Shown here: piece by piece, positions 1 through 64,000 of the stretch | Position numbering within the stretch: the first letter of the stretch is position 1 | Layout: the number at the start of each line of letters is the position of its first letter | From: Escherichia coli | GTDB taxonomy: Bacteria > Pseudomonadota > Gammaproteobacteria > Enterobacterales > Enterobacteriaceae | DNA length: 64,000 nt | Assembly (NCBI RefSeq): GCF_041248615.1 | Contig: NZ_CP158426.1 | Strand: one strand, 5' to 3' | Position numbers and translations under genes: made by a program | Notes under the pieces: model-generated | The model's database searches: none | Seen by the model: only the letters and a program-made list of their open reading frames with translations | Told to the model about the DNA's origin: nothing

Positions 1-134
1 TGCATGGCGTTGCCTCATAATCATGTAATGGGATAACAGTTTACGAACCCGTTATGGCTTTATATGTGATCTGAATCTCATTAATTATGCAACGCGTGAA
101 ACTTACATCAAAAATGCGCGACGCATCGCAAATT

Positions 135-1261
<1,127 letters not shown>

Positions 1262-1355
1262 TTAATTCGTAAAACGTGCTACCGATCACATTAAGAATTC
1301 TCAGCATAGTTGAATTTTAGGGACGTAACCTCGGGCGAGCGCCCAGTTCAGCACA

Positions 1356-2264
1356 CTAATTCTGCTGTAAAAAGTGCAGAAACTGACTTAAAGCATAAGA
1401 AGGCGTTTCGTTATTGCGCCAGAACACACCGACGCTGCCTTTCTGTTCTATCTTTGGCAGGTTGAGGATCACCAGTTGTCCCTGGCTGGCATAACGTTGC
1501 GCCAGGCGTAATGACAAAATAGAGATCATATCGCTGCTTTGTAACAGGTTGGTACTGACGTTCATCGACGCCGACTCAATCGTGTTTTCTGGCAGCATCA
1601 CGCCGTGGTCTACCAGCGCATTATCAATACTGATGCGAATGGGGGTACCTGTCGGCCAGACTATCCACCGCCAGTTAGCAAGATCATTCCAACTGAGGGT
1701 GGCGTATTTCGCCAGTGGATGCTCAGCACGGGCGACAAAACACACCGGCTCGGTGTAGAGCACCTTATAATTCAGTGGCAGCTGCAAGGCGCGACCGCCA
1801 ATTCGCCCAACGACCACGTCGACAGAACCTGCCAACAGATCTTGCAGCAATGGGGTCATAACCTTCTCTTCAATATTCAGGTGTAGAGTTGGCATCTCCT
1901 TGAGCAAATGCAAAATCGCCTGGGATACGCAGTCAGTGGCGACGGGAGAACAGCCAATTTTCAGACTGCCGACCAGCCCACCTTGTTTAAAACGGGCCAG
2001 TTCATGTTGCGAGCGCTCCATGTCATTGATTAACCGCTGGGCATGTTGCAATAACAATCTACCGCCTTCGGTAGGGCGTAACCCTTTGCTGTGCCGCTCA
2101 AAGAGTGTGAGGCCGATCTCATCTTCGAGTTGTGACAACCATTTCGACAGCGCAGGCTGGGTGATATTCATCATCCGCGCGACATGGGTCAGATTGCCCT
2201 GTTCACCCAGCGCCACCAGCATTTGCAGGTGATGAAGCTTTAGTTTCTGCGCCCAGTTTGCCAT
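1356..2264 (-). CDS. mhbR: LysR-family transcriptional regulator, divergent from the catabolic operon (MhbR-like)
   Basis: N-terminal HTH (LKLHHLQMLVALGEQGNLTHVARMMNITQPALSKWL) followed by a LysR substrate-binding domain; divergent to the transporter gene; start set at Met17 of the ORF. Confidence 0.75.
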   Translation of the reverse strand: MANWAQKLKLHHLQMLVALGEQGNLTHVARMMNITQPALSKWLSQLEDEIGLTLFERHSKGLRPTEGGRLLLQHAQRLINDMERSQHELARFKQGGLVGSLKIGCSPVATDCVSQAILHLLKEMPTLHLNIEEKVMTPLLQDLLAGSVDVVVGRIGGRALQLPLNYKVLYTEPVCFVARAEHPLAKYATLSWNDLANWRWIVWPTGTPIRISIDNALVDHGVMLPENTIESASMNVSTNLLQSSDMISILSLRLAQRYASQGQLVILNLPKIEQKGSVGVFWRNNETPSYALSQFLHFLQQN

Positions 2265-2390
2265 TTGCCATAACCTCCAGGTTATCTCTCTGCCCGAAAT
2301 GCCATTGTACATTTCATCTCTTTAATCACAATATCGCAACATACATAAAACAAAAGAAACATCTACCTTACCTGCACTGAGGCATTTACT

Positions 2391-3749
2391 ATGACTCAAC
2401 GACGTGATTTACAAGCACTGATCGATGCTGCTCCGGTCGGCAAGATGCAGTGGCGCGTTATCATCTGCTGTTTTCTGGTGGTAATGCTCGATGGTTTAGA
2501 CACCGCGGCTATCGGCTTTATCGCCCCTGATATTCGCACTCACTGGCAACTCACCGCAGGCGATCTCGCCCCGCTTTTTGGCGCGGGTCTGCTGGGGTTA
2601 ACCGCAGGCGCACTGCTTTGTGGTCCGTTGTCCGATCGCTTTGGCCGCAAACGGGTGATTGAGCTGTGCGTCTTTTTGTTTGGCGCGTTAAGCCTCGCCT
2701 CGGCTTTCTCACCGGATCTGCAAACGCTGGTATTCCTGCGTTTCCTCACCGGCCTTGGGCTGGGTGGCGCGATGCCAAACACAATTACCATGACCTCGGA
2801 ATATCTGCCTGCCCGCCGCCGCGGCGCGCTGGTGACGCTGATGTTTTGCGGCTTTACCCTGGGTTCGGCGTTTGGCGGGATTGTCAGCGCGCAGCTGGTG
2901 CCGGTGATTGGCTGGCACGGGATCCTGGTGTTGGGTGGCGTATTACCGCTGATGCTGTTTGTTGCACTGCTGGTGGTTCTGCCGGAATCGCCACGCTGGC
3001 AAGTGCGCCGCCAGCTACCCCGGGCGGTGATTGCGAAAACCGTCAGCGCCATCACCCGCGAGCGTTATGTCGATACCCACTTTTATCTCATTGAATCAGC
3101 CTCCGTTACAAAAGGCAGCATTCGTCAACTGTTTATGGGGCGTCAGTTACCCATCACGTTGATGCTGTGGGTGGTGTTCTTTATGAGCTTGCTGATTATT
3201 TACCTGCTCTCAAGCTGGATGCCAACGCTGCTCAACCATCGCGGCATCGACCTGCAACATGCCTCCTGGGTTACCGCCGCGTTCCAGATTGGCGGTACGT
3301 TGGGCGCGCTGGCGCTGGGCGTGCTGATGGATAAGTTCAATCCTTTCCGCGTACTGGCGCTGAGCTATGCCATAGGCGCTGTATGCATCGTGATGATTGG
3401 CTTAAGCCAGGACGGATTATGGCTAATGGCGCTGGCGATTTTCGGCACCGGCATTGGCATCAGCGGATCGCAGGTGGGGCTGAATGCGCTGACCGCAACA
3501 CTTTATCCAACACAAAGTCGCGCCACGGGCGTGAGCTGGTCAAACGCCGTGGGCCGCTGCGGCGCGATTGTTGGCTCGCTGTCTGGCGGCGTGATGATGG
3601 CGATGAATTTCTCTTTCGACACCCTGTTTTTCATTATCGCTGTGCCCGCGGCGATCAGTGCGGTGATGTTAACCCTGCTGATCACCGTGGTTCGCCAGTC
3701 GACCTCTGTCCCTGACTCACTGCCTCACGCAGGTGTTGTGAACGAATAA
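2391..3749 (+). CDS. mhbT: MFS aromatic-acid transporter (3-hydroxybenzoate/gentisate type)
   Basis: 452 aa, about 12 TM segments, MFS signature motifs (GRKR after TM2); first gene of the catabolic operon. Confidence 0.8.
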
Positions 3750-3760
3750 GGAGCATCCCA

Positions 3761-4789
3761 ATGACTGATAACAATCAAAATAGCCGCGAGCAATTTTATC
3801 AGCATATTTCCGGGCAAAACCTGACCCCGCTGTGGGAGTCACTGCACCATCTGGTGCCAAAAACGCCCAACGCTAACTGTGCGCCAGCGTACTGGAATTA
3901 TCAGGAGATCCGCCCGCTGCTGCTGGAGAGCGGCAGCCTGATTGGCGCGAAAGAAGCCGTGCGCCGCGTGCTGGTGCTGGAAAACCCGGCGCTGCGCGGG
4001 CAGTCTTCCATCACCGCGACTTTATATGCCGGTTTGCAACTGATCATGCCGGGCGAAGTGGCACCGAGTCATCGCCATAACCAGTCGGCGCTGCGTTTTA
4101 TTGTTGAAGGTAAAGGGGCATTCACCGCCGTTGATGGCGAACGCACGCCAATGAATGAGGGCGATTTTATCCTGACTCCGCAGTGGCGCTGGCACGATCA
4201 CGGTAACCCTGGCGACGAACCGGTTATCTGGCTCGATGGGCTGGATCTGCCATTAGTGAACACTCTGGGCTGCGGTTTTGCCGAAGATTACCCGGAGGAG
4301 CAACAACCAGTAACGCGTAAAGAGGGCGATTACCTGCCGCGTTACGCTGCCAATATGTTGCCGCTGCGCCATCAGACCGGGAACTCCTCGCCCATCTTTA
4401 ACTACCGTTATGACCGTAGCCGCGAAGTGCTACACGATTTAACCCGCCTGGGCGATGCCGATGAGTGGGATGGCTACAAAATGCGCTACGTCAACCCGGT
4501 CACCGGTGGCTATCCGATGCCGTCGATGGGCGCTTTCCTGCAACTGCTGCCGAAAGGGTTTGCCTCACGCGTGGCGCGTACCACTGACAGCACCATCTAC
4601 CATGTAGTGGAAGGTAGCGGGCAGGTCACTATCGGCAATGAAACCTTCAGCTTTAGTGCAAAAGATATCTTCGTGGTGCCGACCTGGCACGGCGTGTCGT
4701 TCCAGACCACGCAAGATACCGTTTTATTTAGTTTTTCGGACAGACCGGTACAAGAAGCCCTGGGGCTGTTCCGCGAAGCGCGTTATTAA
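3761..4789 (+). CDS. mhbD: gentisate 1,2-dioxygenase (bicupin)
   Basis: 342 aa; cupin metal-binding His motifs ([11 protein letters not shown]...WHDHGN); operon context with fumarylpyruvate hydrolase and maleylpyruvate isomerase. Confidence 0.85.
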
Positions 4790-4804
4790 TTTGGGAGAGA
4801 GAAA

Positions 4805-5506
4805 ATGACTCAATACGTATTCGAACCACAAGCGCCCGTTACCGTACCGGTTGTTGGCAGTGATGAACAATTCCCCGTACGCCGCGTTTACTGCGTCGGA
4901 CGTAACTATGCCGCCCACGCCCGCGAAATGGGCTTTGATCCGGATCGTGAACCGCCATTCTTCTTCTGCAAACCGGCGGATGCCGTTGTTCCGGTTGCCG
5001 CTGGCGAAACGCTGGCGCTGCCGTATCCGGCGCAGACCGATAACTACCATTATGAAATTGAACTGGTGGTGGCGATTGGTAAAAAAGGCAGTGATATCCC
5101 GCTGGAAAACGCCCATGAATATGTCTGGGGTTATGCCACGGGTCTTGATATGACTCGCCGTGACCGTCAAATGGAAATGCGCCAGATGGGCCGCCCGTGG
5201 GAAATCGGCAAAGCGTTCGATCTCTCGGCCCCCATCGCGCCGCTGCACAAAGCCAGCGAAACTGGCGGTATTGATAACGCACCTATCTGGTTACAGGTTA
5301 ACGGCGAAGATCATCAGCGCAGCGATATTCGTCATCTCATCTGGTCAGTGAATGAAACCATCAGCTACCTGTCAGGCTTCTTTGAACTGCAACCGGGCGA
5401 TCTAATCTTTACCGGTACGCCGGAAGGGGTTGGCCCAGTAGTCAAAGGTGATGTGATCACGGGCAACGTCGAGGGCTTAACGCCTATCGCGGTGAAGATT
5501 GTCTGA
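4805..5506 (+). CDS. mhbH: fumarylpyruvate hydrolase (FAH family)
   Basis: 233 aa FAH-fold protein ([16 protein letters not shown]...GTPEGVG); position in gentisate operon. Confidence 0.8.
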
Positions 5507-5513
5507 GGTGATG

Positions 5514-6158
5514 ATGAAGCTGTACAGTTTTTTTAATAGTTCAGCGTCTTACCGGGTGCGCATTGCGCTGGCGCTGAAGGGTATCGATTACCAGACCGAA
5601 GGGGTGAATATCCGCATTGGTCAGCAAAACGAACTGGCCTACCGGCGGATGAATCCGGTCGGGCTGGTGCCGACGCTGCTGACCGACGAGGGCGAATCAC
5701 TCGGACAATCGCTGGCGATTATTGACTGGCTGGAGAGTCACTACCCGCAAGTTCCGCTGATGCCGCAGGAAGAACCGGCCCGCAACAAGGTGCTGGAAAT
5801 TGTCTATGCCATCGCCTGCGATATTCATCCATTGAATAACCTACGCGTGCTGCGCTACCTGACCGAAGAGCTGAACGTCAGTGAAGAAGATAAAAAACGC
5901 TGGTATGCGCACTGGATCCAGCAAGGGTTAAGCGCGGTGGAACAGCTACTGCGCCAGAGCCAGTCGGGGCAATTTTGTGTGGGCGAGACGCCGACGCTGG
6001 CAGATTGCTGCCTTGTTCCACAGTGGGCGAACGCGCTACGTATGAACTGCGATCTGAGCGGGTATCCGCGCTGCAAAGCGGTGTACGACGCCTGCACGCA
6101 GCTGCCAGCGTTCATTGCCGCAGCGCCAGAAAATCAACAAGATAAAATTTCAGCCTGA
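5514..6158 (+). CDS. mhbI: maleylpyruvate isomerase (glutathione S-transferase zeta-like)
   Basis: GST N-terminal thioredoxin-like fold (MKLYSFFNSSASYRVRIALALKGIDY); ORF begins at 5499 and overlaps the preceding gene, so start set at MKLYSF. Confidence 0.8.
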   Translation: MKLYSFFNSSASYRVRIALALKGIDYQTEGVNIRIGQQNELAYRRMNPVGLVPTLLTDEGESLGQSLAIIDWLESHYPQVPLMPQEEPARNKVLEIVYAIACDIHPLNNLRVLRYLTEELNVSEEDKKRWYAHWIQQGLSAVEQLLRQSQSGQFCVGETPTLADCCLVPQWANALRMNCDLSGYPRCKAVYDACTQLPAFIAAAPENQQDKISA

Positions 6159-6172
6159 CCAGGAGAACCATA

Positions 6173-7366
6173 ATGACTAAAGTGACACGCGCAGTAATTG
6201 TGGGAGGCGGGATCGGCGGTGCGGCAACTGCGTTGTCACTGGCCCGCCAGGGGATCAAAGTGGTGCTGCTGGAAAAGGCGCATGAGATCGGTGAGATTGG
6301 CGCAGGTATCCAGTTGGGGCCAAATGCGTTTTCGGCGTTGGATAGCCTCGGCGTCGGCGAAATCGCCCGCCAGCGCGCGGTATTCACCGATCACATCACC
6401 ATGATGGATGCGGTAAACGCCGAAGAAGTGGTGCGCATTGAAACCGGTCAGGCCTTTCGCGATCATTTCGGCGGCCCTTACGCGGTGATCCACCGGGTTG
6501 ATATTCACGCCTCGGTGTGGGAAGCGGTACTGACGCATCCGGACGTGGAATATCACACCTCCACCAACGTCGTGGATATTCGCGAGACAGAAGACGATGT
6601 CACCGTTTTCGACGATCGCGGCAATAGTTGGATCGGCGATATTCTGATTGGCTGTGACGGCGTGAAGTCAGTGGTGCGCCAGAGCTTATTGGGCGATGCG
6701 CCGCGTGTCACCGGGCATGTGGTCTACCGTGCGGTTATCGATTGTGCCGATATGCCGGAAGATTTGCGCATTAACGCACCAGTATTGTGGGCGGGGCCGT
6801 GCTGTCACTTGGTGCATTACCCTTTACGCGGCGGCAAGCAGTATAACCTGGTGGTGACATTCCACAGCCGCCAGCAGGAAGAGTGGGGCGTGAAGGATGG
6901 CAGTAAAGAGGAAGTGCTCTCTTACTTTGAAGGGATTCACCCCCGTCCGCGCCAGATGCTGGATAAACCGACCTCCTGGCGACGCTGGTCAACCGCCGAC
7001 CGTGAACCGGTAGCGAAGTGGGGAACGAAGCGCATTACGCTGGTGGGCGATGCGGCCCATCCGGTGGCGCAGTATATGGCGCAGGGTGCCTGTATGGCGC
7101 TGGAAGACGCGGTAACACTGGGTAAGGCGCTGGCGCAGTGTGAGGGTGATGCGGCACAAGCCTTTGCGCTGTATGAGTCGGTACGTATTCCGCGCACCGC
7201 GCGCATCGTCTGGTCGACCCGTGAAATGGGGCGGGTTTATCATGCCGCAGGAGTAGAGCGCCAGGTACGTAACCTGCTGTGGAAAGGGAAATCGCAGGCA
7301 GAGTTTTACCGCGGCATGGAGTGGCTGTACGGCTGGAAAGAAGATAACTGTTTGCAACCACGCTGA
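6173..7366 (+). CDS. mhbM: 3-hydroxybenzoate 6-hydroxylase (FAD-dependent monooxygenase)
   Basis: 397 aa; FAD-binding GxGxxG ([14 protein letters not shown]) and DG / GD flavoprotein monooxygenase motifs (GCDGVKS, GDAAH). Confidence 0.85.
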
Positions 7367-7387
7367 GTACTTTAATCCGTTGACCAT

Positions 7388-7415
7388 AGGCGCTAACATA
7401 GCGCCTCATTTTTTT
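7388..7415 (+). terminator. rho-independent terminator after mhbM
   Basis: hairpin AGGCGCT-aacat-AGCGCCT followed by a T7 tract, between the mhbM stop and the dusC start. Confidence 0.6.
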
Positions 7416-7427
7416 GCGGGTGATGAT

Positions 7428-8375
7428 ATGCGTGTGTTACTGGCACCGATGGAGGGAGTGCTTGACTCTCTGGTGCGTGAATTGCTGACCGAAGTTAACG
7501 ACTACGATCTGTGCATCACCGAGTTTGTCCGCGTGGTGGATCAACTGCTGCCGTTAAAAGTCTTTCATCGCATTTGCCCTGAGCTACAAAACGCCAGCCG
7601 GACACCATCTGGTACGCTGGTGCGCGTGCAGTTGTTAGGTCAGTTCCCACAATGGCTGGCAGAGAACGCCGCCCGTGCGGTGGAGTTAGGTTCCTGGGGC
7701 GTGGATCTCAATTGCGGCTGCCCGTCGAAAACGGTCAACGGTAGCGGTGGTGGGGCGACGTTACTCAAAGATCCTGAACTCATCTACCAGGGTGCAAAAG
7801 CGATGCGTGAAGCTGTACCGGCGCATTTGCCCGTCAGCGTGAAAGTGCGTCTGGGCTGGGACAGCGGTGAGAAGAAATTTGAAATCGCCGATGCGGTTCA
7901 ACAGGCTGGTGCTACGGAGCTGGTGGTGCATGGACGGACAAAAGAGCAGGGTTACCGCGCGGAGCATATTGACTGGCAGGCGATTGGCGAGATTCGCCAG
8001 CGGCTGAATATTCCGGTGATTGCCAACGGTGAAATCTGGGACTGGCAGAGTGCGCAACAATGTATGGCGATCAGCGGCTGCGACGCAGTGATGATTGGTC
8101 GCGGGGCGCTCAATATTCCCAACCTGAGCCGGGTGGTAAAATATAACGAACCGCGAATGCCGTGGCCGGAGGTGGTTGCTTTGCTGCAAAAATATACCCG
8201 TCTGGAAAAGCAGGGCGATACCGGGTTATATCACGTTGCGCGGATTAAACAGTGGTTGAGTTATTTGCGTAAAGAATACGATGAAGCAACGGAATTATTT
8301 CAGCATGTTCGGGTGTTGAATAATTCCCCTGATATTGCAAGGGCTATTCAGGCAATTGATATCGAGAAACTCTAA
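7428..8375 (+). CDS. dusC: tRNA-dihydrouridine(16) synthase C
   Basis: ORF 7380-8375; start set at [13 protein letters not shown] giving 315 aa; Dus TIM-barrel motifs; matches recalled DusC. Confidence 0.9.
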
Positions 8376-8416
8376 AAAACCATAGTGATGTTTTTTGACA
8401 ATGTGTTAGCTCTTTA

Positions 8417-8677
8417 TCAATAGGCCGCACGGTTGTTTGGTGGCGTCAAAATTGCCGAGGCGTTCCCTGAAGGCCGGGGCAGCCCACATGGATGTGGGCT
8501 GAGGGCGCGTTTTACAGGGATGTTACCTCGCGCCCGACCCGGTAGCCGTAAGGGATAAGCCGAGGGCACCGCGCAGCGGCGATTTTGTTCGCCAGAGCCC
8601 GGGGGTGCAGGGGGCGGCGGCGATTGGCCGCCCCCTGCGCGCTCCTTGCGCCAGTGATTATATGAAGCAATACACAT
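8417..8677. repeat. GC-rich palindromic intergenic element (not classic REP consensus)
   Basis: about 260 bp of very high GC with several perfect hairpins (CAGCCCACAT/ATGTGGGCTG; GCAGGGGGCGGC/GCCGCCCCCTGC); the 86-aa ORF on the minus strand is low-complexity Pro/Gly/Arg-rich and is probably not coding. Confidence 0.45.
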
Positions 8678-8747
8678 GACAGGAGCGCAACAGGATGAGA
8701 GACTGAAATATTCTCGTTATTTTCGGACCTGATGACATTAATTAATT

Positions 8748-8831
8748 TTAAAATATCATCTTAAATACGCCAGTCACCACCAGTAGCCCAATCAGGAAAA
8801 TAATCAATACAGCCCAGAGTATAATTTTCAT
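8748..8831 (-). CDS. yohP: 27-aa small membrane protein
   Basis: manual translation of the minus strand gives MKIILWAVLIIFLIGLLVVTGVFKMIF, identical to recalled YohP; below the ORF-track size cutoff. Confidence 0.85.
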   Translation of the reverse strand: MKIILWAVLIIFLIGLLVVTGVFKMIF

Positions 8832-9054
8832 TGGCGTTCCTTTATTTGTGAGTGCTGAATAAGTATAGGAAAAAACGAAGCCCTTTGCCGTTATCCATAA
8901 ACGATTAAGATAAATCGGAAGATATCATTCACTTAGTGTATATTTTTCTGGATATGTCGTTTTATTGCTACTGATGTATTGCCACGCGAAACTAAAAAAT
9001 ATATCGCAACACACGGTAATCTCCGCGCACCTTTTCTTACCTGATTATTCCCCC

Positions 9055-10491
9055 ATGAATCGTGATTCCTTTTATCCCGCCATCGCCTGTTTTCCGCTGT
9101 TACTGATGCTGGCCGGGTGTGCGCCTATGCATGAAACCCGCCAGGCGTTAAGCCAGCAAACGCCCGCTGCACAAGTTGACACCGCATTACCCACGGCGCT
9201 GAAAAATGGTTGGCCAGACAGCCAATGGTGGCTGGAGTATCACGATAATCAACTCACTTCCTTAATTAACAATGCACTACAGAACGCACCGGATATGCAG
9301 GTGGCTGAACAGCGCATTCAGCTAGCTGAAGCCCAGGCGAAGGCAATTGCTACTCAGGATGGTCCGCAGATCGACTTTTCTGCGGATATGGAGCGGCAAA
9401 AAATGTCGGCAGAAGGCTTAATGGGGCCGTTTGCTCTGAACGATCCGGCCGCAGGTACGACCGGTCCGTGGTACACCAACGGTACTTTTGGCTTAACGGT
9501 GGGCTGGCATCTCGATATCTGGGGAAAGAATCGGGCGGAGGTAACTGCTCGCCTGGGTACGGTTAAAGCACGAGCGGCGGAACGCGAGCAAACCCGCCAA
9601 TTGCTGGCTGGCAGCGTAGCCCGCCTGTACTGGGAGTGGCAGACCCAGGCGGCGTTAAACACGGTCTTGCAGCAAATCGAAAAAGAGCAGAACACTATTA
9701 TCGCGACCGATCGCCAGCTATATCAGAACGGGATTACTTCTTCAGTTGAAGGTGTGGAAACCGATATTAATGCCAGCAAAACCCGGCAGCAGCTCGACGA
9801 TGTCGCGGGGAAAATGAAAATTATTGAGGCACGGTTAAGCGCACTTACAAATCACCAGACAAAGGCATTGAAGCTTAATCCGGTCGCGTTGCCGAAAGTG
9901 GCAAGCCAGCTTCCTGATGAACTGGGGTACTCCTTACTGGCGCGGCGGGCAGATTTGCAGGCGGCGCACTGGTACGTTGAGTCATCGTTAAGCACTATTG
10001 ATGCGGCAAAAGCGGCATTTTATCCTGACATCAACCTGATGGCCTTCCTGCAACAGGATGCGTTGCACTTAAGCGATCTGTTCCGTCATTCCGCGCAGCA
10101 AATGGGCGTTACGGCAGGCCTGACGCTACCCATTTTCGATAGTGGTCGTCTTAACGCCAACCTCGATATCGCAAAAGCCGAAAGCAACTTGTCTATCGCC
10201 AGCTACAACAAAGCGGTGGTTGAAGCGGTGAATGACGTGGCGCGGGCAGCCAGTCAGGTTCAGACACTGGCGGAGAAAAACCAGCATCAGGCGCAAATTG
10301 AGCGCGATGCCTTGCGTGTAGTAGGTCTTGCGCAGGCGCGCTTTAACGCGGGCATCATTGCGGGTTCCCGCGTCAGCGAAGCCAGAATCCCCGCGCTGCG
10401 TGAGCGGGCCAATGGCCTGTTATTGCAAGGGCAGTGGCTGGATGCCTCCATTCAACTCACTGGTGCGTTGGGCGGGGGTTACAAACGTTGA
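9055..10491 (+). CDS. mdtQ: outer-membrane efflux lipoprotein (OMF/NodT family)
   Basis: ORF 8965-10491; start set at MNRDSF..., giving a lipobox LLMLAGC and 478 aa; OMF coiled-coil / beta-barrel architecture; intact single ORF. Confidence 0.8.
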   Translation: MNRDSFYPAIACFPLLLMLAGCAPMHETRQALSQQTPAAQVDTALPTALKNGWPDSQWWLEYHDNQLTSLINNALQNAPDMQVAEQRIQLAEAQAKAIATQDGPQIDFSADMERQKMSAEGLMGPFALNDPAAGTTGPWYTNGTFGLTVGWHLDIWGKNRAEVTARLGTVKARAAEREQTRQLLAGSVARLYWEWQTQAALNTVLQQIEKEQNTIIATDRQLYQNGITSSVEGVETDINASKTRQQLDDVAGKMKIIEARLSALTNHQTKALKLNPVALPKVASQLPDELGYSLLARRADLQAAHWYVESSLSTIDAAKAAFYPDINLMAFLQQDALHLSDLFRHSAQQMGVTAGLTLPIFDSGRLNANLDIAKAESNLSIASYNKAVVEAVNDVARAASQVQTLAEKNQHQAQIERDALRVVGLAQARFNAGIIAGSRVSEARIPALRERANGLLLQGQWLDASIQLTGALGGGYKR

Positions 10492-10543
10492 TGATATGCG
10501 CCTTCTATACTTAACGTTTATTCAGCGTTATGTGGAGAACTCG

Positions 10544-11305
10544 ATGGCACAGGTCGCGATTATTACCGCCTCCGATTCGGGGATCGGCAAAGAGTGCGCG
10601 TTATTACTGGCGCAGCAGGGGTTTGATATTGGTATTACCTGGCACTCTGATGAAGAAGGGGCAAAAGATACCGCGCGTGAGGTGGTTAGCCACGGCGTAC
10701 GTGCGGAGATCGTGCAGCTGGATCTCGGCAATCTACCAGAAGGGGCACTGGCGCTGGAGAAACTCATTCAACGGCTGGGGCGTATTGATGTGCTGGTGAA
10801 TAATGCGGGCGCAATGACCAAAGCGCCGTTTCTTGATATGGCTTTCGATGAGTGGCGCAAGATTTTTACCGTTGATGTCGATGGTGCATTTTTATGCTCG
10901 CAAATTGCTGCCCGCCAGATGGTGAAACAAGGGCAGGGTGGTCGCATCATCAACATTACGTCGGTGCATGAACATACGCCGTTGCCGGATGCCAGCGCTT
11001 ACACAGCCGCTAAACATGCGCTCGGTGGGTTAACTAAAGCGATGGCGCTGGAGCTGGTCAGGCATAAGATTTTGGTGAACGCAGTCGCACCTGGGGCGAT
11101 CGCCACGCCAATGAATGGCATGGATGACGGGGATGTGAAGCCCGATGCGGAGCCTTCGATTCCCTTGCGGCGTTTTGGCGCAACGCATGAGATTGCCAGC
11201 CTGGTGGTGTGGCTTTGTTCGGAGGGCGCAAATTACACCACTGGGCAGTCGTTGATAGTGGATGGCGGCTTTATGCTGGCGAATCCGCAGTTCAACCCAG
11301 AATAG
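10544..11305 (+). CDS. yohF: short-chain dehydrogenase/reductase
   Basis: start set at MAQVAIITASDSGIGKE (Rossmann TGxxxGxG), 253 aa; catalytic YxxxK (YTAAK). Confidence 0.85.
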   Translation: MAQVAIITASDSGIGKECALLLAQQGFDIGITWHSDEEGAKDTAREVVSHGVRAEIVQLDLGNLPEGALALEKLIQRLGRIDVLVNNAGAMTKAPFLDMAFDEWRKIFTVDVDGAFLCSQIAARQMVKQGQGGRIINITSVHEHTPLPDASAYTAAKHALGGLTKAMALELVRHKILVNAVAPGAIATPMNGMDDGDVKPDAEPSIPLRRFGATHEIASLVVWLCSEGANYTTGQSLIVDGGFMLANPQFNPE

Positions 11306-11334
11306 CGCAGTGAGGTGCGTGGATATTTCAATGG

Positions 11335-11420
11335 GTTAGGCCAGATAAGACACCAGCGTCGCATCAGGCATGGAACACCCGGTGCCGGATGTGGCGTGAA
11401 TGCTTATCTGTGGCAACTGC
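11335..11420. repeat. pair of REP elements (BIME-like) between convergent yohF and yohD
   Basis: one copy is the reverse complement of TGCCTGATGCGACGCTGGTGTCTTATCTGGCC; a second REP-like copy GCCGGATGTGGCGTGAATGCTTATCTGTGGC in opposite orientation. Confidence 0.7.
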
Positions 11421-11421
11421 T

Positions 11422-12000
11422 TTACGCCTGATTATCCGGCTTTTTCTTCCCGCGTCGTTTCAGCCACCAGCGCACGCCTACCACCAGAACCACGACCAGA
11501 ATCAACCAGACCCAGTGTTTCAAATGCTGGTCGAGATTGTGCAACCACGGCGCAATCACCTGACCACCAGCGTAACCGATAGTTGTAAAAATCAACGCCC
11601 AGGCAAATGCGCCAAGGATATTCAGTGGCAGAAAGATTTTCGGCGGCAGCTGGCTGGCACCAATCAGCGTCGGGCCAATCACCCGAAAGCCATACATAAA
11701 ACGCGTACCAATGACAAACAGATACGGATGGCGTTGGATCAGTTTCTGCGCCCGCTCAATTTTATCCTGATGCTTAGAGAAACGGCGTAATAGCTTGCCG
11801 CCAAACCGCCGCCCGCACAGATAAAGCACCTGGTCGCCAATCATGCCGCCAAGCGCCACAGAAAGTACCACCAGCGGGAACTTTAATAGCCCCTGATGTG
11901 CTGCAACGCCTCCCAGCAAAGTCACGGTTTCACCTTCCGCCAGGCTACCGATCACCAGCGCGGCATAACCATATTGTGAGATGAGTGTATTGAGATCCAT
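11422..12000 (-). CDS. yohD: DedA-family inner membrane protein
   Basis: 192 aa, DedA/SNARE-associated hydrophobic profile; matches recalled YohD. Confidence 0.85.
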   Translation of the reverse strand: MDLNTLISQYGYAALVIGSLAEGETVTLLGGVAAHQGLLKFPLVVLSVALGGMIGDQVLYLCGRRFGGKLLRRFSKHQDKIERAQKLIQRHPYLFVIGTRFMYGFRVIGPTLIGASQLPPKIFLPLNILGAFAWALIFTTIGYAGGQVIAPWLHNLDQHLKHWVWLILVVVLVVGVRWWLKRRGKKKPDNQA

Positions 12001-12169
12001 AGGCCAGTCTGTCTCCCTTTAGTTGCCTGTAAGCATACACCCTGTGAATAGTTCACGCTGAAAAAGGACGTACATCAGACGGTGCAAATTACATGAGCGA
12101 ACAAAAAATAATCACAAGCTGACTTATACTTGAACTGTCAGGTTCATGAACTCACAACAAGGGGGCGGT

Positions 12170-12757
12170 ATGAGCCATGTCTGGGGACTGTTTTCCCATC
12201 CCGATCGTGAAATGCAGGTGATTAATCGCGAAAACGAAACGATTTCTCACCATTACACCCACCACGTTTTGCTGATGGCGGCGATTCCGGTGATTTGCGC
12301 CTTCATTGGCACCACACAAATTGGCTGGAATTTTGGCGATGGCACTATTCTGAAGTTATCCTGGTTTACCGGACTGGCGCTGGCTGTCCTGTTTTATGGC
12401 GTTATGCTGGCTGGGGTCGCGGTGATGGGGCGGGTCATCTGGTGGATGGCGCGCAATTATCCGCAGCGTCCGTCACTTGCGCACTGCATGGTCTTTGCGG
12501 GCTACGTTGCAACTCCGCTGTTTTTAAGCGGTCTGGTGGCGCTTTATCCGCTGGTCTGGTTGTGTGCGCTGGTCGGCACGGTGGCGCTGTTTTACGCCGG
12601 CTACCTGCTTTATCTCGGTATTCCGAGCTTCCTGAATATCAACAAAGAGGAAGGCCTTAGCTTCTCCAGTTCGACGCTGGCGATTGGCGTGCTGGTGCTG
12701 GAAGTGCTGCTCGCCCTTACCGTTATACTATGGGGTTACGGTTATCGTTTGTTCTAG
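12170..12757 (+). CDS. yohC: Yip1-family inner membrane protein
   Basis: ORF 12146-12757; start set at MSHVWGLFSHP giving 195 aa; multi-TM. Confidence 0.8.
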   Translation: MSHVWGLFSHPDREMQVINRENETISHHYTHHVLLMAAIPVICAFIGTTQIGWNFGDGTILKLSWFTGLALAVLFYGVMLAGVAVMGRVIWWMARNYPQRPSLAHCMVFAGYVATPLFLSGLVALYPLVWLCALVGTVALFYAGYLLYLGIPSFLNINKEEGLSFSSSTLAIGVLVLEVLLALTVILWGYGYRLF

Positions 12758-12930
12758 AAAGTTCTTTTGTGTTGCATTGCTGGCGTAAATGTCAGCAATG
12801 CAGCATTTCCTCACGATTCTCCTTTGACGATCGCACTTTTTGCTCGTTATGATGGCGTCGCTAGCCTCAGTAAATCCTTACTCCGGCGGTGCGCAACCCG
12901 TGCGCGTGAACCACTATCTGAATGCTCATC

Positions 12931-13863
12931 ATGCCGAAATTTCGAGTTTCTTTATTTAGCCTGGCCCTGATGCTGGCTGTGCCTTTGGCACCGCAGGCCG
13001 TTGCGAAAACGGCAGCCGCTACCACCGCTTCACAGCCGGAAATTGCCTCCGGTAGCGCGATGATTGTTGATCTGAATACCAACAAAGTGATCTATTCGAA
13101 CCACCCGGATCTGGTGCGTCCGATTGCGTCTATCAGCAAATTAATGACCGCGATGGTCGTGCTGGATGCGCGACTGCCGCTGGATGAAAAACTAAAAGTG
13201 GATATCAGCCAGACGCCGGAGATGAAAGGGGTCTATTCGCGCGTACGACTGAACAGCGAAATCAGCCGTAAAGATATGCTGTTGCTGGCGCTGATGTCTT
13301 CAGAAAACCGCGCGGCGGCAAGCCTTGCGCACCATTATCCCGGTGGTTACAAAGCCTTTATTAAGGCGATGAATGCGAAAGCGAAATCGCTCGGAATGAA
13401 CAACACGCGCTTTGTTGAACCGACCGGATTGTCGGTGCATAACGTTTCAACCGCCCGTGACTTAACCAAACTGCTCATTGCCAGCAAACAATATCCGTTG
13501 ATCGGGCAGTTAAGTACTACCCGGGAAGATATGGCAACCTTCTCTAACCCGACGTATACGCTGCCGTTCCGCAATACTAACCATCTGGTGTATCGCGATA
13601 ACTGGAATATTCAGTTAACCAAAACGGGCTTTACCAATGCGGCGGGCCATTGTCTGGTGATGCGTACGGTTATCAATAATAAACCGGTGGCGCTGGTAGT
13701 GATGGACGCGTTTGGCAAATATACCCATTTTGCCGATGCCAGCCGTCTGCGTACCTGGATTGAGACCGGTAAAGTAATGCCTGTTCCGGCAGCAGCGTTG
13801 AGCTATAAAAAACAAAAAGCCGCCCAGATGGCGGCGGCGGGGCAGACGGCACAGAACGATTAA
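12931..13863 (+). CDS. pbpG: D-alanyl-D-alanine endopeptidase (PBP7)
   Basis: signal peptide [25 protein letters not shown]; SxxK active site (SISK), SxN (SEN) and KTG motifs; 310 aa. Confidence 0.9.
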
Positions 13864-13870
13864 ATGAATG

Positions 13871-13903
13871 ACGGATGGCGATACTCTGCCATCCGTAATT
13901 TTT
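13871..13903. terminator. bidirectional rho-independent terminator between pbpG and dld
   Basis: hairpin GACGGATGGC-gatactct-GCCATCCGT followed by AATTTTT. Confidence 0.6.
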
Positions 13904-15617
13904 ACTCCACTTCCTGCCAGTTTTTCCGCTTACTGGTTTTACCGATCCCCGGATTCATGCTGTTGGTCGGATCGTTCTCGCGATAAAACTTCTGCAACGT
14001 CTCCGGTGCTTTATACAAATGACCGACGTTATGCTCGGCAGGGTACTGCGCGCCGCGCTGCTGTAGCAGTTCCAGCATCTGTTCTTTCAACGCATGCACA
14101 TCCACGCCTTTTTTAACGATGTAATCCTGATGGAAGACATAGCACATAAAATGGCCGTAATAGAGCTTGTGCACCAGCTGGCTGTCGATGTCCGGCGGTA
14201 AATGCTCATACCACTCGGTGTCGTTACGCCGCAGAGCGATATCCAGTGCCAGAATGTCTTCGACTTCATCGGAATGCACCGCCTGATAACGAATTGCTGC
14301 GCCCGCAGCGGCGAAACGGTGTAAAAACGCTTTGCTACCTTCCTCCGGCGTACAGACAAAGAAATCGCCTTCGGCCTGTTTGAAATAATCCACCAGCCAC
14401 GATTTGGCTTCACCGACGCCATCGCCCGCCATTTTTAACAGCAGATGATGTTCATATTTATCGCGCCAGTTTTTCATGCGCGGCGGTAAATGGCTGGGGA
14501 ACAGGTGACCGAATTTTTGCATCGCACGGTCGGTAAAATGCGGACGGAAGAATTTCACTTTCTCCAGCATCGCATCGGTGCGCCCCTTGAGATTAAAGAA
14601 GAACGGCATCTTGTCGGTGCCTAACTTATCAATCATCAGGAAGGTGTCTTTGCCGTATTTTTCCGCAATATCGTAGATATCCCGGTGCATATATTCCCCG
14701 GCAACCGGCAGATTTTCGAAATTAGCCAGAATATGACGGCGGATTTCTGTCAGTACTTCCGGCTGGTTGGTGCCGATATAAAACACCTGCTGATTTTTTT
14801 CCGCTTCGAAGGTATCAAGACGTACCGCAAAGACGGCCAGCTTCCCGGCGCAACCAGAAGATTCAAATAACCGATCCGGATCGGCGTTATAACGTGCGGG
14901 CGTGTCGGCTTCAATATCACGAACGCGGTGGACATAGTCATAATCGTGGGCGTGACGGCCATCGTGACGCACATCGTCATCTTTGATGCGATCGTCATCC
15001 AGCTTGCTAAGGATCTGCTCCGGCGTTTCGCCCAGATCAATCCCGAGATGGTTAACCAGCGTCAGCTTGCCATCTTCATTTATACGCGCGAATAACGACA
15101 TTTCGGTATACGCCGGGCCACGTTGCACCAGCGAGCCGCCGGAGTTGTTACAAATACCGCCGATGACCGATGCGCCTATACACGATGATCCAATCACCGA
15201 GTGCGGTTCGCGTCCCAGCGGTTTGAGGGCTTTTTCCAGCGAATAAAGCGTTGTGCCCGGATAGGCCAGCACCTGTTCGCCCTTGCCAAGAACGTGCAGC
15301 TTGTCGAGACGCAGGGTGCTGATGATCACGATATCGCGATCATAGTCGTTACCGTTTGGCGTCGATCCTTCGGTCAGGCCTGTATTGGCAGCCTGCATGA
15401 GAATAATTTTGTCGGCGGTGACGCAGGCTTTCAGCACCCGCCACAATTCCAGTAGTGAGCCAGGGAAAACGACAGCCAGCGCGTCGCCCTGACCAGAACG
15501 GAAGCCCTTGCGATAGCGGGCCGTTTTTGCGGGATCGGTGAGCAGGTGTGAATGACCGACCAGACGGGCAAGTTCATTCAAAAAGGCTTTATTATCAGTT
15601 GTTGTCATGGAAGACAT
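13902..15617 (-). CDS. dld: FAD-dependent D-lactate dehydrogenase (membrane-associated)
   Basis: start set at MSSMTTTDNKAFLNELARLV, giving 571 aa; matches recalled Dld. Confidence 0.9.
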   Translation of the reverse strand: MSSMTTTDNKAFLNELARLVGHSHLLTDPAKTARYRKGFRSGQGDALAVVFPGSLLELWRVLKACVTADKIILMQAANTGLTEGSTPNGNDYDRDIVIISTLRLDKLHVLGKGEQVLAYPGTTLYSLEKALKPLGREPHSVIGSSCIGASVIGGICNNSGGSLVQRGPAYTEMSLFARINEDGKLTLVNHLGIDLGETPEQILSKLDDDRIKDDDVRHDGRHAHDYDYVHRVRDIEADTPARYNADPDRLFESSGCAGKLAVFAVRLDTFEAEKNQQVFYIGTNQPEVLTEIRRHILANFENLPVAGEYMHRDIYDIAEKYGKDTFLMIDKLGTDKMPFFFNLKGRTDAMLEKVKFFRPHFTDRAMQKFGHLFPSHLPPRMKNWRDKYEHHLLLKMAGDGVGEAKSWLVDYFKQAEGDFFVCTPEEGSKAFLHRFAAAGAAIRYQAVHSDEVEDILALDIALRRNDTEWYEHLPPDIDSQLVHKLYYGHFMCYVFHQDYIVKKGVDVHALKEQMLELLQQRGAQYPAEHNVGHLYKAPETLQKFYRENDPTNSMNPGIGKTSKRKNWQEVE

Positions 15618-15812
15618 TTTCCACTCCTTGTGGTGGCGAAAAAATATCACAAACTAGAATAGCGCCTTGTATGACAATTCAGCGAGTGAATATTTTGAAA
15701 ATTCAGACAATAAACTGAGCATTCTTTTTCTCTCTCCATCATGCTTATGGCAAACTACGGTTTTTGCACCATTTTCGCTGCCACGTCGGGCAACAAAGGA
15801 AGAAAAATCCAT

Positions 15813-18110
15813 ATGAAATGGCTATGTTCAGTAGGAATCGCGGTGAGTCTGGCCCTGCAGCCAGCACTGGCGGATGATTTATTCGGTAACCATCCATTAA
15901 CGCCTGAAGCGCGGGATGCGTTCGTCACCGAACTGCTTAAGAAAATGACGGTTGATGAGAAAATTGGTCAGCTGCGCTTAATCAGCGTCGGCCCGGATAA
16001 CCCGAAAGAGGCGATCCGCGAGATGATCAAAGACGGGCAGGTTGGGGCGATTTTCAACACCGTAACCCGTCAGGATATCCGCGCCATGCAGGATCAGGTG
16101 ATGGAATTAAGCCGCCTGAAAATTCCTCTTTTCTTTGCTTACGACGTGCTGCACGGTCAGCGCACGGTGTTCCCGATTAGCCTCGGTCTGGCCTCGTCTT
16201 TTAACCTCGATGCGGTGAAAACGGTCGGACGTGTCTCTGCTTATGAAGCGGCAGATGATGGCCTGAATATGACCTGGGCACCAATGGTAGATGTTTCGCG
16301 CGATCCGCGCTGGGGACGTGCTTCCGAAGGTTTTGGCGAAGATACGTATCTCACCTCAACAATGGGTAAAACCATGGTGGAAGCGATGCAGGGTAAAAGC
16401 CCGGCAGATCGCTACTCGGTGATGACCAGCGTCAAACACTTTGCCGCATACGGCGCGGTAGAAGGCGGTAAAGAGTACAACACCGTCGATATGAGTCCGC
16501 AGCGCCTGTTTAATGATTATATGCCGCCGTACAAAGCGGGGCTGGACGCAGGTAGCGGTGCGGTGATGGTGGCGCTGAACTCGCTGAACGGCACGCCAGC
16601 CACCTCCGATTCATGGCTGCTGAAAGATGTTCTGCGCGACCAGTGGGGCTTTAAAGGCATCACCGTTTCCGATCACGGCGCAATCAAAGAGCTGATTAAA
16701 CATGGCACGGCGGCAGACCCGGAAGATGCGGTGCGCGTGGCGCTGAAATCCGGCATCAACATGAGTATGAGCGACGAGTATTACTCGAAGTATCTGCCTG
16801 GGTTGATCAAATCCGGCAAAGTGACGATGGAAGAGCTGGATGACGCTGCCCGTCATGTACTGAACGTTAAATATGATATGGGGTTGTTTAACGACCCGTA
16901 CAGCCATCTCGGTCCGAAAGAGTCTGACCCGGTGGATACCAATGCCGAAAGCCGCCTGCACCGCAAAGAAGCGCGTGAAGTGGCACGCGAAAGCCTGGTG
17001 TTGCTGAAAAACCGTCTCGAAACGTTACCGCTGAAAAAATCAGCCACCATTGCGGTGGTTGGCCCGCTGGCAGACAGCAAGCGTGACGTGATGGGCAGCT
17101 GGTCCGCAGCCGGTGTTGCCGATCAATCCGTGACCGTACTGACCGGGATTAAAAATGCCGTCGGTGAAAACGGTAAAGTGCTGTACGCCAAAGGGGCGAA
17201 CGTCACCAGTGACAAAGGCATTATCGATTTACTGAATCAGTATGAAGAGGCGGTCAAAGTCGATCCGCGTTCGCCGCAAGAGATGATTGATGAAGCGGTG
17301 CAAACCGCGAAACAATCTGATGTGGTGGTGGCTGTGGTCGGTGAAGCTCAGGGGATGGCGCACGAGGCTTCCAGCCGTACCGATATTACTATTCCGCAAA
17401 GCCAACGTGACTTGATTGCGGCGTTGAAAGCCACTGGTAAACCGCTGGTGCTGGTGCTGATGAATGGGCGTCCGCTGGCGCTGGTGAAAGAAGATCAGCA
17501 GGCTGATGCGATTCTGGAAACCTGGTTTGCGGGGACTGAAGGCGGTAATGCAATTGCCGATGTATTGTTTGGCGATTACAACCCGTCCGGCAAGCTGCCA
17601 ATGTCCTTCCCGCGTTCTGTCGGGCAGATCCCGGTGTACTACAGCCATCTGAACACCGGGCGTCCGTATAATGCCGACAAGCCGAACAAATACACTTCGC
17701 GTTATTTTGATGAAGCTAACGGGGCGCTGTATCCGTTCGGCTATGGTCTGAGCTACACCACTTTCACCGTCTCTGATGTGAAACTTTCCGCGCCGACCAT
17801 GAAGCGTGACGGCAAAGTGACCGCCAGTGTGCAGGTGACGAACACCGGTAAGCGCGAAGGGGCGACGGTAGTGCAGATGTACTTGCAGGATGTGACGGCT
17901 TCCATGAGTCGTCCGGTGAAGCAGCTGAAAGGCTTTGAGAAAATCACCCTGAAACCGGGCGAAACTCAGACCGTCAGCTTCCCGATTGATATCGAGGCGC
18001 TGAAGTTCTGGAATCAACAGATGAAATATGACGCCGAGCCTGGCAAGTTCAATGTCTTTATCGGCACTGATTCCGCACGCGTTAAGAAAGGCGAGTTTGA
18101 GTTGCTGTAA
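15813..18110 (+). CDS. bglX: periplasmic beta-glucosidase (GH3)
   Basis: start set at MKWLCSVGIAVSLALQPALA (signal peptide), 765 aa; GH3 catalytic region. Confidence 0.9.
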   Translation: MKWLCSVGIAVSLALQPALADDLFGNHPLTPEARDAFVTELLKKMTVDEKIGQLRLISVGPDNPKEAIREMIKDGQVGAIFNTVTRQDIRAMQDQVMELSRLKIPLFFAYDVLHGQRTVFPISLGLASSFNLDAVKTVGRVSAYEAADDGLNMTWAPMVDVSRDPRWGRASEGFGEDTYLTSTMGKTMVEAMQGKSPADRYSVMTSVKHFAAYGAVEGGKEYNTVDMSPQRLFNDYMPPYKAGLDAGSGAVMVALNSLNGTPATSDSWLLKDVLRDQWGFKGITVSDHGAIKELIKHGTAADPEDAVRVALKSGINMSMSDEYYSKYLPGLIKSGKVTMEELDDAARHVLNVKYDMGLFNDPYSHLGPKESDPVDTNAESRLHRKEAREVARESLVLLKNRLETLPLKKSATIAVVGPLADSKRDVMGSWSAAGVADQSVTVLTGIKNAVGENGKVLYAKGANVTSDKGIIDLLNQYEEAVKVDPRSPQEMIDEAVQTAKQSDVVVAVVGEAQGMAHEASSRTDITIPQSQRDLIAALKATGKPLVLVLMNGRPLALVKEDQQADAILETWFAGTEGGNAIADVLFGDYNPSGKLPMSFPRSVGQIPVYYSHLNTGRPYNADKPNKYTSRYFDEANGALYPFGYGLSYTTFTVSDVKLSAPTMKRDGKVTASVQVTNTGKREGATVVQMYLQDVTASMSRPVKQLKGFEKITLKPGETQTVSFPIDIEALKFWNQQMKYDAEPGKFNVFIGTDSARVKKGEFELL

Positions 18111-18120
18111 TGCTTTAGTA

Positions 18121-18150
18121 AGGGCGCGACGTCTGCGCCCTTTAAGTATT
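18121..18150 (+). terminator. rho-independent terminator after bglX
   Basis: hairpin GGGCGC-gacgtct-GCGCCC followed by TTTAAGTATTT. Confidence 0.6.
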
Positions 18151-18258
18151 TATCTGATTCTGCAACTGAATCCGCCCAGACAGGCTAACCCTGTCATTAT
18201 CAACTATGCTTTTCTCTTAATTCGCTGAAAACAACAGTAAAAGAATGAGGAAAGCATC

Positions 18259-19176
18259 ATGCCACTCTCAAAGCTCTGGGCAGGTTCATTGGTTTTGTTG
18301 GCAGCCGTGAGCCTGCCGCTACAGGCGGCTTCCCCCGTTAAGGTTGGTTCAAAAATCGATACCGAAGGCGCGCTGCTCGGCAATATTATTTTGCAAGTGC
18401 TGGAAAGCCACGGCGTACCAACGGTCAATAAAGTGCAACTTGGAACGACTCCTGTGGTGCGCGGGGCGATCACTTCCGGTGAACTGGATATCTATCCGGA
18501 ATATACCGGCAATGGGGCGTTCTTCTTTAAAGATGAAAACGATGCTGCGTGGAAAAATGCCGGGCAAGGCTACGAGAAAGTCAAAAAGCTCGATGCAGAG
18601 CAAAACAAGTTAATCTGGCTGACGCCTGCGCCTGCAAATAACACCTGGACCATCGCCGTGCGTCAGGATGTGGCAGAGAAAAACAAACTCACTTCGCTTG
18701 CTGACCTGAGTCGTTATCTGAAAGACGGTGGCACCTTTAAACTGGCGGCCTCAGCAGAGTTTATCGAACGCGCCGATGCCTTACCCGCTTTTGAAAAAGC
18801 CTATGGCTTTAAGCTCGGTCAGGATCAGTTGCTTTCACTGGCTGGTGGCGACACGGCGGTGACGATCAAAGCCGCTGCCCAACAAACATCCGGCGTTAAT
18901 GCGGCGATGGCTTACGGCACTGACGGCCCGGTCGCGGCGCTGGGGCTGCAAACCTTAAGCGATCCGCAAGGCGTGCAACCTATCTACGCGCCTGCACCAG
19001 TGGTGCGTGAATCGGTGTTGAAGGAGTATCCGCAAATGGCACAGTGGCTACAGCCAGTCTTCGCCAGCCTCGATGAAAAAACATTGCAGCAACTGAATGC
19101 CAGCATTGCTGTGGAAGGACTGGATGCCAAAAAAGTGGCTGCCGACTACCTGAAACAAAAAGGGTGGACGAAGTAA
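18259..19176 (+). CDS. osmF: glycine betaine ABC transporter periplasmic binding protein
   Basis: 305 aa with signal peptide; first gene of a 4-gene ABC operon; matches recalled OsmF (YehZ). Confidence 0.9.
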   Translation: MPLSKLWAGSLVLLAAVSLPLQAASPVKVGSKIDTEGALLGNIILQVLESHGVPTVNKVQLGTTPVVRGAITSGELDIYPEYTGNGAFFFKDENDAAWKNAGQGYEKVKKLDAEQNKLIWLTPAPANNTWTIAVRQDVAEKNKLTSLADLSRYLKDGGTFKLAASAEFIERADALPAFEKAYGFKLGQDQLLSLAGGDTAVTIKAAAQQTSGVNAAMAYGTDGPVAALGLQTLSDPQGVQPIYAPAPVVRESVLKEYPQMAQWLQPVFASLDEKTLQQLNASIAVEGLDAKKVAADYLKQKGWTK

Positions 19177-19182
19177 TTTCCC

Positions 19183-20340
19183 GTGACTTATTTCCGTATT
19201 AATCCTGTTCTGGCGCTGCTGCTGTTGCTGACGGCAATCGCAGCGGCGCTGCCGTTTATCAGTTACGCGCCTAATCGTTTAGTTTCGGGTGAGGGGCGTC
19301 ATCTCTGGCAGCTGTGGCCGCAAACGATCTGGATGCTGGTGGGCGTTGGTTGCGCCTGGATGACAGCCTGTTTTATTCCCGCTAAAAAAGGCAGCATTTT
19401 TGCACTCATTCTGGCGCAATTCGTCTTCGTATTGCTGGTGTGGGGAGCAGGAAAGGCGGCGACACAACTGGCACAAAATGGCAGTGCGCTGGCGCGTACC
19501 AGCCTCGGCAGTGGTTTCTGGCTGGCTGCGGCGCTGGCATTGCTGGCCTGTAGTGATGCCATCCGCCGAATCTCCACGCATCCGCTGTGGCGCTGGTTGT
19601 TGCATATGCAGATTGCCATCATTCCGCTGTGGTTGCTGTACTCCGGCACGCTTAACGATCTCTCGCTAATGAAAGAATACGCCAACCGTCAGGATGTGTT
19701 TGACGACGCGCTGGCACAACATCTGACGTTGCTGTTTGGTGCGGTGCTGCCTGCGTTAGTGATTGGTGTGCCGCTGGGCGTCTGGTGCTACTTTTCCACT
19801 GCGCGGCAGGGGGCGATTTTTTCTCTGCTGAATGTCATTCAGACCGTGCCTTCGGTGGCGCTCTTTGGCCTGTTGATTGCGCCGCTTGCCGCACTGGTTA
19901 CGGCCTTTCCGTGGCTGGGTAAGCTCGGCATAGCAGGAACCGGAATGACACCCGCACTGATTGCGCTGGTGCTCTATGCCTTGCTGCCGCTGGTGCGCGG
20001 CGTGGTAGTCGGCTTGAACCAGATCCCGCGCGATGTGCTGGAGAGCGCCAGAGCGATGGGCATGAGCGGGGCGCAGCGATTCCTGCATGTTCAGTTACCG
20101 CTGGCGTTACCGGTATTTCTGCGTAGCCTGCGGGTGGTGATGGTGCAAACCGTCGGCATGGCGGTGATTGCGGCGTTAATCGGTGCAGGCGGTTTTGGGG
20201 CGCTGGTTTTCCAGGGGCTGCTAAGCAGCGCCATTGATTTAGTATTGCTGGGGGTGATCCCGGTAATTGTTCTGGCGGTGCTGATCGATGCGCTGTTCGA
20301 TTTGCTTATCGCACTGCTGAAGGTGAAACGTAATGATTGA
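19183..20340 (+). CDS. yehY: glycine betaine ABC transporter permease
   Basis: 385 aa multi-TM permease; 8-nt overlap with yehX. Confidence 0.85.
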
Positions 20341-21259
20341 ATTTAGCCATGTCAGCAAACTGTTCGGCGCACAAAAAGCCGTTAACGATCTCAATCTCAA
20401 TTTTCAGGAGGGGAGTTTTTCGGTGCTGATTGGTACATCAGGCTCCGGTAAATCCACCACTCTGAAAATGATTAACCGCCTGGTGGAGCATGACAGCGGC
20501 GTGATCCGCTTTGCCGGAGAAGAAATTCGCTCGCTGCCAGTGCTGGAGTTGCGCCGCCGGATGGGCTATGCCATTCAATCTATTGGCCTGTTTCCCCACT
20601 GGAGCGTGGCGCAAAACATCGCTACCGTGCCGCAATTACAAAAATGGTCACGGGCGCGGATCGACGATCGTATCGACGAATTAATGGCGCTACTGGGGCT
20701 GGAGCCAAATTTGCGTGAGCGTTATCCACATCAGCTTTCTGGCGGTCAGCAGCAACGTGTGGGAGTGGCGCGCGCACTGGCTGCCGATCCGCAAGTCTTA
20801 CTGATGGATGAACCTTTTGGCGCACTGGACCCGGTAACGCGCGGCGCGTTGCAACAAGAGATGACGCGCATTCACCGTTTGCTGGGGCGCACTATTGTGC
20901 TGGTCACTCATGATATTGATGAGGCGCTACGGCTGGCAGAACATCTGGTATTGATGGATCACGGTGAAGTGGTGCAGCAGGGCAATCCGCTGACGATGCT
21001 GACTCGTCCGGCAAACGATTTTGTCCGCCAGTTTTTTGGGCGCAGCGAACTGGGTGTCCGCCTGCTTTCGTTACGTAGTGTGGCGGATTACGTGCGTCGC
21101 GAAGAACGGGCAGAAGGTGAGGCACTGGCAGAAGAGATGACGCTACGCGATGCGCTCTCCCTGTTTGTCGCGCGGGGATGCGAGGTGCTGCCGGTGGTGA
21201 ACACGCAGGGCCAGCCTTGCGGCACGCTGCATTTTCAGGATCTGCTGGTGGAGGCGTAA
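20333..21259 (+). CDS. yehX: glycine betaine ABC transporter ATP-binding protein
   Basis: Walker [13 protein letters not shown] signature LSGGQQQRV, Walker B LLMDEP; 308 aa. Confidence 0.9.
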
Positions 21260-21263
21260 ACGT

Positions 21264-21995
21264 ATGAAGATGTTGCGCGATCCGCTGTTCTGGCTCATTG
21301 CTCTGTTTGTGGCGCTGATTTTCTGGCTGCCTTACAGCCAGCCGCTGTTTGCTGCCTTGTTCCCACAACTGCCACGACCCGTTTATCAGCAAGACAGTTT
21401 TGCTGCTCTGGCACTGGCTCATTTCTGGCTGGTGGGAATTTCGAGTTTGTTTGCGGTGCTCATTGGTACTGGTGCCGGAATTATTGTTACTCGCCCGTGG
21501 GGCGCGGAATTTCGCCCACTGGTGGAAACTATTGCCGCCGTTGGGCAGACTTTTCCGCCCGTTGCGGTGCTGGCGATTGCCGTTCCGGTGATTGGGTTTG
21601 GTCTGCAACCCGCGATTATCGCCTTGATCCTTTACGGTGTGCTGCCCATCCTGCAGGCGACACTTGCCGGGCTGGGAGCGATTGATGCCAGCGTGACAGA
21701 AGTTGCGAAAGGTATGGGAATGAGTCGAGGTCAGCGACTGCGTAAGGTCGAGCTACCGCTGGCGGCTCCGGTGATTCTGGCGGGCGTGCGAACTTCGGTG
21801 ATTATCAACATTGGTACGGCGACGATCGCCTCAACGGTAGGGGCCAGCACGCTGGGTACGCCCATCATCATCGGGCTTAGCGGATTTAATACCGCGTATG
21901 TGATCCAGGGGGCGTTACTGGTGGCACTGGCGGCGATCATTGCAGACCGCCTGTTTGAAAGGCTGGTGCAGGCGCTTAGCCAGCACGCAAAATAA
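21264..21995 (+). CDS. yehW: glycine betaine ABC transporter permease
   Basis: 243 aa multi-TM permease, last gene of the operon. Confidence 0.85.
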
Positions 21996-22083
21996 AGGTA
22001 TAACCTGCGAGCATGACGCCACCAATTCCGCCTAACGCCATAAACAGGAACAGGGCGATGACCCCAATTTTAGCTATGCGCAT
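21976..22083 (-). CDS. yohO: 35-aa small membrane protein
   Basis: manual translation gives [35 protein letters not shown] (recalled YohO); its 3' end overlaps the yehW 3' end convergently. Confidence 0.8.
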
Positions 22084-22142
22084 AATGCACTCCTTATGTT
22101 AACGAAAGGATTGTACAGTAAAGCGCATTTGTTAACGAATCA

Positions 22143-22874
22143 TTAAATGCCGAGTGGGAAAATATCATGGCCTTGTTCCTGCCAACTGGTGAGTTGCTGC
22201 TGTTGGGCGGAGGTTCGATTTTCACCGCACCACACCAGCAATGTACGGCCTTCGAACAGTTCAGGGCGTAGTTGATTGAGCGAGTGGGCGAGGACATCAA
22301 TGCGCCATCCTTGTTGACTGGCAATCCAGCCCTCTAGCCACAGACGGGTGGTATCATGAATATTCCAGCCAACTACCAGCGCATCTTTACCCTGTTTTTT
22401 ACGCGCCGAAGCCAGACAAATGGCGATGTAGTTGATCAGTACGCCGTCGAGGATCGCCAGCAGCGCCTGGAGAGTCGGTTGTTGGCACTGAAGTCGTCGG
22501 CGCAGAGGAATAAACAGATGCGTGGTGAGTGTCTGGGCGGGGTAATCCTGACCGCGCTCTTTGATCCACGTTCGCAGGCTATGCAGATTGCCGCTTTGCA
22601 GGTAAGTCAGTAATGTTTCTTGCTGATCGCGCCAGCCGTTCTGCACATCAACATTTTCATTACTGAGCAGCATTTTAACTTTGCTGACCTGCACGCCGTT
22701 GTCGATCCAGCGTTTGATCTCGCGGATCCGGTCAATATCGGCATCATTGAACAGCCGATGACCGCCGTCTGTCCGTTGCGGTTTCAGCAATCCGTAACGC
22801 CTCTGCCACGCGCGTAACGTGACAGGGTTAATATCACAAAGCAACGCCACTTCACCAATTGTGTAAAGCGCCAT
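22143..22874 (-). CDS. mlrA: MerR-family transcriptional regulator (activator of csgD)
   Basis: N-terminal MerR HTH (YTIGEVALLCDINPVTLRAWQRRYGLL); 243 aa. Confidence 0.9.
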   Translation of the reverse strand: MALYTIGEVALLCDINPVTLRAWQRRYGLLKPQRTDGGHRLFNDADIDRIREIKRWIDNGVQVSKVKMLLSNENVDVQNGWRDQQETLLTYLQSGNLHSLRTWIKERGQDYPAQTLTTHLFIPLRRRLQCQQPTLQALLAILDGVLINYIAICLASARKKQGKDALVVGWNIHDTTRLWLEGWIASQQGWRIDVLAHSLNQLRPELFEGRTLLVWCGENRTSAQQQQLTSWQEQGHDIFPLGI

Positions 22875-23095
22875 CGTCTCACCCTTGCTCGCGAGGTCCC
22901 GGTTTAACTTTAGACGCAGTTTTGCGAACCAGGTAGTTTTGCCCGTTTTTTGTGCATCTATAGGGTGATTTTATTTTTGCCAGGCGATTTTGAGTGATCG
23001 TACTCACGAATTCTCATTTTTCTGCAAGAGTTCAAAGAAAGTTAAACGCAGGCAATGTATGTTACGCGTTTTAAAGGGAAGTGTGGTTTGCGGGT

Positions 23096-24781
23096 ATGTA
23101 CGATTTTAATCTGGTGTTGCTGCTGCTTCAGCAGATGTGCGTTTTTTTAGTCATTGCGTGGTTAATGAGTAAAACGCCATTATTCATACCGTTAATGCAG
23201 GTCACGGTTCGTCTGCCGCATAAATTTCTCTGCTACATCGTCTTTTCCATCTTCTGCATCATGGGCACCTGGTTTGGGCTGCATATTGACGATTCTATTG
23301 CCAATACCCGTGCGATAGGCGCGGTAATGGGCGGCTTACTCGGCGGTCCGGTCGTCGGTGGGCTGGTTGGTCTGACCGGCGGGTTACATCGATATTCGAT
23401 GGGGGGCATGACCGCGCTAAGTTGCATGATCTCGACCATCGTTGAAGGATTGCTCGGCGGCCTGGTACACAGCATCCTGATCCGTCGCGGGCGCACTGAT
23501 AAAGTCTTTAACCCCATTACCGCCGGTGCCGTCACGTTCGTCGCTGAAATGGTGCAAATGTTGATCATCCTGGCGATCGCCCGACCTTATGAAGATGCGG
23601 TGCGTCTGGTGAGTAATATTGCTGCGCCAATGATGGTTACCAATACCGTCGGCGCGGCGCTGTTTATGCGTATATTGCTCGATAAACGCGCGATGTTTGA
23701 AAAATACACTTCGGCTTTTTCTGCCACTGCGCTAAAAGTGGCTGCCTCGACGGAAGGCATTTTGCGCCAGGGGTTTAACGAAGTGAACAGCATGAAAGTG
23801 GCACAGGTGCTGTATCAGGAGCTGGATATTGGTGCAGTCGCGATTACCGATCGAGAGAAATTGCTGGCCTTTACCGGAATTGGTGACGATCACCATTTAC
23901 CCGGCAAACCGATTTCTTCGACTTACACCTTAAAAGCGATTGAAACCGGTGAAGTGGTCTACGCTGATGGCAACGAAGTACCTTATCGTTGCTCTTTGCA
24001 TCCGCAATGCAAACTGGGGTCGACGCTGGTAATTCCGTTGCGTGGTGAAAATCAGCGGGTGATGGGCACCATCAAATTGTATGAAGCCAAAAACCGTTTA
24101 TTCAGTTCAATCAACCGCACGCTGGGCGAGGGGATTGCGCAACTGCTTTCGGCGCAGATCCTCGCCGGGCAATATGAGCGGCAAAAAGCGATGCTCACCC
24201 AGTCAGAGATCAAACTGCTTCACGCCCAGGTGAACCCCCATTTTTTGTTTAATGCGCTTAACACCATTAAAGCGGTGATCCGCCGCGACAGCGAACAGGC
24301 CAGCCAGCTGGTCCAGTATCTTTCCACTTTTTTCCGCAAAAACTTAAAGCGGCCTTCGGAGTTTGTTACTCTCGCAGACGAAATTGAACATGTGAACGCT
24401 TATCTGCAAATTGAAAAGGCGCGCTTCCAGTCGCGGTTGCAGGTCAACATTGCTATTCCGCAAGAATTATCCCAGCAGCAATTGCCCGCGTTTACCCTGC
24501 AACCGATAGTGGAAAACGCCATTAAACATGGGACATCACAACTGCTCGATACAGGGCGAGTGGCAATCAGCGCCCGACGTGAGGGGCAACATTTGATGCT
24601 GGAGATCGAAGACAATGCCGGTTTGTATCAACCGGTAACCAATGCCAGTGGGCTGGGGATGAATCTGGTGGATAAGCGTTTACGTGAACGGTTTGGCGAT
24701 GACTATGGGATAAGCGTCGCCTGTGAGCCTGATAGTTACACCCGAATAACGTTACGACTACCATGGAGGGACGAGGCATGA
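23096..24781 (+). CDS. btsS: LytS-type sensor histidine kinase (pyruvate sensing)
   Basis: start set at [13 protein letters not shown]; 5TM-LytS N-terminus, GAF domain, HisKA_3/HATPase ([12 protein letters not shown]...); 561 aa; overlaps btsR start. Confidence 0.9.
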
Positions 24782-25497
24782 TTAAAGTCTTAATTGTCGA
24801 TGATGAACCGTTAGCACGGGAGAACCTGCGCGTATTTTTGCAGGAGCAGAGCGATATTGAAATTGTTGGAGAGTGTTCAAACGCCGTGGAAGGGATCGGC
24901 GCGGTGCATAAACTGCGCCCGGATGTGCTGTTTCTTGATATCCAGATGCCGCGCATCAGTGGTCTGGAAATGGTGGGAATGCTCGACCCGGAACATCGTC
25001 CGTATATCGTTTTTCTCACCGCGTTTGACGAATACGCTATTAAAGCCTTTGAAGAACATGCCTTTGATTATCTGCTGAAGCCAATTGACGAAGCGCGACT
25101 GGAGAAAACGCTGGCGCGATTGCGTCTGGAGCGCAGCAAGCAGGATGTTTCGCTGTTACCGGAAAATCAACAGGCGCTGAAATTTATCCCTTGTACGGGG
25201 CATAGTCGGATTTATTTGCTGCAAATGAAAGATGTGGCATTTGTCAGCAGTCGGATGAGCGGTGTCTACGTTACCAGTCACGAAGGGAAAGAGGGCTTTA
25301 CCGAACTGACATTACGTACCCTGGAGAGTCGTACACCACTACTACGCTGCCATCGTCAGTATCTGGTTAACCTCGCGCATTTACAGGAGATTCGTCTGGA
25401 AGATAACGGCCAGGCCGAGTTGATTTTGCGTAATGGCTTAACCGTGCCGGTCAGCCGTCGTTATCTGAAAAGCTTAAAAGAGGCGATTGGCCTGTAA
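24778..25497 (+). CDS. btsR: LytTR-family response regulator
   Basis: receiver domain ([16 protein letters not shown]...) plus C-terminal LytTR DNA-binding domain; 239 aa. Confidence 0.9.
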
Positions 25498-25543
25498 AAG
25501 ACTGCTAAAATGGCTTTTTGCCTCATCAACACCTGAAGGCCTC

Positions 25544-26014
25544 ATGCTAAGTAACGATATTCTGCGCAGCGTGCGCTACATTTTGAAAGCCAATAATAAT
25601 GACCTGGTGCGTATTCTGGCGCTGGGTAATGTCGAAGCCACCGCGGAACAGATCGCCGTCTGGCTACGTAAAGAAGACGAAGAGGGTTTTCAGCGTTGTC
25701 CGGACATTGTTTTGTCTTCCTTCCTCAATGGCCTGATTTATGAAAAACGCGGCAAGGATGAGTCTGCTCCGGCACTGGAGCCGGAACGTCGCATTAATAA
25801 CAACATCGTGCTGAAAAAATTACGCATCGCGTTTTCGCTGAAGACCGATGACATTCTGGCGATCCTCACCGAACAGCAGTTCCGCGTTTCGATGCCGGAA
25901 ATTACGGCGATGATGCGTGCACCGGATCATAAAAACTTCCGCGAATGCGGCGATCAATTTTTACGTTATTTTCTGCGTGGACTGGCAGCGCGCCAGCATG
26001 TGAAGAAAAGCTAA
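25544..26014 (+). CDS. yehS: DUF1456-family protein
   Basis: start set at MLSNDILRSVRYILK giving 156 aa; internal duplication visible (LRSVRYIL... / LRIAFSL...). Confidence 0.8.
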   Translation: MLSNDILRSVRYILKANNNDLVRILALGNVEATAEQIAVWLRKEDEEGFQRCPDIVLSSFLNGLIYEKRGKDESAPALEPERRINNNIVLKKLRIAFSLKTDDILAILTEQQFRVSMPEITAMMRAPDHKNFRECGDQFLRYFLRGLAARQHVKKS

Positions 26015-26020
26015 GACGGG

Positions 26021-26050
26021 TATGGCGGCCATGCAAAAACATGGCCGCCG
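26021..26050. terminator. bidirectional terminator between yehS and yehR
   Basis: hairpin GGCGGCCATG-caaaaa-CATGGCCGCC. Confidence 0.55.
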
Positions 26051-26055
26051 ACAGA

Positions 26056-26517
26056 TTATTTCACTTCTTTAAAACCAGCGGCTTTCATCACCAGTTCCAT
26101 TTGCGCCATAGTGATACCTTTTTTGGCATCTTCAGCAGAAACGTTGATTCCTGAAATACCCTGCAGGGCTTTAAAATCCACTTTTTCCATATCGATAGTC
26201 ACGTTTTCCTGCGCGTAAGTATCGGTATAGGTTAATTTTTCTTCAACACCCGCGATGTTTTTGTATTTGGCGCTTAACGGCTCAAGTGTCTTGGCAGCAT
26301 CTTCTTTGGTGGTTGCACCAATGGAGGCAAATTGAATTTTGGTTTCAGAAGATTGCTTAAGCACCTTGTCACCTTTGTAGACATAGGTAATGGCAATTTC
26401 AGTGCCGTTCAGATTGGCGCTGAATTTCTTCGATTCTTCTTTGTCACCGCAGCCAGCAAGAGAGAAAACCAGAACAGATGCAACCACAAGGGAAAACAGC
26501 TTATTGAAAGCCTTCAT
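26056..26517 (-). CDS. yehR: DUF1307 lipoprotein
   Basis: start set at MKAFNKLFSLVVASVLVFSLAGC (lipobox); 153 aa. Confidence 0.85.
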   Translation of the reverse strand: MKAFNKLFSLVVASVLVFSLAGCGDKEESKKFSANLNGTEIAITYVYKGDKVLKQSSETKIQFASIGATTKEDAAKTLEPLSAKYKNIAGVEEKLTYTDTYAQENVTIDMEKVDFKALQGISGINVSAEDAKKGITMAQMELVMKAAGFKEVK

Positions 26518-26641
26518 GTAAAACTCCATTTTATTTAATCAAGGAACTGGTGACTCTCACCAGGGGCTATATAGGATATGCCTAATACTGTGGCGTGAGC
26601 AGTCCGGAACTGGAGTAGAACTCTTAGTAAAAAGCACTATT

Positions 26642-28642
26642 TCATCCTTGTTGCTGAAGCATGGGGAATAATTGTTCGCAAAGCAAAACACCGTTATTCA
26701 TTGCTTCTACCCGTGCCTCGCTTTCTGTATTACGAAATTGTGCCAACACATGTGCCAGCCGATAAAAACCGACCGCGGTGAGGTCATTCGCCAGCAACTC
26801 TGCCTGACCAATAGCACTCTGTTCCTGATAGCGCCAGCCGTTATGGAGCAGTTGAATAAGTAATGCCTGGCAGCGCATCAGCAACTGATGAGCGGTAGAC
26901 GGCACAGGCAAAACGCTGGCAGAAGGTAGCGGAGCCACAGGCGCAGTTTCTGCGTCCAGCGCCCAGGCGCGGGTTTTTGTCATCATCACCCGTGGTTCCA
27001 GTGTCAATTGCCCCTCTACAAAGCTGACAAAGCCAGAAACCAGACTCACGGGGTCGTCTGTTTGTTGCAACAGAGCTGCCATGCGTTCAACGGCAAAAGG
27101 AGAACAGGCAGATGCTGGAAGGGATAATGTCAGCACATTATCTTCCCCTTCGCCGCTAATGACCTGCGCATCCAGTGTCTGGCGGCTGCTATCCCAACCG
27201 AGCGAAATACACTCCGCTACCGGCAGAATAAATAAGTTATCGACCTGGTTGAGTGGTCGTATGCAGGCGGGGGGACGCTGGCGTAAATATTCCCGCAAAG
27301 CCACAATGCCCGGCTGGCGCAATGGCGCGCTCAACATTTGCCAGGCGTCTGGCGACAGCGGCACAACACTACTCAAGCGGTTGCGGGTAGCTAACAACAG
27401 CTCGCCATCGGCACTGCGTTTTGCTGCTTGTGAAACAATTTGCCCACCTGCCAGTGCGCCAGCCTGAAAACTAAATAGCCGACGTTTTGCCGCGGGAGCG
27501 TTTTCTTGTTCGCTTCTCGGCCAACTACGCGAAAGGTGCAAAATACTGCCGGTGTCGGGATCGGTGAACCAGATGCGTAAACCATACTGCTCAATATCCT
27601 GCCAGCAACGCATACCTAAAGACACCAGCCGCAGATGATCAAGCTTTGCTTCTCCGGCAATGCCAGCGCCAACGACCGTGCGCCACGGCACATGAGGAAC
27701 TTCACCAACACTGTCGCGCCGGGCCATCTCTTGTGCGCAATTTAATCGACTGTTTAATGCCGCAAGCTGACGTAAGCATTCCCCGGCATGATAGTGACTG
27801 GCGCGGGCGTGGAAGGCATCAACGCTGGCGCGCAGTTGCCGTAGCGATTCACTTACCCAGCGCCAGTTGCAGCGTTCCGCCGCTTGCTGCGCGCGGCTGA
27901 AAGCGGCCTCGTAGTGAATAAGCGGCTGGCTGATGCCGCCCAGCCATAATGCCTGGCTTAGTTGCTGAACATATTGACGACACGCGTTGCCCTTTTCGCT
28001 GGCAAACGGATCGTCAGATGATGTGACGTGTTCGCTGCGCATCTGCCAGATTAAATGAGTAAATTCCGCTTGCTGAGTTTTGGCCTCGAGGAAGGCCTGC
28101 ACAGCCAGTACGACATGTTCGCAAAGTGTGCCGTCAATACAATCACAACGGGCGAAACGAATACTGCTGCGGGAATAAAAACGCACATCGCTCATCGGTA
28201 AGCGGGCAGAGGGAATTTCGCCCGGCGTACAGAACAACTCAATGGTGATGCCTTTAGCGACCAGAGCCTGTGCGCGTTTGCGGGTGGCATCGGGAAGGGT
28301 AGCCAGTTCTTCCAGCCAGATTGCCGGATCCCATTCCTCTTCTTTTCCCGTAGGCTGGGCGGTAGCACAAAGTCGTTGATAACTTAACACCAGCATCACG
28401 CGATGACGGCACATGCCGCTGGCCCCGCAGGTGCACTGAGCCTCTTTCAGTGCCTGACCGTTCGCCAGCTGGGTACGGACACCGTCACTGAAGGTGGCGA
28501 TTAAAGCGCCGTTCTCATGGCTGATTTCCGGGACGTTGCCATTTTCCAGTTCCTTAAGGCTGCGCTTAACAAAACCGGCATTGCTTAACGCCGTCAGTGC
28601 CTGTGGTGTCAGTTCTAATAATTCCGGACGTAGTGAATTCAT
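26642..28642 (-). CDS. yehQ: SWIM zinc-finger protein, last gene of the MoxR/vWA operon
   Basis: two CxCx5CxH SWIM motifs (CTCGASGMCRH; CDCIDGTLCEH); start set at MNSLRPELLELT so that the ATG overlaps the yehP stop (ATGA coupling). Confidence 0.75.
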   Translation of the reverse strand: MNSLRPELLELTPQALTALSNAGFVKRSLKELENGNVPEISHENGALIATFSDGVRTQLANGQALKEAQCTCGASGMCRHRVMLVLSYQRLCATAQPTGKEEEWDPAIWLEELATLPDATRKRAQALVAKGITIELFCTPGEIPSARLPMSDVRFYSRSSIRFARCDCIDGTLCEHVVLAVQAFLEAKTQQAEFTHLIWQMRSEHVTSSDDPFASEKGNACRQYVQQLSQALWLGGISQPLIHYEAAFSRAQQAAERCNWRWVSESLRQLRASVDAFHARASHYHAGECLRQLAALNSRLNCAQEMARRDSVGEVPHVPWRTVVGAGIAGEAKLDHLRLVSLGMRCWQDIEQYGLRIWFTDPDTGSILHLSRSWPRSEQENAPAAKRRLFSFQAGALAGGQIVSQAAKRSADGELLLATRNRLSSVVPLSPDAWQMLSAPLRQPGIVALREYLRQRPPACIRPLNQVDNLFILPVAECISLGWDSSRQTLDAQVISGEGEDNVLTLSLPASACSPFAVERMAALLQQTDDPVSLVSGFVSFVEGQLTLEPRVMMTKTRAWALDAETAPVAPLPSASVLPVPSTAHQLLMRCQALLIQLLHNGWRYQEQSAIGQAELLANDLTAVGFYRLAHVLAQFRNTESEARVEAMNNGVLLCEQLFPMLQQQG

Positions 28643-29775
28643 GACTGAAGATTCTCCGCAAGCCATGATGCCAGCTCGCCCGGCGTCATGGCGGCTATTT
28701 GTGCGCCGACATTAACCAGCGCCTGGGCCGTATCGCGGTCATAGCAAGGCGTTGCTGTGCTATCGAGCGCTGCCAGTCCCAGCACTTTGATGCCGCTCTG
28801 GACACACTTTTTCACCTGATGCGTCAGCAATGATGATGAACCCCCTTCGTAAAAATCGCTCACGAGGATAATGACGCTTTTTGCAGGTTGTTCAATAAGT
28901 TGCCGACCATACTCCATGGCACTGGCGATATTGGTTCCGCCGCCTAATTGCACTTTCATTAATAACTCTACCGGATCGGCAACGTCGGCGGTGAGATCGA
29001 CGACGCTGGTGTCAAACGCCACCAGATGGGTACGAATGCCGGGTAACTGCCATAAACAGGCCGCCATCACCGCAGAGTGGATCACCGAGTCAACCATCGA
29101 TCCGCTTTGATCAACCAGTAAGACCAGTTGCCATTGATCGCTATGGCGCTTAATGCGGCTGTTAAAGCGGGGGGATTCGATATACAACTTGCCGTGTTGC
29201 GGATGCCAGTGTTGCAGGTTGGCACGCAGGGTACTTTTGAAATCGAAATTACGCGCCAGTGGAATAAATGAGCGGCGACGGCGATCGCGGACACCAGAAA
29301 AAGCCTGGCGAACGTCCTTTGCCAGTCGAGCCATAATTTCTTCAACAACCTGGCGTACTATCCGGCGGGCGGCAGCCAGTACTTCGGGATTCATCAGATG
29401 TTTGGTGTGCAAAACGGCGCGTAGCAGGCTTTCAGAAGGCTGCATACGTTCCAGCACGTCGAGATTCGTCACCACATCTTCAATGCCGTAGCGCAGTACG
29501 GCATCGCTTTCCAGCCGCTCAATCACCTGTTGCGGAAACAGCGTGTGAATACTGTTGATCCACTCAGGGGTGGTGAGATTTGAGCAACCTAATCCACCGG
29601 AGCGTTCACCACGCTGGAGCCGTTCAGGATCGCGCCCATACAGCCACTCCAGCGCGTGGTCTATCTGCCGGGCATTGTCATCCAGCCCACAAAGGGTCGT
29701 TTCTGCCGCTTCGCCAAGAATTAATCGCCAGCGTTGTAGCTCACGGGTGGTCAGAAGATCGTTCAGTTCAGACAT
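28639..29775 (-). CDS. yehP: von Willebrand factor A (vWA) domain protein with MIDAS motif
   Basis: start set at MSELNDLLTTRELQRW giving 378 aa; MIDAS DxSxS (LVDQSGSM); start overlaps the yehM stop by 8 nt. Confidence 0.85.
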   Translation of the reverse strand: MSELNDLLTTRELQRWRLILGEAAETTLCGLDDNARQIDHALEWLYGRDPERLQRGERSGGLGCSNLTTPEWINSIHTLFPQQVIERLESDAVLRYGIEDVVTNLDVLERMQPSESLLRAVLHTKHLMNPEVLAAARRIVRQVVEEIMARLAKDVRQAFSGVRDRRRRSFIPLARNFDFKSTLRANLQHWHPQHGKLYIESPRFNSRIKRHSDQWQLVLLVDQSGSMVDSVIHSAVMAACLWQLPGIRTHLVAFDTSVVDLTADVADPVELLMKVQLGGGTNIASAMEYGRQLIEQPAKSVIILVSDFYEGGSSSLLTHQVKKCVQSGIKVLGLAALDSTATPCYDRDTAQALVNVGAQIAAMTPGELASWLAENLQS

Positions 29776-32047
29776 GGAAAACTCCCCAGTGTTGCAGCGA
29801 TGCCAGTGCCTGCTGTTCGAGTTGTTGATGATGTGCAATGGCTTGCGGTGGACAATGCAACGGCATTTGCAGCGCTGAAACGGGAAGCTGTGCGAGCTGG
29901 TAATGCTCAAGCACCTGATGCGCCAGCGTCCCGCGTTCTCGTGGTGGTAGCCAGGCCATCGCCGCGCTTAAATCGGGCAGGGCGTTAATAAAATCGTCGT
30001 CACTCAGTTGATTTAAATGACTACTGAAACCGGCGATAAATGCCGGCTGACAGGCTAGTTGATGGCGGGCCAGCGCCAGCAAACCGTGCAGCGCTTCGCC
30101 GGATTGTGCCGGGGATAATTGCGCCAGCATTGTCAGCGCCGCTTCGGCACTGGCGTTGGGATGTTCCAGACGCATTAGTGCGCCAAGAGCCGCGCCGCGA
30201 TCCAGCGCCGGGGCATGAATCGCCTGACTGCGGCGCTCCAGTAAGGCTACCGCCGCAGAAAGCGAAACGCCGGATAAATTAACGCCGCTATGTAGATCGC
30301 GCAGGATATGGCAAAGCGCTTGCCAGCTATGCAGGTGAGCGTGAAACTCCTTTTCATCCGGTCTGCCGTTGGATTCACACAGCCACAGCGTGCGATCGAT
30401 AGCCGCGCATAACGTCGTCTGTAATATCTGCGCACCTTGCATACCGCTAATTTCATCCAGCCGCCATAAGGCATATAGCACTTCCAGCGCCGGGCCCATT
30501 TCGGCAAATTGATTTTCCTGGGCGATTAATAATGTGAGTTGCTCCAGTAATTGTTGACTGAAGGACGCCAGACCCGCTAACGCCGCCTGGCTAAGACATG
30601 TGGTGATGCAGCCGATTCCACCCGCGTCCAGCATATCGGCTTCTAATTTATGGCGTGCGGCTTCCTGGAGTGTTGCACCAAAGCAGGCGGCCTCAATCAA
30701 TGCCGCATGTTGGCTAAGCGGGCGGGTTAATTTCCAGCGTTCTTCACCGTTGCCTGCAAGTGTCAGTGTACTTCCCTGCTGGCGCACAACCCCTGGGATC
30801 TCCAGTATTACCAGCCGATGTAACACCTGACTTTGCGCCAGTCCATTGGAGTTAAAGCGATTTAAGGTAAGCTCCGCCGGAAGAGAGATTGCGGTACGTT
30901 CCAGTTCGCAGGTGACATCTTTTGGCAGAGGCGGTTGTGGCGTAGAAGGGGCAAGTTTACCGAATACGTCACCCGCTAATGTGTCTATCAACGTTAGCAG
31001 AATCGGATCGGTATCGGGATGAATAACGCCGCGATAGCTCCACGGCAACGGCGCATTCAGGGCTTCTTTAATCAGCGATCCTGCTATGGCATCCAGCCAG
31101 TCAGTGCGTAACGGTAGTGTATGACCGCGCAACTGTGCCAGTGCCATCGCATGCAGATGAGCGGCAGCCATATCCGCGGTCGAAGCAGGCAACTTGTGCT
31201 GGCGCAAACGGGTGAGAACCGTTTTTAGCAGTTGTTCTCCCGCCTGCTGTAAGCCCCACTGCCAGCACCAGTTTTGCCAGACCGGGGCAGGCATTCCTGA
31301 AAGGTATCCTGCCAGCACATCAAGGCGCTTTTCACTGTAGGGGGTGAGATAACAACCTGTAACGGCATCATCCAGTAAGAGCAATTCTGGCGTGTTAATT
31401 ACCTGCAGACATTCGCGCCACATTTTTGCCAGTGCCGGAGCGTGCCAGCCACCGCAGACAACTAACACGTCGCCATTATTTTGCTGCATCGCCCATCCAA
31501 TCCAGCGGGCCATAAAGGCTTCGCGCTGACGATTGAGAGCATCTCCGGGGGAGTCGCCCCGCAGTTGGGCAAAATAGTGCGCAAGTGCAGAGGGTAATGC
31601 AGTTTGCTGGCTTTCATCTTCGAACAAGTGATCCCACAGGGTGTCGCTGTTATCCATGCGGGTGGCACGCAGCAGCAAGGTCTGGCTTTCCTCTTGCGTA
31701 TCAGGCGAATCGTCCTCTTCTTCACTCTGCGCCCAGCAAGGCAAATCGATGAAGTAAGTTTGTGCCTGAATACGACGAGCGGCTTGTAGCGCCTGCCACT
31801 CCGGCGAAAATTCAGCAAATGGCGTCCAGGCACCACGCCCGGGGGCCGCACCGTCCTGATACTGGCAATAACTGTAAATAGCTACCGGAAGCTGGTGAGC
31901 TAACAACAGTTCGTCTACCCGGTCATTAAAATCAGCCGGGCCTTCAATCAACACGTATCGTGGCCGCTGGCTTTCGATTAACGATTTCACCAGCCGGGCG
32001 CAGGCCGGACTATGATGCCGGATGCCGACAATTAACGGCTCGCTCAT
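29768..32047 (-). CDS. yehM: uncharacterized 759-aa protein of the MoxR/vWA operon
   Basis: start set at MSEPLIVGIRHHSPACARL; no motif I can assign; 10-nt gap to yehL. Confidence 0.8.
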   Translation of the reverse strand: MSEPLIVGIRHHSPACARLVKSLIESQRPRYVLIEGPADFNDRVDELLLAHQLPVAIYSYCQYQDGAAPGRGAWTPFAEFSPEWQALQAARRIQAQTYFIDLPCWAQSEEEDDSPDTQEESQTLLLRATRMDNSDTLWDHLFEDESQQTALPSALAHYFAQLRGDSPGDALNRQREAFMARWIGWAMQQNNGDVLVVCGGWHAPALAKMWRECLQVINTPELLLLDDAVTGCYLTPYSEKRLDVLAGYLSGMPAPVWQNWCWQWGLQQAGEQLLKTVLTRLRQHKLPASTADMAAAHLHAMALAQLRGHTLPLRTDWLDAIAGSLIKEALNAPLPWSYRGVIHPDTDPILLTLIDTLAGDVFGKLAPSTPQPPLPKDVTCELERTAISLPAELTLNRFNSNGLAQSQVLHRLVILEIPGVVRQQGSTLTLAGNGEERWKLTRPLSQHAALIEAACFGATLQEAARHKLEADMLDAGGIGCITTCLSQAALAGLASFSQQLLEQLTLLIAQENQFAEMGPALEVLYALWRLDEISGMQGAQILQTTLCAAIDRTLWLCESNGRPDEKEFHAHLHSWQALCHILRDLHSGVNLSGVSLSAAVALLERRSQAIHAPALDRGAALGALMRLEHPNASAEAALTMLAQLSPAQSGEALHGLLALARHQLACQPAFIAGFSSHLNQLSDDDFINALPDLSAAMAWLPPRERGTLAHQVLEHYQLAQLPVSALQMPLHCPPQAIAHHQQLEQQALASLQHWGVFHV

Positions 32048-32057
32048 GCATCTTTCC

Positions 32058-33146
32058 TCACGGCAGGCGGTGGCGAGCTTGATAATAAGCCTGCCAGTGA
32101 GCTTCTTTATGTGTGGCGACGCGCTGTTCGAAGTAACGGCGCAGACGCGCGCGATCTTCTTCGTTATCTTTAACGATGGTTCCGGCAATACAGTCCACCA
32201 GGTCGGCAGGCTCCCCCGCGCGATTCGCTAAAAACCAGGCGCGGACGCCCACTGCGTGGGCCACGTTCACGGCTTCAGCGGTGGACATAATTGCCGTCAG
32301 GGTATCCATTGACGTTTTCTTTTCGCCGTTGGCACGCAGATCGCGGAAGGTGCGGACCAGTAACTCCAGTACCGCGTCAGGCACTTTATGCGGAATACCG
32401 CTATGGGCCAGCAAACGCGCCGAAGCACTGGCGACCAGTTCCAGCTCCTGGGCGAAATCCATAATCGGAAAGACGGTTTCAAAATCGAAGCGACGCTTTA
32501 GCGCGGCACTCATCTCATTGACGCCGCGATCGCGGGTATTGGCAGTGGCAATAATATTAAAGCCTTCCCGCGCATAGAGCTGACTGGCTTCACCGGTGAG
32601 TTCCGGCACCGTCATCACCCTGTCAGAAAGCATACCTAACAGACAGTCTTGTACTTCCAGCGGTGTACGTGTTATCTCTTCAAAACGGACGATTTTGCCG
32701 TCGCGCATTCCCTGGTAAAGCGGGGCAGGGACCAGTGCTTCCGTTGACGGACCATGGTTGATAAGCAGGGCGTAGTTCCAGCCGTACTTGATTTGATCTT
32801 CAGTAGTAGATGCGCCGCCCTGGATGGTTAACCCGGCATCGCCGCTAATAGCGGTTGCCAGTAATTCAGACAGGAGAGATTTTGCGGTGCCAGGTTCCCC
32901 CACCAACATCAAACCGCGCCCGGTGGCAAGAGTGACTAACATACGTTCGACAGCGGAGGGACTAATCACCACTTTACGGCTAATATTTTGCGCTCTATCG
33001 CCAAGGATAAAAGCACGGGCCGCAGGCAAACTTAACTGCCAACCGGGCGGGCAAGGTGCGTTATCATTTTGTTTTAATTTTGCCAGTTCATCGGCGTATA
33101 ACACAGCAGCAGGCGGACGCTGCAGATGATTATTCTGCGGTGACAT
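32058..33146 (-). CDS. yehL: MoxR-type AAA+ ATPase
   Basis: start set at MSPQNNHLQRPP giving 362 aa; Walker A LVGEPGTAKS; AAA+ sensor regions. Confidence 0.85.
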   Translation of the reverse strand: MSPQNNHLQRPPAAVLYADELAKLKQNDNAPCPPGWQLSLPAARAFILGDRAQNISRKVVISPSAVERMLVTLATGRGLMLVGEPGTAKSLLSELLATAISGDAGLTIQGGASTTEDQIKYGWNYALLINHGPSTEALVPAPLYQGMRDGKIVRFEEITRTPLEVQDCLLGMLSDRVMTVPELTGEASQLYAREGFNIIATANTRDRGVNEMSAALKRRFDFETVFPIMDFAQELELVASASARLLAHSGIPHKVPDAVLELLVRTFRDLRANGEKKTSMDTLTAIMSTAEAVNVAHAVGVRAWFLANRAGEPADLVDCIAGTIVKDNEEDRARLRRYFEQRVATHKEAHWQAYYQARHRLP

Positions 33147-33576
33147 ATATTCATCCCTGAAATGTATTAATGAAATAAACGATATTTTACGCGCAATAAA
33201 TGTTTGGCGCATTAGTTGTTTGAGCGAAAAATATCTGGAAAGCAGATCACAGTAAATAAAAAAACCTGCTGGTGAGGCAGGTTCTTTTATTTACTACAGT
33301 GACGCTAACTTGCTGATTGTGCAACATTTCGTACCAACGAATAAATTATAACCATATCCACACTCCATTGCAATTCAGTGAATGAGATTTATAATCCTGC
33401 CCGTTGGGAGGTTGTGCCGGATCGGACCAATTTTAAGTCCTGGCTGCTGGACGGGTGGTGCCGCAGGCGGTGCCCTGATCCGGAGAGCAACGTTTCGTAC
33501 CAACATACGTAAACCAGTATCGACAGGCAGTGTAAGGGTAAGGTGCTGGTGTTGCGCTCCTTAATAAGGAGAGCGG

Positions 33577-33666
33577 ATGGACACGCTGACACAAAAGTTA
33601 ACCGTGCTCATTGCTGTACTGGAGCTATTAGTGGCTCTGTTACGGTTGATTGATTTGTTGAAGTAA
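33577..33666 (+). CDS. candidate 29-aa hydrophobic peptide (type I toxin-like, DinQ-like composition); unannotated
   Basis: ATG with AAGGAG Shine-Dalgarno 5 nt upstream; translation MDTLTQKLTVLIAVLELLVALLRLIDLLK; SD lies in a CTCCT/AGGAG hairpin; terminator-like hairpin follows; below the ORF-track cutoff. Confidence 0.4.
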   Translation: MDTLTQKLTVLIAVLELLVALLRLIDLLK

Positions 33667-33687
33667 CGGGCAAATTGAAACGCATCT

Positions 33688-33719
33688 AAGGGGGAATACC
33701 GTTTCCCCCTTTAATAAAG
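33688..33719. terminator. hairpin terminator shared by the small ORF (+) and yehK (-)
   Basis: AAGGGGGAA-taccgtt-TCCCCCTT followed by TAATAAA. Confidence 0.5.
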
Positions 33720-34025
33720 CTATTTTTCTATTTGTTGGTTGAATATATTTTGTAGTTCGCGATTAAAAATTGCTATTACAGTTTCAGGTGATTCACCTCG
33801 TAATTTTCGCTCATCAATAAACTCATCTCTTATATAAATCAACGCATCATTTATTAGCGGGTCAGCATCATTAAATGTTGGACGTAGCCGGAATCGTTCC
33901 AGTCGATAGACGGAACCTGTAAATAATTCAGAGCGTTTATGGATCTCAAGCCTGAAGGAAAACGGCTCTTCAGGTACAGGGGCCTCATAATCGTAAATAG
34001 TGATCAGCTCTTTTTGCACGATCAT
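33720..34025 (-). CDS. yehK: uncharacterized small protein
   Basis: 101-aa ORF directly downstream of yehI on the same strand; matches recalled YehK. Confidence 0.7.
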   Translation of the reverse strand: MIVQKELITIYDYEAPVPEEPFSFRLEIHKRSELFTGSVYRLERFRLRPTFNDADPLINDALIYIRDEFIDERKLRGESPETVIAIFNRELQNIFNQQIEK

Positions 34026-34085
34026 CGCTTTTCCCGGTGGCAGGTCGTGTTAATAACGAGCAGTCGCATCACTGCCCGCTGTGTT

Positions 34086-37000
34086 TTAATGGAAAATGAC
34101 GTCGGGTGCGCTTAACGCCTCACTCAAATCAAACACATCAAGTTCGGCAAAAGTGACGGATTTATTCTCACGGTATACATGAAGAGAACGGAAGCTCATT
34201 AGCGCTTTGCTATCAACATTGTAGTGGTTAAAACCGGATGAAAACTTAAGGACCAGCCGGTACTCGCCCAAGTCATAGACAAATGCGTTCTCATAGCCTG
34301 ACTCCCAGCCTTTGTATCGCAATCCCATAAGTTGCCCAACGGTAGCAGATTTACCTTCCCAGCGATTCAAACTATTACTGGCTGACTCGTCAGGCGTGAG
34401 CAGCACCGTGCGGCGCGACAATTGGCGAAAAGGCGACATAATTTCGTAATCGGCAAAAAGCTGTGCAAATTCACTGCGCATTTCTGCTGTCATTTCTAAC
34501 GGGTGGGCAATGCCAATCAGAGCATCGGCAGGCAGGTCAATTGGCTCATCTTGCTCATTGCAGAACTCCCCCTCAGCGGCCACACGAAAGGCGTTGAGTA
34601 AACAACGCGGTTCATTTGCCGGATAAACACCCCATATCAATCGCTGAGTAACCAGGCGGGTAAAGGGATGATTAATAAACAGAGAATGAAAATCTGCCAG
34701 CGACCAGCGTCGGGTGGTGCGCAGGGCAGTTTCAAGACGCGGGAGCAGGTTTTTGCTCACCTGAGTAGCATCTTTTTTTAGCCCTTTTAGTCGGGCCAGT
34801 GCCTCGGGTGCTTTCAGTTGATCGTCATCGGCGCGCAACCGGGGAACGCTTTTCTGGCGAACGTTTTGCTGATCAAAGATAACCGGGTTGAGGTTTTCAT
34901 CGAAGCGAACGGTAAATTGCCGTGGACCAAAATCAAAAATCAACGCCTGCGGATCATCAAGACCCAGTGTTGGGACTAATCTGTCCGCTAACTGTTCCTG
35001 GCTTAGCCCGCGATTTTCTGCGACCACCTGAAGAAATTCCGCCGCGTTATCACGTAAGGGGCGGGATTTCGCCCGTTGCGATATATGATGCAGCTGCATC
35101 AGCGCCATATCATTATTCATCAGGGTAAGGATGTTCAGGCCACTGACAGCACGGGCAGATTTGCCTTCTTGTGGCCAGGCGAGGATCTGTGTCGTTAGAT
35201 CCCGTGTCGTGCTTTCGTCACCAAAGAGACTTAACGCCAGAAATGCCCAGTTGTCTTTTGCGGGGGCACCAGCTTGTTGCCACGCAGTGAAGAGATCCCA
35301 GGCAAAAGCTGCCAGCGTTTGTGGCTGGCAGAACGTTTTCAGTTGTTCCAGCCCGCTATAAAAACGTCCGCCTTGGGTAAAGCGCAGCATTTCGCCGATA
35401 ATTTCCAGAGCGTCATCGGTAACAGGCTGATTATTTGTGATAAGGCGCGGCCTGGACCGCATTTGCGGCTGCCAGAAATCAGGGGCTTTTGGAATGCGTG
35501 TCGGGTAAATCTCTATTGGACTCTGTTTAAGTAATTGCTCCAGGGCAGGCCATACATCTGTACGCTGCCAGCGGTTTGCCACGGTTTGCAGTAACTCGCC
35601 ATGTCCCTGTTCGTAAAGTAAACGCAGGGCAAGTAATGCAGCTTCGCTATTATCGCTGGATTTGGTGAAGACAAGAGGGATAAGTGCAGTAGCTGTATGT
35701 TCCGGCCAATGTAAAATCCACTGGCGAGCCAGATCACGCTGCGCCGCGAAACGTCGCCAGACGCGGGCAACGGGCAGGGCCAGTTCTGTTGCGCCAAAAT
35801 TTAAAATTAACGGAAATGTTTCTTTTGGACGATGTGAAAAAGCCAACAGCAGACCTGGTAGAGCATCCAATCCGAAGATACTGAGAAAATAGTCCTCACC
35901 CGCAGACAGATGCTTTTTCTCATTGATACGTAGCCAGAAAGTCAAAGCCATCTCACGCGGCAACTGCGCCAATAAATACAGGTTCCAGATACTCTTTTCC
36001 CGACGATAGCGTGAGTAGCTGTCATTTTCCCATATGTTAATGAACACTTCTACGTGACCGTTGCGAAGCGCCTGTTCTGCTAATTGAGCTTCCGGGGAGC
36101 TCCAGCCATTCATGATCTCTTCAACCCGCCCTGGGTAGTAATGCCACTGAACAATGAGTGAATTGCGTGCAGCATCCAGTTTTCCGGGGAGTATATAATT
36201 CAAAAACAGCCATACATCATCTCCAAAACCCAGCTCCTGTAATACAACTCGTCCACTTTTTTGTTCCATGCGTTCCGCAAGAGATTCCGTGCTGAAATAA
36301 CGGGCAGACTCAGTGGCGGCAAGCCTCTCTTGTTCGCCTGGTTGCCAGTAAACTTGCGGGGTTAATTCGAGCGGTGCCAAATCAAGACGTGGAGCTGTCA
36401 TTTTTTTCTTACTACGCCACGGTGGTGAAACGAGGATTTCAGGCAGATTGCTGTTATCGGTGCCATCAATAACCGGTTTGGGCGGTGCCGATAAATAACT
36501 ATTCAGCACTGCCCGGGCTTGAGTACTTAACCACGGCATCACTTCTGCTGCCAGTTGTGGCTGCGATGCCATCAGCGTTTGTAACAGCGTACGCCAGTAT
36601 TCATCACGTGCTTTTTGCTGTGCAGGCAGCTTTTTGTCTTCGATGATTGGATAACCAGGGCGCGTAGGTGGTTCTTTTAGCGCCAGCAGTTCTGCCAGTG
36701 CGGCAAGCGTCGCATGGGGGAAATTTTTACTGTATTTAGCTACACGTTGCAGGCTGGGTTTGTTTTTATCAGCAACTAACAGCAGGGTGCGGATGACCTG
36801 CGGATGGTTAATTTGTACCAGCAGACTGCCGCAATCTTCTTTATGGGCATACATTGCCAGGCGTGGAACGGCTGCCAGTCCTTGTTCGCGCAAAAGGGCA
36901 GCGCAGGCCGCGTAGCCGAAGTGGTTTTCATGCGACATGTAGCTGGCTTCCCGATCGCTAAATATATCCTGGCTCCAGTAGCGTTCGAGTTTTCTCACCG

Positions 37001-37718
37001 CTCTGGGGTCAATAGCAACAACTTTTAACCACTCCTTAGAATGAAAATGAGTCCACGGGCATTCAAGGCTTACCAACTCATTGGCGATTTCTGGTTTTTC
37101 CGGGAGGATCAGAGCAATAAAAGGGCGGCGAACTTTGGTTATTCCTGGCAGTGCGGCAATGAGTTTGTCGGCGCAACGCTGCCAGCTGCTTTCCTCTGCC
37201 AGAGAGAGATGCTTACGCAGTCGGAGATCGAATTCGTTATAGGTTTCTGATCGATAACCATAGCCATAATCCTCGTTCTGATACTGCAATGTCACTAGCA
37301 GAGGATCACTTTCATAACATCGTGTAATAAACTGGCGTGCAATCACCACCTCAGTCGCATATTCCAGTCCCTCTTGTTGGACGATTTCGTCGAGCAACTG
37401 TTGGCTATCATTTTGCGCGATACAGGCTAGCGCCGCCATTGTCCGGGCCGGAACTGAGGGTTTGTGTTCGCCAATCAAGTTGATGGCCTGCGTAATGGCC
37501 GACTGCCACTCCAGTGAAAAATTATCATAACGCCAGACAATGTTTTTTTTCTTCTCAGCTTTTTGTAGCAATTCATCACCCAGTGTCTGGATGAGGCTTT
37601 CAGTGATAACAGGCACCGGTTCGCCCGGCCAACTGCGATGGCTGAGCGGCGTTTTGCCTTTTTTATATTTCAGTTCCACTTGGGCGTTATCCGCCAGCCA
37701 CGGTAATTCCTTGTCCAT
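34086..37718 (-). CDS. yehI: 1210-aa DUF4132-family protein, paralog of MolR
   Basis: long ORF; C-terminal region clearly paralogous to the next gene (FAWDLFTAWQ.AGAP.K..WAF; LFADYE...PFRQL). Confidence 0.85.
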   Translation of the reverse strand: MDKELPWLADNAQVELKYKKGKTPLSHRSWPGEPVPVITESLIQTLGDELLQKAEKKKNIVWRYDNFSLEWQSAITQAINLIGEHKPSVPARTMAALACIAQNDSQQLLDEIVQQEGLEYATEVVIARQFITRCYESDPLLVTLQYQNEDYGYGYRSETYNEFDLRLRKHLSLAEESSWQRCADKLIAALPGITKVRRPFIALILPEKPEIANELVSLECPWTHFHSKEWLKVVAIDPRAVRKLERYWSQDIFSDREASYMSHENHFGYAACAALLREQGLAAVPRLAMYAHKEDCGSLLVQINHPQVIRTLLLVADKNKPSLQRVAKYSKNFPHATLAALAELLALKEPPTRPGYPIIEDKKLPAQQKARDEYWRTLLQTLMASQPQLAAEVMPWLSTQARAVLNSYLSAPPKPVIDGTDNSNLPEILVSPPWRSKKKMTAPRLDLAPLELTPQVYWQPGEQERLAATESARYFSTESLAERMEQKSGRVVLQELGFGDDVWLFLNYILPGKLDAARNSLIVQWHYYPGRVEEIMNGWSSPEAQLAEQALRNGHVEVFINIWENDSYSRYRREKSIWNLYLLAQLPREMALTFWLRINEKKHLSAGEDYFLSIFGLDALPGLLLAFSHRPKETFPLILNFGATELALPVARVWRRFAAQRDLARQWILHWPEHTATALIPLVFTKSSDNSEAALLALRLLYEQGHGELLQTVANRWQRTDVWPALEQLLKQSPIEIYPTRIPKAPDFWQPQMRSRPRLITNNQPVTDDALEIIGEMLRFTQGGRFYSGLEQLKTFCQPQTLAAFAWDLFTAWQQAGAPAKDNWAFLALSLFGDESTTRDLTTQILAWPQEGKSARAVSGLNILTLMNNDMALMQLHHISQRAKSRPLRDNAAEFLQVVAENRGLSQEQLADRLVPTLGLDDPQALIFDFGPRQFTVRFDENLNPVIFDQQNVRQKSVPRLRADDDQLKAPEALARLKGLKKDATQVSKNLLPRLETALRTTRRWSLADFHSLFINHPFTRLVTQRLIWGVYPANEPRCLLNAFRVAAEGEFCNEQDEPIDLPADALIGIAHPLEMTAEMRSEFAQLFADYEIMSPFRQLSRRTVLLTPDESASNSLNRWEGKSATVGQLMGLRYKGWESGYENAFVYDLGEYRLVLKFSSGFNHYNVDSKALMSFRSLHVYRENKSVTFAELDVFDLSEALSAPDVIFH

Positions 37719-37727
37719 GCTCTTTCC

Positions 37728-40700
37728 TTATTCAAACAGGGCTTCAATATCGTTAATGAGTTCGCTGGCGGTGATGTCGTCGAGCACGGAGAACTGCGCT
37801 TCCTGAGTTGAATTACTCCCCCAGCCATAGCTTTCCGCTTTGCCTTCCCATAGCCACAGCTTGCTTAAGACCTGCTCAGCGCTAAGATCGGCTGGTGACA
37901 TACCCACCGCAAAACCTTCGTCGATTTCCATGATTAACGACCAGCGACCGAGAGGTTTGATCATCCATCCGATCCAGCCTCCATCCTGTGGTTCGCCCTT
38001 TATCCAGCCTTTATTTGCCAGCCCCATGACCCGGCCGCTCGGGCATTTTCTGCCTGCCCAGCGGGTCAGTTCGCTGGCGTTGCGCTCGGCTTCTGTCAGG
38101 GCGTAACTGTTACGTTCAAGCTGACGGAACGGTGGTAGCAGTTCGTAGTCGGCAAAAAGCTGACCAAAGGCGACAGCATCCGTCGGTGATATTTCCAGAA
38201 CGTGAGGAATGCCGATAGAGATATCGCCTTCCTGCAAGGTGAAAAGATCATCGTCAGCGGTGCTGTAGCTGTTATCTTCCGCCACCCTAAAGCACGCCTG
38301 TAGCTGGTTTTCGGCGCTATAAACGCCCCAAATCAGACGGCGGGTTAAGTGACGAACCAGCGGATGCTCAACCAGGAAGAGCTGAAAGTTTTCCGGCGAC
38401 CAGCGGCGGCGCAGGCACATGGCGGATTCCAGCCTTGCTACCTGCTGGGCGGCGACGGTACGCGCATCTTTTTTCAGCAATTTGTAGCGGTTAACAGCAT
38501 CGTTTGCCTGTGATTCATCATCGCTTTTATTGGGTTTAGGTAAGTCTTTCAGGCGGCTGCCGGAAACATCGCGCACAAACGGTTTTAAGGTTTCATCAAA
38601 GCTGACGGTGAACTGCCGTGGGCCAAAATCCAGCAGCAGCGAACCGTTATCATCCAGACCGAGATCCGGTGCTAACCGGTCTTCAAGCTCCGGCACCGTG
38701 AGTTCGCGGCTCTCGGCAATGTCGGCAATTTTCTCTTTCGCCCGCTCCTGTAAGGCTTTGAATTTCAGTTTCTGGGCGATGCCGTTAAGCTGCATCAGGG
38801 CGATATCGCTGCCGATAGCGGCGAGAATATCCAACCCAACGGTGGCACGTTTATGCTGAGATTCGCCAGGCCAGGCGCGGATTAATGGCGTCAGTTTGCG
38901 GGCGGTGTCATCGTTACCGAGAACGCCTAACGCAGTGAACGCCCAACTTTCTTTCGACGGCGCGCCAGCGGTCTGCCAGGCGGTAAACAGATCCCAGGCA
39001 AATTCAGCCAGTGAGTCGGCGGTACAGGCATCTTTCACCTGCAATAATCCCGGATACAGCGCCTCCTCCTGATGGAAGCGGAGCATTTCACCGAGGTGGA
39101 GGAGGGCGCTATCTGGCAGTGATTGGGCATTTGCTTTTAATACCGGGCGGGTCCAGATCGATGGCTGATAAAAGGCCGGAAGAGTGGGGATTTTTGTCGG
39201 GTGATTATCTAAGGGATCGAGCGCAAGCATAGCGTTCACCGCATCTGTTACTTCCGGCTGGTTATAACGCCGGGCGATTTCTTGCAGTAATGGCTGATGA
39301 TCGTTTTCGATAAGCATACGCAAGGCAGCGCGGGCGTTATCCTGGGCTTCACCGGCTTTGCCGAGCGCCGCAGGCAGTAGGCCGGTAATGGCGTGTTCCG
39401 GGTATTTCAGCAGCCAGGTGCGGGCGTCTTGTCGTAGGGTTTTGAGTTTGTTGAAGGCGCGGGCGATCAGTGGCGCTAATTCGATAGCCGCAAAATATTG
39501 TGCTACAGGCAGAGCTTCTTGTGGATAGCGTGAAAAGGAGTGAATAAAACCCTGTAACCCAGCGAGTTGCAGGTGCGTCATGACAAACTCGACACCGACG
39601 TGTGGCTCTTTACTGAGGACATTCCACGCCTGCGCTGTTTTTTCGATAGGCAGGGCGGCTAACATGTAAAGCTGCCATTCCCGTTGATAGGAGTGCCAGA
39701 AGGTTTTAAATTCGCTGATTAGCGCAGAATAATCTCCCCTCTGCCAGAGTTCTACAACAGCATCAGACGCTTTCATATACTGGCCATTATTCCAGCGATT
39801 GAAACCCAGACGTGTCAGGTAGTTCTGAATATCCTCTTTTTGGCCGATGTCTATTTGATGTGCGTGCCAGCGATGCCTTGCATGAATCTCTTTTTCTGCC
39901 GTCTCGGTCAATGTGCAGCATGACTCCAGCGGTAATGGCGTTAAATCCAATACCGGCATTACAGATTTTTTCTTTTTCGAAAGCCAGGGCGGTGAGACTA
40001 ATACGGCAGGCAGCATATCGGCGCTGGCATGGTTTGAGGGCTGTGTCAGTTGTTGCTGGCATGATTTCAGCACTGCAACTGCGGGTGTTGAGAGCCAGGG
40101 AGTGACCTGTTCTGCTAGTGCCGGTTGCGAGATAAGCATCGTCATCAGCATAATGCGCCAACTATTCTCTTCTTTTTGCGCAAGAAGTTCCGCCAGTGCA
40201 GCCAGTGCTGCGTGTGGGAACGCAGCGCAAGCCTTAGTCATTCGTTCATGGCAGCGTTTAGTTTTGCCAGACACACGTATAAGTAGCATTAATGCTTGTG
40301 GGTGATTGATCTCTTCGAGAATACTTCCACAAAGATCAGCATAAGCATAGGGGGCGAAGCGAGCGATTCCGGCAATCCCTTGCTCCTGCAAAACGGTGAC
40401 ATTCCAGATGCAACCATGGTAATAGTCATTAAAAAGGTCGTACGCGCAATAAGATTCCAGCGCTTTGAGTAAGAAAGATTCTTGAACAACAAGTTTCAGC
40501 CATTCAACAGTTTGGACATTTTTCTGCTTCAGTAACCGTCGTGCGACTTCTTCTGCAATCTCCGGGCGTTCCGGTAGCATTAGCGCTACCATCGGTTGTT
40601 GAACGGGAGGAATATCAGGTAAAGCTGTAATGAATTTATCTACACAGCGTTGCCACAAAGTTTCTTCTGCAAGAGCCAAATGCTTACGCAGTCGAACGTC

Positions 40701-41477
40701 AAAGGGGGTAACACAATGTGCATGGTTTAATAATGGCTGAAAAGTAATGTGTATGCTTGTTCTGTGATAAGTGCAATCGAACGAGATATATTGCATGGCA
40801 ATAAACATATCCACGGCAAATTCTAGTCCGTAGACATAGACAATTTCATCCATGAGTTCAGGGCATTCGCCCCAGAATTTACGTGAAACCAGAACAACCT
40901 GTACAGCCAACGCAGCAGGAGAAAGTGGACCATTAGCGAGAGCTTCATTGATATTCTGCTGCCAGTTAGCAGAACATGCACTGAAATCGTATGTTGTTAT
41001 TTTTCCTGATAGATTATGAATATCCTGACCTAAATTCATAAGGAGGCTGTCTTGTGGTTCGCTTACAGCATCCCCAGGAAAACGTCGGGAAGGTAAGGCC
41101 TCCTGAGACTTTTTCTCCGATAGATGGATAGGGGAATCATCTGTCAGCCACGGGCATGGTGTCTCAGCAGGTTCAACAACCATACTTTGGTCAAATACGA
41201 CTGTGGTTTCTGCCACGCCAGTTGTATCTACTTCGATCGTTTCTATTTTGATTGCGGGTTGGGATGGCGAAGATAATTCTTCCACATACCCCTTCTTCAC
41301 CTTCTCCGCAATCAGCTTCAGTTCCGCTTTTTCCGCCGCCGCAGCATCTGCAAAGCTTTTTACCTGACTTTGCCCGTTAGTGCCGACTTTACCCCAGTTA
41401 ATATGCAGCTCGTTTCCCTGCTGCTCCACCGCCCAGAATTTATGTGATTTTTCGTCCTGATAGATAAAGTGTTTCAT
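37728..41477 (-). CDS. molR: 1249-aa WGR-domain plus DUF4132 protein (intact MolR/YehH)
   Basis: N-terminal WGR motif (KFWAVEQQGNELHINWGKVGTNGQ); C-terminal DUF4132 region paralogous to yehI; single uninterrupted ORF. Confidence 0.85.
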   Translation of the reverse strand: MKHFIYQDEKSHKFWAVEQQGNELHINWGKVGTNGQSQVKSFADAAAAEKAELKLIAEKVKKGYVEELSSPSQPAIKIETIEVDTTGVAETTVVFDQSMVVEPAETPCPWLTDDSPIHLSEKKSQEALPSRRFPGDAVSEPQDSLLMNLGQDIHNLSGKITTYDFSACSANWQQNINEALANGPLSPAALAVQVVLVSRKFWGECPELMDEIVYVYGLEFAVDMFIAMQYISFDCTYHRTSIHITFQPLLNHAHCVTPFDVRLRKHLALAEETLWQRCVDKFITALPDIPPVQQPMVALMLPERPEIAEEVARRLLKQKNVQTVEWLKLVVQESFLLKALESYCAYDLFNDYYHGCIWNVTVLQEQGIAGIARFAPYAYADLCGSILEEINHPQALMLLIRVSGKTKRCHERMTKACAAFPHAALAALAELLAQKEENSWRIMLMTMLISQPALAEQVTPWLSTPAVAVLKSCQQQLTQPSNHASADMLPAVLVSPPWLSKKKKSVMPVLDLTPLPLESCCTLTETAEKEIHARHRWHAHQIDIGQKEDIQNYLTRLGFNRWNNGQYMKASDAVVELWQRGDYSALISEFKTFWHSYQREWQLYMLAALPIEKTAQAWNVLSKEPHVGVEFVMTHLQLAGLQGFIHSFSRYPQEALPVAQYFAAIELAPLIARAFNKLKTLRQDARTWLLKYPEHAITGLLPAALGKAGEAQDNARAALRMLIENDHQPLLQEIARRYNQPEVTDAVNAMLALDPLDNHPTKIPTLPAFYQPSIWTRPVLKANAQSLPDSALLHLGEMLRFHQEEALYPGLLQVKDACTADSLAEFAWDLFTAWQTAGAPSKESWAFTALGVLGNDDTARKLTPLIRAWPGESQHKRATVGLDILAAIGSDIALMQLNGIAQKLKFKALQERAKEKIADIAESRELTVPELEDRLAPDLGLDDNGSLLLDFGPRQFTVSFDETLKPFVRDVSGSRLKDLPKPNKSDDESQANDAVNRYKLLKKDARTVAAQQVARLESAMCLRRRWSPENFQLFLVEHPLVRHLTRRLIWGVYSAENQLQACFRVAEDNSYSTADDDLFTLQEGDISIGIPHVLEISPTDAVAFGQLFADYELLPPFRQLERNSYALTEAERNASELTRWAGRKCPSGRVMGLANKGWIKGEPQDGGWIGWMIKPLGRWSLIMEIDEGFAVGMSPADLSAEQVLSKLWLWEGKAESYGWGSNSTQEAQFSVLDDITASELINDIEALFE

Positions 41478-41577
41478 TCTGCATCCCTGTAATTTTATCC
41501 AGTTGAATGCTGATGCTACCAGTATTTATGCGGGTTAGAGAGAGACAAAATCGCAAGAAAACAAATTTAGGAATTTA

Positions 41578-41607
41578 TAAAGAAAAGGCGCTGTCGATGC
41601 AGCGCCT
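41578..41607 (-). terminator. rho-independent terminator of metG
   Basis: minus-strand hairpin AAGGCGCTG-catcga-CAGCGCCTT followed by TTCTTT. Confidence 0.6.
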
Positions 41608-41617
41608 TGAAGGGGGA

Positions 41618-43651
41618 TTATTTCACCTGATGACCCGGTTTAGCACCGGCATCCGGGCTTAGCAGGAAAATATCTTTCCCGCCAGGACCGGCAGCCATCA
41701 CCATGCCTTCAGAGATACCGAAGCGCATTTTACGTGGTGCCAGGTTAGCCACCATAATGGTGTGACGACCAATCAGTGCCTGCGGATCCGGGTAGGCAGA
41801 ACGAATGCCGGAGAAGACATTGCGTTTTTCACCGCCGAGATCCAGCGTCAGGCGCAGCAGTTTGTCAGAACCTTCAACAAACTCTGCGTTTTCGATCAAC
41901 GCCACGCGCAGGTCAACTTTGGCGAAGTCGTCAAAGGTGATGGTTTCCTGAATCGGATCATCTGCCAGTGGGCCAGTTACTGGCGCGGCAGTGGCTTTCA
42001 CTTCTTCTTTAGAGGCTTCCACCAGTGCTTCAACCTGCTTCATGTCGATGCGGTTATACAGCGCTTTGAACGGATTCACTTTATGGCCCAACAGCGGTTG
42101 TTGGATACCATCCCAGGTCAGTTCCGTATTAAGGAATGCTTCTGCACGCTCGGTCAGTTTCGGCAGTACCGGCTTCAGGTAAGTCATCAGCACGCGGAAC
42201 AGGTTTATGCCCATCGAGCAAATTGCCTGCAGGTCGGCATCGCGGCCTTCCTGTTTTGCGACTACCCACGGAGCCTGTTCATCGACATAACGGTTAGCAA
42301 GATCAGCCAGCGCCATGATTTCGCGGATCGCTTTACCAAATTCGCGGCTTTCCCACGCTTCACCAATCACTTCAGCGGCATCAGTGAAGGTTTTGTACAG
42401 TTGCGGGTCAGCCAGTTCGCTTGCCAGCACACCGTCAAAACGCTTGTTGATAAAGCCCGCGTTACGGGAGGCCAGGTTAACCACTTTATTCACGATATCG
42501 GCATTCACACGCTGAACGAAATCTTCCAGGTTGAGATCGATATCATCAATGCGCGAAGAGAGTTTCGCAGTGTAGTAGTAACGCAGGCTGTCGGCGTCAA
42601 AATGATTCAGCCAGGTGCTGGCCTTAATAAAGGTACCGCGAGACTTAGACATCTTCGCGCCGTTCACCGTCACATAGCCATGAACAAACAGGTTAGTCGG
42701 CTTGCGGAAGTTGCTGCCTTCCAGCATTGCTGGCCAGAACAGGCTGTGGAAGTAAACAATATCTTTGCCGATGAAGTGATACAGCTCGGCGGTGGAATCT
42801 TTCTTCCAGTATTCATCGAAGCTGGTGGTGTCGCCGCGTTTGTCGCACAGATTCTTGAAGGAACCCATGTAGCCAATCGGCGCATCCAGCCAGACGTAGA
42901 AATATTTGCCCGGTGCGTTCGGAATTTCAAAACCGAAGTATGGCGCATCGCGGGAGATATCCCACTGTTGCAGGCCAGATTCAAACCACTCCTGCATTTT
43001 GTTTGCCACTTGCTCCTGCAACGCGCCGCTGCGGGTCCATGCCTGCAACATTTCGCTGAAAGAGGGCAGATCAAAGAAGAAGTGTTCAGAATCACGCATT
43101 ACCGGCGTAGCACCAGAAACCACCGATTTAGGCTCGATCAGCTCAGTCGGGCTGTAGGTCGCGCCACAAACTTCACAGTTATCGCCGTATTGATCCGGGG
43201 ATTTACATTTCGGGCAGGTGCCTTTTACAAAACGGTCCGGCAGGAACATGCCTTTTTCCGGATCGTACAGCTGAGAGATAGTGCGGTTTTTAATAAAACC
43301 GTTCTCTTTCAGGCGAGAATAAATAAGTTCTGAGAACTGGCGGTTCTCTTCGCTGTGCGTCGAGTGATAGTTGTCATAGCTGATGTTAAAGCCTGCGAAA
43401 TCAGTCTGATGCTCCTGACTCATTTCGCCAATCATCTGCTCCGGGGTGATACCAAGCTGCTGAGCTTTCAGCATGATCGGTGTGCCGTGGGCATCGTCGG
43501 CGCAAATGAAGTTGACCTCGTGGCCGCGCATTCGCTGGTAACGGACCCAGACATCAGCCTGGATGTGCTCCAGCATATGGCCGAGGTGGATTGAGCCGTT
43601 AGCGTACGGCAGTGCGCACGTCACCAGAATTTTCTTCGCGACTTGAGTCAT
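41618..43651 (-). CDS. metG: methionyl-tRNA synthetase
   Basis: start set at [25 protein letters not shown] (HIGH motif), KMSKS present, 677 aa; matches recalled MetG. The 523-aa plus-strand ORF 41762-43333 is its antisense shadow. Confidence 0.95.
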
Positions 43652-43782
43652 AGTAGGCATTACTTCTTAATAGTGAAAAGGGGTTAGATAGTACCAAATG
43701 GGAAAATGTTAAGTAAGTACTTCTCTATATTCTTCAGGTAAACTATCAGCTGATGGTTTATCTATACAAAAAAGGAGTCGGG

Positions 43783-44892
43783 ATGAACGAACAATCCCAG
43801 GCCAAATCACCAGAAGCCTTGCGCGCAATGGTCGCCGGGACACTGGCCAATTTTCAGCACCCAACCCTGAAGCATAACCTCACCACGCTGAAAGCGTTGC
43901 ACCATGTCGCCTGGATGGACGACACGTTGCATGTGGAACTGGTTATGCCATTCGTCTGGCATAGCGCGTTCGAAGAGTTAAAAGAGCAATGTAGCGCCGA
44001 ACTGCTGCGCATCACCGGGGCGAAAGCTATCGACTGGAAACTGTCGCACAATATCGCCACCTTAAAACGCGTGAAGAATCAGCCGGGAATTAACGGCGTG
44101 AAGAACATCATTGCGGTCAGCTCCGGTAAAGGCGGCGTGGGTAAATCTTCCACGGCGGTAAACCTGGCGTTGGCACTCGCGGCGGAAGGGGCGAAAGTCG
44201 GCATTCTGGACGCCGATATCTACGGCCCATCAATCCCCACCATGCTGGGCGCAGAAAATCAGCGTCCAACTTCGCCGGACGGTACCCATATGGCACCGAT
44301 TATGTCTCATGGACTGGCAACCAATTCAATTGGTTATCTGGTCACTGACGACAATGCGATGGTGTGGCGTGGTCCGATGGCGAGCAAGGCGTTAATGCAG
44401 ATGTTGCAGGAAACCTTGTGGCCGGATCTCGACTATCTGGTGCTTGATATGCCGCCAGGCACCGGTGACATTCAATTGACACTGGCACAAAACATTCCAG
44501 TAACTGGCGCGGTAGTGGTCACCACCCCGCAGGACATTGCGTTGATCGATGCGAAAAAAGGCATTGTGATGTTCGAGAAAGTCGAGGTTCCGGTGCTCGG
44601 TATTGTCGAGAACATGAGTGTGCATATTTGCAGTAACTGTGGTCACCATGAACCGATTTTCGGTACCGGTGGTGCTGAGAAACTGGCTGAAAAATACCAC
44701 ACACAGCTGCTGGGGCAGATGCCGTTACACATCTCCTTACGTGAGGATCTCGATAAAGGCACGCCAACGGTTATCAGCCGTCCGGAGAGCGAATTTACCG
44801 CTATCTACCGCCAGCTGGCTGACCGCGTTGCAGCTCAGCTCTACTGGCAGGGTGAAGTCATTCCAGGCGAGATTTCCTTCCGCGCGGTCTAA
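43783..44892 (+). CDS. apbC: Fe-S cluster carrier P-loop ATPase (Mrp/ApbC)
   Basis: start set at MNEQSQAKSP giving 369 aa; deviant Walker A SGKGGVGKSS; CxxC (CSNCGHH). Confidence 0.9.
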   Translation: MNEQSQAKSPEALRAMVAGTLANFQHPTLKHNLTTLKALHHVAWMDDTLHVELVMPFVWHSAFEELKEQCSAELLRITGAKAIDWKLSHNIATLKRVKNQPGINGVKNIIAVSSGKGGVGKSSTAVNLALALAAEGAKVGILDADIYGPSIPTMLGAENQRPTSPDGTHMAPIMSHGLATNSIGYLVTDDNAMVWRGPMASKALMQMLQETLWPDLDYLVLDMPPGTGDIQLTLAQNIPVTGAVVVTTPQDIALIDAKKGIVMFEKVEVPVLGIVENMSVHICSNCGHHEPIFGTGGAEKLAEKYHTQLLGQMPLHISLREDLDKGTPTVISRPESEFTAIYRQLADRVAAQLYWQGEVIPGEISFRAV

Positions 44893-44921
44893 CGCCTATT
44901 AACCATTCTGGTTATTCTTCA

Positions 44922-44963
44922 TACACCGCAGAGATGTTACATTGATGCGGTGTATTTGTTTTT
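44922..44963 (+). terminator. rho-independent terminator after apbC
   Basis: ATACACCGCA-(loop)-GCGGTGTAT followed by TTGTTTTT. Confidence 0.6.
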
Positions 44964-45154
44964 GCCGCATTAATGAACACTTATTTAATACTGCGAATAT
45001 TCTGCGGACCTTCGTCCGAAACTCTACAAAGTCGATTGATCGTACAGGCAATGCTTCATTATCATCCTTCGTGGCTGTGTAGTGGATGTACAGCTATAGT
45101 TTGTTATGCACTCATTCTATCCAGGCATAACCTTTACTACAGGGATAACGTTCA

Positions 45155-45436
45155 ATGAATAAGTATTGGCTGTCAGGAATTATTTTTCTTGCCTATGGAT
45201 TGGCTTCTCCCGCATTCTCTTCAGAGACTGCCACATTAGCGATTAATGGCAGGATCAGTCCCCCAACATGCAGTATGGCTATGGTTAATGGTCAACCTCA
45301 ACAGCATTGTGGTCAGTTAACGTATGATGTTGATACCCGTCATCAGGTTTCTTCGCCAGTCAAAGGTGTAACGACAGAAGTGGTTGTTGCAGGTAGCGAT
45401 AGCAAACGTCGAATCGTGTTAAATCGCTACGATTAA
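45155..45436 (+). CDS. yehE: small secreted protein
   Basis: 93 aa with signal peptide; matches recalled YehE. Confidence 0.8.
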   Translation: MNKYWLSGIIFLAYGLASPAFSSETATLAINGRISPPTCSMAMVNGQPQQHCGQLTYDVDTRHQVSSPVKGVTTEVVVAGSDSKRRIVLNRYD

Positions 45437-45469
45437 TTTGCCACCCTGGTTTTTTAATCGAATTTAGAA

Positions 45470-45507
45470 AGCTGAAATCATCCGTGTGAATGATTTCAGC
45501 TTTTTTA
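45470..45507 (+). terminator. rho-independent terminator after yehE
   Basis: AGCTGAAATCA-(loop)-TGATTTCAGCT followed by TTTTTT. Confidence 0.65.
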
Positions 45508-45730
45508 TTGATATCAATAATACCATTTACAAAAATCTGCATTAATTAATAGATGTGATAAATATTTAATATGCTTAAGTATTTGTTGTATTTATATTGC
45601 AATAGTTAATTTGTTTTAAATCAATAAAACAATATGTTTACATTGCTGCAACTTTTTTGATGTGAGAAATTTGTTTCCAAGAGATACAGACTCTTAACAA
45701 CCAAAAATAAATTTTATTAAGGAACATATT

Positions 45731-46273
45731 ATGAAACGTTCAATTATTGCTGCCGCTGTCTTTTCTTCTTTTTTTATGAGCGCTGGGGTATTTGCCGCAG
45801 ACGTTGATACCGGAACATTAACCATTAAAGGGAATATTGCAGAATCTCCGTGTAAATTCGAAGCGGGTGGCGATTCAGTAAGTATTAATATGCCAACTGT
45901 ACCAACCACTGTCTTTGAAGGTAAAGCTAAATACTCGACCTATGATGATGCAGTCGGTGTAACCAGCAGCATGTTAAAAATTAGCTGTCCGAAAGAAGTT
46001 GCTGGTGTAAAACTCTCGTTGATTACCAACGATAAAATAACCGGAAACGATAAGGCGATAGCCAGTAGCAACGATACCGTGGGGTACTATCTCTATTTAG
46101 GTGATAACAGCGATGTCCTGGATGTTTCTGCACCTTTTAACATTGAGAGTTATAAGACAGCGGAAGGTCAATATGCTATTCCGTTTAAAGCAAAATACCT
46201 GAAGCTGACAGATAATTCAGTGCAATCAGGTGATGTGTTATCTTCTCTGGTTATGCGTGTGGCGCAGGATTAA
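45731..46273 (+). CDS. yehD: fimbrial major subunit (chaperone-usher pilus)
   Basis: 180 aa, signal peptide, fimbrial subunit fold with a Cys pair; first gene of the yehDCBA operon. Confidence 0.85.
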   Translation: MKRSIIAAAVFSSFFMSAGVFAADVDTGTLTIKGNIAESPCKFEAGGDSVSINMPTVPTTVFEGKAKYSTYDDAVGVTSSMLKISCPKEVAGVKLSLITNDKITGNDKAIASSNDTVGYYLYLGDNSDVLDVSAPFNIESYKTAEGQYAIPFKAKYLKLTDNSVQSGDVLSSLVMRVAQD

Positions 46274-46309
46274 TAAATAAAATTTCAAGTTTCTCCAGGT
46301 AATAAACAT

Positions 46310-46336
46310 GGCCGCTATCCCCATGGCGGCCTTTTA
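46310..46336 (+). terminator. intra-operon attenuator hairpin between pilin and chaperone genes
   Basis: GGCCGC-(10 nt)-GCGGCC followed by TTTT; typical of fimbrial operons after the major subunit gene. Confidence 0.5.
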
Positions 46337-46353
46337 ATTTAAGAGGCATTAAG

Positions 46354-47028
46354 ATGAAAGGATTATTTGCTTTACTCATTTCTTCTATGGTCCTTCCTGC
46401 ACATGCCGGTATTGTTATCTACGGGACGCGCATTATTTACCCGGCAGAAAATAAAGAAGTGATGGTGCAGTTGATGAATCAGGGAAACCGTTCTTCGCTG
46501 CTGCAGGCGTGGATTGATGATGGCGATACGTCGTTACCACCAGAAAAAATTCAGGTTCCTTTCATGTTAACGCCACCAGTGGCAAAAATAGGGGCAAATT
46601 CCGGGCAGCAAGTAAAAATCAAAATTATGCCGAATAAACTGCCCACTAATAAAGAGAGCATTTTTTATCTGAATGTTCTGGATATTCCACCAAATAGTCC
46701 AGAGCAAGAGGGCAAGAATGCACTGAAATTTGCAATGCAAAACAGAATCAAATTGTTTTACCGGCCTGCGGGTATTGCACCGGTAAATAAAGCGACATTT
46801 AAAAAGTTACTGGTAAATCGCAGTGGCAATGGATTGGTGATAAAAAATGACTCAGCAAATTGGGTGACGATTTCGGATGTCAAAGCTAATAATGTCAAAG
46901 TCAATTATGAAACTATTATGATTGCCCCCTTAGAAAGTCAGAGTATTAATGTCAAAAGTAATAATGCGAATAACTGGCATCTGACCATTATCGATGACCA
47001 TGGCAACTATATTAGTGACAAAATTTAA
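46354..47028 (+). CDS. yehC: periplasmic pilus chaperone (PapD-like)
   Basis: 224 aa, signal peptide MKGLFALLISSMVLPAHA, chaperone motifs (RIIYP...). Confidence 0.85.
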   Translation: MKGLFALLISSMVLPAHAGIVIYGTRIIYPAENKEVMVQLMNQGNRSSLLQAWIDDGDTSLPPEKIQVPFMLTPPVAKIGANSGQQVKIKIMPNKLPTNKESIFYLNVLDIPPNSPEQEGKNALKFAMQNRIKLFYRPAGIAPVNKATFKKLLVNRSGNGLVIKNDSANWVTISDVKANNVKVNYETIMIAPLESQSINVKSNNANNWHLTIIDDHGNYISDKI

Positions 47029-47043
47029 TTGCAGGAGCTGCCT

Positions 47044-49524
47044 ATGTTGAGAATGACCCCACTTGCATCAGCAATCGTAGCGTTATTGCTCGGCATTGAA
47101 GCTTATGCAGCTGAAGAAACCTTTGATACCCATTTTATGATAGGTGGAATGAAAGACCAGCAGGTTGCAAATATTCGTCTTGATGATAATCAACCCTTGC
47201 CGGGGCAGTATGACATCGATATTTATGTCAATAAGCAATGGCGCGGGAAATATGAGATTATTGTTAAAGAAAACCCGCAAGAAACATGTTTATCAAGGGA
47301 AATTATCAAGCGGTTAGGCATTAATACCGATAACTTTTCCAGCGGTAAGCAATGTTTAACATTTAAGCAACTTATTCAGGGCGGGAGCTATACCTGGGAT
47401 ATCGGAGTTTTTCGTCTCGATTTCAGTGTCCCGCAAGCCTGGGTGGAAGAACTGGAAAGTGGCTATGTACCACCTGAAAACTGGGAGCGGGGTATTAATG
47501 CGTTTTATACCTCTTATTATATGAGTCAGTATTACAGCGATTATAAAGCGTCCGGTAATAGCAAGAGTACATATGTACGTTTTAACAGCGGGTTAAACTT
47601 ACTGGGGTGGCAACTGCATTCTGATGCCAGTTTCAGTAAAACAAATAACAATCCAGGGGTGTGGAAAAGCAATACCCTGTATCTGGAACGTGGATTTGCC
47701 CAACTTCTCGGCACGCTTCGCGTGGGTGATATGTACACATCAAGCGATATTTTTGATTCTGTTCGCTTCAGCGGTGTGCGGTTGTTTCGTGATATGCAGA
47801 TGTTGCCTAACTCGAAACAGAATTTTACTCCACGGGTGCAGGGGATTGCTCAGAGTAACGCGCTGGTAACTATTGAACAGAACGGCTTTGTGGTTTATCA
47901 GAAAGAGGTTCCTCCTGGCCCGTTTGCGATTACAGATTTGCAGTTGGCCGGTGGTGGAGCAGATCTTGATGTCAGCGTGAAAGAGGCGGACGGTTCGGTA
48001 ACCACCTATCTGGTGCCTTATGCAGCGGTGCCGAATATGCTGCAACCTGGCGTGTCGAAATATGATTTTGCGGCGGGTCGTAGCCATATTGAAGGGGCGA
48101 GCAAACAAAGTGATTTTGTCCAGGCGGGTTATCAGTATGGTTTTAATAACTTATTGACGCTGTATGGCGGATCGATGGTCGCGAATAATTATTACGCGTT
48201 CACTTTGGGGACTAGCTGGAATACACGCATTGGTGCCATTTCCGTCGATGCCACGAAGTCGCATAGTAAACAAGACAACGGCGATGTGTTTGACGGGCAA
48301 AGTTATCAAATTGCCTACAACAAATTTGTGAGCCAAACGTCGACGCGTTTTGGTCTGGCGGCCTGGCGTTATTCGTCGCGTGATTACCGGACATTTAACG
48401 ATCACGTTTGGGCAAACAATAAAGATAATTATCGCCGTGATGAAAACGATATCTATGACATTGCCGATTATTACCAGAACGATTTTGGCCGTAAAAATAG
48501 CTTTTCTGCCAATATGAGCCAGTCATTGCCAGAAGGCTGGGGTTCTGTGTCCTTAAGTACGTTATGGCGAGATTACTGGGGGCGTAGCGGCAGCAGTAAG
48601 GATTATCAGTTGAGTTATTCCAACAACCTGCGACGGATAAGCTATACCCTCGCGGCAAGCCAGGCTTATGACGAGAATCATCATGAAGAGAAACGTTTTA
48701 ATATTTTTATATCGATTCCCTTTGATTGGGGTGATGACGTTACGACGCCTCGTCGGCAAATATATATGTCTAACTCAACGACGTTTGATGATCAGGGTTT
48801 TGCCTCAAATAATACGGGATTATCGGGAACCGTTGGAAACCGGGATCAATTTAACTATGGGGTCAACCTGAGTCATCAGCATCAGGGAAATGAAACAACA
48901 GCTGGAGCGAATTTAACCTGGAACGCGCCGGTGGCAACGGTGAATGGCAGTTATAGTCAGTCGAGTACTTATCGACAGGCTGGAGCCAGTGTTTCAGGGG
49001 GCATTGTCGCCTGGTCGGGTGGCGTTAATCTGGCGAACCGTCTTTCCGAAACGTTTGCAGTGATGAATGCGCCAGGAATTAAAGATGCTTATGTCAATGG
49101 GCAAAAATATCGCACAACAAACCGTAATGGAGTGGTGGTATACGACGGAATGACACCTTATCGGGAAAATCACCTGATGCTGGATGTGTCGCAAAGCGAT
49201 AGCGAAGCAGAATTGCGCGGTAACCGGAAAATTGCCGCACCTTATCGCGGCGCGGTTGTACTGGTTAATTTTGATACCGATCAGCGCAAGCCCTGGTTTA
49301 TAAAAGCGTTAAGAACGGATGGGCAACCATTAACGTTTGGTTATGAAGTCAATGATATCCATGGTCATAATATTGGCGTTGTCGGCCAGGGAAGCCAGTT
49401 ATTTATTCGCACCAATGAAGTTCCGCCATCGGTTAATGTAGCAATTGATAAGCAACAAGGACTTTCATGCACAATCACCTTCGGTAAAGAGATTGATGAA
49501 AGTAGAAATTATATTTGCCAGTAA
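47044..49524 (+). CDS. yehB: outer-membrane fimbrial usher
   Basis: start set at MLRMTPLASAIVALLLGIEAYA; 826 aa usher. Confidence 0.9.
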   Translation: MLRMTPLASAIVALLLGIEAYAAEETFDTHFMIGGMKDQQVANIRLDDNQPLPGQYDIDIYVNKQWRGKYEIIVKENPQETCLSREIIKRLGINTDNFSSGKQCLTFKQLIQGGSYTWDIGVFRLDFSVPQAWVEELESGYVPPENWERGINAFYTSYYMSQYYSDYKASGNSKSTYVRFNSGLNLLGWQLHSDASFSKTNNNPGVWKSNTLYLERGFAQLLGTLRVGDMYTSSDIFDSVRFSGVRLFRDMQMLPNSKQNFTPRVQGIAQSNALVTIEQNGFVVYQKEVPPGPFAITDLQLAGGGADLDVSVKEADGSVTTYLVPYAAVPNMLQPGVSKYDFAAGRSHIEGASKQSDFVQAGYQYGFNNLLTLYGGSMVANNYYAFTLGTSWNTRIGAISVDATKSHSKQDNGDVFDGQSYQIAYNKFVSQTSTRFGLAAWRYSSRDYRTFNDHVWANNKDNYRRDENDIYDIADYYQNDFGRKNSFSANMSQSLPEGWGSVSLSTLWRDYWGRSGSSKDYQLSYSNNLRRISYTLAASQAYDENHHEEKRFNIFISIPFDWGDDVTTPRRQIYMSNSTTFDDQGFASNNTGLSGTVGNRDQFNYGVNLSHQHQGNETTAGANLTWNAPVATVNGSYSQSSTYRQAGASVSGGIVAWSGGVNLANRLSETFAVMNAPGIKDAYVNGQKYRTTNRNGVVVYDGMTPYRENHLMLDVSQSDSEAELRGNRKIAAPYRGAVVLVNFDTDQRKPWFIKALRTDGQPLTFGYEVNDIHGHNIGVVGQGSQLFIRTNEVPPSVNVAIDKQQGLSCTITFGKEIDESRNYICQ

Positions 49525-49539
49525 TAGTCAGGTGGTTCT

Positions 49540-50574
49540 ATGAAAATTCGCATAATGCTATTTATATTAATGATGATGGTTATGCCAGTGAGCTATGCAG
49601 CATGTTATAGTGAGTTATCTGTTCAGCACAATTTGGTTGTTCAGGGGGATTTTGCACTTATTCAAACACAAATAGCGACATATGAGCATAATTTTAATGA
49701 TTCGTCATGCGTGAGTACAAATACTATCACCCCTATGAGCCCGTCGGATATTATTGTTGGACTTTATAACGATACCATTAAATTAAATTTACATTTTGAA
49801 TGGACCAATAAAAACAACATCACGTTGTCAAATAATCAGACCAGTTTCACCAGTGGTTATTCGGTAACGGTGACACCTGCGGCCAGTAATGCAAAAGTGA
49901 ATGTTTCTGCGGGGGGCGGCGGTTCAGTAATGATTAATGGTGTTGCAACATTATCCAGTGCTTCATCATCGACACGCGGGAGTGCTGCAGTACAATTTTT
50001 ACTGTGTTTATTCGGTGGCAAGTCATGGGATGCATGTGTAAATAGCTACAGAAATGCATTGGCACAAAATGCAGGTGTCTATTCCTTTAATCTGACATTG
50101 TCATACAACCCGATAACCACAACCTGCAAACCGGACGATTTATTAATTACTTTAGAGAGTATTCCCGTTTCACAATTACCAGCCAAAGGTAACAAAGCAA
50201 CAATAAATAGTAACAAAGGGGATATTGTTCTGCGTTGTAAAAACTTATTAGGTCAACAAAATCAAACATCACGGAAAATGCAGGTGTATTTATCAAGTTC
50301 TGACTTGTGGGGCAGTAGTAACACGATCCTGAAAGGTGCGGAAGATAATGGCGTAGGATTTATTCTTGAAAGTAATGGTTCGCCAGTCACACTTTTAAAT
50401 ATCACTAACAGCAGTAAAGGATATACAAATTTAAAGGAAGTTGCTGCGAAGTCAAAACTTACAGATACAACGGTTTCAATTCCGATAACTGCCAGTTACT
50501 ACGTCTACGATACAAACAAAGTTAAATCTGGCGCACTGGAGGCAACCGCATTAATCAACGTGAAATACGACTAA
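49540..50574 (+). CDS. yehA: fimbrial adhesin-like tip protein
   Basis: 344 aa with signal peptide; last gene of the chaperone-usher operon. Confidence 0.8.
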   Translation: MKIRIMLFILMMMVMPVSYAACYSELSVQHNLVVQGDFALIQTQIATYEHNFNDSSCVSTNTITPMSPSDIIVGLYNDTIKLNLHFEWTNKNNITLSNNQTSFTSGYSVTVTPAASNAKVNVSAGGGGSVMINGVATLSSASSSTRGSAAVQFLLCLFGGKSWDACVNSYRNALAQNAGVYSFNLTLSYNPITTTCKPDDLLITLESIPVSQLPAKGNKATINSNKGDIVLRCKNLLGQQNQTSRKMQVYLSSSDLWGSSNTILKGAEDNGVGFILESNGSPVTLLNITNSSKGYTNLKEVAAKSKLTDTTVSIPITASYYVYDTNKVKSGALEATALINVKYD

Positions 50575-50629
50575 TAACAAGCAAGACGAGCAAGTGGCTA
50601 ATAATAAAAATAATAAGGTGTCTGCATTT

Positions 50630-50657
50630 CCCCCTCTCTTCGAGGGGGCTTTTTTTC
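50630..50657 (+). terminator. rho-independent terminator after yehA (convergent with rcnB)
   Basis: CCCCCTC-tcttc-GAGGGGG followed by CTTTTTTT. Confidence 0.65.
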
Positions 50658-50994
50658 AGCGATGATAAAAAATCTCACCGTCGTAGGCTTTAATGATTTT
50701 ACCGTCGGTGTCGTTGATCAACACGTACGCGCCACCCATATAGGTCCAGTGTGTCCCGGCATCAGGCGCGGGCAGGTTACGTAACTGCCACTGCTTAATG
50801 TTGTACTCATCGGTGCGGTACATCTCTGGGACGGTATCGCCTGGTTTGAAATGCTTAAAGTCAGCAATGAAACTGCTTAACTCATACTTAGAAATTCCCG
50901 AGGTATTGGTCGAACCCGCGGTGGCTGGTGCGGCCCAGGCGGCACTGGTAACCAGCAAAAGCACACCCAGCAACATCTTATTTTTAATGGTCAT
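50656..50994 (-). CDS. rcnB: periplasmic nickel/cobalt homeostasis protein
   Basis: ORF 50656-51174; start set at MTIKNKMLLGVLLLVTSAAWA giving 112 aa as recalled for RcnB (YohN). Confidence 0.85.
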   Translation of the reverse strand: MTIKNKMLLGVLLLVTSAAWAAPATAGSTNTSGISKYELSSFIADFKHFKPGDTVPEMYRTDEYNIKQWQLRNLPAPDAGTHWTYMGGAYVLINDTDGKIIKAYDGEIFYHR

Positions 50995-51212
50995 AAACTC
51001 TCCACTTTGGGGATCTGTAATATCAGTCGCATATCTTTCCTGCCATACAATATAACTGACAAGCGATATTTTGTTAGTGATCCCATGATTTCGTAAAAAG
51101 TGTAAATGAAAGGATGCCCTAAAAGCATCCTTAGCGAGCAGAGAGTCAGCGGAAATAGCTGATTTAAGAATCATCCTGGGCTGAAGATAACATGCAAGCC
51201 TAAAGGATTGAG

Positions 51213-52037
51213 TTATCGCATTATGCCCATGAAGCCATGTACGCCCATATACACACCAACTAAGCCAATCAACAGACTGGAAAAATAGGGGGCGCGTTTA
51301 GCGAGAGTGTTAAATCCGCTCCAGCGTTTTGCGACCTGCTGAACGCTGATTGCTGCGCCAACGCCTACGGTGACCAGCGTTAACGCCAGGCCAATGCTGA
51401 AACTGACGACCAGTGTTGCGCCCAGTGTCAGGGCTTTCAACTGAATGCAAATCAACAGCACGGTAATTGCTGCCGGGCAGGGGATAAGGCCACCGGTTAA
51501 GCCAAATAACAAAATTTGCCAGTTGGTGACCTCTCTACCATCAAAGCGTCGTTTAATGTCATTGGCATGGGCTCGTGCATGGGCATCCTGATACTCGCCA
51601 TGTTCGTGATGGTGATGATGTCCATGGTCGTGGTGATCTTCGTGATCGTGGTGATGATGCTCATGATCATGCTCGTGCATATTCTCCAGCCAGTTTCGTT
51701 CGCCGCGCCAGGTACGCCAGAACATCCAGAACGCGGTGCCAATAATGATCACTGCGGAAATCAACTGGAGCCACGGTTCTGCTGATTGAGCAGTAAAGCG
51801 CTTGCTGATCACCATCCCGCCAAAGGCAATCAACCAGACCACTGCGGTATGCGAAATGGTTGCTGCCAGTCCGAGCATCACCGCCTGTTTAATGGTGCCT
51901 TTGATGGCGATGATAAACGCCGCCATCATCGTTTTTGAGTGCCCTGGTTCCAGGCCATGAAGCGCACCAAGTAAGATGGCGCTGGGGATGAAGAACCAGG
52001 CGTTTCCTTGCTGAAGAAGAGTTGTAAATTCGGTCAT
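51213..52037 (-). CDS. rcnA: nickel/cobalt efflux permease with histidine-rich loop
   Basis: 274 aa; His-rich loop HEHDHEHHHHDHEDHHDHGHHHHHEHGE between TM segments. Confidence 0.9.
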   Translation of the reverse strand: MTEFTTLLQQGNAWFFIPSAILLGALHGLEPGHSKTMMAAFIIAIKGTIKQAVMLGLAATISHTAVVWLIAFGGMVISKRFTAQSAEPWLQLISAVIIIGTAFWMFWRTWRGERNWLENMHEHDHEHHHHDHEDHHDHGHHHHHEHGEYQDAHARAHANDIKRRFDGREVTNWQILLFGLTGGLIPCPAAITVLLICIQLKALTLGATLVVSFSIGLALTLVTVGVGAAISVQQVAKRWSGFNTLAKRAPYFSSLLIGLVGVYMGVHGFMGIMR

Positions 52038-52074
52038 GATAATAATTCTTAGTATTAATTCGGCAATCTGATTC

Positions 52075-52109
52075 TACTCCCCCCCAGTACCTGATACTAC
52101 CCCCCAGTA
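52075..52109. promoter_or_regulatory. two RcnR operator sites (TACT-G6-N-AGTA) in the rcnA-rcnR divergent promoter region
   Basis: plus strand reads TACTCCCCCCCAGTA and TACTACCCCCCAGTA 5 bp apart; matches the published RcnR recognition motif. Confidence 0.8.
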
Positions 52110-52157
52110 GATTAATAGTGCTATGATTTTTCATATTCTTATTAACCAGGTGTTGCC

Positions 52158-52430
52158 ATGTCTCATACCATCCGTGATAAACAGAAACTGAAAGCGCGTG
52201 CCAGTAAGATTCAGGGCCAGGTCGTGGCGCTCAAGAAAATGCTCGACGAGCCGCACGAATGCGCTGCAGTTTTACAACAGATTGCTGCTATCCGTGGCGC
52301 GGTAAACGGTCTGATGCGGGAAGTGATTAAAGGTCATCTGACGGAACACATCGTTCACCAGGGGGATGAGCTAAAACGTGAAGAAGATCTGGATGTCGTT
52401 CTGAAGGTGCTGGATTCTTATATCAAATAA
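52158..52430 (+). CDS. rcnR: Ni/Co-responsive transcriptional repressor (CsoR/RcnR family)
   Basis: 90 aa; matches recalled RcnR; divergent from rcnA. Confidence 0.9.
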
Positions 52431-52519
52431 TTTATTAACGCTATTGTAAAACTGCCGTTTTTCCTCGTTTACAACGCGTGCGCTGGACATTACCATCCTC
52501 CTCTGCGATTTATCATCGC

Positions 52520-52600
52520 AACCAAACGACTCGGGGTGCCCTTCTGCGTGAAGGCTGAGAAATACCCGTATCACCTGATCTGGATAATGCCAGCGTAGGT
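52520..52600 (+). ncRNA. TPP riboswitch aptamer (thi-box) of the thiM leader
   Basis: AACCAAACGACTCGGGGTGCCCTTCTGCGTGAAGGCTGAGAAATACCCGTATCACCTGATCTGGATAATGCCAGCGTAGG matches the recalled E. coli thiM TPP aptamer; similarity ends at about 52600. Confidence 0.85.
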
Positions 52601-52654
52601 TGCCAACATTCTGATTAGTATTCATGTGGTTACATTTCTTTTTGTCCGTGTGTA

Positions 52655-53986
52655 ATGCACCTAATGTACAAAAAGAGCGTAAACATGAGGTACAAAACTC
52701 TTCCATACACGTTTCAAAGAAACGGTAATTACTATCTACAGATTCGGCTTTCGAATGGTCGGATGTATAAAAAATCACTTCTCACTGACAGCTATCGTGA
52801 AGTCTCTGCTTTGATGATTGGTGTTGCTCCGTACATTCCTTTTGTTAAATCATTAGCCATCACAATCCCGATGTTTGATGCCTTTGTTTCAAACCTGATT
52901 ATGTCAAAACTTAGGGCTGTAAAAGTTCCGCTGCTATCACATCAGTCGGTAATTACCCCTGCTACATTCGAGGAACCAGCGACACAAGCCGAACCGCAAA
53001 ACATGCTAACTCTTTCTGATGCGTGGGCTATGTATAAAGCGGAAAAGGGTAAAACATGGACAAAGTCGATCTCAAGGGCGAATGAGCGTTACATGGAAGT
53101 CTTGATGGTTGTCTTGGGAGAGACAACTGACGTAGTTGCGATTTCTAAGCAGGACATCAAGCAGGTGATGGAAGTTGTTGAGAATTTGCCTAAGCGTGTT
53201 GTCCAACCGTATCGCTCAATGAACATCCAGCAACTGATTGAATGTGATGATGTATCACCGAATGAGTTAGTAGGAGTGGAAGCCATTCATAAGCATCTCA
53301 AAATCTACAAATCGCTTTTCAAGACTTTTCTAACAGAAAACAAAGATATTTTGATTAAATCCCCAACTGATGGGGTAGTAGCAGCACCATCTAAAGCAAG
53401 GTTTGGAGCATACAGTTCGGCGGAGATGAAGAAGTTTGTAGAGTGGGCACTTAAGCAGCCAGATGGCTGGCAGAAGTGGATAACATTGTTGTTGGCATAC
53501 ACAGGAGCCAGAAGGGGAGAAATTGCCAAACTGGAAAAATCACAAATAAAATATGATGAGGATAGCCATCGGTATTATTTCCTGATTGCAGAAGGAGGGC
53601 AGGGGAAAACCGAAAATGCTACCCGACAAGTAGTGATACACCCTAAGTTGATCGAATGGGGTTTCATGGAATACGTTGATCGCCAGTGGAAAGAACGGAT
53701 TTTTTCAGAAGTGGCTGGTACAAACATGACGAAGATCGGTAAAGAATTTGCTGATGTGCGTGACCAGCTTGACATTCCGTACTTAGACGATTTTGGACAG
53801 CGGAGGCTTTTGCATAGCATTCGTCATTCTGTTTGCTCTACTGCGATGGCTGGATGGGTAAAGAACATCTTGCATCTGCAACAAACAGTAGGCCATGAGA
53901 AAAGTGGAGGGATCACTAAACGCTACTTACATACGTTCCCACTATCATCAATTTGTTATGTTATTGATGGGATTAGTTGGGTCTGA
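52655..53986 (+). CDS. tyrosine-type site-specific integrase (island integrase)
   Basis: C-terminal catalytic box LHSIRHS...GH...Y (R-H-R-Y tyrosine recombinase motif); true start may be the Met at 52685. Confidence 0.75.
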   Translation: MHLMYKKSVNMRYKTLPYTFQRNGNYYLQIRLSNGRMYKKSLLTDSYREVSALMIGVAPYIPFVKSLAITIPMFDAFVSNLIMSKLRAVKVPLLSHQSVITPATFEEPATQAEPQNMLTLSDAWAMYKAEKGKTWTKSISRANERYMEVLMVVLGETTDVVAISKQDIKQVMEVVENLPKRVVQPYRSMNIQQLIECDDVSPNELVGVEAIHKHLKIYKSLFKTFLTENKDILIKSPTDGVVAAPSKARFGAYSSAEMKKFVEWALKQPDGWQKWITLLLAYTGARRGEIAKLEKSQIKYDEDSHRYYFLIAEGGQGKTENATRQVVIHPKLIEWGFMEYVDRQWKERIFSEVAGTNMTKIGKEFADVRDQLDIPYLDDFGQRRLLHSIRHSVCSTAMAGWVKNILHLQQTVGHEKSGGITKRYLHTFPLSSICYVIDGISWV

Positions 53987-54203
53987 AACTGCTAAGAATG
54001 ATAGGAAAAGCTACTTAATGATCCTTAGTTTTGGATGAAATTGAAGATTACAAAGATCTTGAGCGAATAAGAGCGTTTTTTAATCAAAAAAGCCATAAAA
54101 ACTTTTCTTGACTGTATATTAACACAGTGCTTCTACTATGTAGAAGAAATCGACATGAAAAATTTGATATGGTAAATTTTATCCATGATAACAAAAAGGT
54201 ATT

Positions 54204-55106
54204 GTGGATATGTTACTACCAATACGAGTTCATAAACGATTTCTAACTTTATTTAAGACTTTGCAAATTGACGATTGCCCACCGCAATCAACTTTAAATA
54301 TTCATGTACTTAATATCGAAAGCAATGAATTTATATACTGTAAATTAGTTGAAGAATTACGTGACATAATAATTACTTATGTACATTCGAATAGAAGGCT
54401 TGAGGAGTTTAAGGAAAGTTATCCTTCGTATAGCCCTAAACCTTTTTTCGAAGCAATACAAAAATTTCGCAATTATACGTCAAACGAAGGTGAGTTAGGT
54501 GAACTGCTTTTATACGCTTTTCTTGAAACAGGACTAAATGCTCCGAAATTACTTTCCAAAATGCAATTGAAAACAGATTCTAATGATTACATTAAGGGTT
54601 CTGATGGTGTACATCTGTTAGAATTAGATGATGGTTATCAATTAATATTTGGAGAATCAAAGCTCTATGCCGATCTTTTAGAAGGTGCTCGAGAAGCGTT
54701 TGATTCTATTTTAGATTTTAAAAGTAATGGAATGGCATTTGAAAGAGGGCTGATAGATACACACGTTATAAATGAAATGGTTTCAGAAGAAGGTTATGAG
54801 AAAATAAAATCAATTCTTCTTCCTTCTTCTGGCGATGATGGGCCAGATCTTGATTTATCCTTTGGTATATTTCTTGGTTTTGAATTGAAAATAGATAGCT
54901 CACAGTTATCATTGAAAAACAAAGAGTTTAGAGATTGGGTTAATGAGTCCGTGAAACAACATGCTACTCGCGTGGTCAGTACGATACGAAGGAAAATTAT
55001 TAATCATAAATTATATGGTCACGAATTCCACATATATATAGTTCCTTTTACCGATATTGATGTTACACGAAAAAAATTAATTCATGAAATGCTAACAATT
55101 AAGTGA
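54204..55106 (+). CDS. PD-(D/E)xK-like putative nuclease, HamA-like (Hachiman-type effector candidate)
   Basis: 300 aa; motif ELDDGYQLIFGESK (D...ExK); stop overlaps the start of the downstream helicase gene by 4 nt; low GC, island context. Confidence 0.5.
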   Translation: MDMLLPIRVHKRFLTLFKTLQIDDCPPQSTLNIHVLNIESNEFIYCKLVEELRDIIITYVHSNRRLEEFKESYPSYSPKPFFEAIQKFRNYTSNEGELGELLLYAFLETGLNAPKLLSKMQLKTDSNDYIKGSDGVHLLELDDGYQLIFGESKLYADLLEGAREAFDSILDFKSNGMAFERGLIDTHVINEMVSEEGYEKIKSILLPSSGDDGPDLDLSFGIFLGFELKIDSSQLSLKNKEFRDWVNESVKQHATRVVSTIRRKIINHKLYGHEFHIYIVPFTDIDVTRKKLIHEMLTIK

Positions 55107-57691
55107 ACACTATGAATGAATTAAATTCAAGTAAAAACATTCATTTGGCAGCTCGTCTTGCAGATGATGCTTTTGAAAGTGCTTATTTTAAAGAAATCAA
55201 TAAGTTTATAAGTGGTTTATACAATTACAGTTTATTTAACTGCGATTCAGATGTTAGTCTCTCCGAGAGTGATAACAATAAAATAGCACACGCTTTGCGT
55301 TTTGCAGATATATTTTCACATTCTTCAAAAGAAAATCATAGATCATGTGCATTTGAAATTATAAGTAGAATAGCCTTATTAAAAAAACATGATCCTTATT
55401 TTAAATTTATAGGTACTGCTGTTATTAATCGGCTTGGGGTTTATGCAGCAGAAAAACTCATATCAAAAGGGGTAAAATTACCCTTAGATAGAGAAGTTGA
55501 TTCTATTATTAAAAAATCAGTTCAGAAAACAGATGAAGATGGAGTATATTTCACTGATAAACAACATGAGTTATACAAACTTTTAAAAAGTAGCAAAACA
55601 ATTAGTTTTGCTGGTCCCACTTCGATGGGAAAGTCATTTGTTATTAATGCATACATTAAGGAAATAACTCTTAAAAAAGAGCTTAAAAATATAGCTTTAA
55701 TTGTTCCTACACGGGCTTTAATAAGCCAAAATGCACTTAAGTTAAAAATTGATATTGCATTGTATAAGAATGAAAGCCCTTATAAAGTTGTTACGACATC
55801 CTACATTATTAATGGTGATGAAAGTAAAAATAAAGGCTATATTTTTATTCTCACCCCAGAAAGGCTGGTTAGTCTCATAAGCACTATTCCTGGACTAATG
55901 ATTGATTATGTTTTTGTAGATGAAGCTCAAAAGTTAACAACAAAAAATGATTCGAGGAGTCTTGTTACTTATTCAGCTATAGAGCAAACAATTAGTAAAA
56001 ATCCTGAGGCAAGATTATTCTTCTCTTCACCTAATTTATCTAATCCTGAAATATTTAATATTTTGTTTGATAGAAAAGACGCTTCGGTATATAGAAATAC
56101 AGAAGGTGCAACTACTCAGAATATGTATTTTATTGATCTTTTAAATAGCAGCTTTAGCTATGTTAATACCGAGAAAAGGACGCTTGAAAAAATAGATGAG
56201 ATCTCTAATACTTACACGAATACAAATGATGTTATCTATAAATTAAATAATGGTAAAAGTAAAATAATTTATTGTGGGGGGATAGAAAGCACGCTTGAGA
56301 GAACACGTAGCTTTATCAATTATCTCAAAATTAATAAGAAAAAAAGAAAGCATTTAAATTTAGAAATATCTTCTGAGATAAGAAACTTTGTTCATGATAA
56401 CTATGAACTTGCAGAAGCCATCAACTATGGTGTTGCTTTCCACTTTGGAAACTTGCCTCAATCGATTCGAGATTTAATTGAGCATCATTTCAAAATAGGA
56501 AATATTGACTATCTATTCTGTACATCAACCCTACTTGAGGGAGTCAATTTACCTGCAAGATCCGTATTTATTCTTACGCATAAAAAAGGCCCCAGTCCAT
56601 TAGAGTCGGTTGATTTTTGGAATCTGGCTGGGAGAGCTGGGCGATTATCTATGGAATTGTCAGGGGATATTTTTTGTATTAGGGATGATAATAAGCTTTG
56701 GAATAAAAAAGCTGTTGATAATATCCTTCTGTCTGACAAAAATAACATTTCATTAAAGCCAAGCTTCTATATTGAAGACGAAAAAAGATTGAACGATTTA
56801 CACCATATAATTACGACTGGTAAAACAGGGAATATTAAAAATGCTGAGTTCCTTAGAACTTTAGGAGATATGATAAGAATAGACACTCTGAGGGATTCTA
56901 AAGAACTTCCTCTTATTAGTTATTTCCAAAGCAGTGGAAAATCAGAAATTTTGTTAAGTGCAGAAAAAAGCACTGAAAATATTACCATGCCAATGAATAT
57001 CCTTTTGGCAAATAGTCATATTGCGATTGATTCGCAGTATCATGCTTTTAAAAAAATAAAAAGCCTTACAGTTAAGGAACTGAAATTATCATGGCAGCCT
57101 ACATACGAAGAAATTAAAGAAAAATTGAATTTGATATTCGATATTTACCAAGTTGAAAAGTTTGCAACAGGTAGAGAACGTCTTTATTTAAATTCAATTC
57201 CATATTATGCAGTATTACTGTTTCAATGGATTCGTGGAAATAGTCTACAGGAAATTATCTCGGGGGCAATTGCTTATAGAAAGAACAAAAGTATATATAT
57301 TAAAAATACACCTGTTCTTTTTGACAGCGAAAACCCAGCTCATTTAACTGCATTAGTTAATGAAACTATAAAAGACATTGAGTTGCGTGTAGGTTACCAG
57401 TTACAAAATTATTTTTCACATTACTGTCAGCTTCTGAATTATGTGTTACAAGGAAATCCAGGGGCAAACTGGTCTCAGTTCATTGAGTTTGGCTCTAATG
57501 AGCCAATAGTATGGCACCTACAAATGATGGGCTTTTCAAGGGATAGTGCAGTTTTTCTCAAGAAGAATTTTTCAAAACATCTTAAACTTGATAATGAAAT
57601 GAATAAACTCATCATAATGGATAAGGAACTGATCAAGCGTTCTTTCAAAAAAGATGGACTACATTACTTAGAAATCCAATCGTTATTATAA
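55103..57691 (+). CDS. SF2 helicase, HamB-like (Hachiman-type helicase candidate)
   Basis: 862 aa; Walker A AGPTSMGKS, Walker B FVDEAQK, SSP motif, motif V TSTLLEGVNLP and motif VI AGRAGR. Confidence 0.55.
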   Translation: MNTMNELNSSKNIHLAARLADDAFESAYFKEINKFISGLYNYSLFNCDSDVSLSESDNNKIAHALRFADIFSHSSKENHRSCAFEIISRIALLKKHDPYFKFIGTAVINRLGVYAAEKLISKGVKLPLDREVDSIIKKSVQKTDEDGVYFTDKQHELYKLLKSSKTISFAGPTSMGKSFVINAYIKEITLKKELKNIALIVPTRALISQNALKLKIDIALYKNESPYKVVTTSYIINGDESKNKGYIFILTPERLVSLISTIPGLMIDYVFVDEAQKLTTKNDSRSLVTYSAIEQTISKNPEARLFFSSPNLSNPEIFNILFDRKDASVYRNTEGATTQNMYFIDLLNSSFSYVNTEKRTLEKIDEISNTYTNTNDVIYKLNNGKSKIIYCGGIESTLERTRSFINYLKINKKKRKHLNLEISSEIRNFVHDNYELAEAINYGVAFHFGNLPQSIRDLIEHHFKIGNIDYLFCTSTLLEGVNLPARSVFILTHKKGPSPLESVDFWNLAGRAGRLSMELSGDIFCIRDDNKLWNKKAVDNILLSDKNNISLKPSFYIEDEKRLNDLHHIITTGKTGNIKNAEFLRTLGDMIRIDTLRDSKELPLISYFQSSGKSEILLSAEKSTENITMPMNILLANSHIAIDSQYHAFKKIKSLTVKELKLSWQPTYEEIKEKLNLIFDIYQVEKFATGRERLYLNSIPYYAVLLFQWIRGNSLQEIISGAIAYRKNKSIYIKNTPVLFDSENPAHLTALVNETIKDIELRVGYQLQNYFSHYCQLLNYVLQGNPGANWSQFIEFGSNEPIVWHLQMMGFSRDSAVFLKKNFSKHLKLDNEMNKLIIMDKELIKRSFKKDGLHYLEIQSLL

Positions 57692-57697
57692 AACTGC

Positions 57698-57727
57698 CGA
57701 ATCAGAGTCTTTTATTGATTCTGATTC
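57698..57727 (+). terminator. hairpin downstream of the helicase gene (no clear U-tract)
   Basis: CGAATCAGA-(loop)-TCTGATTCG. Confidence 0.35.
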
Positions 57728-57999
57728 GCACTTATATAGTTAAATCAAAAGGAGCATTAAAATTTTTCAGTAGCGATTTAGTATGCTAAATCGCTGCATA
57801 ACGAATCTGCTTCTAAATCTTGATTAAGTGTTTCGAACTGCCTTGATTGTTTATTGCTACACTTTATAATTAATCGCAACACACAAAACAATACAATGTA
57901 GGCAGTTGCACAGAATTAATTACAGGCACATTATGGATATCGAGAGGATTCGAACAGTTTTAAACTGCAAGCCCTTTGACTTTATCCCCTCCTACTATA

Positions 58000-58575
58000 T
58001 CAGCGTTTGATGCCGCTAATACTGGCAAGCATTTCTTTCTTCACACGAAAAACTGTAGCCCTGCCGCAATCACATAACTTTGCTATCTCGTCTGGTGTAT
58101 TCTTCCCGGCCTGTAACATATCGATAATCTTGTTATGTAGCTCTTTGTTCTTTTGCTTGCCCTTGTACTTCTTAGCCTCTTTAGCAAGAGCAATCCCCTC
58201 ATTGCGACGAGATGCGATCATACCCCGCTCAAATTCTGCAGCGGCTCCCATCATGGTTAGGATAAGGCGTGATTGTGGGGAATTATCAAAACTCATAGAG
58301 TTTGCAAGGAATTGAACAGTGATTCCACGAGCCACGAGGTTATCAATCATTTCCAGCAAATCGCGGGTATTACGTGCAAGGCGATCAATCGAGTGAGTAA
58401 CGAGCGTGTCACCTTCGCGGAGGTGTGAAAGCAGGTTCAACAATTCAGGTCTTTCGCTGGTGGACTTACCTGATTCTTTCTCTGCCACAATTTTGTCACA
58501 AACAGGTTCCAGCACTGCCAACTGACGCTCAAGATTTTGATCCTTTGTTGAGACTCTCGCGTAACCAAAAATCAT
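58000..58575 (-). CDS. serine recombinase (resolvase/invertase family)
   Basis: N-terminal catalytic domain MIFGYARVSTKDQ with catalytic Ser, C-terminal HTH; 191 aa. Confidence 0.85.
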   Translation of the reverse strand: MIFGYARVSTKDQNLERQLAVLEPVCDKIVAEKESGKSTSERPELLNLLSHLREGDTLVTHSIDRLARNTRDLLEMIDNLVARGITVQFLANSMSFDNSPQSRLILTMMGAAAEFERGMIASRRNEGIALAKEAKKYKGKQKNKELHNKIIDMLQAGKNTPDEIAKLCDCGRATVFRVKKEMLASISGIKR

Positions 58576-58589
58576 TTTCCTGCCCTCAC

Positions 58590-58665
58590 TTACGTGAAAA
58601 GTATCATTTGAATTTACTTAATGATACAGTATCATTTAAATGCATTCAACATCTAAATGATACTA
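58590..58665. promoter_or_regulatory. res-like recombinase binding site (imperfect inverted repeats) upstream of the serine recombinase gene
   Basis: repeated TATCATTT(A/G)AAT half-sites in inverted orientation (GTATCATTTGAAT...ATGATACA; TATCATTTAAATG...ATCTAAATGATAC). Confidence 0.5.
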
Positions 58666-59125
58666 AACGAGACGAGAAAAGCGAGTATCGTTAGGGAGTA
58701 CCCAAAAGAGATTTTTGATCGTGCGTTTTTTAGTCAATGTAGGGTTAGTGAAAAGTTCAGTACCGAGATCTGAGTTCACGGCATTTTGTCGACGGGGTTG
58801 AACCTGATTAGGCGAACGAGATTTTAAATCAGGCGGAATAAAACAAGTTGTACTTTTATCTGAGTAAAAGATCCCTTTAACTTTTTAGTCAGAAATCGTG
58901 ATACTAGGGGTTTGGTTATTTTGTGTCCTTAAGGCCAGTACTTTTAGCGAGGACGAAAAAACGGCCTACATGAGAACGCTTACAGTAACTTAAGTATATT
59001 ATCCAAAAAGTCACTTAACTTAAATCAATTTGGATGCAAAATCGCCACACTTTGCAAGTGAACACATACCGGGCAACAAGCAAATAAAAAAGGCCACTTT
59101 CGCGACCTTGTACCAGTACAAACAC

Positions 59126-59485
59126 TCATTCAGAACGATCAAGTACCATATATGCTGGCTGACACATGCTGCCCCGCTCCTGTAGCCAGTAGTAATCAAG
59201 ATCGGCAACACGCACGTCCAATCCAGAATCTACACGGTTGATCTGTAACCGTAGCCCTACAGTATCCTTGTACGATAAACCAGATTTAACATTGTATTTG
59301 TACTTAACACCGTTTTCCTGTTCAAACTGTTTAAGGAAAGGCGTCATTTGTTTCTGAATTTCTTTCAAACAAATAACCTCATTATCAATAGCAAAGGGGG
59401 GTTCTGTTTTTCCATCAGGTACAGCAGCCTGTAAATGAAAGGAAGTACTCAACAATAACAGCATTGCAACAGAAGTCTTTTTCAT
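59126..59485 (-). CDS. small secreted protein of unknown function
   Basis: 119 aa; cleavable signal peptide MKKTSVAMLLLLSTSFHLQA; 43 nt downstream of the membrane protein gene. Confidence 0.6.
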   Translation of the reverse strand: MKKTSVAMLLLLSTSFHLQAAVPDGKTEPPFAIDNEVICLKEIQKQMTPFLKQFEQENGVKYKYNVKSGLSYKDTVGLRLQINRVDSGLDVRVADLDYYWLQERGSMCQPAYMVLDRSE

Positions 59486-59528
59486 TTTAATTCCTTATTA
59501 AAGAACAGTACATTATATTTCAATGGAC

Positions 59529-60569
59529 TTAATAACAATATTTTATATTTCCTTCGGGTTTTCTCATGCATTTAATTCCTTCAGGAATATAATCAGTTAC
59601 GGGAGCAGGTCTGGCATCAGGTCTTGAAAGACGATTGGATATAGAAGACAACAGACTGAAAACACACTCATTAAATGATTTTTGATATTTATTTTTTTCA
59701 TAAAAGTACTGCATGGTGATTTTATCTCTTTCGTATTGCAATTCTTTGCCAAGCTGAATCCTATCCATATCAATTCCATTTCTCATAGCATTAAATCTTT
59801 CGTTCAATAAATTAAATTGAGATTTATTCCATTCATTTAAAGGAAATAAAGAATTGTTAAGCCTTTGCCTACAATTAGATTGCTCGATAGCTGACATGTA
59901 TTCTTTCATACTAACGCCAATATCTAAGTATGTGAGTTGTCCAGCAGTTCTATCAACTGAGTTATTAGGGTAAGATTTAATTTCAGTAAGTATTGACTCT
60001 GTTAATACTGCATTTTCTTCTAAATCTTTGCTAATAGTTATTTGAGCTTGTTCTCTTTTATCCTTATCAAATATTGAAATGTATTTCTTTACTATATCCT
60101 GATTAGCTTTCTCGGCTGCTACTAACGCATCTTGAACCTTCTTTTCCGCCGCTTTAACTCGTTGTTCTTCTACAAATTTCGCGTAGTCATCAGTATTTGT
60201 AATGTGATTTTCACGAGCGATAGAAAACTCTTTACTATCTTTAAAACCAAGTTTTTGTGCTCTGGCTCCATCGCTTGAAGATCGGGCAGAACTTGCCACG
60301 AAAGCGAGCACAATGATCAGTACAGGAACCGTATAATTATTAACGAGTTTATAGGGTAAGAACTTCGCTTTAAGCGTACCATAACCCAAAACAGCCCAGC
60401 CTATCGCGGCAGTACTTGCCAGTAGCTGGCACAATCCAGCGACGGAAAGCATGATTACCGACCAGAAGCCTGTACCGACTGCGAAAAGATCACCAAATTT
60501 CTCCATTGACGCAAGGAATAAAAACACTCCCCAAATGCCATAAAATCCTATTTTCAAATATTTACTCAC
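59529..60569 (-). CDS. 3-TM membrane protein with large charged coiled-coil-like C-terminal domain, unknown function
   Basis: 346 aa; three N-terminal hydrophobic helices followed by a K/E/Q-rich soluble domain. Confidence 0.6.
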   Translation of the reverse strand: MSKYLKIGFYGIWGVFLFLASMEKFGDLFAVGTGFWSVIMLSVAGLCQLLASTAAIGWAVLGYGTLKAKFLPYKLVNNYTVPVLIIVLAFVASSARSSSDGARAQKLGFKDSKEFSIARENHITNTDDYAKFVEEQRVKAAEKKVQDALVAAEKANQDIVKKYISIFDKDKREQAQITISKDLEENAVLTESILTEIKSYPNNSVDRTAGQLTYLDIGVSMKEYMSAIEQSNCRQRLNNSLFPLNEWNKSQFNLLNERFNAMRNGIDMDRIQLGKELQYERDKITMQYFYEKNKYQKSFNECVFSLLSSISNRLSRPDARPAPVTDYIPEGIKCMRKPEGNIKYCY

Positions 60570-60779
60570 CGCAATTATCCTTTAATAATTTTCCAAATCG
60601 ATGGTTCGTTCTATTTGTATTATCGACAATAATTCGTTTGCCTTTAGGTAGATCCCTTAAAAAGGAATCCCCCCAAAATTTATAGATTAGCAGTTGTACC
60701 ACTCTCACTGTTTTGTCACTCCCATTATCTTCTCTCAGGTCAAAAGTACGGACTTAAAGCCGTCCGTGTTCAGGTGCTC

Positions 60780-60900
60780 AAGAGTAGCACGCATATCAAT
60801 AAATGATCGATAAAAACGATCAATTAATGGCTTATTGATCGCTATAACCTATCAATGACTATTAATTCAATACAAATCAATAGGTAAAATCGATCAAGAG
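60780..60900. repeat. AT-rich cluster of ATCAAT/ATTGAT repeats with GATC sites (iteron/origin-like or protein-binding array)
   Basis: five ATCAAT/ATTGAT copies and four GATC sites within about 120 bp, in an ORF-free region. Confidence 0.45.
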
Positions 60901-61552
60901 GATTCGTCATCCATGAAAGGGGTTATGTATCTGATTTCAATACAGGGAGTATTAGCGATACCATCACGCAAACGCTCTTAAAGCGTAGCTACGGCGTTTT
61001 GTAGGGTTTTTGGTCATTCATGTGTGTCAGTAATGAACATCGCATTCAGGGGCTTCCTGTGCGTTTTGTCCGAAACACCATCATGAAGGGGGACAGATCG
61101 GATCGGGGTCGCTTCGCTCTGGTCAGTACTGGATAGTTCTTTTCCAGTAACTGAAACCGCAGATACCCCACTAAGTACACAAAGGAATTATTTGTAGAAT
61201 AAGTAATGAAATAACAGTCAGTTATGTACTTACTGACAGAACTAAAAACGCGATTAGGTTCGCTCTGTCAGTGACCGAAGGGAACGCAACAGTAGAATCT
61301 AATCCAGCGAACAGTACACGCAAGCGGGTGCTGTTTAATTGTTTTATCTATGTAAACAATGGGATAGCTATCAAGTACTCACTGCGTGAGCACTCTCACT
61401 AACTACCCGAAACAGTTCGCTTGCTTCGCCGCTCCTACTTTCAGGTAGTTAATTCGCTTTCGCTCGTTGTGATGTCCGAAATTTATTACCTATAGTATTA
61501 TAAGGTATTATTTTCCGGACATTTATGTATTTTTATGATGGTGTTCTGGACA

Positions 61553-63028
61553 TCATTTTTTGCTTTTTTGTACTTCCTTTTCGTATTTGTTCCACATAGC
61601 CTTTTGCTCTTCGGGACTGAGTGCTGTATTACCACTGGCAAGAAACACCTTGAACGCTTCTAACTCAAGCCCTGGGTTGCGGCTTTTCCAGCGGCGAAAA
61701 CGCTTAGCGTGATTATCATCAAGAGTGAAACGCTTTTGCTTATTCTTTGAACCTTGCGGCCTGCCTCTCGACCTCTGCTCATCATCAATACCGATATCTA
61801 TATACTCAATATTATCTGTAAGAGATCTGGCTTGCCATTCATCAAAAACATAAACAGTCTGTGTTTCAGTACTGTCAAAATCCCTTGAAATTCCTCGTAG
61901 TACGAACTGGTGTAAACTTTCGTACTCCCTCGCAACATGTATCGCCTCGCCGTCAATCTCAAAGAACAATTCGCACTGTTTAGCCTCTGTTTCAGAGGGA
62001 CGCATACAAGCGAGCCAGACGCACGTGAGCAAGTGTTGGTACTGGTTAAACCCTCTGGCATCCGGGCTTATCTCTGTGCCGTTTTTGAGGCTCTGAGAAT
62101 CGCTTTTGTTCTTCGTCCAGTAGAAATCCTGTCCCTCAAGTTTTTTATCAATAAATGAGTATATTTTTTGTACTTTATCAGGGTTATTAGTCTTCCATGT
62201 CTTCGATAGTTTTTGATTTTTTGAGAAGTAATAAACCTTTAATCTGTCTTTGAGAGCTGTTTTTCGTGTCAGTAATCCTCCAAGTTCAGTACTTTCAAAG
62301 AGTTCTTTATTGCCTTTATAGATCAATGAATTTTCGAAATTAGCTCCGAGAAAGGTGATTGATACGTCTTTGTACTTACTGAGATCTTTCCATGCGGTAA
62401 TATTAAGCTGTTCCTTTTTCGCATCGGTAAAGTACTCATTATTCATGATGAACATATCATTTTCGTTAATTGCTGGTAGCTGGTTCAAAATATTCTTCAG
62501 TACTTCCCCTTGTATTTCTGGTTTTCTTTCTGCCGCAATATACATATTTTTATCATCTAATGTCAGTACATTGTGTATTAATGAATTAAGAATTGTATTT
62601 TTTATATTAGTATCACCCTCATTAATATTCTGAAAAGAGTGAAAATTAGTAACGTCGTCAATATAAATATTACAGTCAGATAACAATTCAGGAGGAATTT
62701 TGAAAAACGTTTTATCTGTTATGAGTAATGTTTTATTACTTCCAGATGAAAGAAAGTTAATAACTGAATTAATAACACTTTCATCTTTTGGTACTGTATC
62801 TGTAATTATATACTCGCAATTATTGATTTGCTTTGCTGTCTGCTTAATAAGTTCTTGAGTGTTCTGTACTAAAATATATTTTTCAGTACTGTTATTGATT
62901 ATATTGCATATAGCAGTAGTTTTACCTGAACCACAAGGGGCGGAGACATACTTAAATTTATTATAAATAGGTGTGGGATTAATCATTTGTACACGCTCCA
63001 TATTGATTAATGTAGAAAGGTCAGCCAT
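61553..63028 (-). CDS. P-loop NTPase with C-terminal AT-hook (RGRP-GSKNK) DNA-binding tail, unknown family
   Basis: 491 aa; Walker A APCGSGKTT near the N-terminus, candidate Walker B NIYIDDV; C-terminal RSRGRPQGSKNKQKR matches the AT-hook consensus. Confidence 0.6.
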   Translation of the reverse strand: MADLSTLINMERVQMINPTPIYNKFKYVSAPCGSGKTTAICNIINNSTEKYILVQNTQELIKQTAKQINNCEYIITDTVPKDESVINSVINFLSSGSNKTLLITDKTFFKIPPELLSDCNIYIDDVTNFHSFQNINEGDTNIKNTILNSLIHNVLTLDDKNMYIAAERKPEIQGEVLKNILNQLPAINENDMFIMNNEYFTDAKKEQLNITAWKDLSKYKDVSITFLGANFENSLIYKGNKELFESTELGGLLTRKTALKDRLKVYYFSKNQKLSKTWKTNNPDKVQKIYSFIDKKLEGQDFYWTKNKSDSQSLKNGTEISPDARGFNQYQHLLTCVWLACMRPSETEAKQCELFFEIDGEAIHVAREYESLHQFVLRGISRDFDSTETQTVYVFDEWQARSLTDNIEYIDIGIDDEQRSRGRPQGSKNKQKRFTLDDNHAKRFRRWKSRNPGLELEAFKVFLASGNTALSPEEQKAMWNKYEKEVQKSKK

Positions 63029-63359
63029 TCCAGTGTCTGGCCTTTCGTTGTTTTAGTTATTAGTCTTTTTGAGTTGCGACAACTGCAAGAGAATGTTTAT
63101 AAACAAGTGAAATAAGCAGTTTTACCGCCTCAAAAGCTACAGTCAGTTTCGTAATTATTTTCGAAAGCATCGTAAATTTCACTTCGCTATCTTCTATGCA
63201 AAAATTAGCAGCCTGAGGTATTTAATGATTGAGATGTGGCCTGTTGATAAGAGGGTTTGTATTGCTTGTTCTGCTCTTTGTTAATTTGTGACTTATTCCT
63301 TTCACAATGATCGGCTATGTTTGATAACTCTGTTAGGAAATCACCTATGGCTACCATAT

Positions 63360-64000
63360 TGGATTTGCCCCTATATTTCCAGACACCTGTTATCACTTAA
63401 CCCATTACTGGCCTGCTGCCGCAGATATTCCCGTGGCGAGCGATAACCCAGTGCACTATGCGGATGCCATTCGTTATAATGCTCGAACGCCTCTGCAAGG
63501 TTCTTTGCTGCCGTTAACCCGTCTGGTTTAGGCATGATACTGATGTAGTCACGCTTTATCGTTTTCACGAAGCTCTCTGCTATGCCGTTACTCTCCGGAC
63601 TCCGCACCGCCGTGTTCTTCGGTTCAAGCCCCAATATCCGGGCAAACTGCCGTGTTTCATTAGCCCGGTAGCATGAACCATTATCCGTCAGCCACTCTAC
63701 TGGAGACGCCGGAAGCTCGTTGCCGAAGCGGCGTTCCACCGCTCCCAGCATGACGTCCTGTACTGTTTCACTGTCGAAGCCGCCCGTAGTGACTGCCCAG
63801 TGCAGTGCCTCACGGTCACAGCAGTCCAGCGCGAACGTGACTCGCAGTTTTTCTCCGTTATCACAGCGGAACTCGAACCCGTCAGAGCACCATCGTTGAT
63901 TGCTTTCTTTCACGGCCACTTTGCCAGTATGTGCCCGTTTCGATGGCGGTACAGCGGTTTTTCGCTCAAGCAACAGCGCATTCTGGCGCATGATCCGGTA
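63360..64000 (-). mobile_element. IS2 (IS3 family), partial; right terminal inverted repeat at about 63360, element runs past the window end
   Basis: terminus TGGATTTGCCCCTATATTTCCAGACA matches the recalled IS2 end; encoded protein matches the recalled IS2 InsD (OrfB) C-terminus. Confidence 0.85.
63371..64000 (-). CDS. insD: IS2 transposase OrfB (InsD), 3' portion; 5' end beyond the window
   Basis: translation ...[39 protein letters not shown]...[19 protein letters not shown] matches recalled InsD (DDE integrase core). Confidence 0.85.

Follow-up and report, generated by a model that had tools for sequence, protein, structure and literature searches.

The 64,000-nucleotide stretch of DNA that we analyzed (the window) contains, in a 31% GC region of an Escherichia coli chromosome, two long open reading frames lying side by side on the + strand; the chromosomal stretch is 100% identical to strain NRZ14408. 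The first, hamA (54204..55106, +), is predicted to encode a HamA/DUF1837 PD-(D/E)xK nuclease effector, an assignment drawn from the open reading frame, PADLOC, Pfam, AlphaFold (AF2)/Foldseek, and RefSeq. The second, hamB (55103..57691, +), is predicted to encode a Ski2/Hel308-like SF2 helicase sensor and is assigned from the open reading frame, PADLOC, Pfam, and a match to the solved helicase 9WH1_B. An initial annotation made from the letters alone had reported frames of 300 and 862 amino acids, and both are present at these positions. With a stop probability of 0.083 per codon at 31% GC, a frame would stay open by chance for 300 codons with a probability of ≈1e-11 and for 862 codons with one of ≈1e-32.

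Each gene has two candidate start codons. For hamA, the 300-residue reading from GTG 54204 (beginning MDMLLP, the start used in Serratia) and the 298-residue reading from ATG 54210 (the PGAP call) are both plausible. The hamB frame encodes 862 residues from GTG 55103 or 859 from ATG 55112, the latter being the PGAP start. Because the N terminus of the Serratia orthologue, MSENNPKKNIQL, aligns with the ATG 55112 reading, MNELNSSKNIHL, and because PGAP makes the same call, ATG 55112 is the more likely start of hamB. The tight coupling of the two genes proposed at the outset holds with either start, but the proposed 4-nt overlap (GTGA), which hinges on the GTG start at 55103, probably gives way to a 5-nt gap. 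Similar spacing is found elsewhere, with a 5-nt gap in Serratia, a 1-nt gap in the archaeon Methanococcoides, and an 11-nt overlap in Paenibacillus.

At 54150..54178 (+), a consensus scan yielded a weak sigma-70 promoter candidate that could serve hamAB (TCGACA-17-TAAATT, an upstream TG included). The same scan gave 17 promoter-like sites in the region against 19.5 expected from shuffles, no excess. Since the upstream neighbors differ in other taxa, we infer that hamAB has a promoter of its own, for which this site is a candidate only. Terminator-like sites number five in the region against 1.9 expected, and none of the five is a convincing terminator directly after hamB.

Family, active site, and fold of HamA and HamB

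HamA matches the PADLOC model HamA1 (PDLC00156) with E=2.4e-120, its residues 3-297 covering positions 1-297 of the 298-position profile; this is the best of 21 PADLOC HamA models that match the protein. Residues 47-282 also match Pfam PF08878 (HamA/DUF1837) with E=1.4e-62 over model positions 2-230 of 230, so that the DUF1837 profile check suggested for the first protein comes out positive. RefSeq names the product, WP_192459686.1, a "HamA C-terminal domain-containing protein," and NCBIfam has no HamA model.

The initial annotation had read a PD-(D/E)xK motif from the strings ELDDG and FGESK, which occupy residues 140-144 and 149-153 of HamA in the 300-residue numbering. Our alignment of 32 HamA sequences (identity 40-98%) upholds the second string and not the first. 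Both E151 and K153 of FGESK are invariant, whereas the ELDDG residues vary across homologues (ETND, SLSD, KVGD, and others), and the likely catalytic aspartate is D134 in GSDGVH, also invariant, as are E97 and E100 in NEGELGE. Together with E97/E100, residues D134, E151, and K153 are predicted to make up the D-E(x)K site of HamA, and the codons of this active-site core, NEGELGE (E97, E100), GSDGVH (D134, H137), and FGESK (E151, K153), span 54483..54662 (+). Equivalent residues are essential in the HamA proteins of Streptococcus thermophilus (D90, E93, D127, E147, and K149; PMC13064477), ECOR31 (E138/K140; PMC12278908), and DEC14B (E150/K152; PMC11914072).

The AF2 model of HamA is confident (pLDDT 89.5, pTM 0.90) and features an α-β-β-β-α core, in which the active-site residues fall on a helix (95-108) and two strands (133-139 and 142-152). 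Its best Foldseek matches in the PDB are the HamA chains 8ZUE_A, 8VX9_A, and 8VXY_A, all with a probability of 1.00; FokI, N.BspD6I, arenavirus endonucleases, Cap4, SduA, and SwaI rank next, below significance. A search for a restriction-endonuclease-like fold in the first protein, also suggested earlier, is thus answered in the affirmative, and HamA is predicted by the model to adopt the PD-(D/E)xK version of that fold.

HamB matches the PADLOC model HamB1 (PDLC00176) over the whole profile (positions 2-845 of 845, E=8.3e-296), which settles the corresponding check for the second protein. Its Pfam domains are DEAD, Helicase_C, and ResIII, and the only NCBIfam matches are sub-threshold ones to Hel308. 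The match to 9WH1_B is full length (residues 20-860, E=3e-120), with further relatives among the Hel308, Ski2, and Pol-theta helicases. Because this match to a solved structure runs the full length, we take the architecture of HamB as fixed; its C-terminal third aligns with the corresponding domain of 9WH1_B, which is mainly α-helical. All four strings that had been cited as a full SF2 motif set were located by script and are intact, namely motif I (Walker A) GPTSMGKS at residues 171-178 (55613..55636, +), motif II DEAQ at 273-276 (55919..55930, +), the motif III-like SSP at 308-310 (56024..56032, +), and motif VI AGRAGR at 509-514 (56627..56644, +). The FSSPN segment around the third is identical in 9WH1_B, and AGRAGR is conserved there.

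Several properties bear on the class of the pair. The two genes share a strand, with hamA directly preceding hamB, as expected of a Hachiman operon; PADLOC finds no HamC (DUF3223) among the neighbors, which points to type I rather than type II; and HamA has no domain besides DUF1837 and retains its (D/E)xK residues, which points to subtype I-A. The locus is very probably an anti-phage operon of Hachiman type I, and within it of subtype I-A with its stand-alone DUF1837, located on an island at the thiM riboswitch. Full-length PADLOC matches, Pfam, and the HamA fold bear out the HamA(DUF1837)/HamB architecture first proposed. The accompanying caveat, that the pair might be a divergent or distinct module, is unnecessary at the family level but has some merit at the sub-family level, the pair being far from ECOR31. 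The finding is already known, in that PADLOC, Pfam, and RefSeq all recognize the pair.

The carrier island and the distribution of hamAB

An integrative island of 12.6 kb carries the hamAB pair as cargo; this island is inserted in, and regenerates, the thiM TPP riboswitch. GC content is 29-33% in the hamAB region versus ≈50% in the flanks, and the island is bounded by an integrase. This tyrosine integrase (52655..53986, +; PGAP start 52685) is identified by phrog_1 (E=1.3e-25) and RefSeq, and it always accompanies this hamAB in E. coli contigs. To its left, an exact 80-bp direct repeat (52520..52599, +), the attL core, corresponds to the 5' portion of the TPP aptamer of thiM; its identical right-hand copy precedes thiM, just past the window. 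The Rfam TPP model scores 58 bits at 52522-52617, and the copy next to thiM reaches 71.2 bits.

In sister islands, the slot adjoining the integrase is taken by other defence-like cargo, for example a protein with a TIR domain. The island family integrates into and rebuilds the thiM TPP riboswitch, swapping defence cargo next to the integrase. Among the neighboring genes on the island considered here, those for a 119-residue secreted-looking protein, a 346-residue membrane/coiled-coil protein, and a 491-residue P-loop protein have no PADLOC match, and their PHROG matches are of "unknown function" only. The searchable literature gave us nothing relevant on integration or a defence hotspot at the thiM riboswitch, nor a description of this island family, and we consider the carrier island more interesting than the hamAB finding itself.

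Residence on such an element raises the question of whether the helicase-nuclease pair serves mainly to maintain or stabilize the mobile island, or acts in DNA repair or recombination, rather than in phage defence. Its constant association in E. coli with one integrase and resolvase backbone would fit this reading, as would the kinship of HamB to Hel308 and Pol theta, both of them repair helicases; Hachiman is moreover toxic upon DNA damage (PMC12278908), in principle an addiction function. That association breaks down beyond E. coli, however, where homologues of the pair are found in unrelated surroundings that lack the backbone. The exchange of defence-like cargo among sister islands is what a defence hotspot would show, and all Hachiman systems tested so far protect against phage (PMC12278908, PMC13064477, PMC11914072). 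We regard a primary role in island maintenance or repair as very improbable and retain the reading of an anti-phage operon.

The locus is rare, occurring in 8 of 5,426 complete E. coli genomes. Some E. coli copies encode a truncated HamB of 744 residues, which marks the system as dispensable or costly. Both observations would also suit an inactive remnant, that is, decaying genes with no current function in the strain, and truncation is seen in some genomes and metagenomes, including a split annotation in strain A37. Against such decay, neither frame here is shortened when compared with the profiles and 9WH1_B, every catalytic motif is preserved, and dN/dS versus Serratia is 0.068 and 0.071 for the two genes. 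With dN/dS at ≈0.07, hamAB is under strong purifying selection, and a remnant is hardly credible beside a working Hachiman operon.

Comparison with characterized Hachiman systems

Hachiman type I reportedly goes back to Doron 2018. The subtype scheme that includes I-A is that of PMC11914072, and the pair described here shows no family-level difference from type I-A: it has two co-oriented abutting genes, a DUF1837-only HamA with an intact D-E(x)K site, a Ski2-like HamB, and no HamC. DEC14B, a tested I-A example, belongs to another lineage. The numbering of its mutated HamA residues, E150/K152, nearly coincides with E149/K151 here, which had suggested that the two might be the same system, but we rejected this identity because the Walker A residues are GKT at 272-274 in DEC14B and GKS at 176-178 here. 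Tuck et al. also describe Hachiman systems of ECOR04 and ECOR28; no accession of either appears among the contigs listed for the exact protein, a listing in which similar places are collapsed, and we found no paper in the literature testing this hamAB orthologue.

The ECOR31 HamAB system (8VX9/8VXA/8VXC/8VXY; PMC12278908) shares the two-component logic, a Ski2-like HamB, the HamA fold (Foldseek probability 1.00, E=6.3e-5, TM ≈0.5), and the catalytic E-x-K (E138/K140 there, E151/K153 here). By sequence, however, the two are remote. ECOR31 HamA (8VX9_A) was not found from the present HamA by either phmmer or profile search, and ECOR31 HamB (8VX9_B) is 1174 residues long, as opposed to 859-862 here, and matches with E=2.4e-5 only, over ≈87 residues of RecA2 (435-521). 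In ECOR31 HamB, too, the C terminus forms an OB-like barrel and motif II reads DEGH (PMC12278908), whereas in our HamB motif II is DEAQ and the C-terminal third aligns with the mainly α-helical domain of 9WH1_B. The pair falls outside the ECOR31-type clade (Tuck et al.; "type III-A" of PMC13064477).

AbpAB, the type I-B system of E. coli K-12 (8ZUE), resembles the pair in its HamA-like DUF1837, with 8ZUE_A the best Foldseek match (E=1.8e-6), and in its helicase, 8ZUE_B, which is related to our HamB across the RecA core (E=3.7e-23). AbpA nonetheless combines an N-terminal Cap4-type nuclease domain with a dead DUF1837 (PMC11914072, PMC10732053), whereas the HamA studied here is DUF1837 only with its motif intact. 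AbpB is shorter (729 residues) and lacks regions matching the N- and C-terminal parts of our HamB. The pair does not belong to type I-B.

The trypsin-HamAB component of Hachiman-MBL (9WH1/9WHK/9WHU) provides the closest solved HamB, which shares the GKS of Walker A and the DE of motif II with ours, and of the DUF1837 domains in the PDB only the one in its HamA can be reached by sequence (profile E=7e-30). That HamA bears an N-terminal trypsin-like domain and has lost its nuclease residues, and the role of effector falls to an MBL nuclease, a separate protein that proteolysis activates (bioRxiv 10.1101/2025.09.03.673762). Neither HamA feature is present here, and the MBL gene is absent; HamB similarity is the only point on which the pair resembles a member of Hachiman-MBL. 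This kinship is also the basis for supposing a non-canonical variant in which HamA is a scaffold only and another protein the effector, as in trypsin-HamAB/MBL or Cap4-HamA/AbpAB, the nearest solved HamA by sequence being an inactive domain. Yet HamA has no room for an extra N-terminal domain, the PADLOC profile accounting for nearly the entire protein, and it keeps the D-E(x)K residues, with GSDGVH/FGESK where 9WH1_A has GFHGAH/IHSAAF in the alignment. A partner effector is likewise missing: no trypsin, MBL, or Cap4 gene adjoins hamAB, which lies between genes for the integrase and for a serine recombinase. The neighbors of hamAB are unrelated in Serratia, Methanococcoides, and Paenibacillus, and no conserved third gene lies beside the pair. 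We judge a scaffold-only HamA highly unlikely and favor a stand-alone HamA that is itself the nuclease.

Proposed mechanism and implications

The steps proposed here for this Hachiman operon are carried over from published work on other Hachiman systems (PMC12278908, PMC11914072, PMC13064477), in which phage resistance with abortive infection and DNA-damage activation has been described for ECOR31, DEC14B, K-12, S. thermophilus, and Bacillus cereus. HamA and HamB would form a 1:1 complex through the N-terminal helical domain of HamB. Such a heterodimer is suggested by the full-length homology of HamB to 9WH1_B, on which the DUF1837 domain is held by the N-terminal helical domain (bioRxiv 10.1101/2025.09.03.673762). 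HamB, as a presumed Ski2/Hel308-like 3'-5' helicase, would survey DNA and become active on meeting free 3' ssDNA ends or damaged DNA arising from phage replication. An ATP-driven conformational change in HamB may then license the D-E(x)K nuclease of HamA, which would degrade phage and host DNA indiscriminately, so that the infection would be aborted and the infected cell lost.

The trigger and the activation step are extrapolations here because the ECOR31 paradigm is remote and the published systems disagree. They conflict both on the active nuclease (released HamA versus the HamAB complex) and on the ATPase trigger (3' ssDNA versus dsDNA; PMC12278908, PMC13064477, PMC11914072). Since an intact stand-alone HamA is paired with a helicase nearest to that of trypsin-HamAB/MBL, and not to ECOR31 or DEC14B, the lineage might represent a nuclease-active ancestral form of the trypsin-HamAB/MBL branch, with an activation unlike the "HamA release" of ECOR31, although we advance this only tentatively and think it rather unlikely. 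Activation could, for example, proceed by relief of an ATP-bound autoinhibition upon hydrolysis or by oligomerization on 3'-overhang DNA.

As a finding, the locus is one more catalogued Hachiman, and it shows that defence modules are recognizable from raw sequence. The lineage to which it belongs is widespread, occurring in Enterobacterales, Bacteroidota, Leptospira, Paenibacillus, and methanogenic archaea, and with its predicted-active HamA it would be a sensible comparator for the conflicting models of Hachiman activation.

Identity of the hamA-hamB pair

The last 17 kb of the window are E. coli chromosome, and over the feature studied here they match strain NRZ14408 (NZ_LT599825.1) at 100% identity. 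Translation recovered both ORFs of the initial annotation, hamA (54204-55106, +; 300 aa from GTG) and hamB (55103-57691, +; 862 aa from GTG), together with every peptide string it had quoted. At a stop-codon probability of 0.083 per codon, the chance of such open frames is ≈1e-11 for hamA and ≈1e-32 for hamB. The GC content of the hamAB region is 29 to 33%, as against ≈50% in the flanking core genes. PGAP starts hamA at ATG 54210 and hamB at ATG 55112, which leaves a 5-nt gap in place of the 4-nt overlap first described. Because the N terminus of the Serratia HamB ortholog aligns with this ATG and not with the upstream GTG, the overlap is probably not real, although the genes are tightly coupled with either start. 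For hamA, both GTG 54204 (MDMLLP..., as called in Serratia) and ATG 54210 are plausible.

Profile searches with both proteins bear out the proposed Hachiman identity. HamA matches 21 PADLOC HamA models (best PDLC00156, E = 2.4e-120, residues 3-297 aligning to profile positions 1-297 of 298) and the Pfam HamA/DUF1837 family (PF08878, E = 1.4e-62). HamB matches the PADLOC HamB models (best PDLC00176, E = 8.3e-296, profile positions 2-845 of 845), contains the Pfam domains DEAD, Helicase_C, and ResIII, and shows sub-threshold similarity to NCBIfam Hel308. Neighboring proteins gave no match to HamC or to any other PADLOC defense model. By the PADLOC rule, the pair is classified as Hachiman type I, and its sequence places it in subtype I-A under the scheme of PMC11914072, in which that subtype has DUF1837 only and retains the active site. 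RefSeq/PGAP names the products "HamA C-terminal domain-containing protein" and "DEAD/DEAH box helicase"; the type I-A operon is already known and already annotated, and the family membership of the pair is secure. We found no experimental representative of this HamAB sub-lineage in the literature.

Active site, fold, and predicted mechanism

The alignment covered 32 HamA homologs of Enterobacterales, Bacteroidota, Leptospira, Paenibacillus, and the archaeon Methanococcoides, with identities of 40-98%. Invariant throughout are E97 and E100 (NEGELGE), K115, K119, K123, D134 and H137 (GSDGVH), and E151 and K153 (FGESK), numbered on the 300-aa form. The PD-(D/E)xK motif had initially been read as ELDDG followed by FGESK; the ExK half stands, whereas the acidic half was mis-assigned, since the ELDDG residues vary among the homologs. 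The conserved pattern, G-E/D-x-x-E ... D ... E-x-K, is the counterpart of the residues found essential by mutagenesis in S. thermophilus HamA (D90, E93, D127, E147, and K149; PMC13064477), and its E-x-K corresponds to those mutated in the ECOR31 (E138/K140) and DEC14B (E150/K152) systems.

An AlphaFold2 model built from this alignment is confident (pLDDT 89.5, pTM 0.90) and features a helix carrying E97 and E100 followed by three strands bearing K115, D134, and E151-x-K153. Searched against the PDB with Foldseek, the model returned HamA chains first (8ZUE_A, E = 1.8e-6; 8VX9_A, 6.3e-5; 8VXY_A, 1.3e-4; each with probability 1.00). The matches that followed, which are individually not significant, were all PD-(D/E)xK enzymes, namely FokI, N.BspD6I, arenavirus cap-snatching endonucleases, Cap4, SduA, SwaI, and HincII. 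This ranking agrees with the restriction-endonuclease-like fold anticipated for the first protein.

HamB carries motif I (GPTSMGKS, residues 171-178), motif II (DEAQ, 273-276), a motif III-like element (SSP, 308-310), and motif VI (AGRAGR, 509-514). Its nearest solved structure, 9WH1_B (E = 3e-120; alignment spanning residues 20-860 of the 862), comes from the trypsin-HamAB complex of a Hachiman-MBL system. According to the 9WH1 paper, HamB is composed of RecA1 and RecA2, with an insertion, and of N- and C-terminal domains that are mainly α-helical; the N-terminal domain binds the DUF1837 domain. In contrast, HamB of the ECOR31 system (8VX9_B, 1174 aa), which serves as the mechanistic paradigm, matches only at E = 2.4e-5 over ≈87 residues of RecA2, more weakly than do eukaryotic Ski2, Brr2, and Pol theta. 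Likewise, the HamA subclade profile reaches 9WH1_A (E = 7e-30) but neither 8VX9_A nor 8ZUE_A. Catalytic positions are replaced in 9WH1_A, which has GFHGAH and IHSAAF where the present protein has GSDGVH and FGESK; judged by these residues, the HamA studied here is the active version. DEC14B, the I-A system tested in PMC11914072, has its Walker A GKT at residues 272-274 and represents yet another lineage.

By analogy with published systems, HamAB would form a 1:1 nuclease-helicase complex. In ECOR31, HamB holds HamA in check on intact dsDNA until a 3' ssDNA end or DNA damage elicits ATPase activity and helicase ratcheting, whereupon HamA is liberated or activated, all DNA is degraded, and infection aborts (PMC12278908). 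HamA on its own is inactive in the K-12, DEC14B, and S. thermophilus systems, where the nuclease is the HamAB complex, stimulated by ATP binding (PMC11914072, PMC13064477). Because the catalytic elements for both activities are all intact here, we assign the same nuclease-helicase logic with high confidence; the exact trigger and activation step, also carried over from these systems, would hold with moderate confidence.

Conservation and distribution

Serratia, Methanococcoides vulcani, and Paenibacillus also carry a hamA-hamB pair of the same layout (≈298 aa, then 855-862 aa). The neighbors, among them integrases, recombinases, and AbiGi, are unrelated from one locus to the next, and these loci share no third conserved gene. 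Nei-Gojobori dN/dS values against Serratia are 0.068 for hamA and 0.071 for hamB; saturation of dS makes these ratios approximate, yet both are clearly well under 1. In its exact form the locus is rare (8 of 5,426 complete E. coli genomes, with ≥99.7% identity in every case), and hundreds of members from E. coli, Klebsiella, Enterobacter, Serratia, Lelliottia, Cronobacter, and Pectobacterium fall into the 90%-identity clusters. Among copies of the exact locus, some encode a truncated HamB (744 aa versus 859) or have a split HamB annotation (metagenome/SRA contigs L014 and L017, and strain A37), a pattern suggestive of repeated inactivation, perhaps owing to a fitness cost.

The carrier island at the thiM riboswitch

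Between rcnR and thiM, the pair lies on an island of 12,585 bp (window position 52600 to beyond 64000) whose ends are marked by an exact 80-bp direct repeat. The left repeat copy (52520-52599, within an aptamer copy at 52520-52617) corresponds to the 5' portion of the TPP riboswitch aptamer of thiM; the right aptamer copy lies just past the window end, at 24982-25080 of L001, the longer extract of this locus. The island appears to regenerate a working riboswitch from its own copy of the aptamer 5' half, because helix P1 is retained in the copy next to thiM (71-74 bits against Rfam TPP in three strains) and its 3' strand is missing from the integrase-proximal copy (58-63 bits or below threshold). 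Consistent with this, the only differences between the island-borne half in sister elements and the native one lie in the P3 loop and upstream of P1. Such rebuilding resembles that of tRNA-targeting islands, which restore their target. The native thiM promoter now reads into int, and transcription of thiMD must start within the island sequence. No description of island insertion in, or regeneration of, the thiM TPP riboswitch was found in the searchable literature.

(G)GTACA motifs are repeated at both island ends (window 52666-52672 and 52690-52696; L001 24872 and 24896) and conserved among sister elements. One of them overlaps ATG 52685, the integrase start called by PGAP. The motifs are candidate arm-type integrase-binding sites that could permit autoregulation of int.

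Three other island genes, all of unknown function, encode a 119-aa protein with a signal-peptide-like N terminus (59126-59485, -), a 346-aa protein with N-terminal hydrophobic segments (59529-60569, -), and a 491-aa P-loop protein (61553-63028, -; Walker A APCGSGKT). None matched a PADLOC model; the last, a "DEAD/DEAH box helicase family protein" in RefSeq, matched solely PHROG 2467 (unknown function, E = 1e-38). Near the right end, the present strain carries an IS3-family transposase (63371-63991 and beyond, -; programmed frameshift in RefSeq). Five stand-alone short-read contigs start or end at the integrase (L016 and L018, 11,306 bp; L017, 11,112 bp; L015, 11,482 bp; L014, 12,027 bp), their lengths (≈11.1-12.0 kb) approximating the island minus the IS3 copy. 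Such contigs would be expected if a repeat-bounded unit broke the assembly graph, and an excised circular form might also account for them. Being shorter by about one IS3 copy, the ≈11.3-kb contigs suggest that the same island in other samples may lack it.

At the same rcnR-thiM site, E. coli TB06052, ETEC1732, EC21Z-063, and TC24 carry related integrases with 75-84% nucleotide identity. The cargo directly after int differs among these sister elements, comprising an AAA ATPase with a hypothetical protein, a hypothetical protein with an 871-aa TIR-domain protein, or an ImmA/IrrE and "beta family" cluster. One of the elements encodes a major capsid protein, which makes it a possible phage satellite. 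In TB06052 (L002 11600-14000), rcnR is separated from the left aptamer copy by additional genes, and immediately upstream of this aptamer the sequence looks like an island right end, which suggests that two elements accreted in tandem at the site. We found no report of this element family as a defense hotspot in the searchable literature. Across 5,424 complete E. coli genomes, there are ≈247 extra aptamer copies; therefore, ≈4% of E. coli genomes may carry something at the thiM aptamer site, which looks like a hotspot for defense cargo on a family of mobile elements.

Follow-up and report, generated by a model that had tools for sequence, protein, structure and literature searches.

The window analysed here, a stretch of 64,000 nucleotides of Escherichia coli DNA, carries the genes apbC–yehEDCBA–rcnBAR followed by an island of approximately 11 kb. 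The island comprises a tyrosine integrase gene, hamA and hamB, a gap that harbours the motif studied here, a gene for a small serine recombinase and a group of three genes termed the trio (Table 1). Positions 57000-59000 of the window are 100% identical to E. coli strain KE55 and others. The hamAB cargo was recognized by PADLOC (HamA1, 2.4e-120; HamB1, 8e-296) and by Pfam (HamA, 1e-62), and its G+C content is 0.29-0.35 versus 0.43 in the recombinase gene. hamB and the recombinase gene are convergent, with stop codons at 57691 on the plus strand and at 58000 on the minus strand, and the motif sits in the gap of 308 bp between them.

Table 1. Features of the island in the window (positions of the 64-kb stretch; a dot marks a feature without strand).
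Feature	Position	Strand	Remarks
TPP riboswitch copy, island left end	52522-52617	+	Rfam RF00059, 58 bits, above gathering threshold
Tyrosine integrase	52655-53986	+	Pfam Phage_integrase; phrog_1
Hachiman type I cargo	54204-57691	+	hamA 54204-55106, hamB 55103-57691
Spacer, thiM-site islands only	57761-57934	.	hairpin 57771-57798; separates element from cargo
Flagged motif	57934-57957	-	direct sequence reading; T-loop likeness at chance level
Whole element, ~70 bp	57935-58003	-	two boxes, purine-rich stretch, variable hairpin-prone middle
3' box ATCCTCTCGATATC	57936-57949	-	consensus ATCC(T/C)nTnGATATC
5' box GATATAG	57995-58001	-	invariant core A.ATAG; overlaps recombinase TGA (58000-58002)
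Small serine recombinase, 191 aa	58000-58575	-	Resolvase N-terminal domain and HTH_7
Operator/res-like array	58601-58712	-	upstream of recombinase, ends at cassette left boundary
Trio core	59126-63028	-	hyp119, hyp346, 491-aa P-loop/helicase-like protein
hyp119	59126-59485	-	signal peptide
hyp346	59529-60569	-	membrane protein
491-aa P-loop/helicase-like protein	61553-63028	-	phrog_2467, 1e-38; weak CyRepA1 (plasmid-replication) match

Several further features of the window are recorded here as side observations. The segment of about 1 kb between hyp346 and the gene of the 491-aa protein (60570-61552) has no open reading frame of at least 60 aa and no tandem repeats; islands at three chromosomal sites share it with approximately 100% identity, and an origin or a non-coding RNA could reside in it. 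An IS2 transposase gene (InsD/OrfB, 63371-63991) occupies the right edge of the window, within the right part of the island, and the annotation of KE55 has no IS at the corresponding position. Two Rfam matches at gathering level, an OrzO-P antitoxin RNA at 33258-33331 on the minus strand (88.8 bits) and a Peptidase-S11 RNA motif at 12846-12926 on the plus strand (72.8 bits), are unrelated to the motif.

In KE55, a TPP riboswitch copy is present at each end of the island (L001 15526-15621 and 26852-26948), the second of which precedes thiM. Since two copies flank the island, the integrase uses the thiM leader as its target rather than a tRNA, and the true attachment region is a duplicate of the thiM leader TPP riboswitch. 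Related islands occupy at least five sites in E. coli and are also found in other Enterobacterales, with integrases that differ between the sites. Sister islands at the thiM site carry TIR and PDC-S60 (L002) or ATPase (L073) cargo, islands at the 5' end of yggR (L003, L005) carry a large serine recombinase, an island at the 5' end of ppdD (L004) carries another one, and ybhA (L075) and ffs (L125) are further sites. The small serine recombinase is directly flanked by anti-phage systems both here, by Hachiman, and in the sister islands, whose cargo includes a ThsB-like TIR with PDC-S60, an NsnB/AriA-like ATPase, PDC-S20, a CBASS cyclase with a 2TM effector, mREase_II, a KAP NTPase and restriction genes. 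In the ppdD-site island of E. coli FDN-9 (L004 5477-7857), a 425-aa and a 365-aa cargo gene, both without a match in PADLOC, lie between the recombinase gene and the element described below, and the pair is a candidate undescribed defence pair because of this neighbourhood.

The starting point of the study was a motif on the minus strand, CTGTTCGAATCCTCTCGATATCCA (57934-57957; TGGATATCGAGAGGATTCGAACAG on the plus strand), in which the initial annotation had seen the T-loop and acceptor 3' end of a tRNA and, by extension, a former attachment site. The quoted string is truly present, and its likeness to a tRNA is at chance level. The window contains two occurrences of the consensus GTTCRANTCC, with 0.83 expected, and at least two were obtained in 20 of 100 shuffles. 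With G53 fixed, only two of the five T-stem positions pair (AACTG versus CCTCT), and positions 74-76 read ATA, so that the CCA comes two bases too early and is out of register. ARAGORN detected no tRNA or tmRNA anywhere in the 64-kb window and no tRNA gene in 31 homologous loci bearing the element, and Rfam (E<=10) gave no tRNA or tmRNA match on the 4-kb region or on slices of 38, 96 and 106 nt, of which the 38-nt and 96-nt ones would permit truncated matches. A search of 5,426 complete E. coli genomes with a 40-nt motif query (E<=10) for a matching tRNA 3' end in the host matched nothing but 12 sister islands; none of these matches is a tRNA gene, and no annotated feature lies beneath any of the 12. 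The T-loop-like TTCGAA is itself not conserved, being replaced in homologues by CTGAATCC, CAGAATCC, ATGTATCC, GAGCATCC and others; the motif core ATCCTnTnGATATC shows no variation among 30 distinct homologues. A past integration event that targeted a tRNA and left its degenerate 3' end behind would agree with the T-loop-like appearance of GTTCGAATCC in the window and GGTTCAAATCC in L004, and with a GATATAG 46 nt upstream that pairs at six of seven positions with the CGATATC of the 3' box in the manner of an acceptor stem. Given the register, the negative ARAGORN, Rfam and host-genome searches, and an attachment site that is the thiM riboswitch, the likelihood of such an origin is negligible, and we rejected it. 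The tRNA likeness of the motif is coincidental, and a T-loop-like decamer by itself is not evidence for a tRNA-derived attachment site.

The motif is instead part of a conserved element of about 70 bp that starts at the stop codon of the recombinase gene. Relatives were collected from 100,044 scanned species genomes and by a pattern scan of metagenomes, and copies were found in E. coli, Pantoea, Rahnella, Raoultella, Mangrovibacter, Edaphovirga, Enterobacter, Providencia and metagenomes, that is, in a limited taxonomic range of mostly Enterobacterales. An nhmmer profile matches the window at 58003-57931 (E=1.3e-17), with one match per island. Sixteen columns do not vary among 30 distinct copies (A.ATAG ... 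ATCC.T.GATATC): positions A4, A6, T7, A8 and G9 in the 5' box (alignment A2) and columns 55-58, 61 and 63-68 in the 3' box. The spacing between the boxes is 45 nt in 29 of the 30 copies, and the same number are of equal length. In contrast to the invariant boxes, the intervening 45 nt, the adjacent gene remnant retained at some loci and the 3' end of the recombinase gene are strongly divergent. All of the approximately 20 genuine copies from the metagenome pattern scan adjoin a small serine recombinase gene, whereas about 15 pattern-only matches, equal to the chance expectation, do not. Searches for homologues of the element or of the core in plasmids and phages found none, and the phage matches were confined to the IS2 at the window edge. 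One contig classed as viral in IMG/VR (L123, IMGVR_UViG_3300013741_000055) carries, at 9688-10437, a recombinase of a second clade together with the element; either the island is mobilised in a satellite-like manner or the contig is misclassified.

The 3' box has one exact copy in the window, and pattern and profile searches of the islands yielded no second copy of the element. An inverted match with three mismatches at 59756-59772, considered as a second copy flanking the cargo, is hyp346 coding sequence and is absent in other genera. An intrinsic terminator, defined as a G+C-rich hairpin followed by a T-run, was not detected at the element in our scan; in L019 and L100, a separate strong intrinsic terminator lies 3' of the element. 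Candidate sites picked by eye in or near the element (a mini-ORF, sigma-70, sigma-28, IHF, DnaA-box and Xer/dif-like sites) were discarded as restricted to a single lineage or poor in match, none of them being conserved across the flank families. A good sigma-70-like promoter match on the plus strand at 57843-57870 (TTGATT-16-TATAAT, 10/12), located in the spacer of thiM-class islands only, is directed across the element and enters the recombinase gene in antisense.

The recombinase belongs to the resolvase/invertase family (Pfam PF00239, 2.5e-36; phrog_125 DNA invertase, 5e-58), and the nearest solved structures, the gamma-delta and Tn3 resolvases, Sin/Bin3 and Gin, are roughly equidistant at about 1e-22 to 1e-24. 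The array upstream of its gene contains four exact AATGATAC half-sites, arranged as GTATCATTTA-N15-TAAATGATAC and GTATCATT-N10-AAATGATAC, plus GATAC-N21-GTATC, so that the GTATC/GATAC half-sites form dyads of 27, 35 and 31 bp. Within the island, AATGATAC half-sites are confined to 58601-58663. The proximal 140 bp or so upstream of the gene are conserved in all relatives, from E. coli to Aeromonas and Providencia, and likely represent the binding region of the recombinase; L007 and L019 are without the gene-proximal dyad.

Element and recombinase can be separated. The boxes of the element differ from the half-site AATGATAC, some close recombinase relatives (L011, L014 and L015) are without the element, and the element persists beside frameshifted or truncated recombinase genes in L019 and L020. 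It is also kept beside a clade-2 recombinase of approximately 30% identity, in four metagenomic loci and in the E. coli island at the ffs site, where the operator is a different one (TGAACCA/TGGTTCA) and a decaying remnant of the old gene 3' end has been retained. Because the element persists with another recombinase and another operator, the boxes are probably not read by the helix-turn-helix domain of the clade-1 enzyme. A separate observation concerns the last 35 nt or so of the recombinase gene, which in L003, L005 and relatives contain a perfect palindrome of 14 bp, TGCCAGTACTGGCA (L005 ~20108-20121), within the non-domain C-terminal tail of class C recombinases. The core of this palindrome, CAGTACTG, is still visible in the non-coding remnant of clade-2 loci, and the version in the window is degraded (GCCAGTATTAGC).

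The array, the recombinase gene and the element make up a cassette of approximately 780 bp (57935-58712) with two precise ends, GATATC| and |AATCTCTTTTGGG. About 12 unrelated flank families abut the left boundary, |AATCTCTTTTGGGTACTCCC, and the 3' flanks of 33 distinct copies of the element, which start directly behind GATATC, fall into 13 unrelated families; on the inner side of the element, 27 of the 33 5' flanks form one homologous family. With such sharp ends and unrelated flanks on both sides, the unit is discrete. The unrelated DNA joined at the exact outer edge of the element is cargo, an integrase module (a tyrosine integrase lies 1.4-4 kb beyond the element in eight loci), an att arm or a neighbouring gene. 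With respect to the trio, the cassette can lie either way round (L016, L017, L018 and L011 compared with the window). Cargo is likewise placed variably: beyond the element in the window, L002 and L073, between stop codon and element in L004 and L017, at -140 from the start codon in L012 and L075, and at about -330 to -400 in L003. In L004 and L017, approximately 2 kb of cargo part the gene from the element, of which boxes and orientation are kept, and in L004 this cargo is oppositely oriented. Being detached and intact there, the element is not simply the 3' UTR of the recombinase gene.

The initial annotation had further proposed that the motif marks a junction between an integrase-helicase module and a module of recombinase and trio. 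This idea is partly right. In 11 E. coli genomes, homology to the yggR-site islands breaks at 57935-57937, which is a genuine mosaic boundary; the partition between the modules needs two corrections. Between the islands at thiM, yggR and ppdD, the trio region (~58770-63068) is about 100% identical and the 5' end of the recombinase gene 97-100%, whereas identity drops to 79-83% at the 3' end of the gene and in the element and is 78-91% in the integrases. This fall across the gene places the crossover of recent exchanges inside the recombinase gene or shortly upstream of it; the element, including the motif, therefore travels with the cargo and integrase side. The cargo boundary of the thiM class, moreover, does not lie at the motif. 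It is found at 57770 or 57906, i.e. 30-165 nt beyond the element, with homology of class B genomes starting at 57761-57770 and that of L083 and L108 at 57906. Judged from these comparisons, the motif is the terminal box of a selected, single-copy element at a recurrent, nucleotide-precise junction.

Comparison of the yggR-site island with the empty K-12 site places the crossover at a CT (L005 20266-20267) about 66 nt beyond the element. The element consequently adjoins an att arm and is not part of the att core, and we rejected the possibility that it represents the att core of islands with large serine recombinases. A direct-repeat relation of the two cassette ends was discarded as well, as only seven of 13 invariant positions match. 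Neither an empty site nor a circular junction was found in our searches; additional E. coli genomes with hyp119-hyp346, considered as empty sites, turned out to hold a clade-2 recombinase and the element.

The ends of the element are complementary to each other, GATAT with ATATC and the purine run with ATCCTYTC, with 84% of the cells able to pair (A1). RNAalifold predicted no consensus structure from 15 or 30 sequences, and three named helices displayed weak or absent covariation. For the best named structure, 72% of the cells are paired and covariation reached 0.204 versus 0.178, a level attained by 22 of 500 shuffles and, according to the tool, within what relatedness alone can give. Individual copies nevertheless folded better than shuffled sequences: across the 30 copies, z scores averaged -1.5, with 13 below -1.64; a perfect stem of 17 bp is present in L093, and the copy in the window, folded with its flanks, is unremarkable (z = -0.9). 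The 3' arm is usually AATCCTYTC with GATATC left unpaired, and the register of its partner varies by lineage. In our reading, the element is an imperfect palindrome in which arm and tail are conserved, and not an established RNA fold.

A link between small serine recombinases and defence loci has been described recently, in that these genes serve as 'RADS' markers of such loci (Andersen et al. 2025, bioRxiv, PMC12632615). The island studied here resembles that setting, with a recombinase of the resolvase/invertase type of ~190-210 aa directly beside changing anti-phage systems, and differs from it by the operator-like array, the conserved downstream element and the precise cassette ends. The bait recombinase used in PMC12632615 is from Enterococcus and may not be orthologous to the clade discussed here. 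The same study states that the role of the defence-associated recombinase is unknown, and a search of its text for inverted repeats, recombination sites or res sites found no mention of them. The main text of a catalogue of E. coli defence hotspots (PMC10121019) contains no thiM, yggR, ppdD, rcnR or serine recombinases. Our literature search uncovered no account of these islands or of the element, which is thus an apparently undescribed conserved element at the end of a recombinase cassette carried by defence islands.

The res sites of Tn3/gamma-delta and Sin and the hix and gix sites of Hin and Gin are recognized by proteins of the same family, and the upstream array is res- or operator-like. 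The element differs from these sites by its position downstream of the gene, its other boxes and the lack of a second direct or inverted copy. Crossover sites such as res site I, hix and gix consist of two inverted half-sites of ~12 bp around a 2-bp centre, and no such 12-2-12 dyad was found in or around the 3' box; without dyad and partner copy, the element lacks the features of a crossover site of serine recombinases. In architecture only, it resembles the attC sites of integrons, which are imperfect palindromes of ~60-140 bp: inverse boxes at the ends, a variable middle, an adjacent recombinase gene and boundaries of captured genes that fall at the outer box are common to both. In contrast to integrons, there is no tyrosine recombinase of the IntI type, no RYYYAAC/GTTRRRY boxes and no cassette array, and the element occurs once per island and not once per cassette. 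With tRNA attachment sites it shares a short conserved sequence at a module boundary near an integrase, and it differs from them by the absence of all tRNA features and by an island that uses the thiM TPP leader.

We tentatively favour, with a probability of roughly 45%, the reading that the element is a cis-acting DNA site, either an att-like junction or recombination site or a docking site for a protein. Random rearrangement followed by trimming would hardly produce a dozen independent joins at the same nucleotide, which points to a junction or recombination site, and the boxes of the element have been kept through a swap of the recombinase, insertion of cargo and variation of the middle part. 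The recognised feature would be the hairpin-prone arm followed by the unpaired GATATC tail; new modules would be joined precisely at the element, and homologous recombination within the recombinase gene would shuffle the two halves of the island. Against a junction site speak boxes unlike the half-sites of the recombinase and conserved beside a recombinase of different specificity, the single copy per island, the lack of a partner site and of a 12-2-12 dyad, the failure to find an empty site or a circular junction, the close relatives without the element (L011, L014 and L015) and the thiM-class boundary, which is 30-165 nt away; the support for the favoured reading is comparative throughout. 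In principle, sharp edges could also result from selection that trims the flanks to a functional element of another kind. It is distinctly unlikely that the whole unit of ~780 bp acts as a gene-capture platform, a counterpart of the integron based on a serine recombinase, with defence and integration modules joined site-specifically at both ends.

Other explanations place the function elsewhere or deny it. The boxes might be conserved for a function in RNA, the element being a structured 3'-UTR segment of the recombinase mRNA that could act as a stabilising hairpin, as a processing or protein-binding site, or as a small RNA derived from the 3' UTR. In 27 of 33 copies the element directly follows the stop codon on the sense strand, which is consistent with this, as are the terminators of L019 and L100, on account of which the element would be transcribed, the negative shift of the folding z scores, many G-U pairs, which as RNA would be tolerated on this strand only, and the covariation of the best structure. 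This covariation is nevertheless within the range of relatedness, a consensus fold is lacking and the pairing register differs by lineage, there is no match in Rfam, and the element lies ~2 kb from the gene in L004 and L017, with cargo of opposite orientation in the former. Given that a function in RNA also leaves unexplained why 13 unrelated flanks start at one nucleotide, we consider it rather unlikely. An inverted repeat with a 3' arm and a sharp boundary 6-7 nt later, in which the stem varies in sequence and the tail is conserved, is also reminiscent of hairpin-plus-tail sites for the processing of single-stranded DNA. Were the element a packaging site, or a nick site of the oriT or rolling-circle type, in an island that excises and replicates, strand transfer at the nick would yield precise junctions, and both the helicase-like island protein with its weak plasmid-replication match and the copy on a viral-classed contig (L123) would fit. 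This is improbable, as no gene for a relaxase or HUH-type protein was recognised in the island with Pfam, PHROGs and NCBIfam, the helicase-like gene is present in only nine of 30 element-bearing loci, and neither plasmids nor phages yielded homologues of the element. The element might, finally, be a neutral relic, namely what has not yet decayed of the 3' flank of an ancestral recombinase gene, hitch-hiking with the gene without a function of its own. It does nearly always adjoin the recombinase gene, remnants of old gene 3' ends are likewise kept in clade-2 loci, and the taxonomic range is limited. A relic is quite improbable in view of boxes that are 100% invariant next to strongly diverged sequence, a length fixed in 29 of 30 copies, and the maintenance of the element after gene swaps and the insertion of cargo.

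The locus provides testable DNA features for one clade of defence-associated recombinases, namely the array, the element and the two cassette ends, so that orphan defence-associated recombinases gain a concrete DNA feature. If small serine recombinases did belong to a gene-capture platform, their value as markers of defence loci in bacteria at large would be accounted for. If the element is not a recombination site, it is still a landmark for delimiting cargo hotspots; if it is a recombination or junction site, it would offer a mechanism for the swapping of cargo among islands with quite different integrases and chromosomal sites.

Follow-up and report, generated by a model that had tools for sequence, protein, structure and literature searches.

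A probable Tn3/γδ-type resolution module in the backbone of small integrative defence islands

Introduction

The res sites of Tn3 and γδ consist of site I (about 28 bp), site II (about 34 bp) and site III (about 25 bp), with a long spacer between I and II and a short one between II and III. The core of their site I is AT-rich with a central AT, and Tn3 resolvase also acts as a repressor. In the integrative island SGI1, a res with the layout 28/22/30/2/25 was characterised as Tn3-like by EMSA and resolution assays, and its resolvase clears island multimers, with cointegrates at 1e-3 to 1e-4 (PMC12217951). Integrative pipolins likewise contain resolvase-like small recombinases. On a broader scale, the RADS preprint (2025, PMC12632615), which used EF_B0058 of E. 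faecalis pTEF2 as bait at a 30% identity threshold, reported that small serine recombinase genes mark anti-phage loci across phyla. This link is an association only, for which no recombination site was named and mobilisation, inversion or diversification were left as options (PMC12632615).

Here we analyse a small serine recombinase gene and the DNA upstream of it in a 64-kb stretch of E. coli DNA (the window). We consider it probable that the two form a working resolution module of the Tn3/γδ type, which lies outside any transposon in the backbone of small integrative defence islands.

Results

An island family with a common backbone and variable defence cargo

The island in the window sits in the thiM riboswitch and carries Hachiman. 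Its parts are as follows.

52522-52617, plus strand: TPP riboswitch copy that forms the attachment-site repeat at the left island end (Rfam RF00059, 58 bits)
52655-53986, plus strand: tyrosine integrase of the island (ORF; RefSeq annotation of an identical island)
54204-57691, plus strand: Hachiman, with hamA at 54204-55106 and hamB at 55103-57691 (Pfam HamA; PADLOC)
59126-63028, minus strand: conserved island backbone (ORFs, kept across related loci), made up of the next four entries
59126-59485, minus strand: 119-aa secreted protein
59529-60569, minus strand: 346-aa membrane protein
60570-61552: non-coding stretch of about 1 kb that contains 18-nt repeats
61553-63028, minus strand: 491-aa P-loop/helicase-like protein
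63360-64000, minus strand: IS2 copy near the right end of the island, running past the window edge (InsD-like ORF)

The ends of the island share an 80-bp repeat, and a second TPP riboswitch copy precedes thiM in strain KE55 (NZ_CP141061), a carrier of the thiM island. PADLOC recognised both HamA (E=2e-120) and HamB (E=8e-296). The ORF at 63360-64000 is one that we take to be IS2 InsD-like; homology to an IS-free sister island ends at 63359. Profile searches of the backbone gave, for the 491-aa protein, a weak match to the plasmid-replication profile CyRepA1, and further a match to phrog_2467 (E=1e-38), while searches for PDB relatives of the 491-aa protein and for tandem repeats in the non-coding region adjoining its gene returned none. 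The backbone may have a role in replication.

The recombinase and its res belong to the backbone of an island family whose members, roughly 9-12 kb each, have different integrases, occupy at least five E. coli chromosomal loci and carry different defence cargo; sister islands carry large serine or other integrases. Hachiman is the cargo on the gene-distal side of the recombinase, and other cargo takes its place in sister islands. The cargo beside the site in related islands comprises Hachiman, Lamassu, PDC-S60, PDC-S20 (KAP NTPase) and an AAA-ATPase system, PDC-S60 and PDC-S20 being candidate defence families. A resolvase with its res is thus found inside an integrase-bearing island with attachment-site repeats, a setting of the SGI1 kind. 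No circular form or terminal overlap was seen among the metagenome contigs checked. A 32-base res pattern gave 0 matches in viral contigs, and an origin from phage satellites is therefore without support.

A small serine recombinase under strong purifying selection

58000-58575, minus strand: small serine recombinase (resolvase) gene, 191 aa (ORF, Pfam, full-length alignment, pN/pS)

The preliminary description of this DNA had proposed a resolvase-type serine recombinase of 191 aa convergent to a helicase gene. Both points are borne out: the ORF encodes a Resolvase domain (PF00239, E=2.5e-36) with intact catalytic motifs, and the convergent helicase gene is hamB of Hachiman (55103-57691, plus strand). 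The protein aligns end to end with γδ and Tn3 resolvases, with its YARVS and DRLAR motifs intact and aligned with γδ S10 and R68/R71, and the alignment to the γδ/Tn3 HTH extends to residues 181-185; the Pfam resolvase HTH (HTH_7, PF02796) scored 22.1 bits, just below the cut-off of 23.8. A catalytic domain, a C-terminal HTH and a length within about 180-210 aa place the protein among the small serine recombinases. Full-length alignments to γδ/Tn3 resolvase, Sin and Gin all gave E-values of about 1e-22 to 1e-24. A homology comparison with resolvases and Hin/Gin invertases, as suggested earlier, thus gave about equally strong similarity to the resolvases and to Gin. A large serine integrase is ruled out, as such enzymes exceed 400 aa and have recombinase and zinc-ribbon domains, and the 191-aa protein is without a Pfam match to PF07508 or PF13408. 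PHROGs and some database names label the family 'DNA invertase'.

Of 30 loci, 29 have an intact copy of the gene, each with the catalytic serine and arginines, and purifying selection is strong (pN/pS 0.06-0.14). The closest plasmid relative is at most 57% identical and the closest phage relative at most 45%; the genomic context of the nearest plasmid homologues gave no functional pointer. Identity to EF_B0058 is 36% over the catalytic domain, within the 30% threshold of PMC12632615.

Three adjacent subsites upstream of the recombinase gene

58601-58627: res subsite III, 27 bp, GTATCATT-N11-AATGATAC, closest to the gene (exact inverted octamers, identical in related loci)
58621-58649, minus strand: predicted sigma-70 promoter of the recombinase gene (consensus scan, weak match)
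58629-58663: res subsite II, 35 bp, GTATCATT-N19-AATGATAC (inverted-repeat search and related loci)
58685-58714: res subsite I, putative crossover site, GTATCGTTAGGGAG-TA-CCCAAAAGAGAT(TT) (cross-genus conservation, single matrix match, junctions)

The octamer GTATCATT occurs exactly four times in the window, where 2.0 occurrences are expected by chance, and these four are confined to 63 bp and alternate in orientation: 58601-08 (+), 58620-27 (-), 58629-36 (+) and 58656-63 (-). They pair into two inverted-repeat sites of 27 bp and 35 bp, about 25-26 bp upstream of the recombinase ATG. The inverted half-site pairs noticed earlier upstream of the start are thus present as four exact octamers in two sites, and a third site had been overlooked. 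This subsite I is degenerate, particularly in its right half, and was found by comparison with related loci. The complete res has the layout I 28-30 / 21 / II 35 / 1 / III 27 bp, about 112-114 bp in total. Judged from the sequence, it appears to be of the Tn3/γδ type, with three inverted repeats beside the gene, site I outermost, and matching lengths and spacing. A res of the Sin/beta type is ruled out by the two accessory sites, both of which are inverted repeats of GTATCATT.

Octamers and spacing are identical in E. coli loci found by BLAST (85-100% identity) and nearly identical in loci of Aeromonas, Yersinia and Klebsiella that were retrieved through the protein. The half-site octamers are invariant among related loci, and the spacers inside the sites vary. 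Site I, by means of which no locus was retrieved, is conserved in E. coli, Aeromonas, Yersinia and Klebsiella and retains GTATC, GGG, the central TA and GAGA across 21 distinct variants. The 18 metagenome loci were retrieved by exact octamers of sites II and III, and because these were required for retrieval, octamer conservation in this set is circular. A scan of genome contigs with a 16-base palindromic pattern gave 92 matches, nearly all of them chance since the pattern is too short; real loci came from Pantoea, Rahnella and Raoultella only.

The predicted promoter has its -35 (TTGAAT) inside site II and its -10 (TATCAT) inside site III. This is a consensus match only, and promoter-consensus matches in the region do not exceed the chance number. 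By analogy, its position fits an autoregulation as in Tn3 and SGI1.

The arrangement of the sites bears directly on a second proposal of the preliminary description, that the recombinase sets the orientation of an adjoining segment, for instance the adjacent uncharacterized genes. In this reading, a Hin/Gin-type invertase would flip the segment to control expression. The naming of the family as 'DNA invertase' in PHROGs and some databases, the similarity to Gin, about as strong as that to resolvases, and the defence-linked invertase PinQ cited in PMC12632615 would all suit such a switch. However, a 30-bp position-weight scan found one site I in the window and one per related locus. Searches for a partner half-site with up to 2 mismatches, with the exact octamer and with the site I matrix gave no convincing second copy elsewhere in the window. 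Backbone and recombinase are the same way round in 28 of 28 related loci, and full-length matches in 21 E. coli genomes are colinear. Moreover, three adjacent subsites beside the gene are the arrangement of a resolvase. We therefore regard an invertible switch as the least probable of the explanations considered here.

Recombinant junctions cluster at the centre of site I

A BLAST comparison with 5,426 E. coli genomes showed that homology begins or stops inside site I in more than 20 genomes: in 10 the match stops at window positions 58701-58712, and in 13 it starts only at 58693 or 58704. Flanks were grouped in 30 loci, with left-flank families defined at 95% identity or more over 140 bp. Flanks to the left and right of site I assort independently. 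Left family L1 is joined to right families R1, R3, R5 and R10, L3 to R1 and R5, L5 to R1 and R4, and L6 to R4 and R9; right flanks, too, pair with several left families. For example, loci L005 and L017 are 98.7% identical over 900 bp leftward and unrelated for 3 kb rightward. The window and locus L002 are 88% identical leftward and 98.6% over 3 kb rightward, where the first 120 bp are without a mismatch and the switch falls at the edge of site I. Cargo swaps at site I are thus seen between otherwise near-identical islands.

The junctions cluster at the centre of site I. The narrowest brackets on the breakpoint are a mismatch at -1 (L115/L127) and one at +2 (L018/L116), and therefore the invariant TA remains; the right half-site moves together with the right flank. 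The position of exchange would lie in the central AGTA (58697-58700), most simply at the invariant TA (58699-58700). The geometric centre of site I is GT (58698-58699), and because it differs from the invariant TA by one base, the exact crossover dinucleotide is ambiguous. Independent assortment with breakpoints at the TA of site I is natural evidence of strand exchange there, which on these comparisons probably takes place at the centre of the site. Homologous-recombination breakpoints were also found inside the recombinase gene (window versus L003), so site I is not the sole mosaic boundary. In a change-point analysis among loci with the R1 flank, which was confounded by coding versus non-coding constraint, the switch between window and L002 at site I was the only clean case.

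These junctions also help to weigh two readings in which the protein does not recombine DNA at site I today. One holds that it mainly represses itself and its neighbours and that the site I junctions come from another enzyme or from illegitimate recombination. The predicted promoter within sites II and III would suit this, as would the repression by Tn3 resolvase, but every intact copy has kept the catalytic serine and arginines, the junctions appear to be placed centrally in a site for a recombinase dimer, and the incoming DNA brings the right half-site with it. Central junctions with a co-segregating half-site are the signature of conservative site-specific exchange, and we consider a mere repressor improbable.

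The other reading starts from the remnant put forward in the preliminary description, left by a Tn3-family transposon or by a plasmid resolution system and fused into the island, and takes it to be decaying and no longer active. The res architecture is indeed of the Tn3-family type, and plasmids are rich in small serine recombinases. Against this, the RefSeq annotation has no Tn3 transposase within 20 kb of an identical island, nor in sister islands, and the top plasmid and phage relatives are only 57% and 45% identical. Selection on the gene is strongly purifying, half-sites are invariant across genera, and islands with different integrases carry the module at five or more places in the chromosome. 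Recent activity is shown by the recombinant junctions that near-identical islands have at site I. What survives of this proposal is a resolution-type system in a mobile island; that it is a remnant, given an intact gene with a pN/pS of 0.06-0.14, is slightly less probable still than the repressor.

A second junction and the origin of the inserts

58713-58940: segment R1, non-coding and conserved, which separates site I from the second cargo junction (72-100% identical in at least 17 loci)
58928-58947: site B, a second hot spot of junctions, CTTAAGG-CCAGTA-CTTTTAG (from 17 aligned R1 copies)

R1 also occurs in islands that carry a different recombinase. In the 17 aligned copies, sequences part at site B after an invariant TA (58939-58940), and the cargo in this slot stops at a terminator (59090-59109). 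Site B lies 240 bp from site I and may not be served by this recombinase.

Three independent inserts are found exactly between site I and R1: L018/L126 have one of 1.2 kb, L115/L127 one of 0.5 kb, and L016 one of 2.2 kb with the cargo DuOB-DUF488-DUF4326. Every insert has a fresh canonical right half-site at its first junction and keeps a degenerate TA plus right half-site at its second, a pattern expected for conservative integration at the central TA. These inserts are the argument for a cargo-capture platform, in which the recombinase would integrate circular cargo with a site I-like sequence into site I; the site would then be used like an integron attI for defence genes and less as a place of resolution. 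Several observations speak against it. At the second junctions, the left halves bear no relation to the half-site of the recombinase, and the cargo has no arrays of repeated sites: 131 kb gave 2 forward versus 13 reverse matches, which is chance level, the reverse-strand matches to the right half-site being homologous copies of three sites. Resolution within one molecule is strongly preferred by resolvases that use accessory sites, and two whole elements could give the same structures if they fused at res and then lost DNA by deletion. In addition, the large replacements in L015 and L017 terminate in homologous backbone without a second site. Capture is therefore doubtful in our view, though it has better prospects than a switch, a remnant or a repressor.

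As a further source of cargo, insertion of a res-hunter (Tn5053/Tn402) was rejected: the annotated cargo is without transposition genes, a short identical target duplication is absent, and the junctions are located centrally in site I and outside the spacers.

Discussion

A probable resolution module that may move defence cargo

Returning to the resolution module that we favour, we propose that recombinase dimers bind subsites III (58601-58627), II (58629-58663) and I (58685-58714) upstream of their own gene. Dimers at II and III, which overlap the predicted promoter, would repress the recombinase gene, and the same two subsites would double as accessory sites. The substrate would be two directly repeated res on one molecule, as in a dimer formed by the excised island, in a tandem array or in a cointegrate between the island and a related element. 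Once the accessory sites had synapsed, strands would be exchanged at the centre of site I (AGTA, 58697-58700) and the structure resolved. Rarely, the same reaction might act between different elements and fuse them at site I; another crossover at some other place, either homologous or made by the integrase, would then leave a hybrid island. The hybrid islands would accordingly represent repeated replacement of the DNA beyond site I, where the anti-phage cargo sits. The likely role of the module is the resolution of island multimers or cointegrates, which may be the function under selection, with rare exchange between elements moving defence cargo.

For one widespread clade of Enterobacteria and Aeromonas, these results provide a defined three-subsite res, a putative position of strand exchange at nucleotide level and evidence from populations of many swaps of defence cargo on one side of this position. 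They would explain mechanistically why serine recombinases are linked to defence genes, as was recently reported without an explanation (PMC12632615), and they suggest a rule for delimiting cargo in such islands, which would start at the centre of site I. If the module does nothing but resolve multimers, it is one more relative of the SGI1 and Tn3 systems, not described before but otherwise ordinary.

More speculatively, modules of a small serine recombinase and res could be a general device that swaps anti-phage cargo between islands, with the centre of site I as a universal docking point and each cargo block bringing its own half-site. We advance this tentatively and think it rather unlikely to hold in general. 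If true, it would explain the phylum-wide linkage of small serine recombinases to defence systems; in its strongest form, the enzyme would actively capture cargo circles as integrons do.

Comparison with known systems

With Tn3/γδ, the module shares the order I-II-III-gene, comparable lengths and spacers, a promoter in the accessory sites, here a predicted one, and exchange at the centre of site I, here deduced from comparison of loci. The proteins align over their full length (E about 1e-23), yet they are distant, and Sin and Gin are equally close. Unlike Tn3/γδ, the module has no annotated transposase and apparently no terminal inverted repeats; its site III measures 27 bp compared to 25 bp, its II-III spacer 1 bp compared to 5 bp, and its site I core is GGGAGTACCC, unlike the AT-rich core of γδ/Tn3.

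Sin shares the N-terminal motif YARVS-x-DQNLERQL with the recombinase, and the site I core GGGTAC may resemble Sin site I. The res of Sin/beta, however, combines site I with a direct-repeat site II and HU/IHF, whereas here both accessory sites are inverted repeats in a Tn3-like arrangement. Hin, Gin, Cin and Pin are alike in protein superfamily, size and E-values, but they act on two inverted crossover sites with a Fis-bound enhancer, in contrast to the single three-subsite res and the constant orientation seen here.

Among the defence-linked recombinases of PMC12632615, the same cargo types recur as in our islands, namely KAP NTPase, DUF5677/DUF6988 and AAA ATPase. Unlike in that study, a res is defined here and natural crossovers are mapped to it.

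SGI1 (Res/S027, restored res) offers a close parallel in setting: both are integrative islands with their own integrase, and in both the border of conserved backbone and variable cargo is occupied by the gene for a small serine resolvase and, directly upstream, a Tn3-like res of three subsites. The subsite layouts are 28/22/30/2/25 in SGI1 and 28-30/21/35/1/27 here, for which the layout comparison gives differences of +8 and +1 to +3. Island family and half-site sequence differ, and the cargo is resistance in SGI1 and defence here. In SGI1, cargo arrived with a res-hunting transposon that entered the I-II spacer with a 5-bp duplication (PMC12217951). In the islands described here, by contrast, the junctions are free of transposon parts and lie at the centre of site I.

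The recombinase gene and its island

The DNA is E. coli chromosome, and the recombinase lies on an island of ~11.3 kb (in IS-free strains) that is inserted in the thiM TPP riboswitch, with the riboswitch duplicated at both island ends. Its genes follow in the order tyrosine integrase, Hachiman defence system, recombinase with res, the non-coding stretch R1, a 119-aa and a 346-aa protein, ~1 kb of non-coding DNA, a 491-aa protein and a small ORF.

Genes around the recombinase
54204-55106, hamA of Hachiman
55103-57691, hamB of Hachiman
58000-58575, minus strand, recombinase ORF, 191 aa

The preliminary description of a resolvase-type ORF convergent with the hamB helicase gene was borne out. The protein matched the resolvase catalytic domain PF00239 (E=2.5e-36) and, with a score slightly below the family cut-off, the resolvase helix-turn-helix; it aligned over nearly its full length with the solved structures of gamma-delta and Tn3 resolvases, Sin and Gin (E ~1e-22 to 1e-24), with the YARVS nucleophile motif and the DRLAR arginines undamaged. 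A pN/pS of 0.06-0.14 at pS ~0.4 indicated strong purifying selection, the gene was intact in 29 of 30 loci (the exception being L118), and no Tn3-type transposase was annotated near any recombinase copy in the identical island or in its relatives at other loci. On these grounds, the proposal of a Tn3 transposon remnant was rejected. Recombinases of this clade occur through Enterobacterales and Aeromonas at 85-93% identity, and the E. coli copies are chromosomal in all cases; no high-identity relative was found on plasmids (best 57%) or in phages (best 45%).

A three-subsite res upstream of the gene

The inverted repeats described upstream of the recombinase gene were confirmed: GTATCATT occurs exactly four times in the 64-kb window versus 2.0 expected, and all four copies lie within 63 bp in alternating orientation. 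Alignment of the upstream regions of E. coli loci (BLAST, 85-100% identity) with those of Aeromonas, Yersinia and Klebsiella loci retrieved via the protein (89%, 77% and 66% amino-acid identity, respectively) revealed a third conserved element, site I, farther upstream.

Elements of res and promoter
58601-58627, site III, 27 bp, paired GTATCATT half-sites
58629-58663, site II, 35 bp, paired GTATCATT half-sites
58685-58712/14, site I, 28-30 bp, GTATCGTTAGGGAG-TA-CCCAAAAGAGAT, kept in the upstream alignment
58649-58644 (-35) and 58626-58621 (-10), minus strand, predicted recombinase promoter, consensus pattern match only

In gene orientation, site I (28-30 bp) comes first, followed after 21 bp by site II (35 bp), after 1 bp more by site III (27 bp) and, 25 bp further on, by the ATG. 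The res of SGI1, a Tn3-like three-subsite res by EMSA and recombination assays (PMC12217951), measures 28/22/30/2/25 as compared to 28-30/21/35/1/27 here. Within the present res, the differences are +8 and +1 to +3. The predicted promoter falls within sites II and III, a placement that would be expected of autoregulation.

L118, a human gut metagenome contig, is the sole locus of the 30 without the usual recombinase N-terminus MIFGYARVS, probably owing to a frameshift, and also the sole one in which the outer motif of site I is mutated (GAATC instead of GTATC); it appears to be a decaying copy. In the Klebsiella pneumoniae islands L010-L012 (66%-identical clade), site I is GTATCATTTGAGCC-TA-CCCCACAGAGAC and, compared with E. 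coli, is flipped with respect to sites II and III, an arrangement that could be tolerated only with a palindromic crossover dinucleotide (TA).

Scanning with a position-weight matrix built on 21 site I variants detected a single site I in the 64-kb window and one in each related locus; shuffled sequence gave no score above a far lower threshold with the same matrix. In each of the 28 loci that were examined, the backbone pieces had one and the same strand orientation with respect to the recombinase. With one site I per locus and a fixed orientation, the invertible switch was rejected as well; a resolution-type recombinase is the part of the earlier interpretation that stands.

Natural junctions map to the centre of site I

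A sensitive BLAST search with 57950-58950 against 5,426 complete E. coli genomes identified 10 genomes in which the match stops at 58701-58712 and 13 in which it begins only at 58693 or 58704; the latter matches carry no recombinase gene of the present type. Flanks were clustered for 30 res-bearing loci (9 E. coli, 3 other genera, 18 metagenome contigs), using 140 bp on the left side of the site I centre (at least 95% identity) and 186 bp on its right side. Because the metagenome contigs were found by a pattern excluding site I, their site I and flanks constitute independent evidence; they were chosen for exact site II and III octamers, whose conservation there is thus not independent.

Left and right flanks assorted freely. 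One left family was joined to four unrelated right flanks and three more to two each, and the right flanks R1, R4 and R5 had several left families apiece. L005 and L017, both at yggR, share 98.7% identity across 900 bp of left flank, with no detectable similarity over 3 kb of right flank. For the window and the related locus L002, left-flank identity is 88%, and the right flanks agree at 98.6% across 3 kb, the first 120 bp of which are mismatch-free; the change falls at the inner boundary of site I. The junction is bracketed most narrowly by a mismatch at -1 tracking the left family (L115/L127) and one at +2 tracking the right family (L018/L116), between which only the invariant TA (58699-58700) remains.

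The variable right half-site of site I travels together with the right-hand DNA, unlike insertion beside a conserved module, which would keep the half-site unchanged. Wherever the flanks are unrelated, homologous recombination is precluded; it does shuffle these modules too, the L003 gene being a hybrid with its breakpoint inside the coding region. Nine unrelated right-flank families are all joined within the same 12 bp, for which the chance, with nine random junctions over the 240-bp R1 and families taken as independent events, is ~(12/240)^9. Judged from these sequences, the junctions look as they should if strands were exchanged conservatively in the middle of a recombinase dimer site. Midway between the two 12-bp arms lies GT (58698-58699), offset by one base from the invariant TA, and either may be the crossover dinucleotide.

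R1 and a second junction

R1, a non-coding stretch of 230 bp (58713-58947), is 72-100% conserved in at least 17 islands and also occurs in islands with a different recombinase. At its end, junctions pile up a second time, at CT(A/T)AAGG-nnnGTA, where the TA at 58939-58940 is invariant and past which at least six unrelated sequence classes were seen; several of these open with an inverted, imperfect copy (CCTTAGC/CTTTTAGC). This hot spot looks like a second recombination core; cargo of the slot stops at the terminator 59090-59109. In E. coli islands at ffs/ybaA (L016 6167-7076, L019 8261-9000), another small serine recombinase (206 aa, 31% identical) with its own GTCTGTTTTA-type repeated motifs adjoins R1 in the same position and joins it at the equivalent TA. 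L016 carries DuOB-DUF488-DUF4326 cargo between the site of that recombinase and an orphan degenerate site I. A 3.7-kb circular E. coli 'plasmid' (L013, CP057083.1) encodes nothing beyond a small serine recombinase of 49.5% identity, a Gp2 replication protein of inovirus type and DUF2158; it may represent a mini-element, excised or autonomous, that brings its own resolvase.

One backbone with many integrases and cargoes

The backbone is shared with islands that have other chromosomal sites, integrases and cargo.

Backbone features
59126-60569, 119-aa secreted protein with signal-peptide-like N-terminus and 346-aa membrane protein with hydrophobic segments at its N-terminus
60570-61552, ORF-free stretch of ~1 kb separating the 346-aa and helicase-like genes
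491-aa protein, P-loop/helicase-like, weak CyRepA1 match, phrog_2467

Comparing window 52522-63359 with loci L002-L005 and L015-L019, we found this ~4-kb backbone (119-aa, 346-aa, 1-kb non-coding, helicase-like) joined with at least four integrases at five chromosomal sites (thiM riboswitch, ppdD, yggR/yggS, ybhA, ffs), which means that the integrase module is swapped as freely as the cargo. Islands at thiM use a tyrosine integrase, those at ppdD, yggR/yggS and ybhA a large serine recombinase, and those at ffs yet another integrase. Cargo comprises TIR with NACHT, Lamassu, the candidate defence families PDC-S60 and PDC-S20 (KAP NTPase), SMODS with SLATT, an AAA-ATPase pair and DuOB-DUF488-DUF4326.

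Neither the 119-aa nor the 346-aa gene matched any family of Pfam, NCBIfam, PHROGs or PADLOC; several sister islands have a shorter version of the latter. The ORF-free stretch contains an 18-nt repeat three times (60806, 60838, 60880) and several inverted repeats, Tandem Repeats Finder reported nothing in it, and it may be a replication origin. The helicase-like protein together with this repeat-bearing region suggests that the excised island may replicate. Near the right end, at or in the small ORF 63205-63396, lies an inserted IS2 copy, starting at 63360 and running past the window end (63360-64000); identical islands elsewhere (e.g. strain KE55) are without it.

Proposed function

A resolution system of the SGI1 kind is the best-supported reading of our comparisons. 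SGI1 Res clears island multimers efficiently, with cointegrates at 1e-3 to 1e-4, and the resolvase-like small recombinases of integrative pipolins have been given the same reading. Selection would favour the module for resolving the multimers, tandem arrays or cointegrates that the excised island may form. In rare events, two elements would fuse at site I; the cargo would then be replaced through a second crossover, located either in the conserved backbone or at the attachment sites.

Three inserts sit precisely between site I and R1, each with a fresh right half-site at junction 1 and, at junction 2, a TA and right half-site in degenerate form, which would fit cargo circles integrating at site I. 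However, the left halves at the second junctions are unlike the recombinase half-site, site arrays are absent and whole-element fusion followed by deletion accounts for the same structures, making such capture improbable. It is conceivable, if doubtful, that the module belongs to a general mechanism of cargo exchange.

Relation to known systems

A Tn3-like res with its resolvase in an integrative island is an already known kind, of which the present member is undescribed. What is new is a mapped exchange point next to defence cargo, which renders an open question of function testable: small serine recombinases associated with anti-phage systems were reported in 2025, with their function left open and the recombination site undefined (PMC12632615). 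The bait of that study, EF_B0058, is 36% identical to the present recombinase and has similar neighbour types. Just upstream of EF_B0058 on E. faecalis pTEF2 (L130 20203-20290) lies a perfect 22-bp palindrome, CCAACAGGGTA-TACCCTGTTGG with the core GGGTA-TACCC, followed by direct repeats (T/G)CAACAGA. Together, these form a predicted Sin-like res, which the preprint does not mention and which suggests that the same explanation may hold more widely.

What the first reader, a model, noticed from the sequence alone, without database searches (positions are those of the whole stretch)
59126..63028. Uncharacterized minus-strand module: AT-hook P-loop NTPase, 1-kb non-coding region, 3-TM membrane protein, small secreted protein
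Three genes on one strand with no function I can assign from sequence: a 491-aa P-loop NTPase with a C-terminal AT-hook, a 346-aa protein with three TM helices and a long charged coiled-coil-like domain, and a 119-aa signal-peptide protein. They sit inside a mobile island next to a defence-like helicase pair. An NTPase plus membrane effector plus secreted component is reminiscent of abortive-infection or exclusion modules, but this is a hypothesis only.
Basis: inference. Interest (0 to 1): 0.7.

Follow-up and report, generated by a model that had tools for sequence, protein, structure and literature searches.

The report
Backbone of a small defence-carrying island
The three genes and the 1-kb gap are not a defence system; they are the shared chassis of a family of small integrating islands in enterobacteria that carry swappable anti-phage cargo, and the chassis probably includes a helicase-based replication module beside a strongly conserved, possibly structured, non-coding element.

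Summary
All three minus-strand ORFs and a 983-bp ORF-poor gap are at the stated coordinates. The helicase probably starts at Met15 (477 aa).

The window is E. coli chromosome. The genes lie in an ~11.3-kb island inserted in the thiM TPP riboswitch, flanked by 80-bp direct repeats in strain KE55. Its cargo is a Hachiman system.

The block helicase – gap – membrane protein – small secreted protein, plus a small serine recombinase, recurs across Enterobacterales. It appears at different insertion sites, with different integrases and different defence cargo. It is therefore island backbone, not cargo.

The gap is under purifying selection and is modular. Its first ~90 nt co-segregate with the helicase clade. 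A ~400-nt core has conserved sense-strand hairpins with modest covariation. A GATC-rich cluster travels with the membrane-protein operon.

The membrane and secreted proteins stay functionally unassigned. The single three-gene abortive-infection reading is not supported.

The parts
52523..52602 (+). attL: left copy of the 80-bp direct repeat (part of the thiM TPP riboswitch) bounding the island. The right copy lies beyond the IS insertion, outside the window.
   Evidence: Perfect 80-bp direct repeats 11,326 bp apart in KE55. Rfam TPP hit at 52522-52617, 58 bits. Coordinates mapped from L001.
52688..53989 (+). Tyrosine integrase of the island (433 aa in RefSeq).
   Evidence: RefSeq annotation. 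phrog_1 integrase, E 4e-26.
54204..57691 (+). Cargo: Hachiman defence system (HamA 54204-55106, HamB 55103-57691).
   Evidence: PADLOC: HamA E 2.4e-120, HamB E 8.3e-296.
58000..58575 (-). Small serine recombinase (191 aa, resolvase/invertase type). A backbone gene, 92-95% identical across genera.
   Evidence: NCBIfam Mpi/XisF-type hits. Present in nearly all related islands.
59090..59109 (-). Intrinsic-terminator-like hairpin plus T-run just after the ORF119 stop. Marks the likely end of the ORF346-ORF119 operon.
   Evidence: Consensus terminator scan.
59126..59485 (-). ORF119: small secreted (signal-peptide) protein with two Cys. Function unknown.
   Evidence: Family 70-99% identical across Enterobacterales, all annotated hypothetical. 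No hits in the family libraries.
59529..60569 (-). ORF346: inner-membrane protein. The N-terminal 3-TM domain (~aa 1-140) is conserved. The helical C-terminal domain is variable, carries 4 invariant Cys, and is probably periplasmic.
60797..60900 (-). Gap module 3: GATC-rich cluster of ATTGAT/TTGATCG repeats, including TTGATCG-N7-CGATCA palindromes. Likely operator/promoter region of the ORF346 operon.
   Evidence: 4 matches versus 0.12 expected. Conserved as far as Providencia. Travels with the membrane gene in L019 and L020.
61067..61470 (-). Gap module 2: ~400-nt conserved core with sense-strand hairpins. Candidate structured RNA or single-strand DNA element.
   Evidence: 78-95% identity between genera versus 73-76% at third codon positions of ORF491. 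MFE z -3.7 sense versus -1.9 antisense. Covariation counts. No Rfam match.
61472..61552 (-). Gap module 1: TGTCCGRAA boxes and an ATGTCC...TATAAT...GGACAT palindrome directly after the helicase stop. Its sequence variant co-segregates with the helicase clade. The arm at 61532-61552 is inverted-repeat partner of 61067-61087.
   Evidence: Co-segregation seen by comparing A7 rows with helicase identities.
61553..63028 (-). ORF491: SF2 helicase (XPD/DinG-like fold) with C-terminal AT-hook and a three-helix tail. Probable start is Met15 at 62986.
63205..63360 (-). Remnant of a 74-aa acidic ORF upstream of the helicase. Intact in KE55, truncated here.
   Evidence: Alignment to KE55. tblastn matches only residues 25-74.
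63361..64000 (-). IS3-family (IS2-like) insertion sequence interrupting the island's right end.
   Evidence: Identity with KE55 breaks at about 63361. Transposase OrfB-like ORF at 63371-63991.

Best explanation
The region is the conserved backbone of an undescribed family of small (about 6-12 kb) site-specific integrative islands of Enterobacterales that carry exchangeable anti-phage cargo.

Shown:
- The island is att-flanked.
- The backbone order is integrase, helicase, ~1-kb conserved gap, membrane protein, small secreted protein, with cargo and a small serine recombinase at the far end.
- Integrases, insertion sites and cargo are swapped between members.

Inferred:
- ORF491 is the element's replication helicase or initiator. 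After excision it would bind through its AT-hook and helical tail to the clade-specific palindromic boxes and AT-rich centre just downstream of its own gene, and unwind DNA there.
- The adjacent ~400-nt hairpin-rich core would serve as a single-stranded element in initiation (an RNA primer or regulator, or ssDNA priming signals).
- The small serine recombinase would resolve multimers of the circular form.
- ORF346 and ORF119 form a separate envelope-located two-gene operon of unknown role, possibly exclusion at the cell surface.
For: Backbone status:
- Same gene order in E. coli at thiM, ppdD, ffs and yggR/yggS, with tyrosine or large serine integrases and different cargo.
- Same order in Dickeya, Klebsiella, Providencia, Raoultella, Enterobacter, Pantoea and in metagenomes.
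- 80-bp att repeats flank the KE55 island.

Helicase:
- Catalytic motifs are invariant.

Link to replication:
- Remote homologs carry N-terminal domains matching PHROG DNA primase families (E 8e-31, 8e-22, 2e-14).
- One such fusion lies in a phage-like contig next to a small resolvase.
- One AFDB structural relative is annotated with a VirE N-terminal domain.
- Weak P-loop-region similarity to the CyRepA1 plasmid Rep. CyRepA is a validated Rep with a DEXDc helicase domain (PMC10079941).

Cis element:
- The gap is more conserved than synonymous sites of the adjacent gene.
- Module 1 follows the helicase in all relatives down to 49% identity and its variant tracks the helicase clade.
- The Providencia version has 199-bp tandem repeats.

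Persistent helicase-resolvase linkage, even at 38-43% identity.
Against: - No direct evidence of replication. No circular or plasmid contig was found.
- The island encodes no primase or polymerase.
- No significant iterons in the E. coli-type gap: self-similarity is not above shuffles, and ACTGAC enrichment is only modest.
- No DnaA box.
- The ~400-nt core is shared by two helicase clades only 55% identical, so it is not a co-evolving helicase binding site.
- SF2 helicases of this fold more often act in repair or defence than as initiators.
- The primase-fusion argument rests on relatives at about 25-37% identity.
- ORF346 and ORF119 are not explained by this model.
Confidence: 0.5

Rival explanations
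1. One reading: helicase, membrane protein and secreted protein act together as one abortive-infection or exclusion defence system.
For: The genes co-occur widely and sit in a defence-carrying island beside Hachiman. The C-terminal domain of the membrane protein and its small partner are variable, as expected in an arms race. In some islands the partner is an LprI-family lysozyme-inhibitor-like protein.
Against: No PADLOC hit for any of the three. They are the constant part of the islands while known defence systems are the variable part. The helicase and the membrane/secreted pair are separable (L019, L020). They appear to be separate transcription units. Helicase homologs are fused to primases.
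Confidence: 0.1
2. The gap's ~400-480-nt core encodes a new structured RNA on the helicase-sense strand. It could be a replication primer or copy-number regulator, or a partner RNA of the helicase. This overlaps with the best explanation rather than excluding it.
For: Sense-strand MFE z -3.7 versus -1.9 antisense. On 28 distinct sequences, 98.3% of cells are paired, double-change cells number 21 versus 8.5 in shuffles (0/500), and the covariation score is 0.074 versus 0.063 (0/500). One pair splits C-G 14 / U-A 14. G-U intermediates fit only the sense strand. The core is conserved well beyond the flanking protein. A TATAAT lies within the upstream palindrome.
Against: Divergence is low. Two covariation measures are not significant: pairs with a double change 24/500, further pair types 272/500. 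The structure was derived from the same sequences. The RNAalifold covariation term is near zero. No convincing sense-strand promoter or terminator was found. No Rfam family matches. DNA hairpins or protein-binding palindromes could give similar patterns. The Providencia version replaces the core with unrelated tandem repeats.
Confidence: 0.3
3. The island is a pure hitcher. The conserved core is an origin of transfer or a packaging site recognised by a helper plasmid or phage, and the helicase assists mobilisation rather than replication.
For: The core is held constant across two divergent helicase clades, as expected for a site that must match an external machine. Integrase-only defence islands with unknown mobilisation are documented in E. 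coli (PMC10121019). Islands carrying only an oriT were recently reported to be common (bioRxiv 10.64898/2026.01.13.699239). One relative lies next to lambda-like terminase genes.
Against: No similarity of the gap to any of 72,556 plasmids or 50,697 phage records at blastn sensitivity. No relaxase or terminase gene in the island. The helicase family is linked to primases rather than to relaxases.
Confidence: 0.15
4. The 444-bp segment between the 21-nt inverted repeats is an invertible switch flipped by the Hin/Gin-type small serine recombinase.
For: 21-nt inverted repeats at 61067-61087 and 61532-61552 bracket the core. A highly conserved invertase-like recombinase is always present.
Against: A synthetic inverted version was found intact in 0 of 52 E. 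coli genomes that carry the region. All have the same orientation, as do all other loci aligned.
Confidence: 0.03

Closest known systems
SaPI/PICI-type phage-inducible chromosomal islands (rep-ori module)
   Same: Small att-flanked integrative island. A helicase-type replication gene is followed immediately by a conserved non-coding cis region. The island carries accessory or defence cargo.
   Different: No packaging or capsid-redirection genes, no AlpA/Stl-type regulators recognised, and no primase. The helicase has an XPD/DinG-like SF2 fold with an AT-hook and matches only a PHROG of unknown function. No clear iterons in the E. coli-type gap.
'Integrase-only' defence islands of E. coli (Hochhauser et al. 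2023, PMC10121019)
   Same: Small islands with an integrase or recombinase plus defence systems, at chromosomal hotspots, with no known mobility genes.
   Different: That study left the other genes unassigned. Here a shared backbone (helicase, conserved gap, membrane/secreted pair, small serine recombinase) is defined across insertion sites and genera.
CyRepA plasmid replication proteins of cyanobacteria
   Same: A replication protein built on a DEXDc/SF2-type helicase domain combined with a primase-like domain. ORF491 relatives also occur fused to primases.
   Different: Similarity is confined to the P-loop region (20-27 bits against a 200-bit cut-off). ORF491 itself has no primase-like domain. 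CyRepA works on plasmids, not integrative islands.
XPD/Rad3/DinG family helicases
   Same: Best structural match: two RecA-like domains with insertions, and intact ATPase motifs.
   Different: No conserved Fe-S cluster cysteines. Much smaller (477 aa). Carries a C-terminal AT-hook plus helical tail. Sequence similarity is limited to motif I.
Herpesvirus UL9 origin-binding protein
   Same: An SF2 helicase that serves as an origin-binding replication initiator, with a C-terminal DNA-binding region.
   Different: Only a marginal sequence hit (E about 1.2). Offered as a functional analogy, not as homology.

Membership tests
SF2 helicase superfamily | Walker A, Walker B and motif VI arginines conserved; two RecA-like domains. 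| tested here: met
XPD/DinG subfamily | Four conserved cysteines of the Fe-S cluster domain inserted in helicase domain 1. | tested here: not met
   No cysteine is among the invariant or nearly invariant columns of the 45-sequence family alignment.
Known anti-phage defence systems (PADLOC-DB 2.0) | A significant match of any component to a defence-system protein model. | tested here: not met
   ORF491, ORF346 and ORF119 have 0 families at E<=0.01, whereas the neighbours hit HamA and HamB strongly.
PICI / SaPI satellites | Integrase plus att-flanked island of about 10-15 kb. | tested here: met
   11,326-bp spacing of the 80-bp direct repeats, with an integrase at one end.
PICI / SaPI satellites | Phage-interference or packaging genes (terS, ppi, cpm, or capsid genes) and AlpA/Stl-type regulation. 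| tested here: not met
   The tested island proteins have no PHROG hit apart from the integrase and phrog_2467/phrog_31024 of unknown function. RefSeq annotation lists no such genes.
Iteron-type replication origin | Three or more direct repeats (iterons) next to an AT-rich stretch, usually with DnaA boxes. | tested here: inconclusive
   E. coli type: no self-similarity above shuffles, only short ACTGAC/AGCGAA motifs, and no DnaA box. AT-rich windows are present. The Providencia type has 199-bp tandem repeats plus a third 82-96-bp copy.
CyRepA1 plasmid replication protein (NF042913) | Score at or above the curated cut-off (200 bits) over the full-length model. | tested here: not met
   20.3 bits, covering residues 26-75 only.
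Hin/Gin-type invertible DNA switch | Segment between inverted repeats found in both orientations among genomes. | tested here: not met
   0 of 52 E. coli genomes carry the inverted form.
Rfam RNA families | A covariance-model match in the gap. | tested here: not met
   Only the TPP riboswitch and a chance-level CRISPR-DR hit elsewhere in 52000-64000, at E<=1.
oriT- or pac-mimicking hitcher islands | Sequence similarity of the cis site to that of a helper plasmid or phage. | tested here: not met
   blastn of the gap against the phage and plasmid collections found nothing relevant. Similarity below about 65% identity would be missed.

The most novel reading that the evidence does not exclude
The ~400-480-nt core of the gap is a new structured RNA that works with the XPD-like SF2 helicase, for example as an RNA primer or copy-control element of a new kind of replicon, or as a helicase-bound guide or scaffold. 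Together they would define a new class of self-replicating mini-islands that shuttle defence systems among Enterobacterales.
Probability: 0.2. Interest if true: 0.8.

Novelty: new variant of a known kind. Interest (0 to 1): 0.58.

Why it matters
Many anti-phage systems in E. coli sit in small islands that have an integrase but no recognisable means of replication or transfer. How they move is an acknowledged open question (PMC10121019).

This analysis defines a shared backbone for one widespread family of such islands. It names concrete candidates for the missing functions:
- an SF2 helicase linked by gene fusion to primases;
- a strongly selected, modular non-coding element;
- a highly conserved small serine recombinase.

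That makes the question directly testable through replication, excision and transfer assays.

The backbone also offers a new bait for finding defence cargo. The cargo slot lies between the membrane/secreted pair and the island end. The non-coding core is a candidate new RNA or DNA structural element absent from Rfam.

Tried and rejected
- **Invertible switch.** A synthetic inverted junction query found 0 of 52 genomes inverted. Rejected.
- **oriT, pac or cos mimicry.** No blastn similarity of the E. coli-type or Providencia-type gap to the plasmid or phage collections. Not supported, though remote similarity cannot be excluded.
- **Iterons in the E. coli-type gap.** No tandem repeats. Offset self-similarity is not above shuffles. 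ACTGAC enrichment is modest and confounded by shared ancestry.
- **DnaA boxes and IHF sites.** None of note.
- **Circular extrachromosomal forms.** No terminal overlaps in 25 metagenomic contigs. No plasmid records.
- **ORF119 versus the LprI-type partner.** No detectable homology.
- **Sequence searches of ORF491 against PDB.** Only P-loop-level hits.
- **Literature.** No paper in the held library mentions the RefSeq accessions or describes an island at the thiM riboswitch.
- **The search for related loci with the 45-sequence alignment.** Failed because no stretch was conserved enough. Repeated with closer sequences.
- **Metagenome motif scan.** 42 of 67 matches were chance hits and were filtered out with nhmmer.
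Full report
**Observation**

The 983-bp stretch between the last two has no ORF above 59 aa.

The helicase most likely starts at Met15. RefSeq and most homologs begin there. Met15 has a GGAG 9 nt upstream, while Met1 has none.

The Walker A and B residues and the SF2 motif VI arginines are invariant in 45 relatives. The RGRP AT-hook core is invariant among close relatives and recurs in distant ones.

ORF346 has three predicted TM helices and a charged all-helical C-terminal domain with four invariant cysteines. ORF119 has a signal-like N-terminus and two cysteines.

**Where it sits**

The window is E. coli chromosome; the region is 100% identical to strain KE55. In KE55 the genes lie in an island bounded by perfect 80-bp direct repeats 11,326 bp apart. 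The repeats are part of the thiM TPP riboswitch, and the left copy is at window 52522-52617.

Island content, in order:
- a tyrosine integrase;
- Hachiman: HamA E 2e-120, HamB E 8e-296;
- a 191-aa serine recombinase;
- ORF119 and ORF346;
- the gap;
- ORF491;
- a 74-aa ORF.

In the window an IS3-family element has inserted at about 63361 and truncates that last ORF.

**The block is an island backbone**

Megablast finds the block in 84 of 5,426 complete E. coli genomes, always chromosomal. Annotated contexts show the same order at four sites:

| Site | Integrase | Cargo |
|---|---|---|
| thiM leader | tyrosine | Hachiman |
| inside ppdD | large serine recombinase | two hypothetical proteins |
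| ffs | tyrosine | small DUF2188 protein in one strain; dual-OB/DUF488/DUF4326 and HNH/DUF6998 genes in another |
| yggR/yggS | large serine recombinase | STAND ATPase |

The same layout occurs in Dickeya, Klebsiella (cargo SLATT, mSLOG/DUF4326, DUF488, DuOB) and Providencia. It also occurs in Tenebrionibacter, Enterobacter, Raoultella, Phytobacter and Pantoea, and in 25 metagenomic contigs.

The constant genes are the helicase, the gap, the N-terminal TM domain of the membrane protein, a small secreted protein and a small serine recombinase. The recombinase is 92-95% identical across genera, more than the helicase at 83-87%. Integrase, insertion site and cargo vary.

**The helicase**

Library searches:
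- Pfam sees only a ResIII/DEAD P-loop segment.
- NCBIfam gives a sub-threshold CyRepA1 hit.
- PADLOC gives nothing.
- PHROGs gives a full-length match to phrog_2467, of unknown function (E 1e-38).

A full-library search found 382 cluster representatives. Several relatives of 750-990 aa carry the ORF491-like module fused to another domain:
- In P0275, P0283 and P0323 the N-terminal part matches PHROG DNA primase families (E 8e-31, 8e-22, 2e-14) and a "replicative helicase-primase" family.
- P0283 lies in a 51-kb phage-like contig with lysozyme, endonuclease I and portal genes, again with a small resolvase 1.3 kb downstream.
- AFDB shows the family across alpha- and gamma-proteobacteria, including ~800-aa forms; one of these is annotated with a VirE N-terminal domain.

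CyRepA is an experimentally validated cyanobacterial plasmid Rep that combines a Toprim-like domain with a DEXDc helicase (PMC10079941). It shows that SF2-type helicases can be replication proteins in bacteria.

Relatives at 38-43% identity still sit beside a small resolvase, next to a CI/Cro-like switch.

Together this makes a role in element replication the best-supported function. It remains an inference from fusion and context.

**The gap**

The gap is not neutral spacer. Between genera its first 750 bp are 78-95% identical. Third codon positions of the adjacent helicase gene are 73-76% identical.

nhmmer shows it is modular.

- **Module 1 (first ~100 nt).** It holds TGTCCGRAA boxes and an ATGTCC...TATAAT...GGACAT palindrome. 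It follows the helicase gene in every relative, including Providencia and a 49%-identical homolog. Two helicase clades exist, at >=79% and ~54-58% identity to ORF491. Each has its own module 1 variant, with no exceptions among 28 sequences.
- **Module 2 (the next ~400 nt).** It is almost identical in both helicase clades. In Providencia it is replaced by unrelated sequence containing a 199-bp tandem duplication and a third partial copy.
- **Module 3.** This is a GATC-rich cluster of ATTGAT/TTGATCG repeats (4 palindrome matches versus 0.12 expected). It travels with the membrane-protein gene. In L019 it sits directly upstream of that gene although cargo separates it from the helicase. L020 keeps it without any helicase.

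**Is module 2 a structured molecule?**

Rfam has no match.

Evidence for structure:
- The helicase-sense strand folds better than shuffles (z -3.7, 0/100). The antisense strand is less exceptional (z -1.9, 4/100).
- On 28 distinct sequences RNAalifold keeps a long-range closing helix formed by the 21-nt inverted repeats, three main hairpins and several small ones.
- Pair counts: 98.3% of cells are paired. Double-change cells number 21 versus 8.5 in shuffles (0/500). The covariation score is 0.074 versus 0.063 (0/500).
- One pair splits C-G 14 / U-A 14, and G-U intermediates fit only the sense strand.

Evidence against:
- Two other measures are not significant: pairs with a double change 24/500, further pair types 272/500.
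- Divergence is low, and the structure was derived from the same sequences.
- No clear sense-strand promoter or terminator was found.

I regard a structured RNA, or single-stranded DNA hairpins used in initiation, as plausible but unproven.

**Alternatives tested for the gap**

- An invertible switch driven by the invertase-like recombinase is rejected. None of 52 E. coli genomes has the inverted form.
- oriT or pac mimicry finds no support in 72,556 plasmids or 50,697 phage records.
- Classical origin marks are weak. There are no significant iterons in the E. coli type and no DnaA box. AT-rich stretches exist.
- No circular contigs were seen.

**The membrane and secreted proteins**

ORF346 homologs keep the N-terminal ~140 residues at 70-90% identity. 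The C-terminal domain varies in length and sequence; most family members are ~257 aa. The charge distribution of the loops and the four invariant cysteines suggest a periplasmic C-terminal domain.

The fold search returns only generic helical bundles.

The small partner is ORF119 in most islands. It is an unrelated LprI-family protein in others. ORF119 pairs with more than one C-terminal type.

A terminator-like hairpin follows ORF119, so the pair looks like its own operon. Its function is open. A surface or periplasmic exclusion role is a reasonable guess with no direct evidence.

**Comparison with known systems**

The layout resembles the rep-ori module of SaPI/PICI satellites. However, packaging and interference genes and the usual regulators are absent, so it is not a PICI.

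It fits the "integrase-only" defence islands whose mobilisation was left unexplained by Hochhauser et al. (PMC10121019). It could also relate to hitcher islands.

I found no paper in the held library describing this backbone.

**Verdict**

The three-gene defence interpretation is not supported, but the claims of co-occurrence and of a mobile-island context are.

The region is best described as a new variant of a known kind: a small integrative, probably replicative, defence-shuttling island. Its helicase type and its conserved non-coding element have not been characterised.

Noticed in passing
window 52522-52617 and 52688-53989: The attL copy of the thiM TPP riboswitch (58 bits, above the gathering score) lies about 70 nt upstream of the island's integrase on the same strand. 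Only 80 bp are duplicated, so part of that aptamer is island-borne. The integrase might be under thiamine-riboswitch control.
   Followed up: partly
window 63361-64000: An IS3-family (IS2-like) element interrupts the island's right end and truncates a 74-aa ORF that is intact in strain KE55.
   Followed up: partly
window 58000-58575: The small serine recombinase is 92-95% identical in protein from E. coli to Dickeya, Klebsiella, Tenebrionibacter and Pantoea. That is more conserved than the helicase (83-87%). Some islands carry an alternative version only ~31% identical.
   Followed up: partly
L020 (E. coli NCTC86) 9002-13617: About 40 E. coli genomes carry an ORF119 homolog in an ffs-site island. 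That island keeps the downstream half of the gap and a shorter membrane protein but has no ORF491-like helicase.
   Followed up: partly
L013 9782-9873; L087 4239-4330: A second, partial copy of the gap's hairpin region (model positions 96-202) lies upstream of the helicase gene in a Raoultella island and in a matching metagenomic contig.
   Followed up: no
L019 (IMG/VR contig) 8191-10555: A 49%-identical helicase, a membrane protein and an LprI-like protein sit next to lambda-like small and large terminase genes. The island may be adjacent to, or inside, a prophage.
   Followed up: no
window 60562-60708 (minus strand): A 48-aa ORF overlaps the GTG start of ORF346. The DNA is conserved in Dickeya, but whether it is coding is unknown.
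   Followed up: no
L023 and L024: Distant helicase relatives (38-43% identity) sit beside a small resolvase and a CI-like S24 repressor with a divergent Cro-like HTH gene. This suggests SOS-responsive control in those elements.
   Followed up: no
window 57393-57430: A weak Rfam CRISPR-DR61 hit inside hamB (26 bits against a gathering score of 38, E 0.66). Most likely chance.
   Followed up: no
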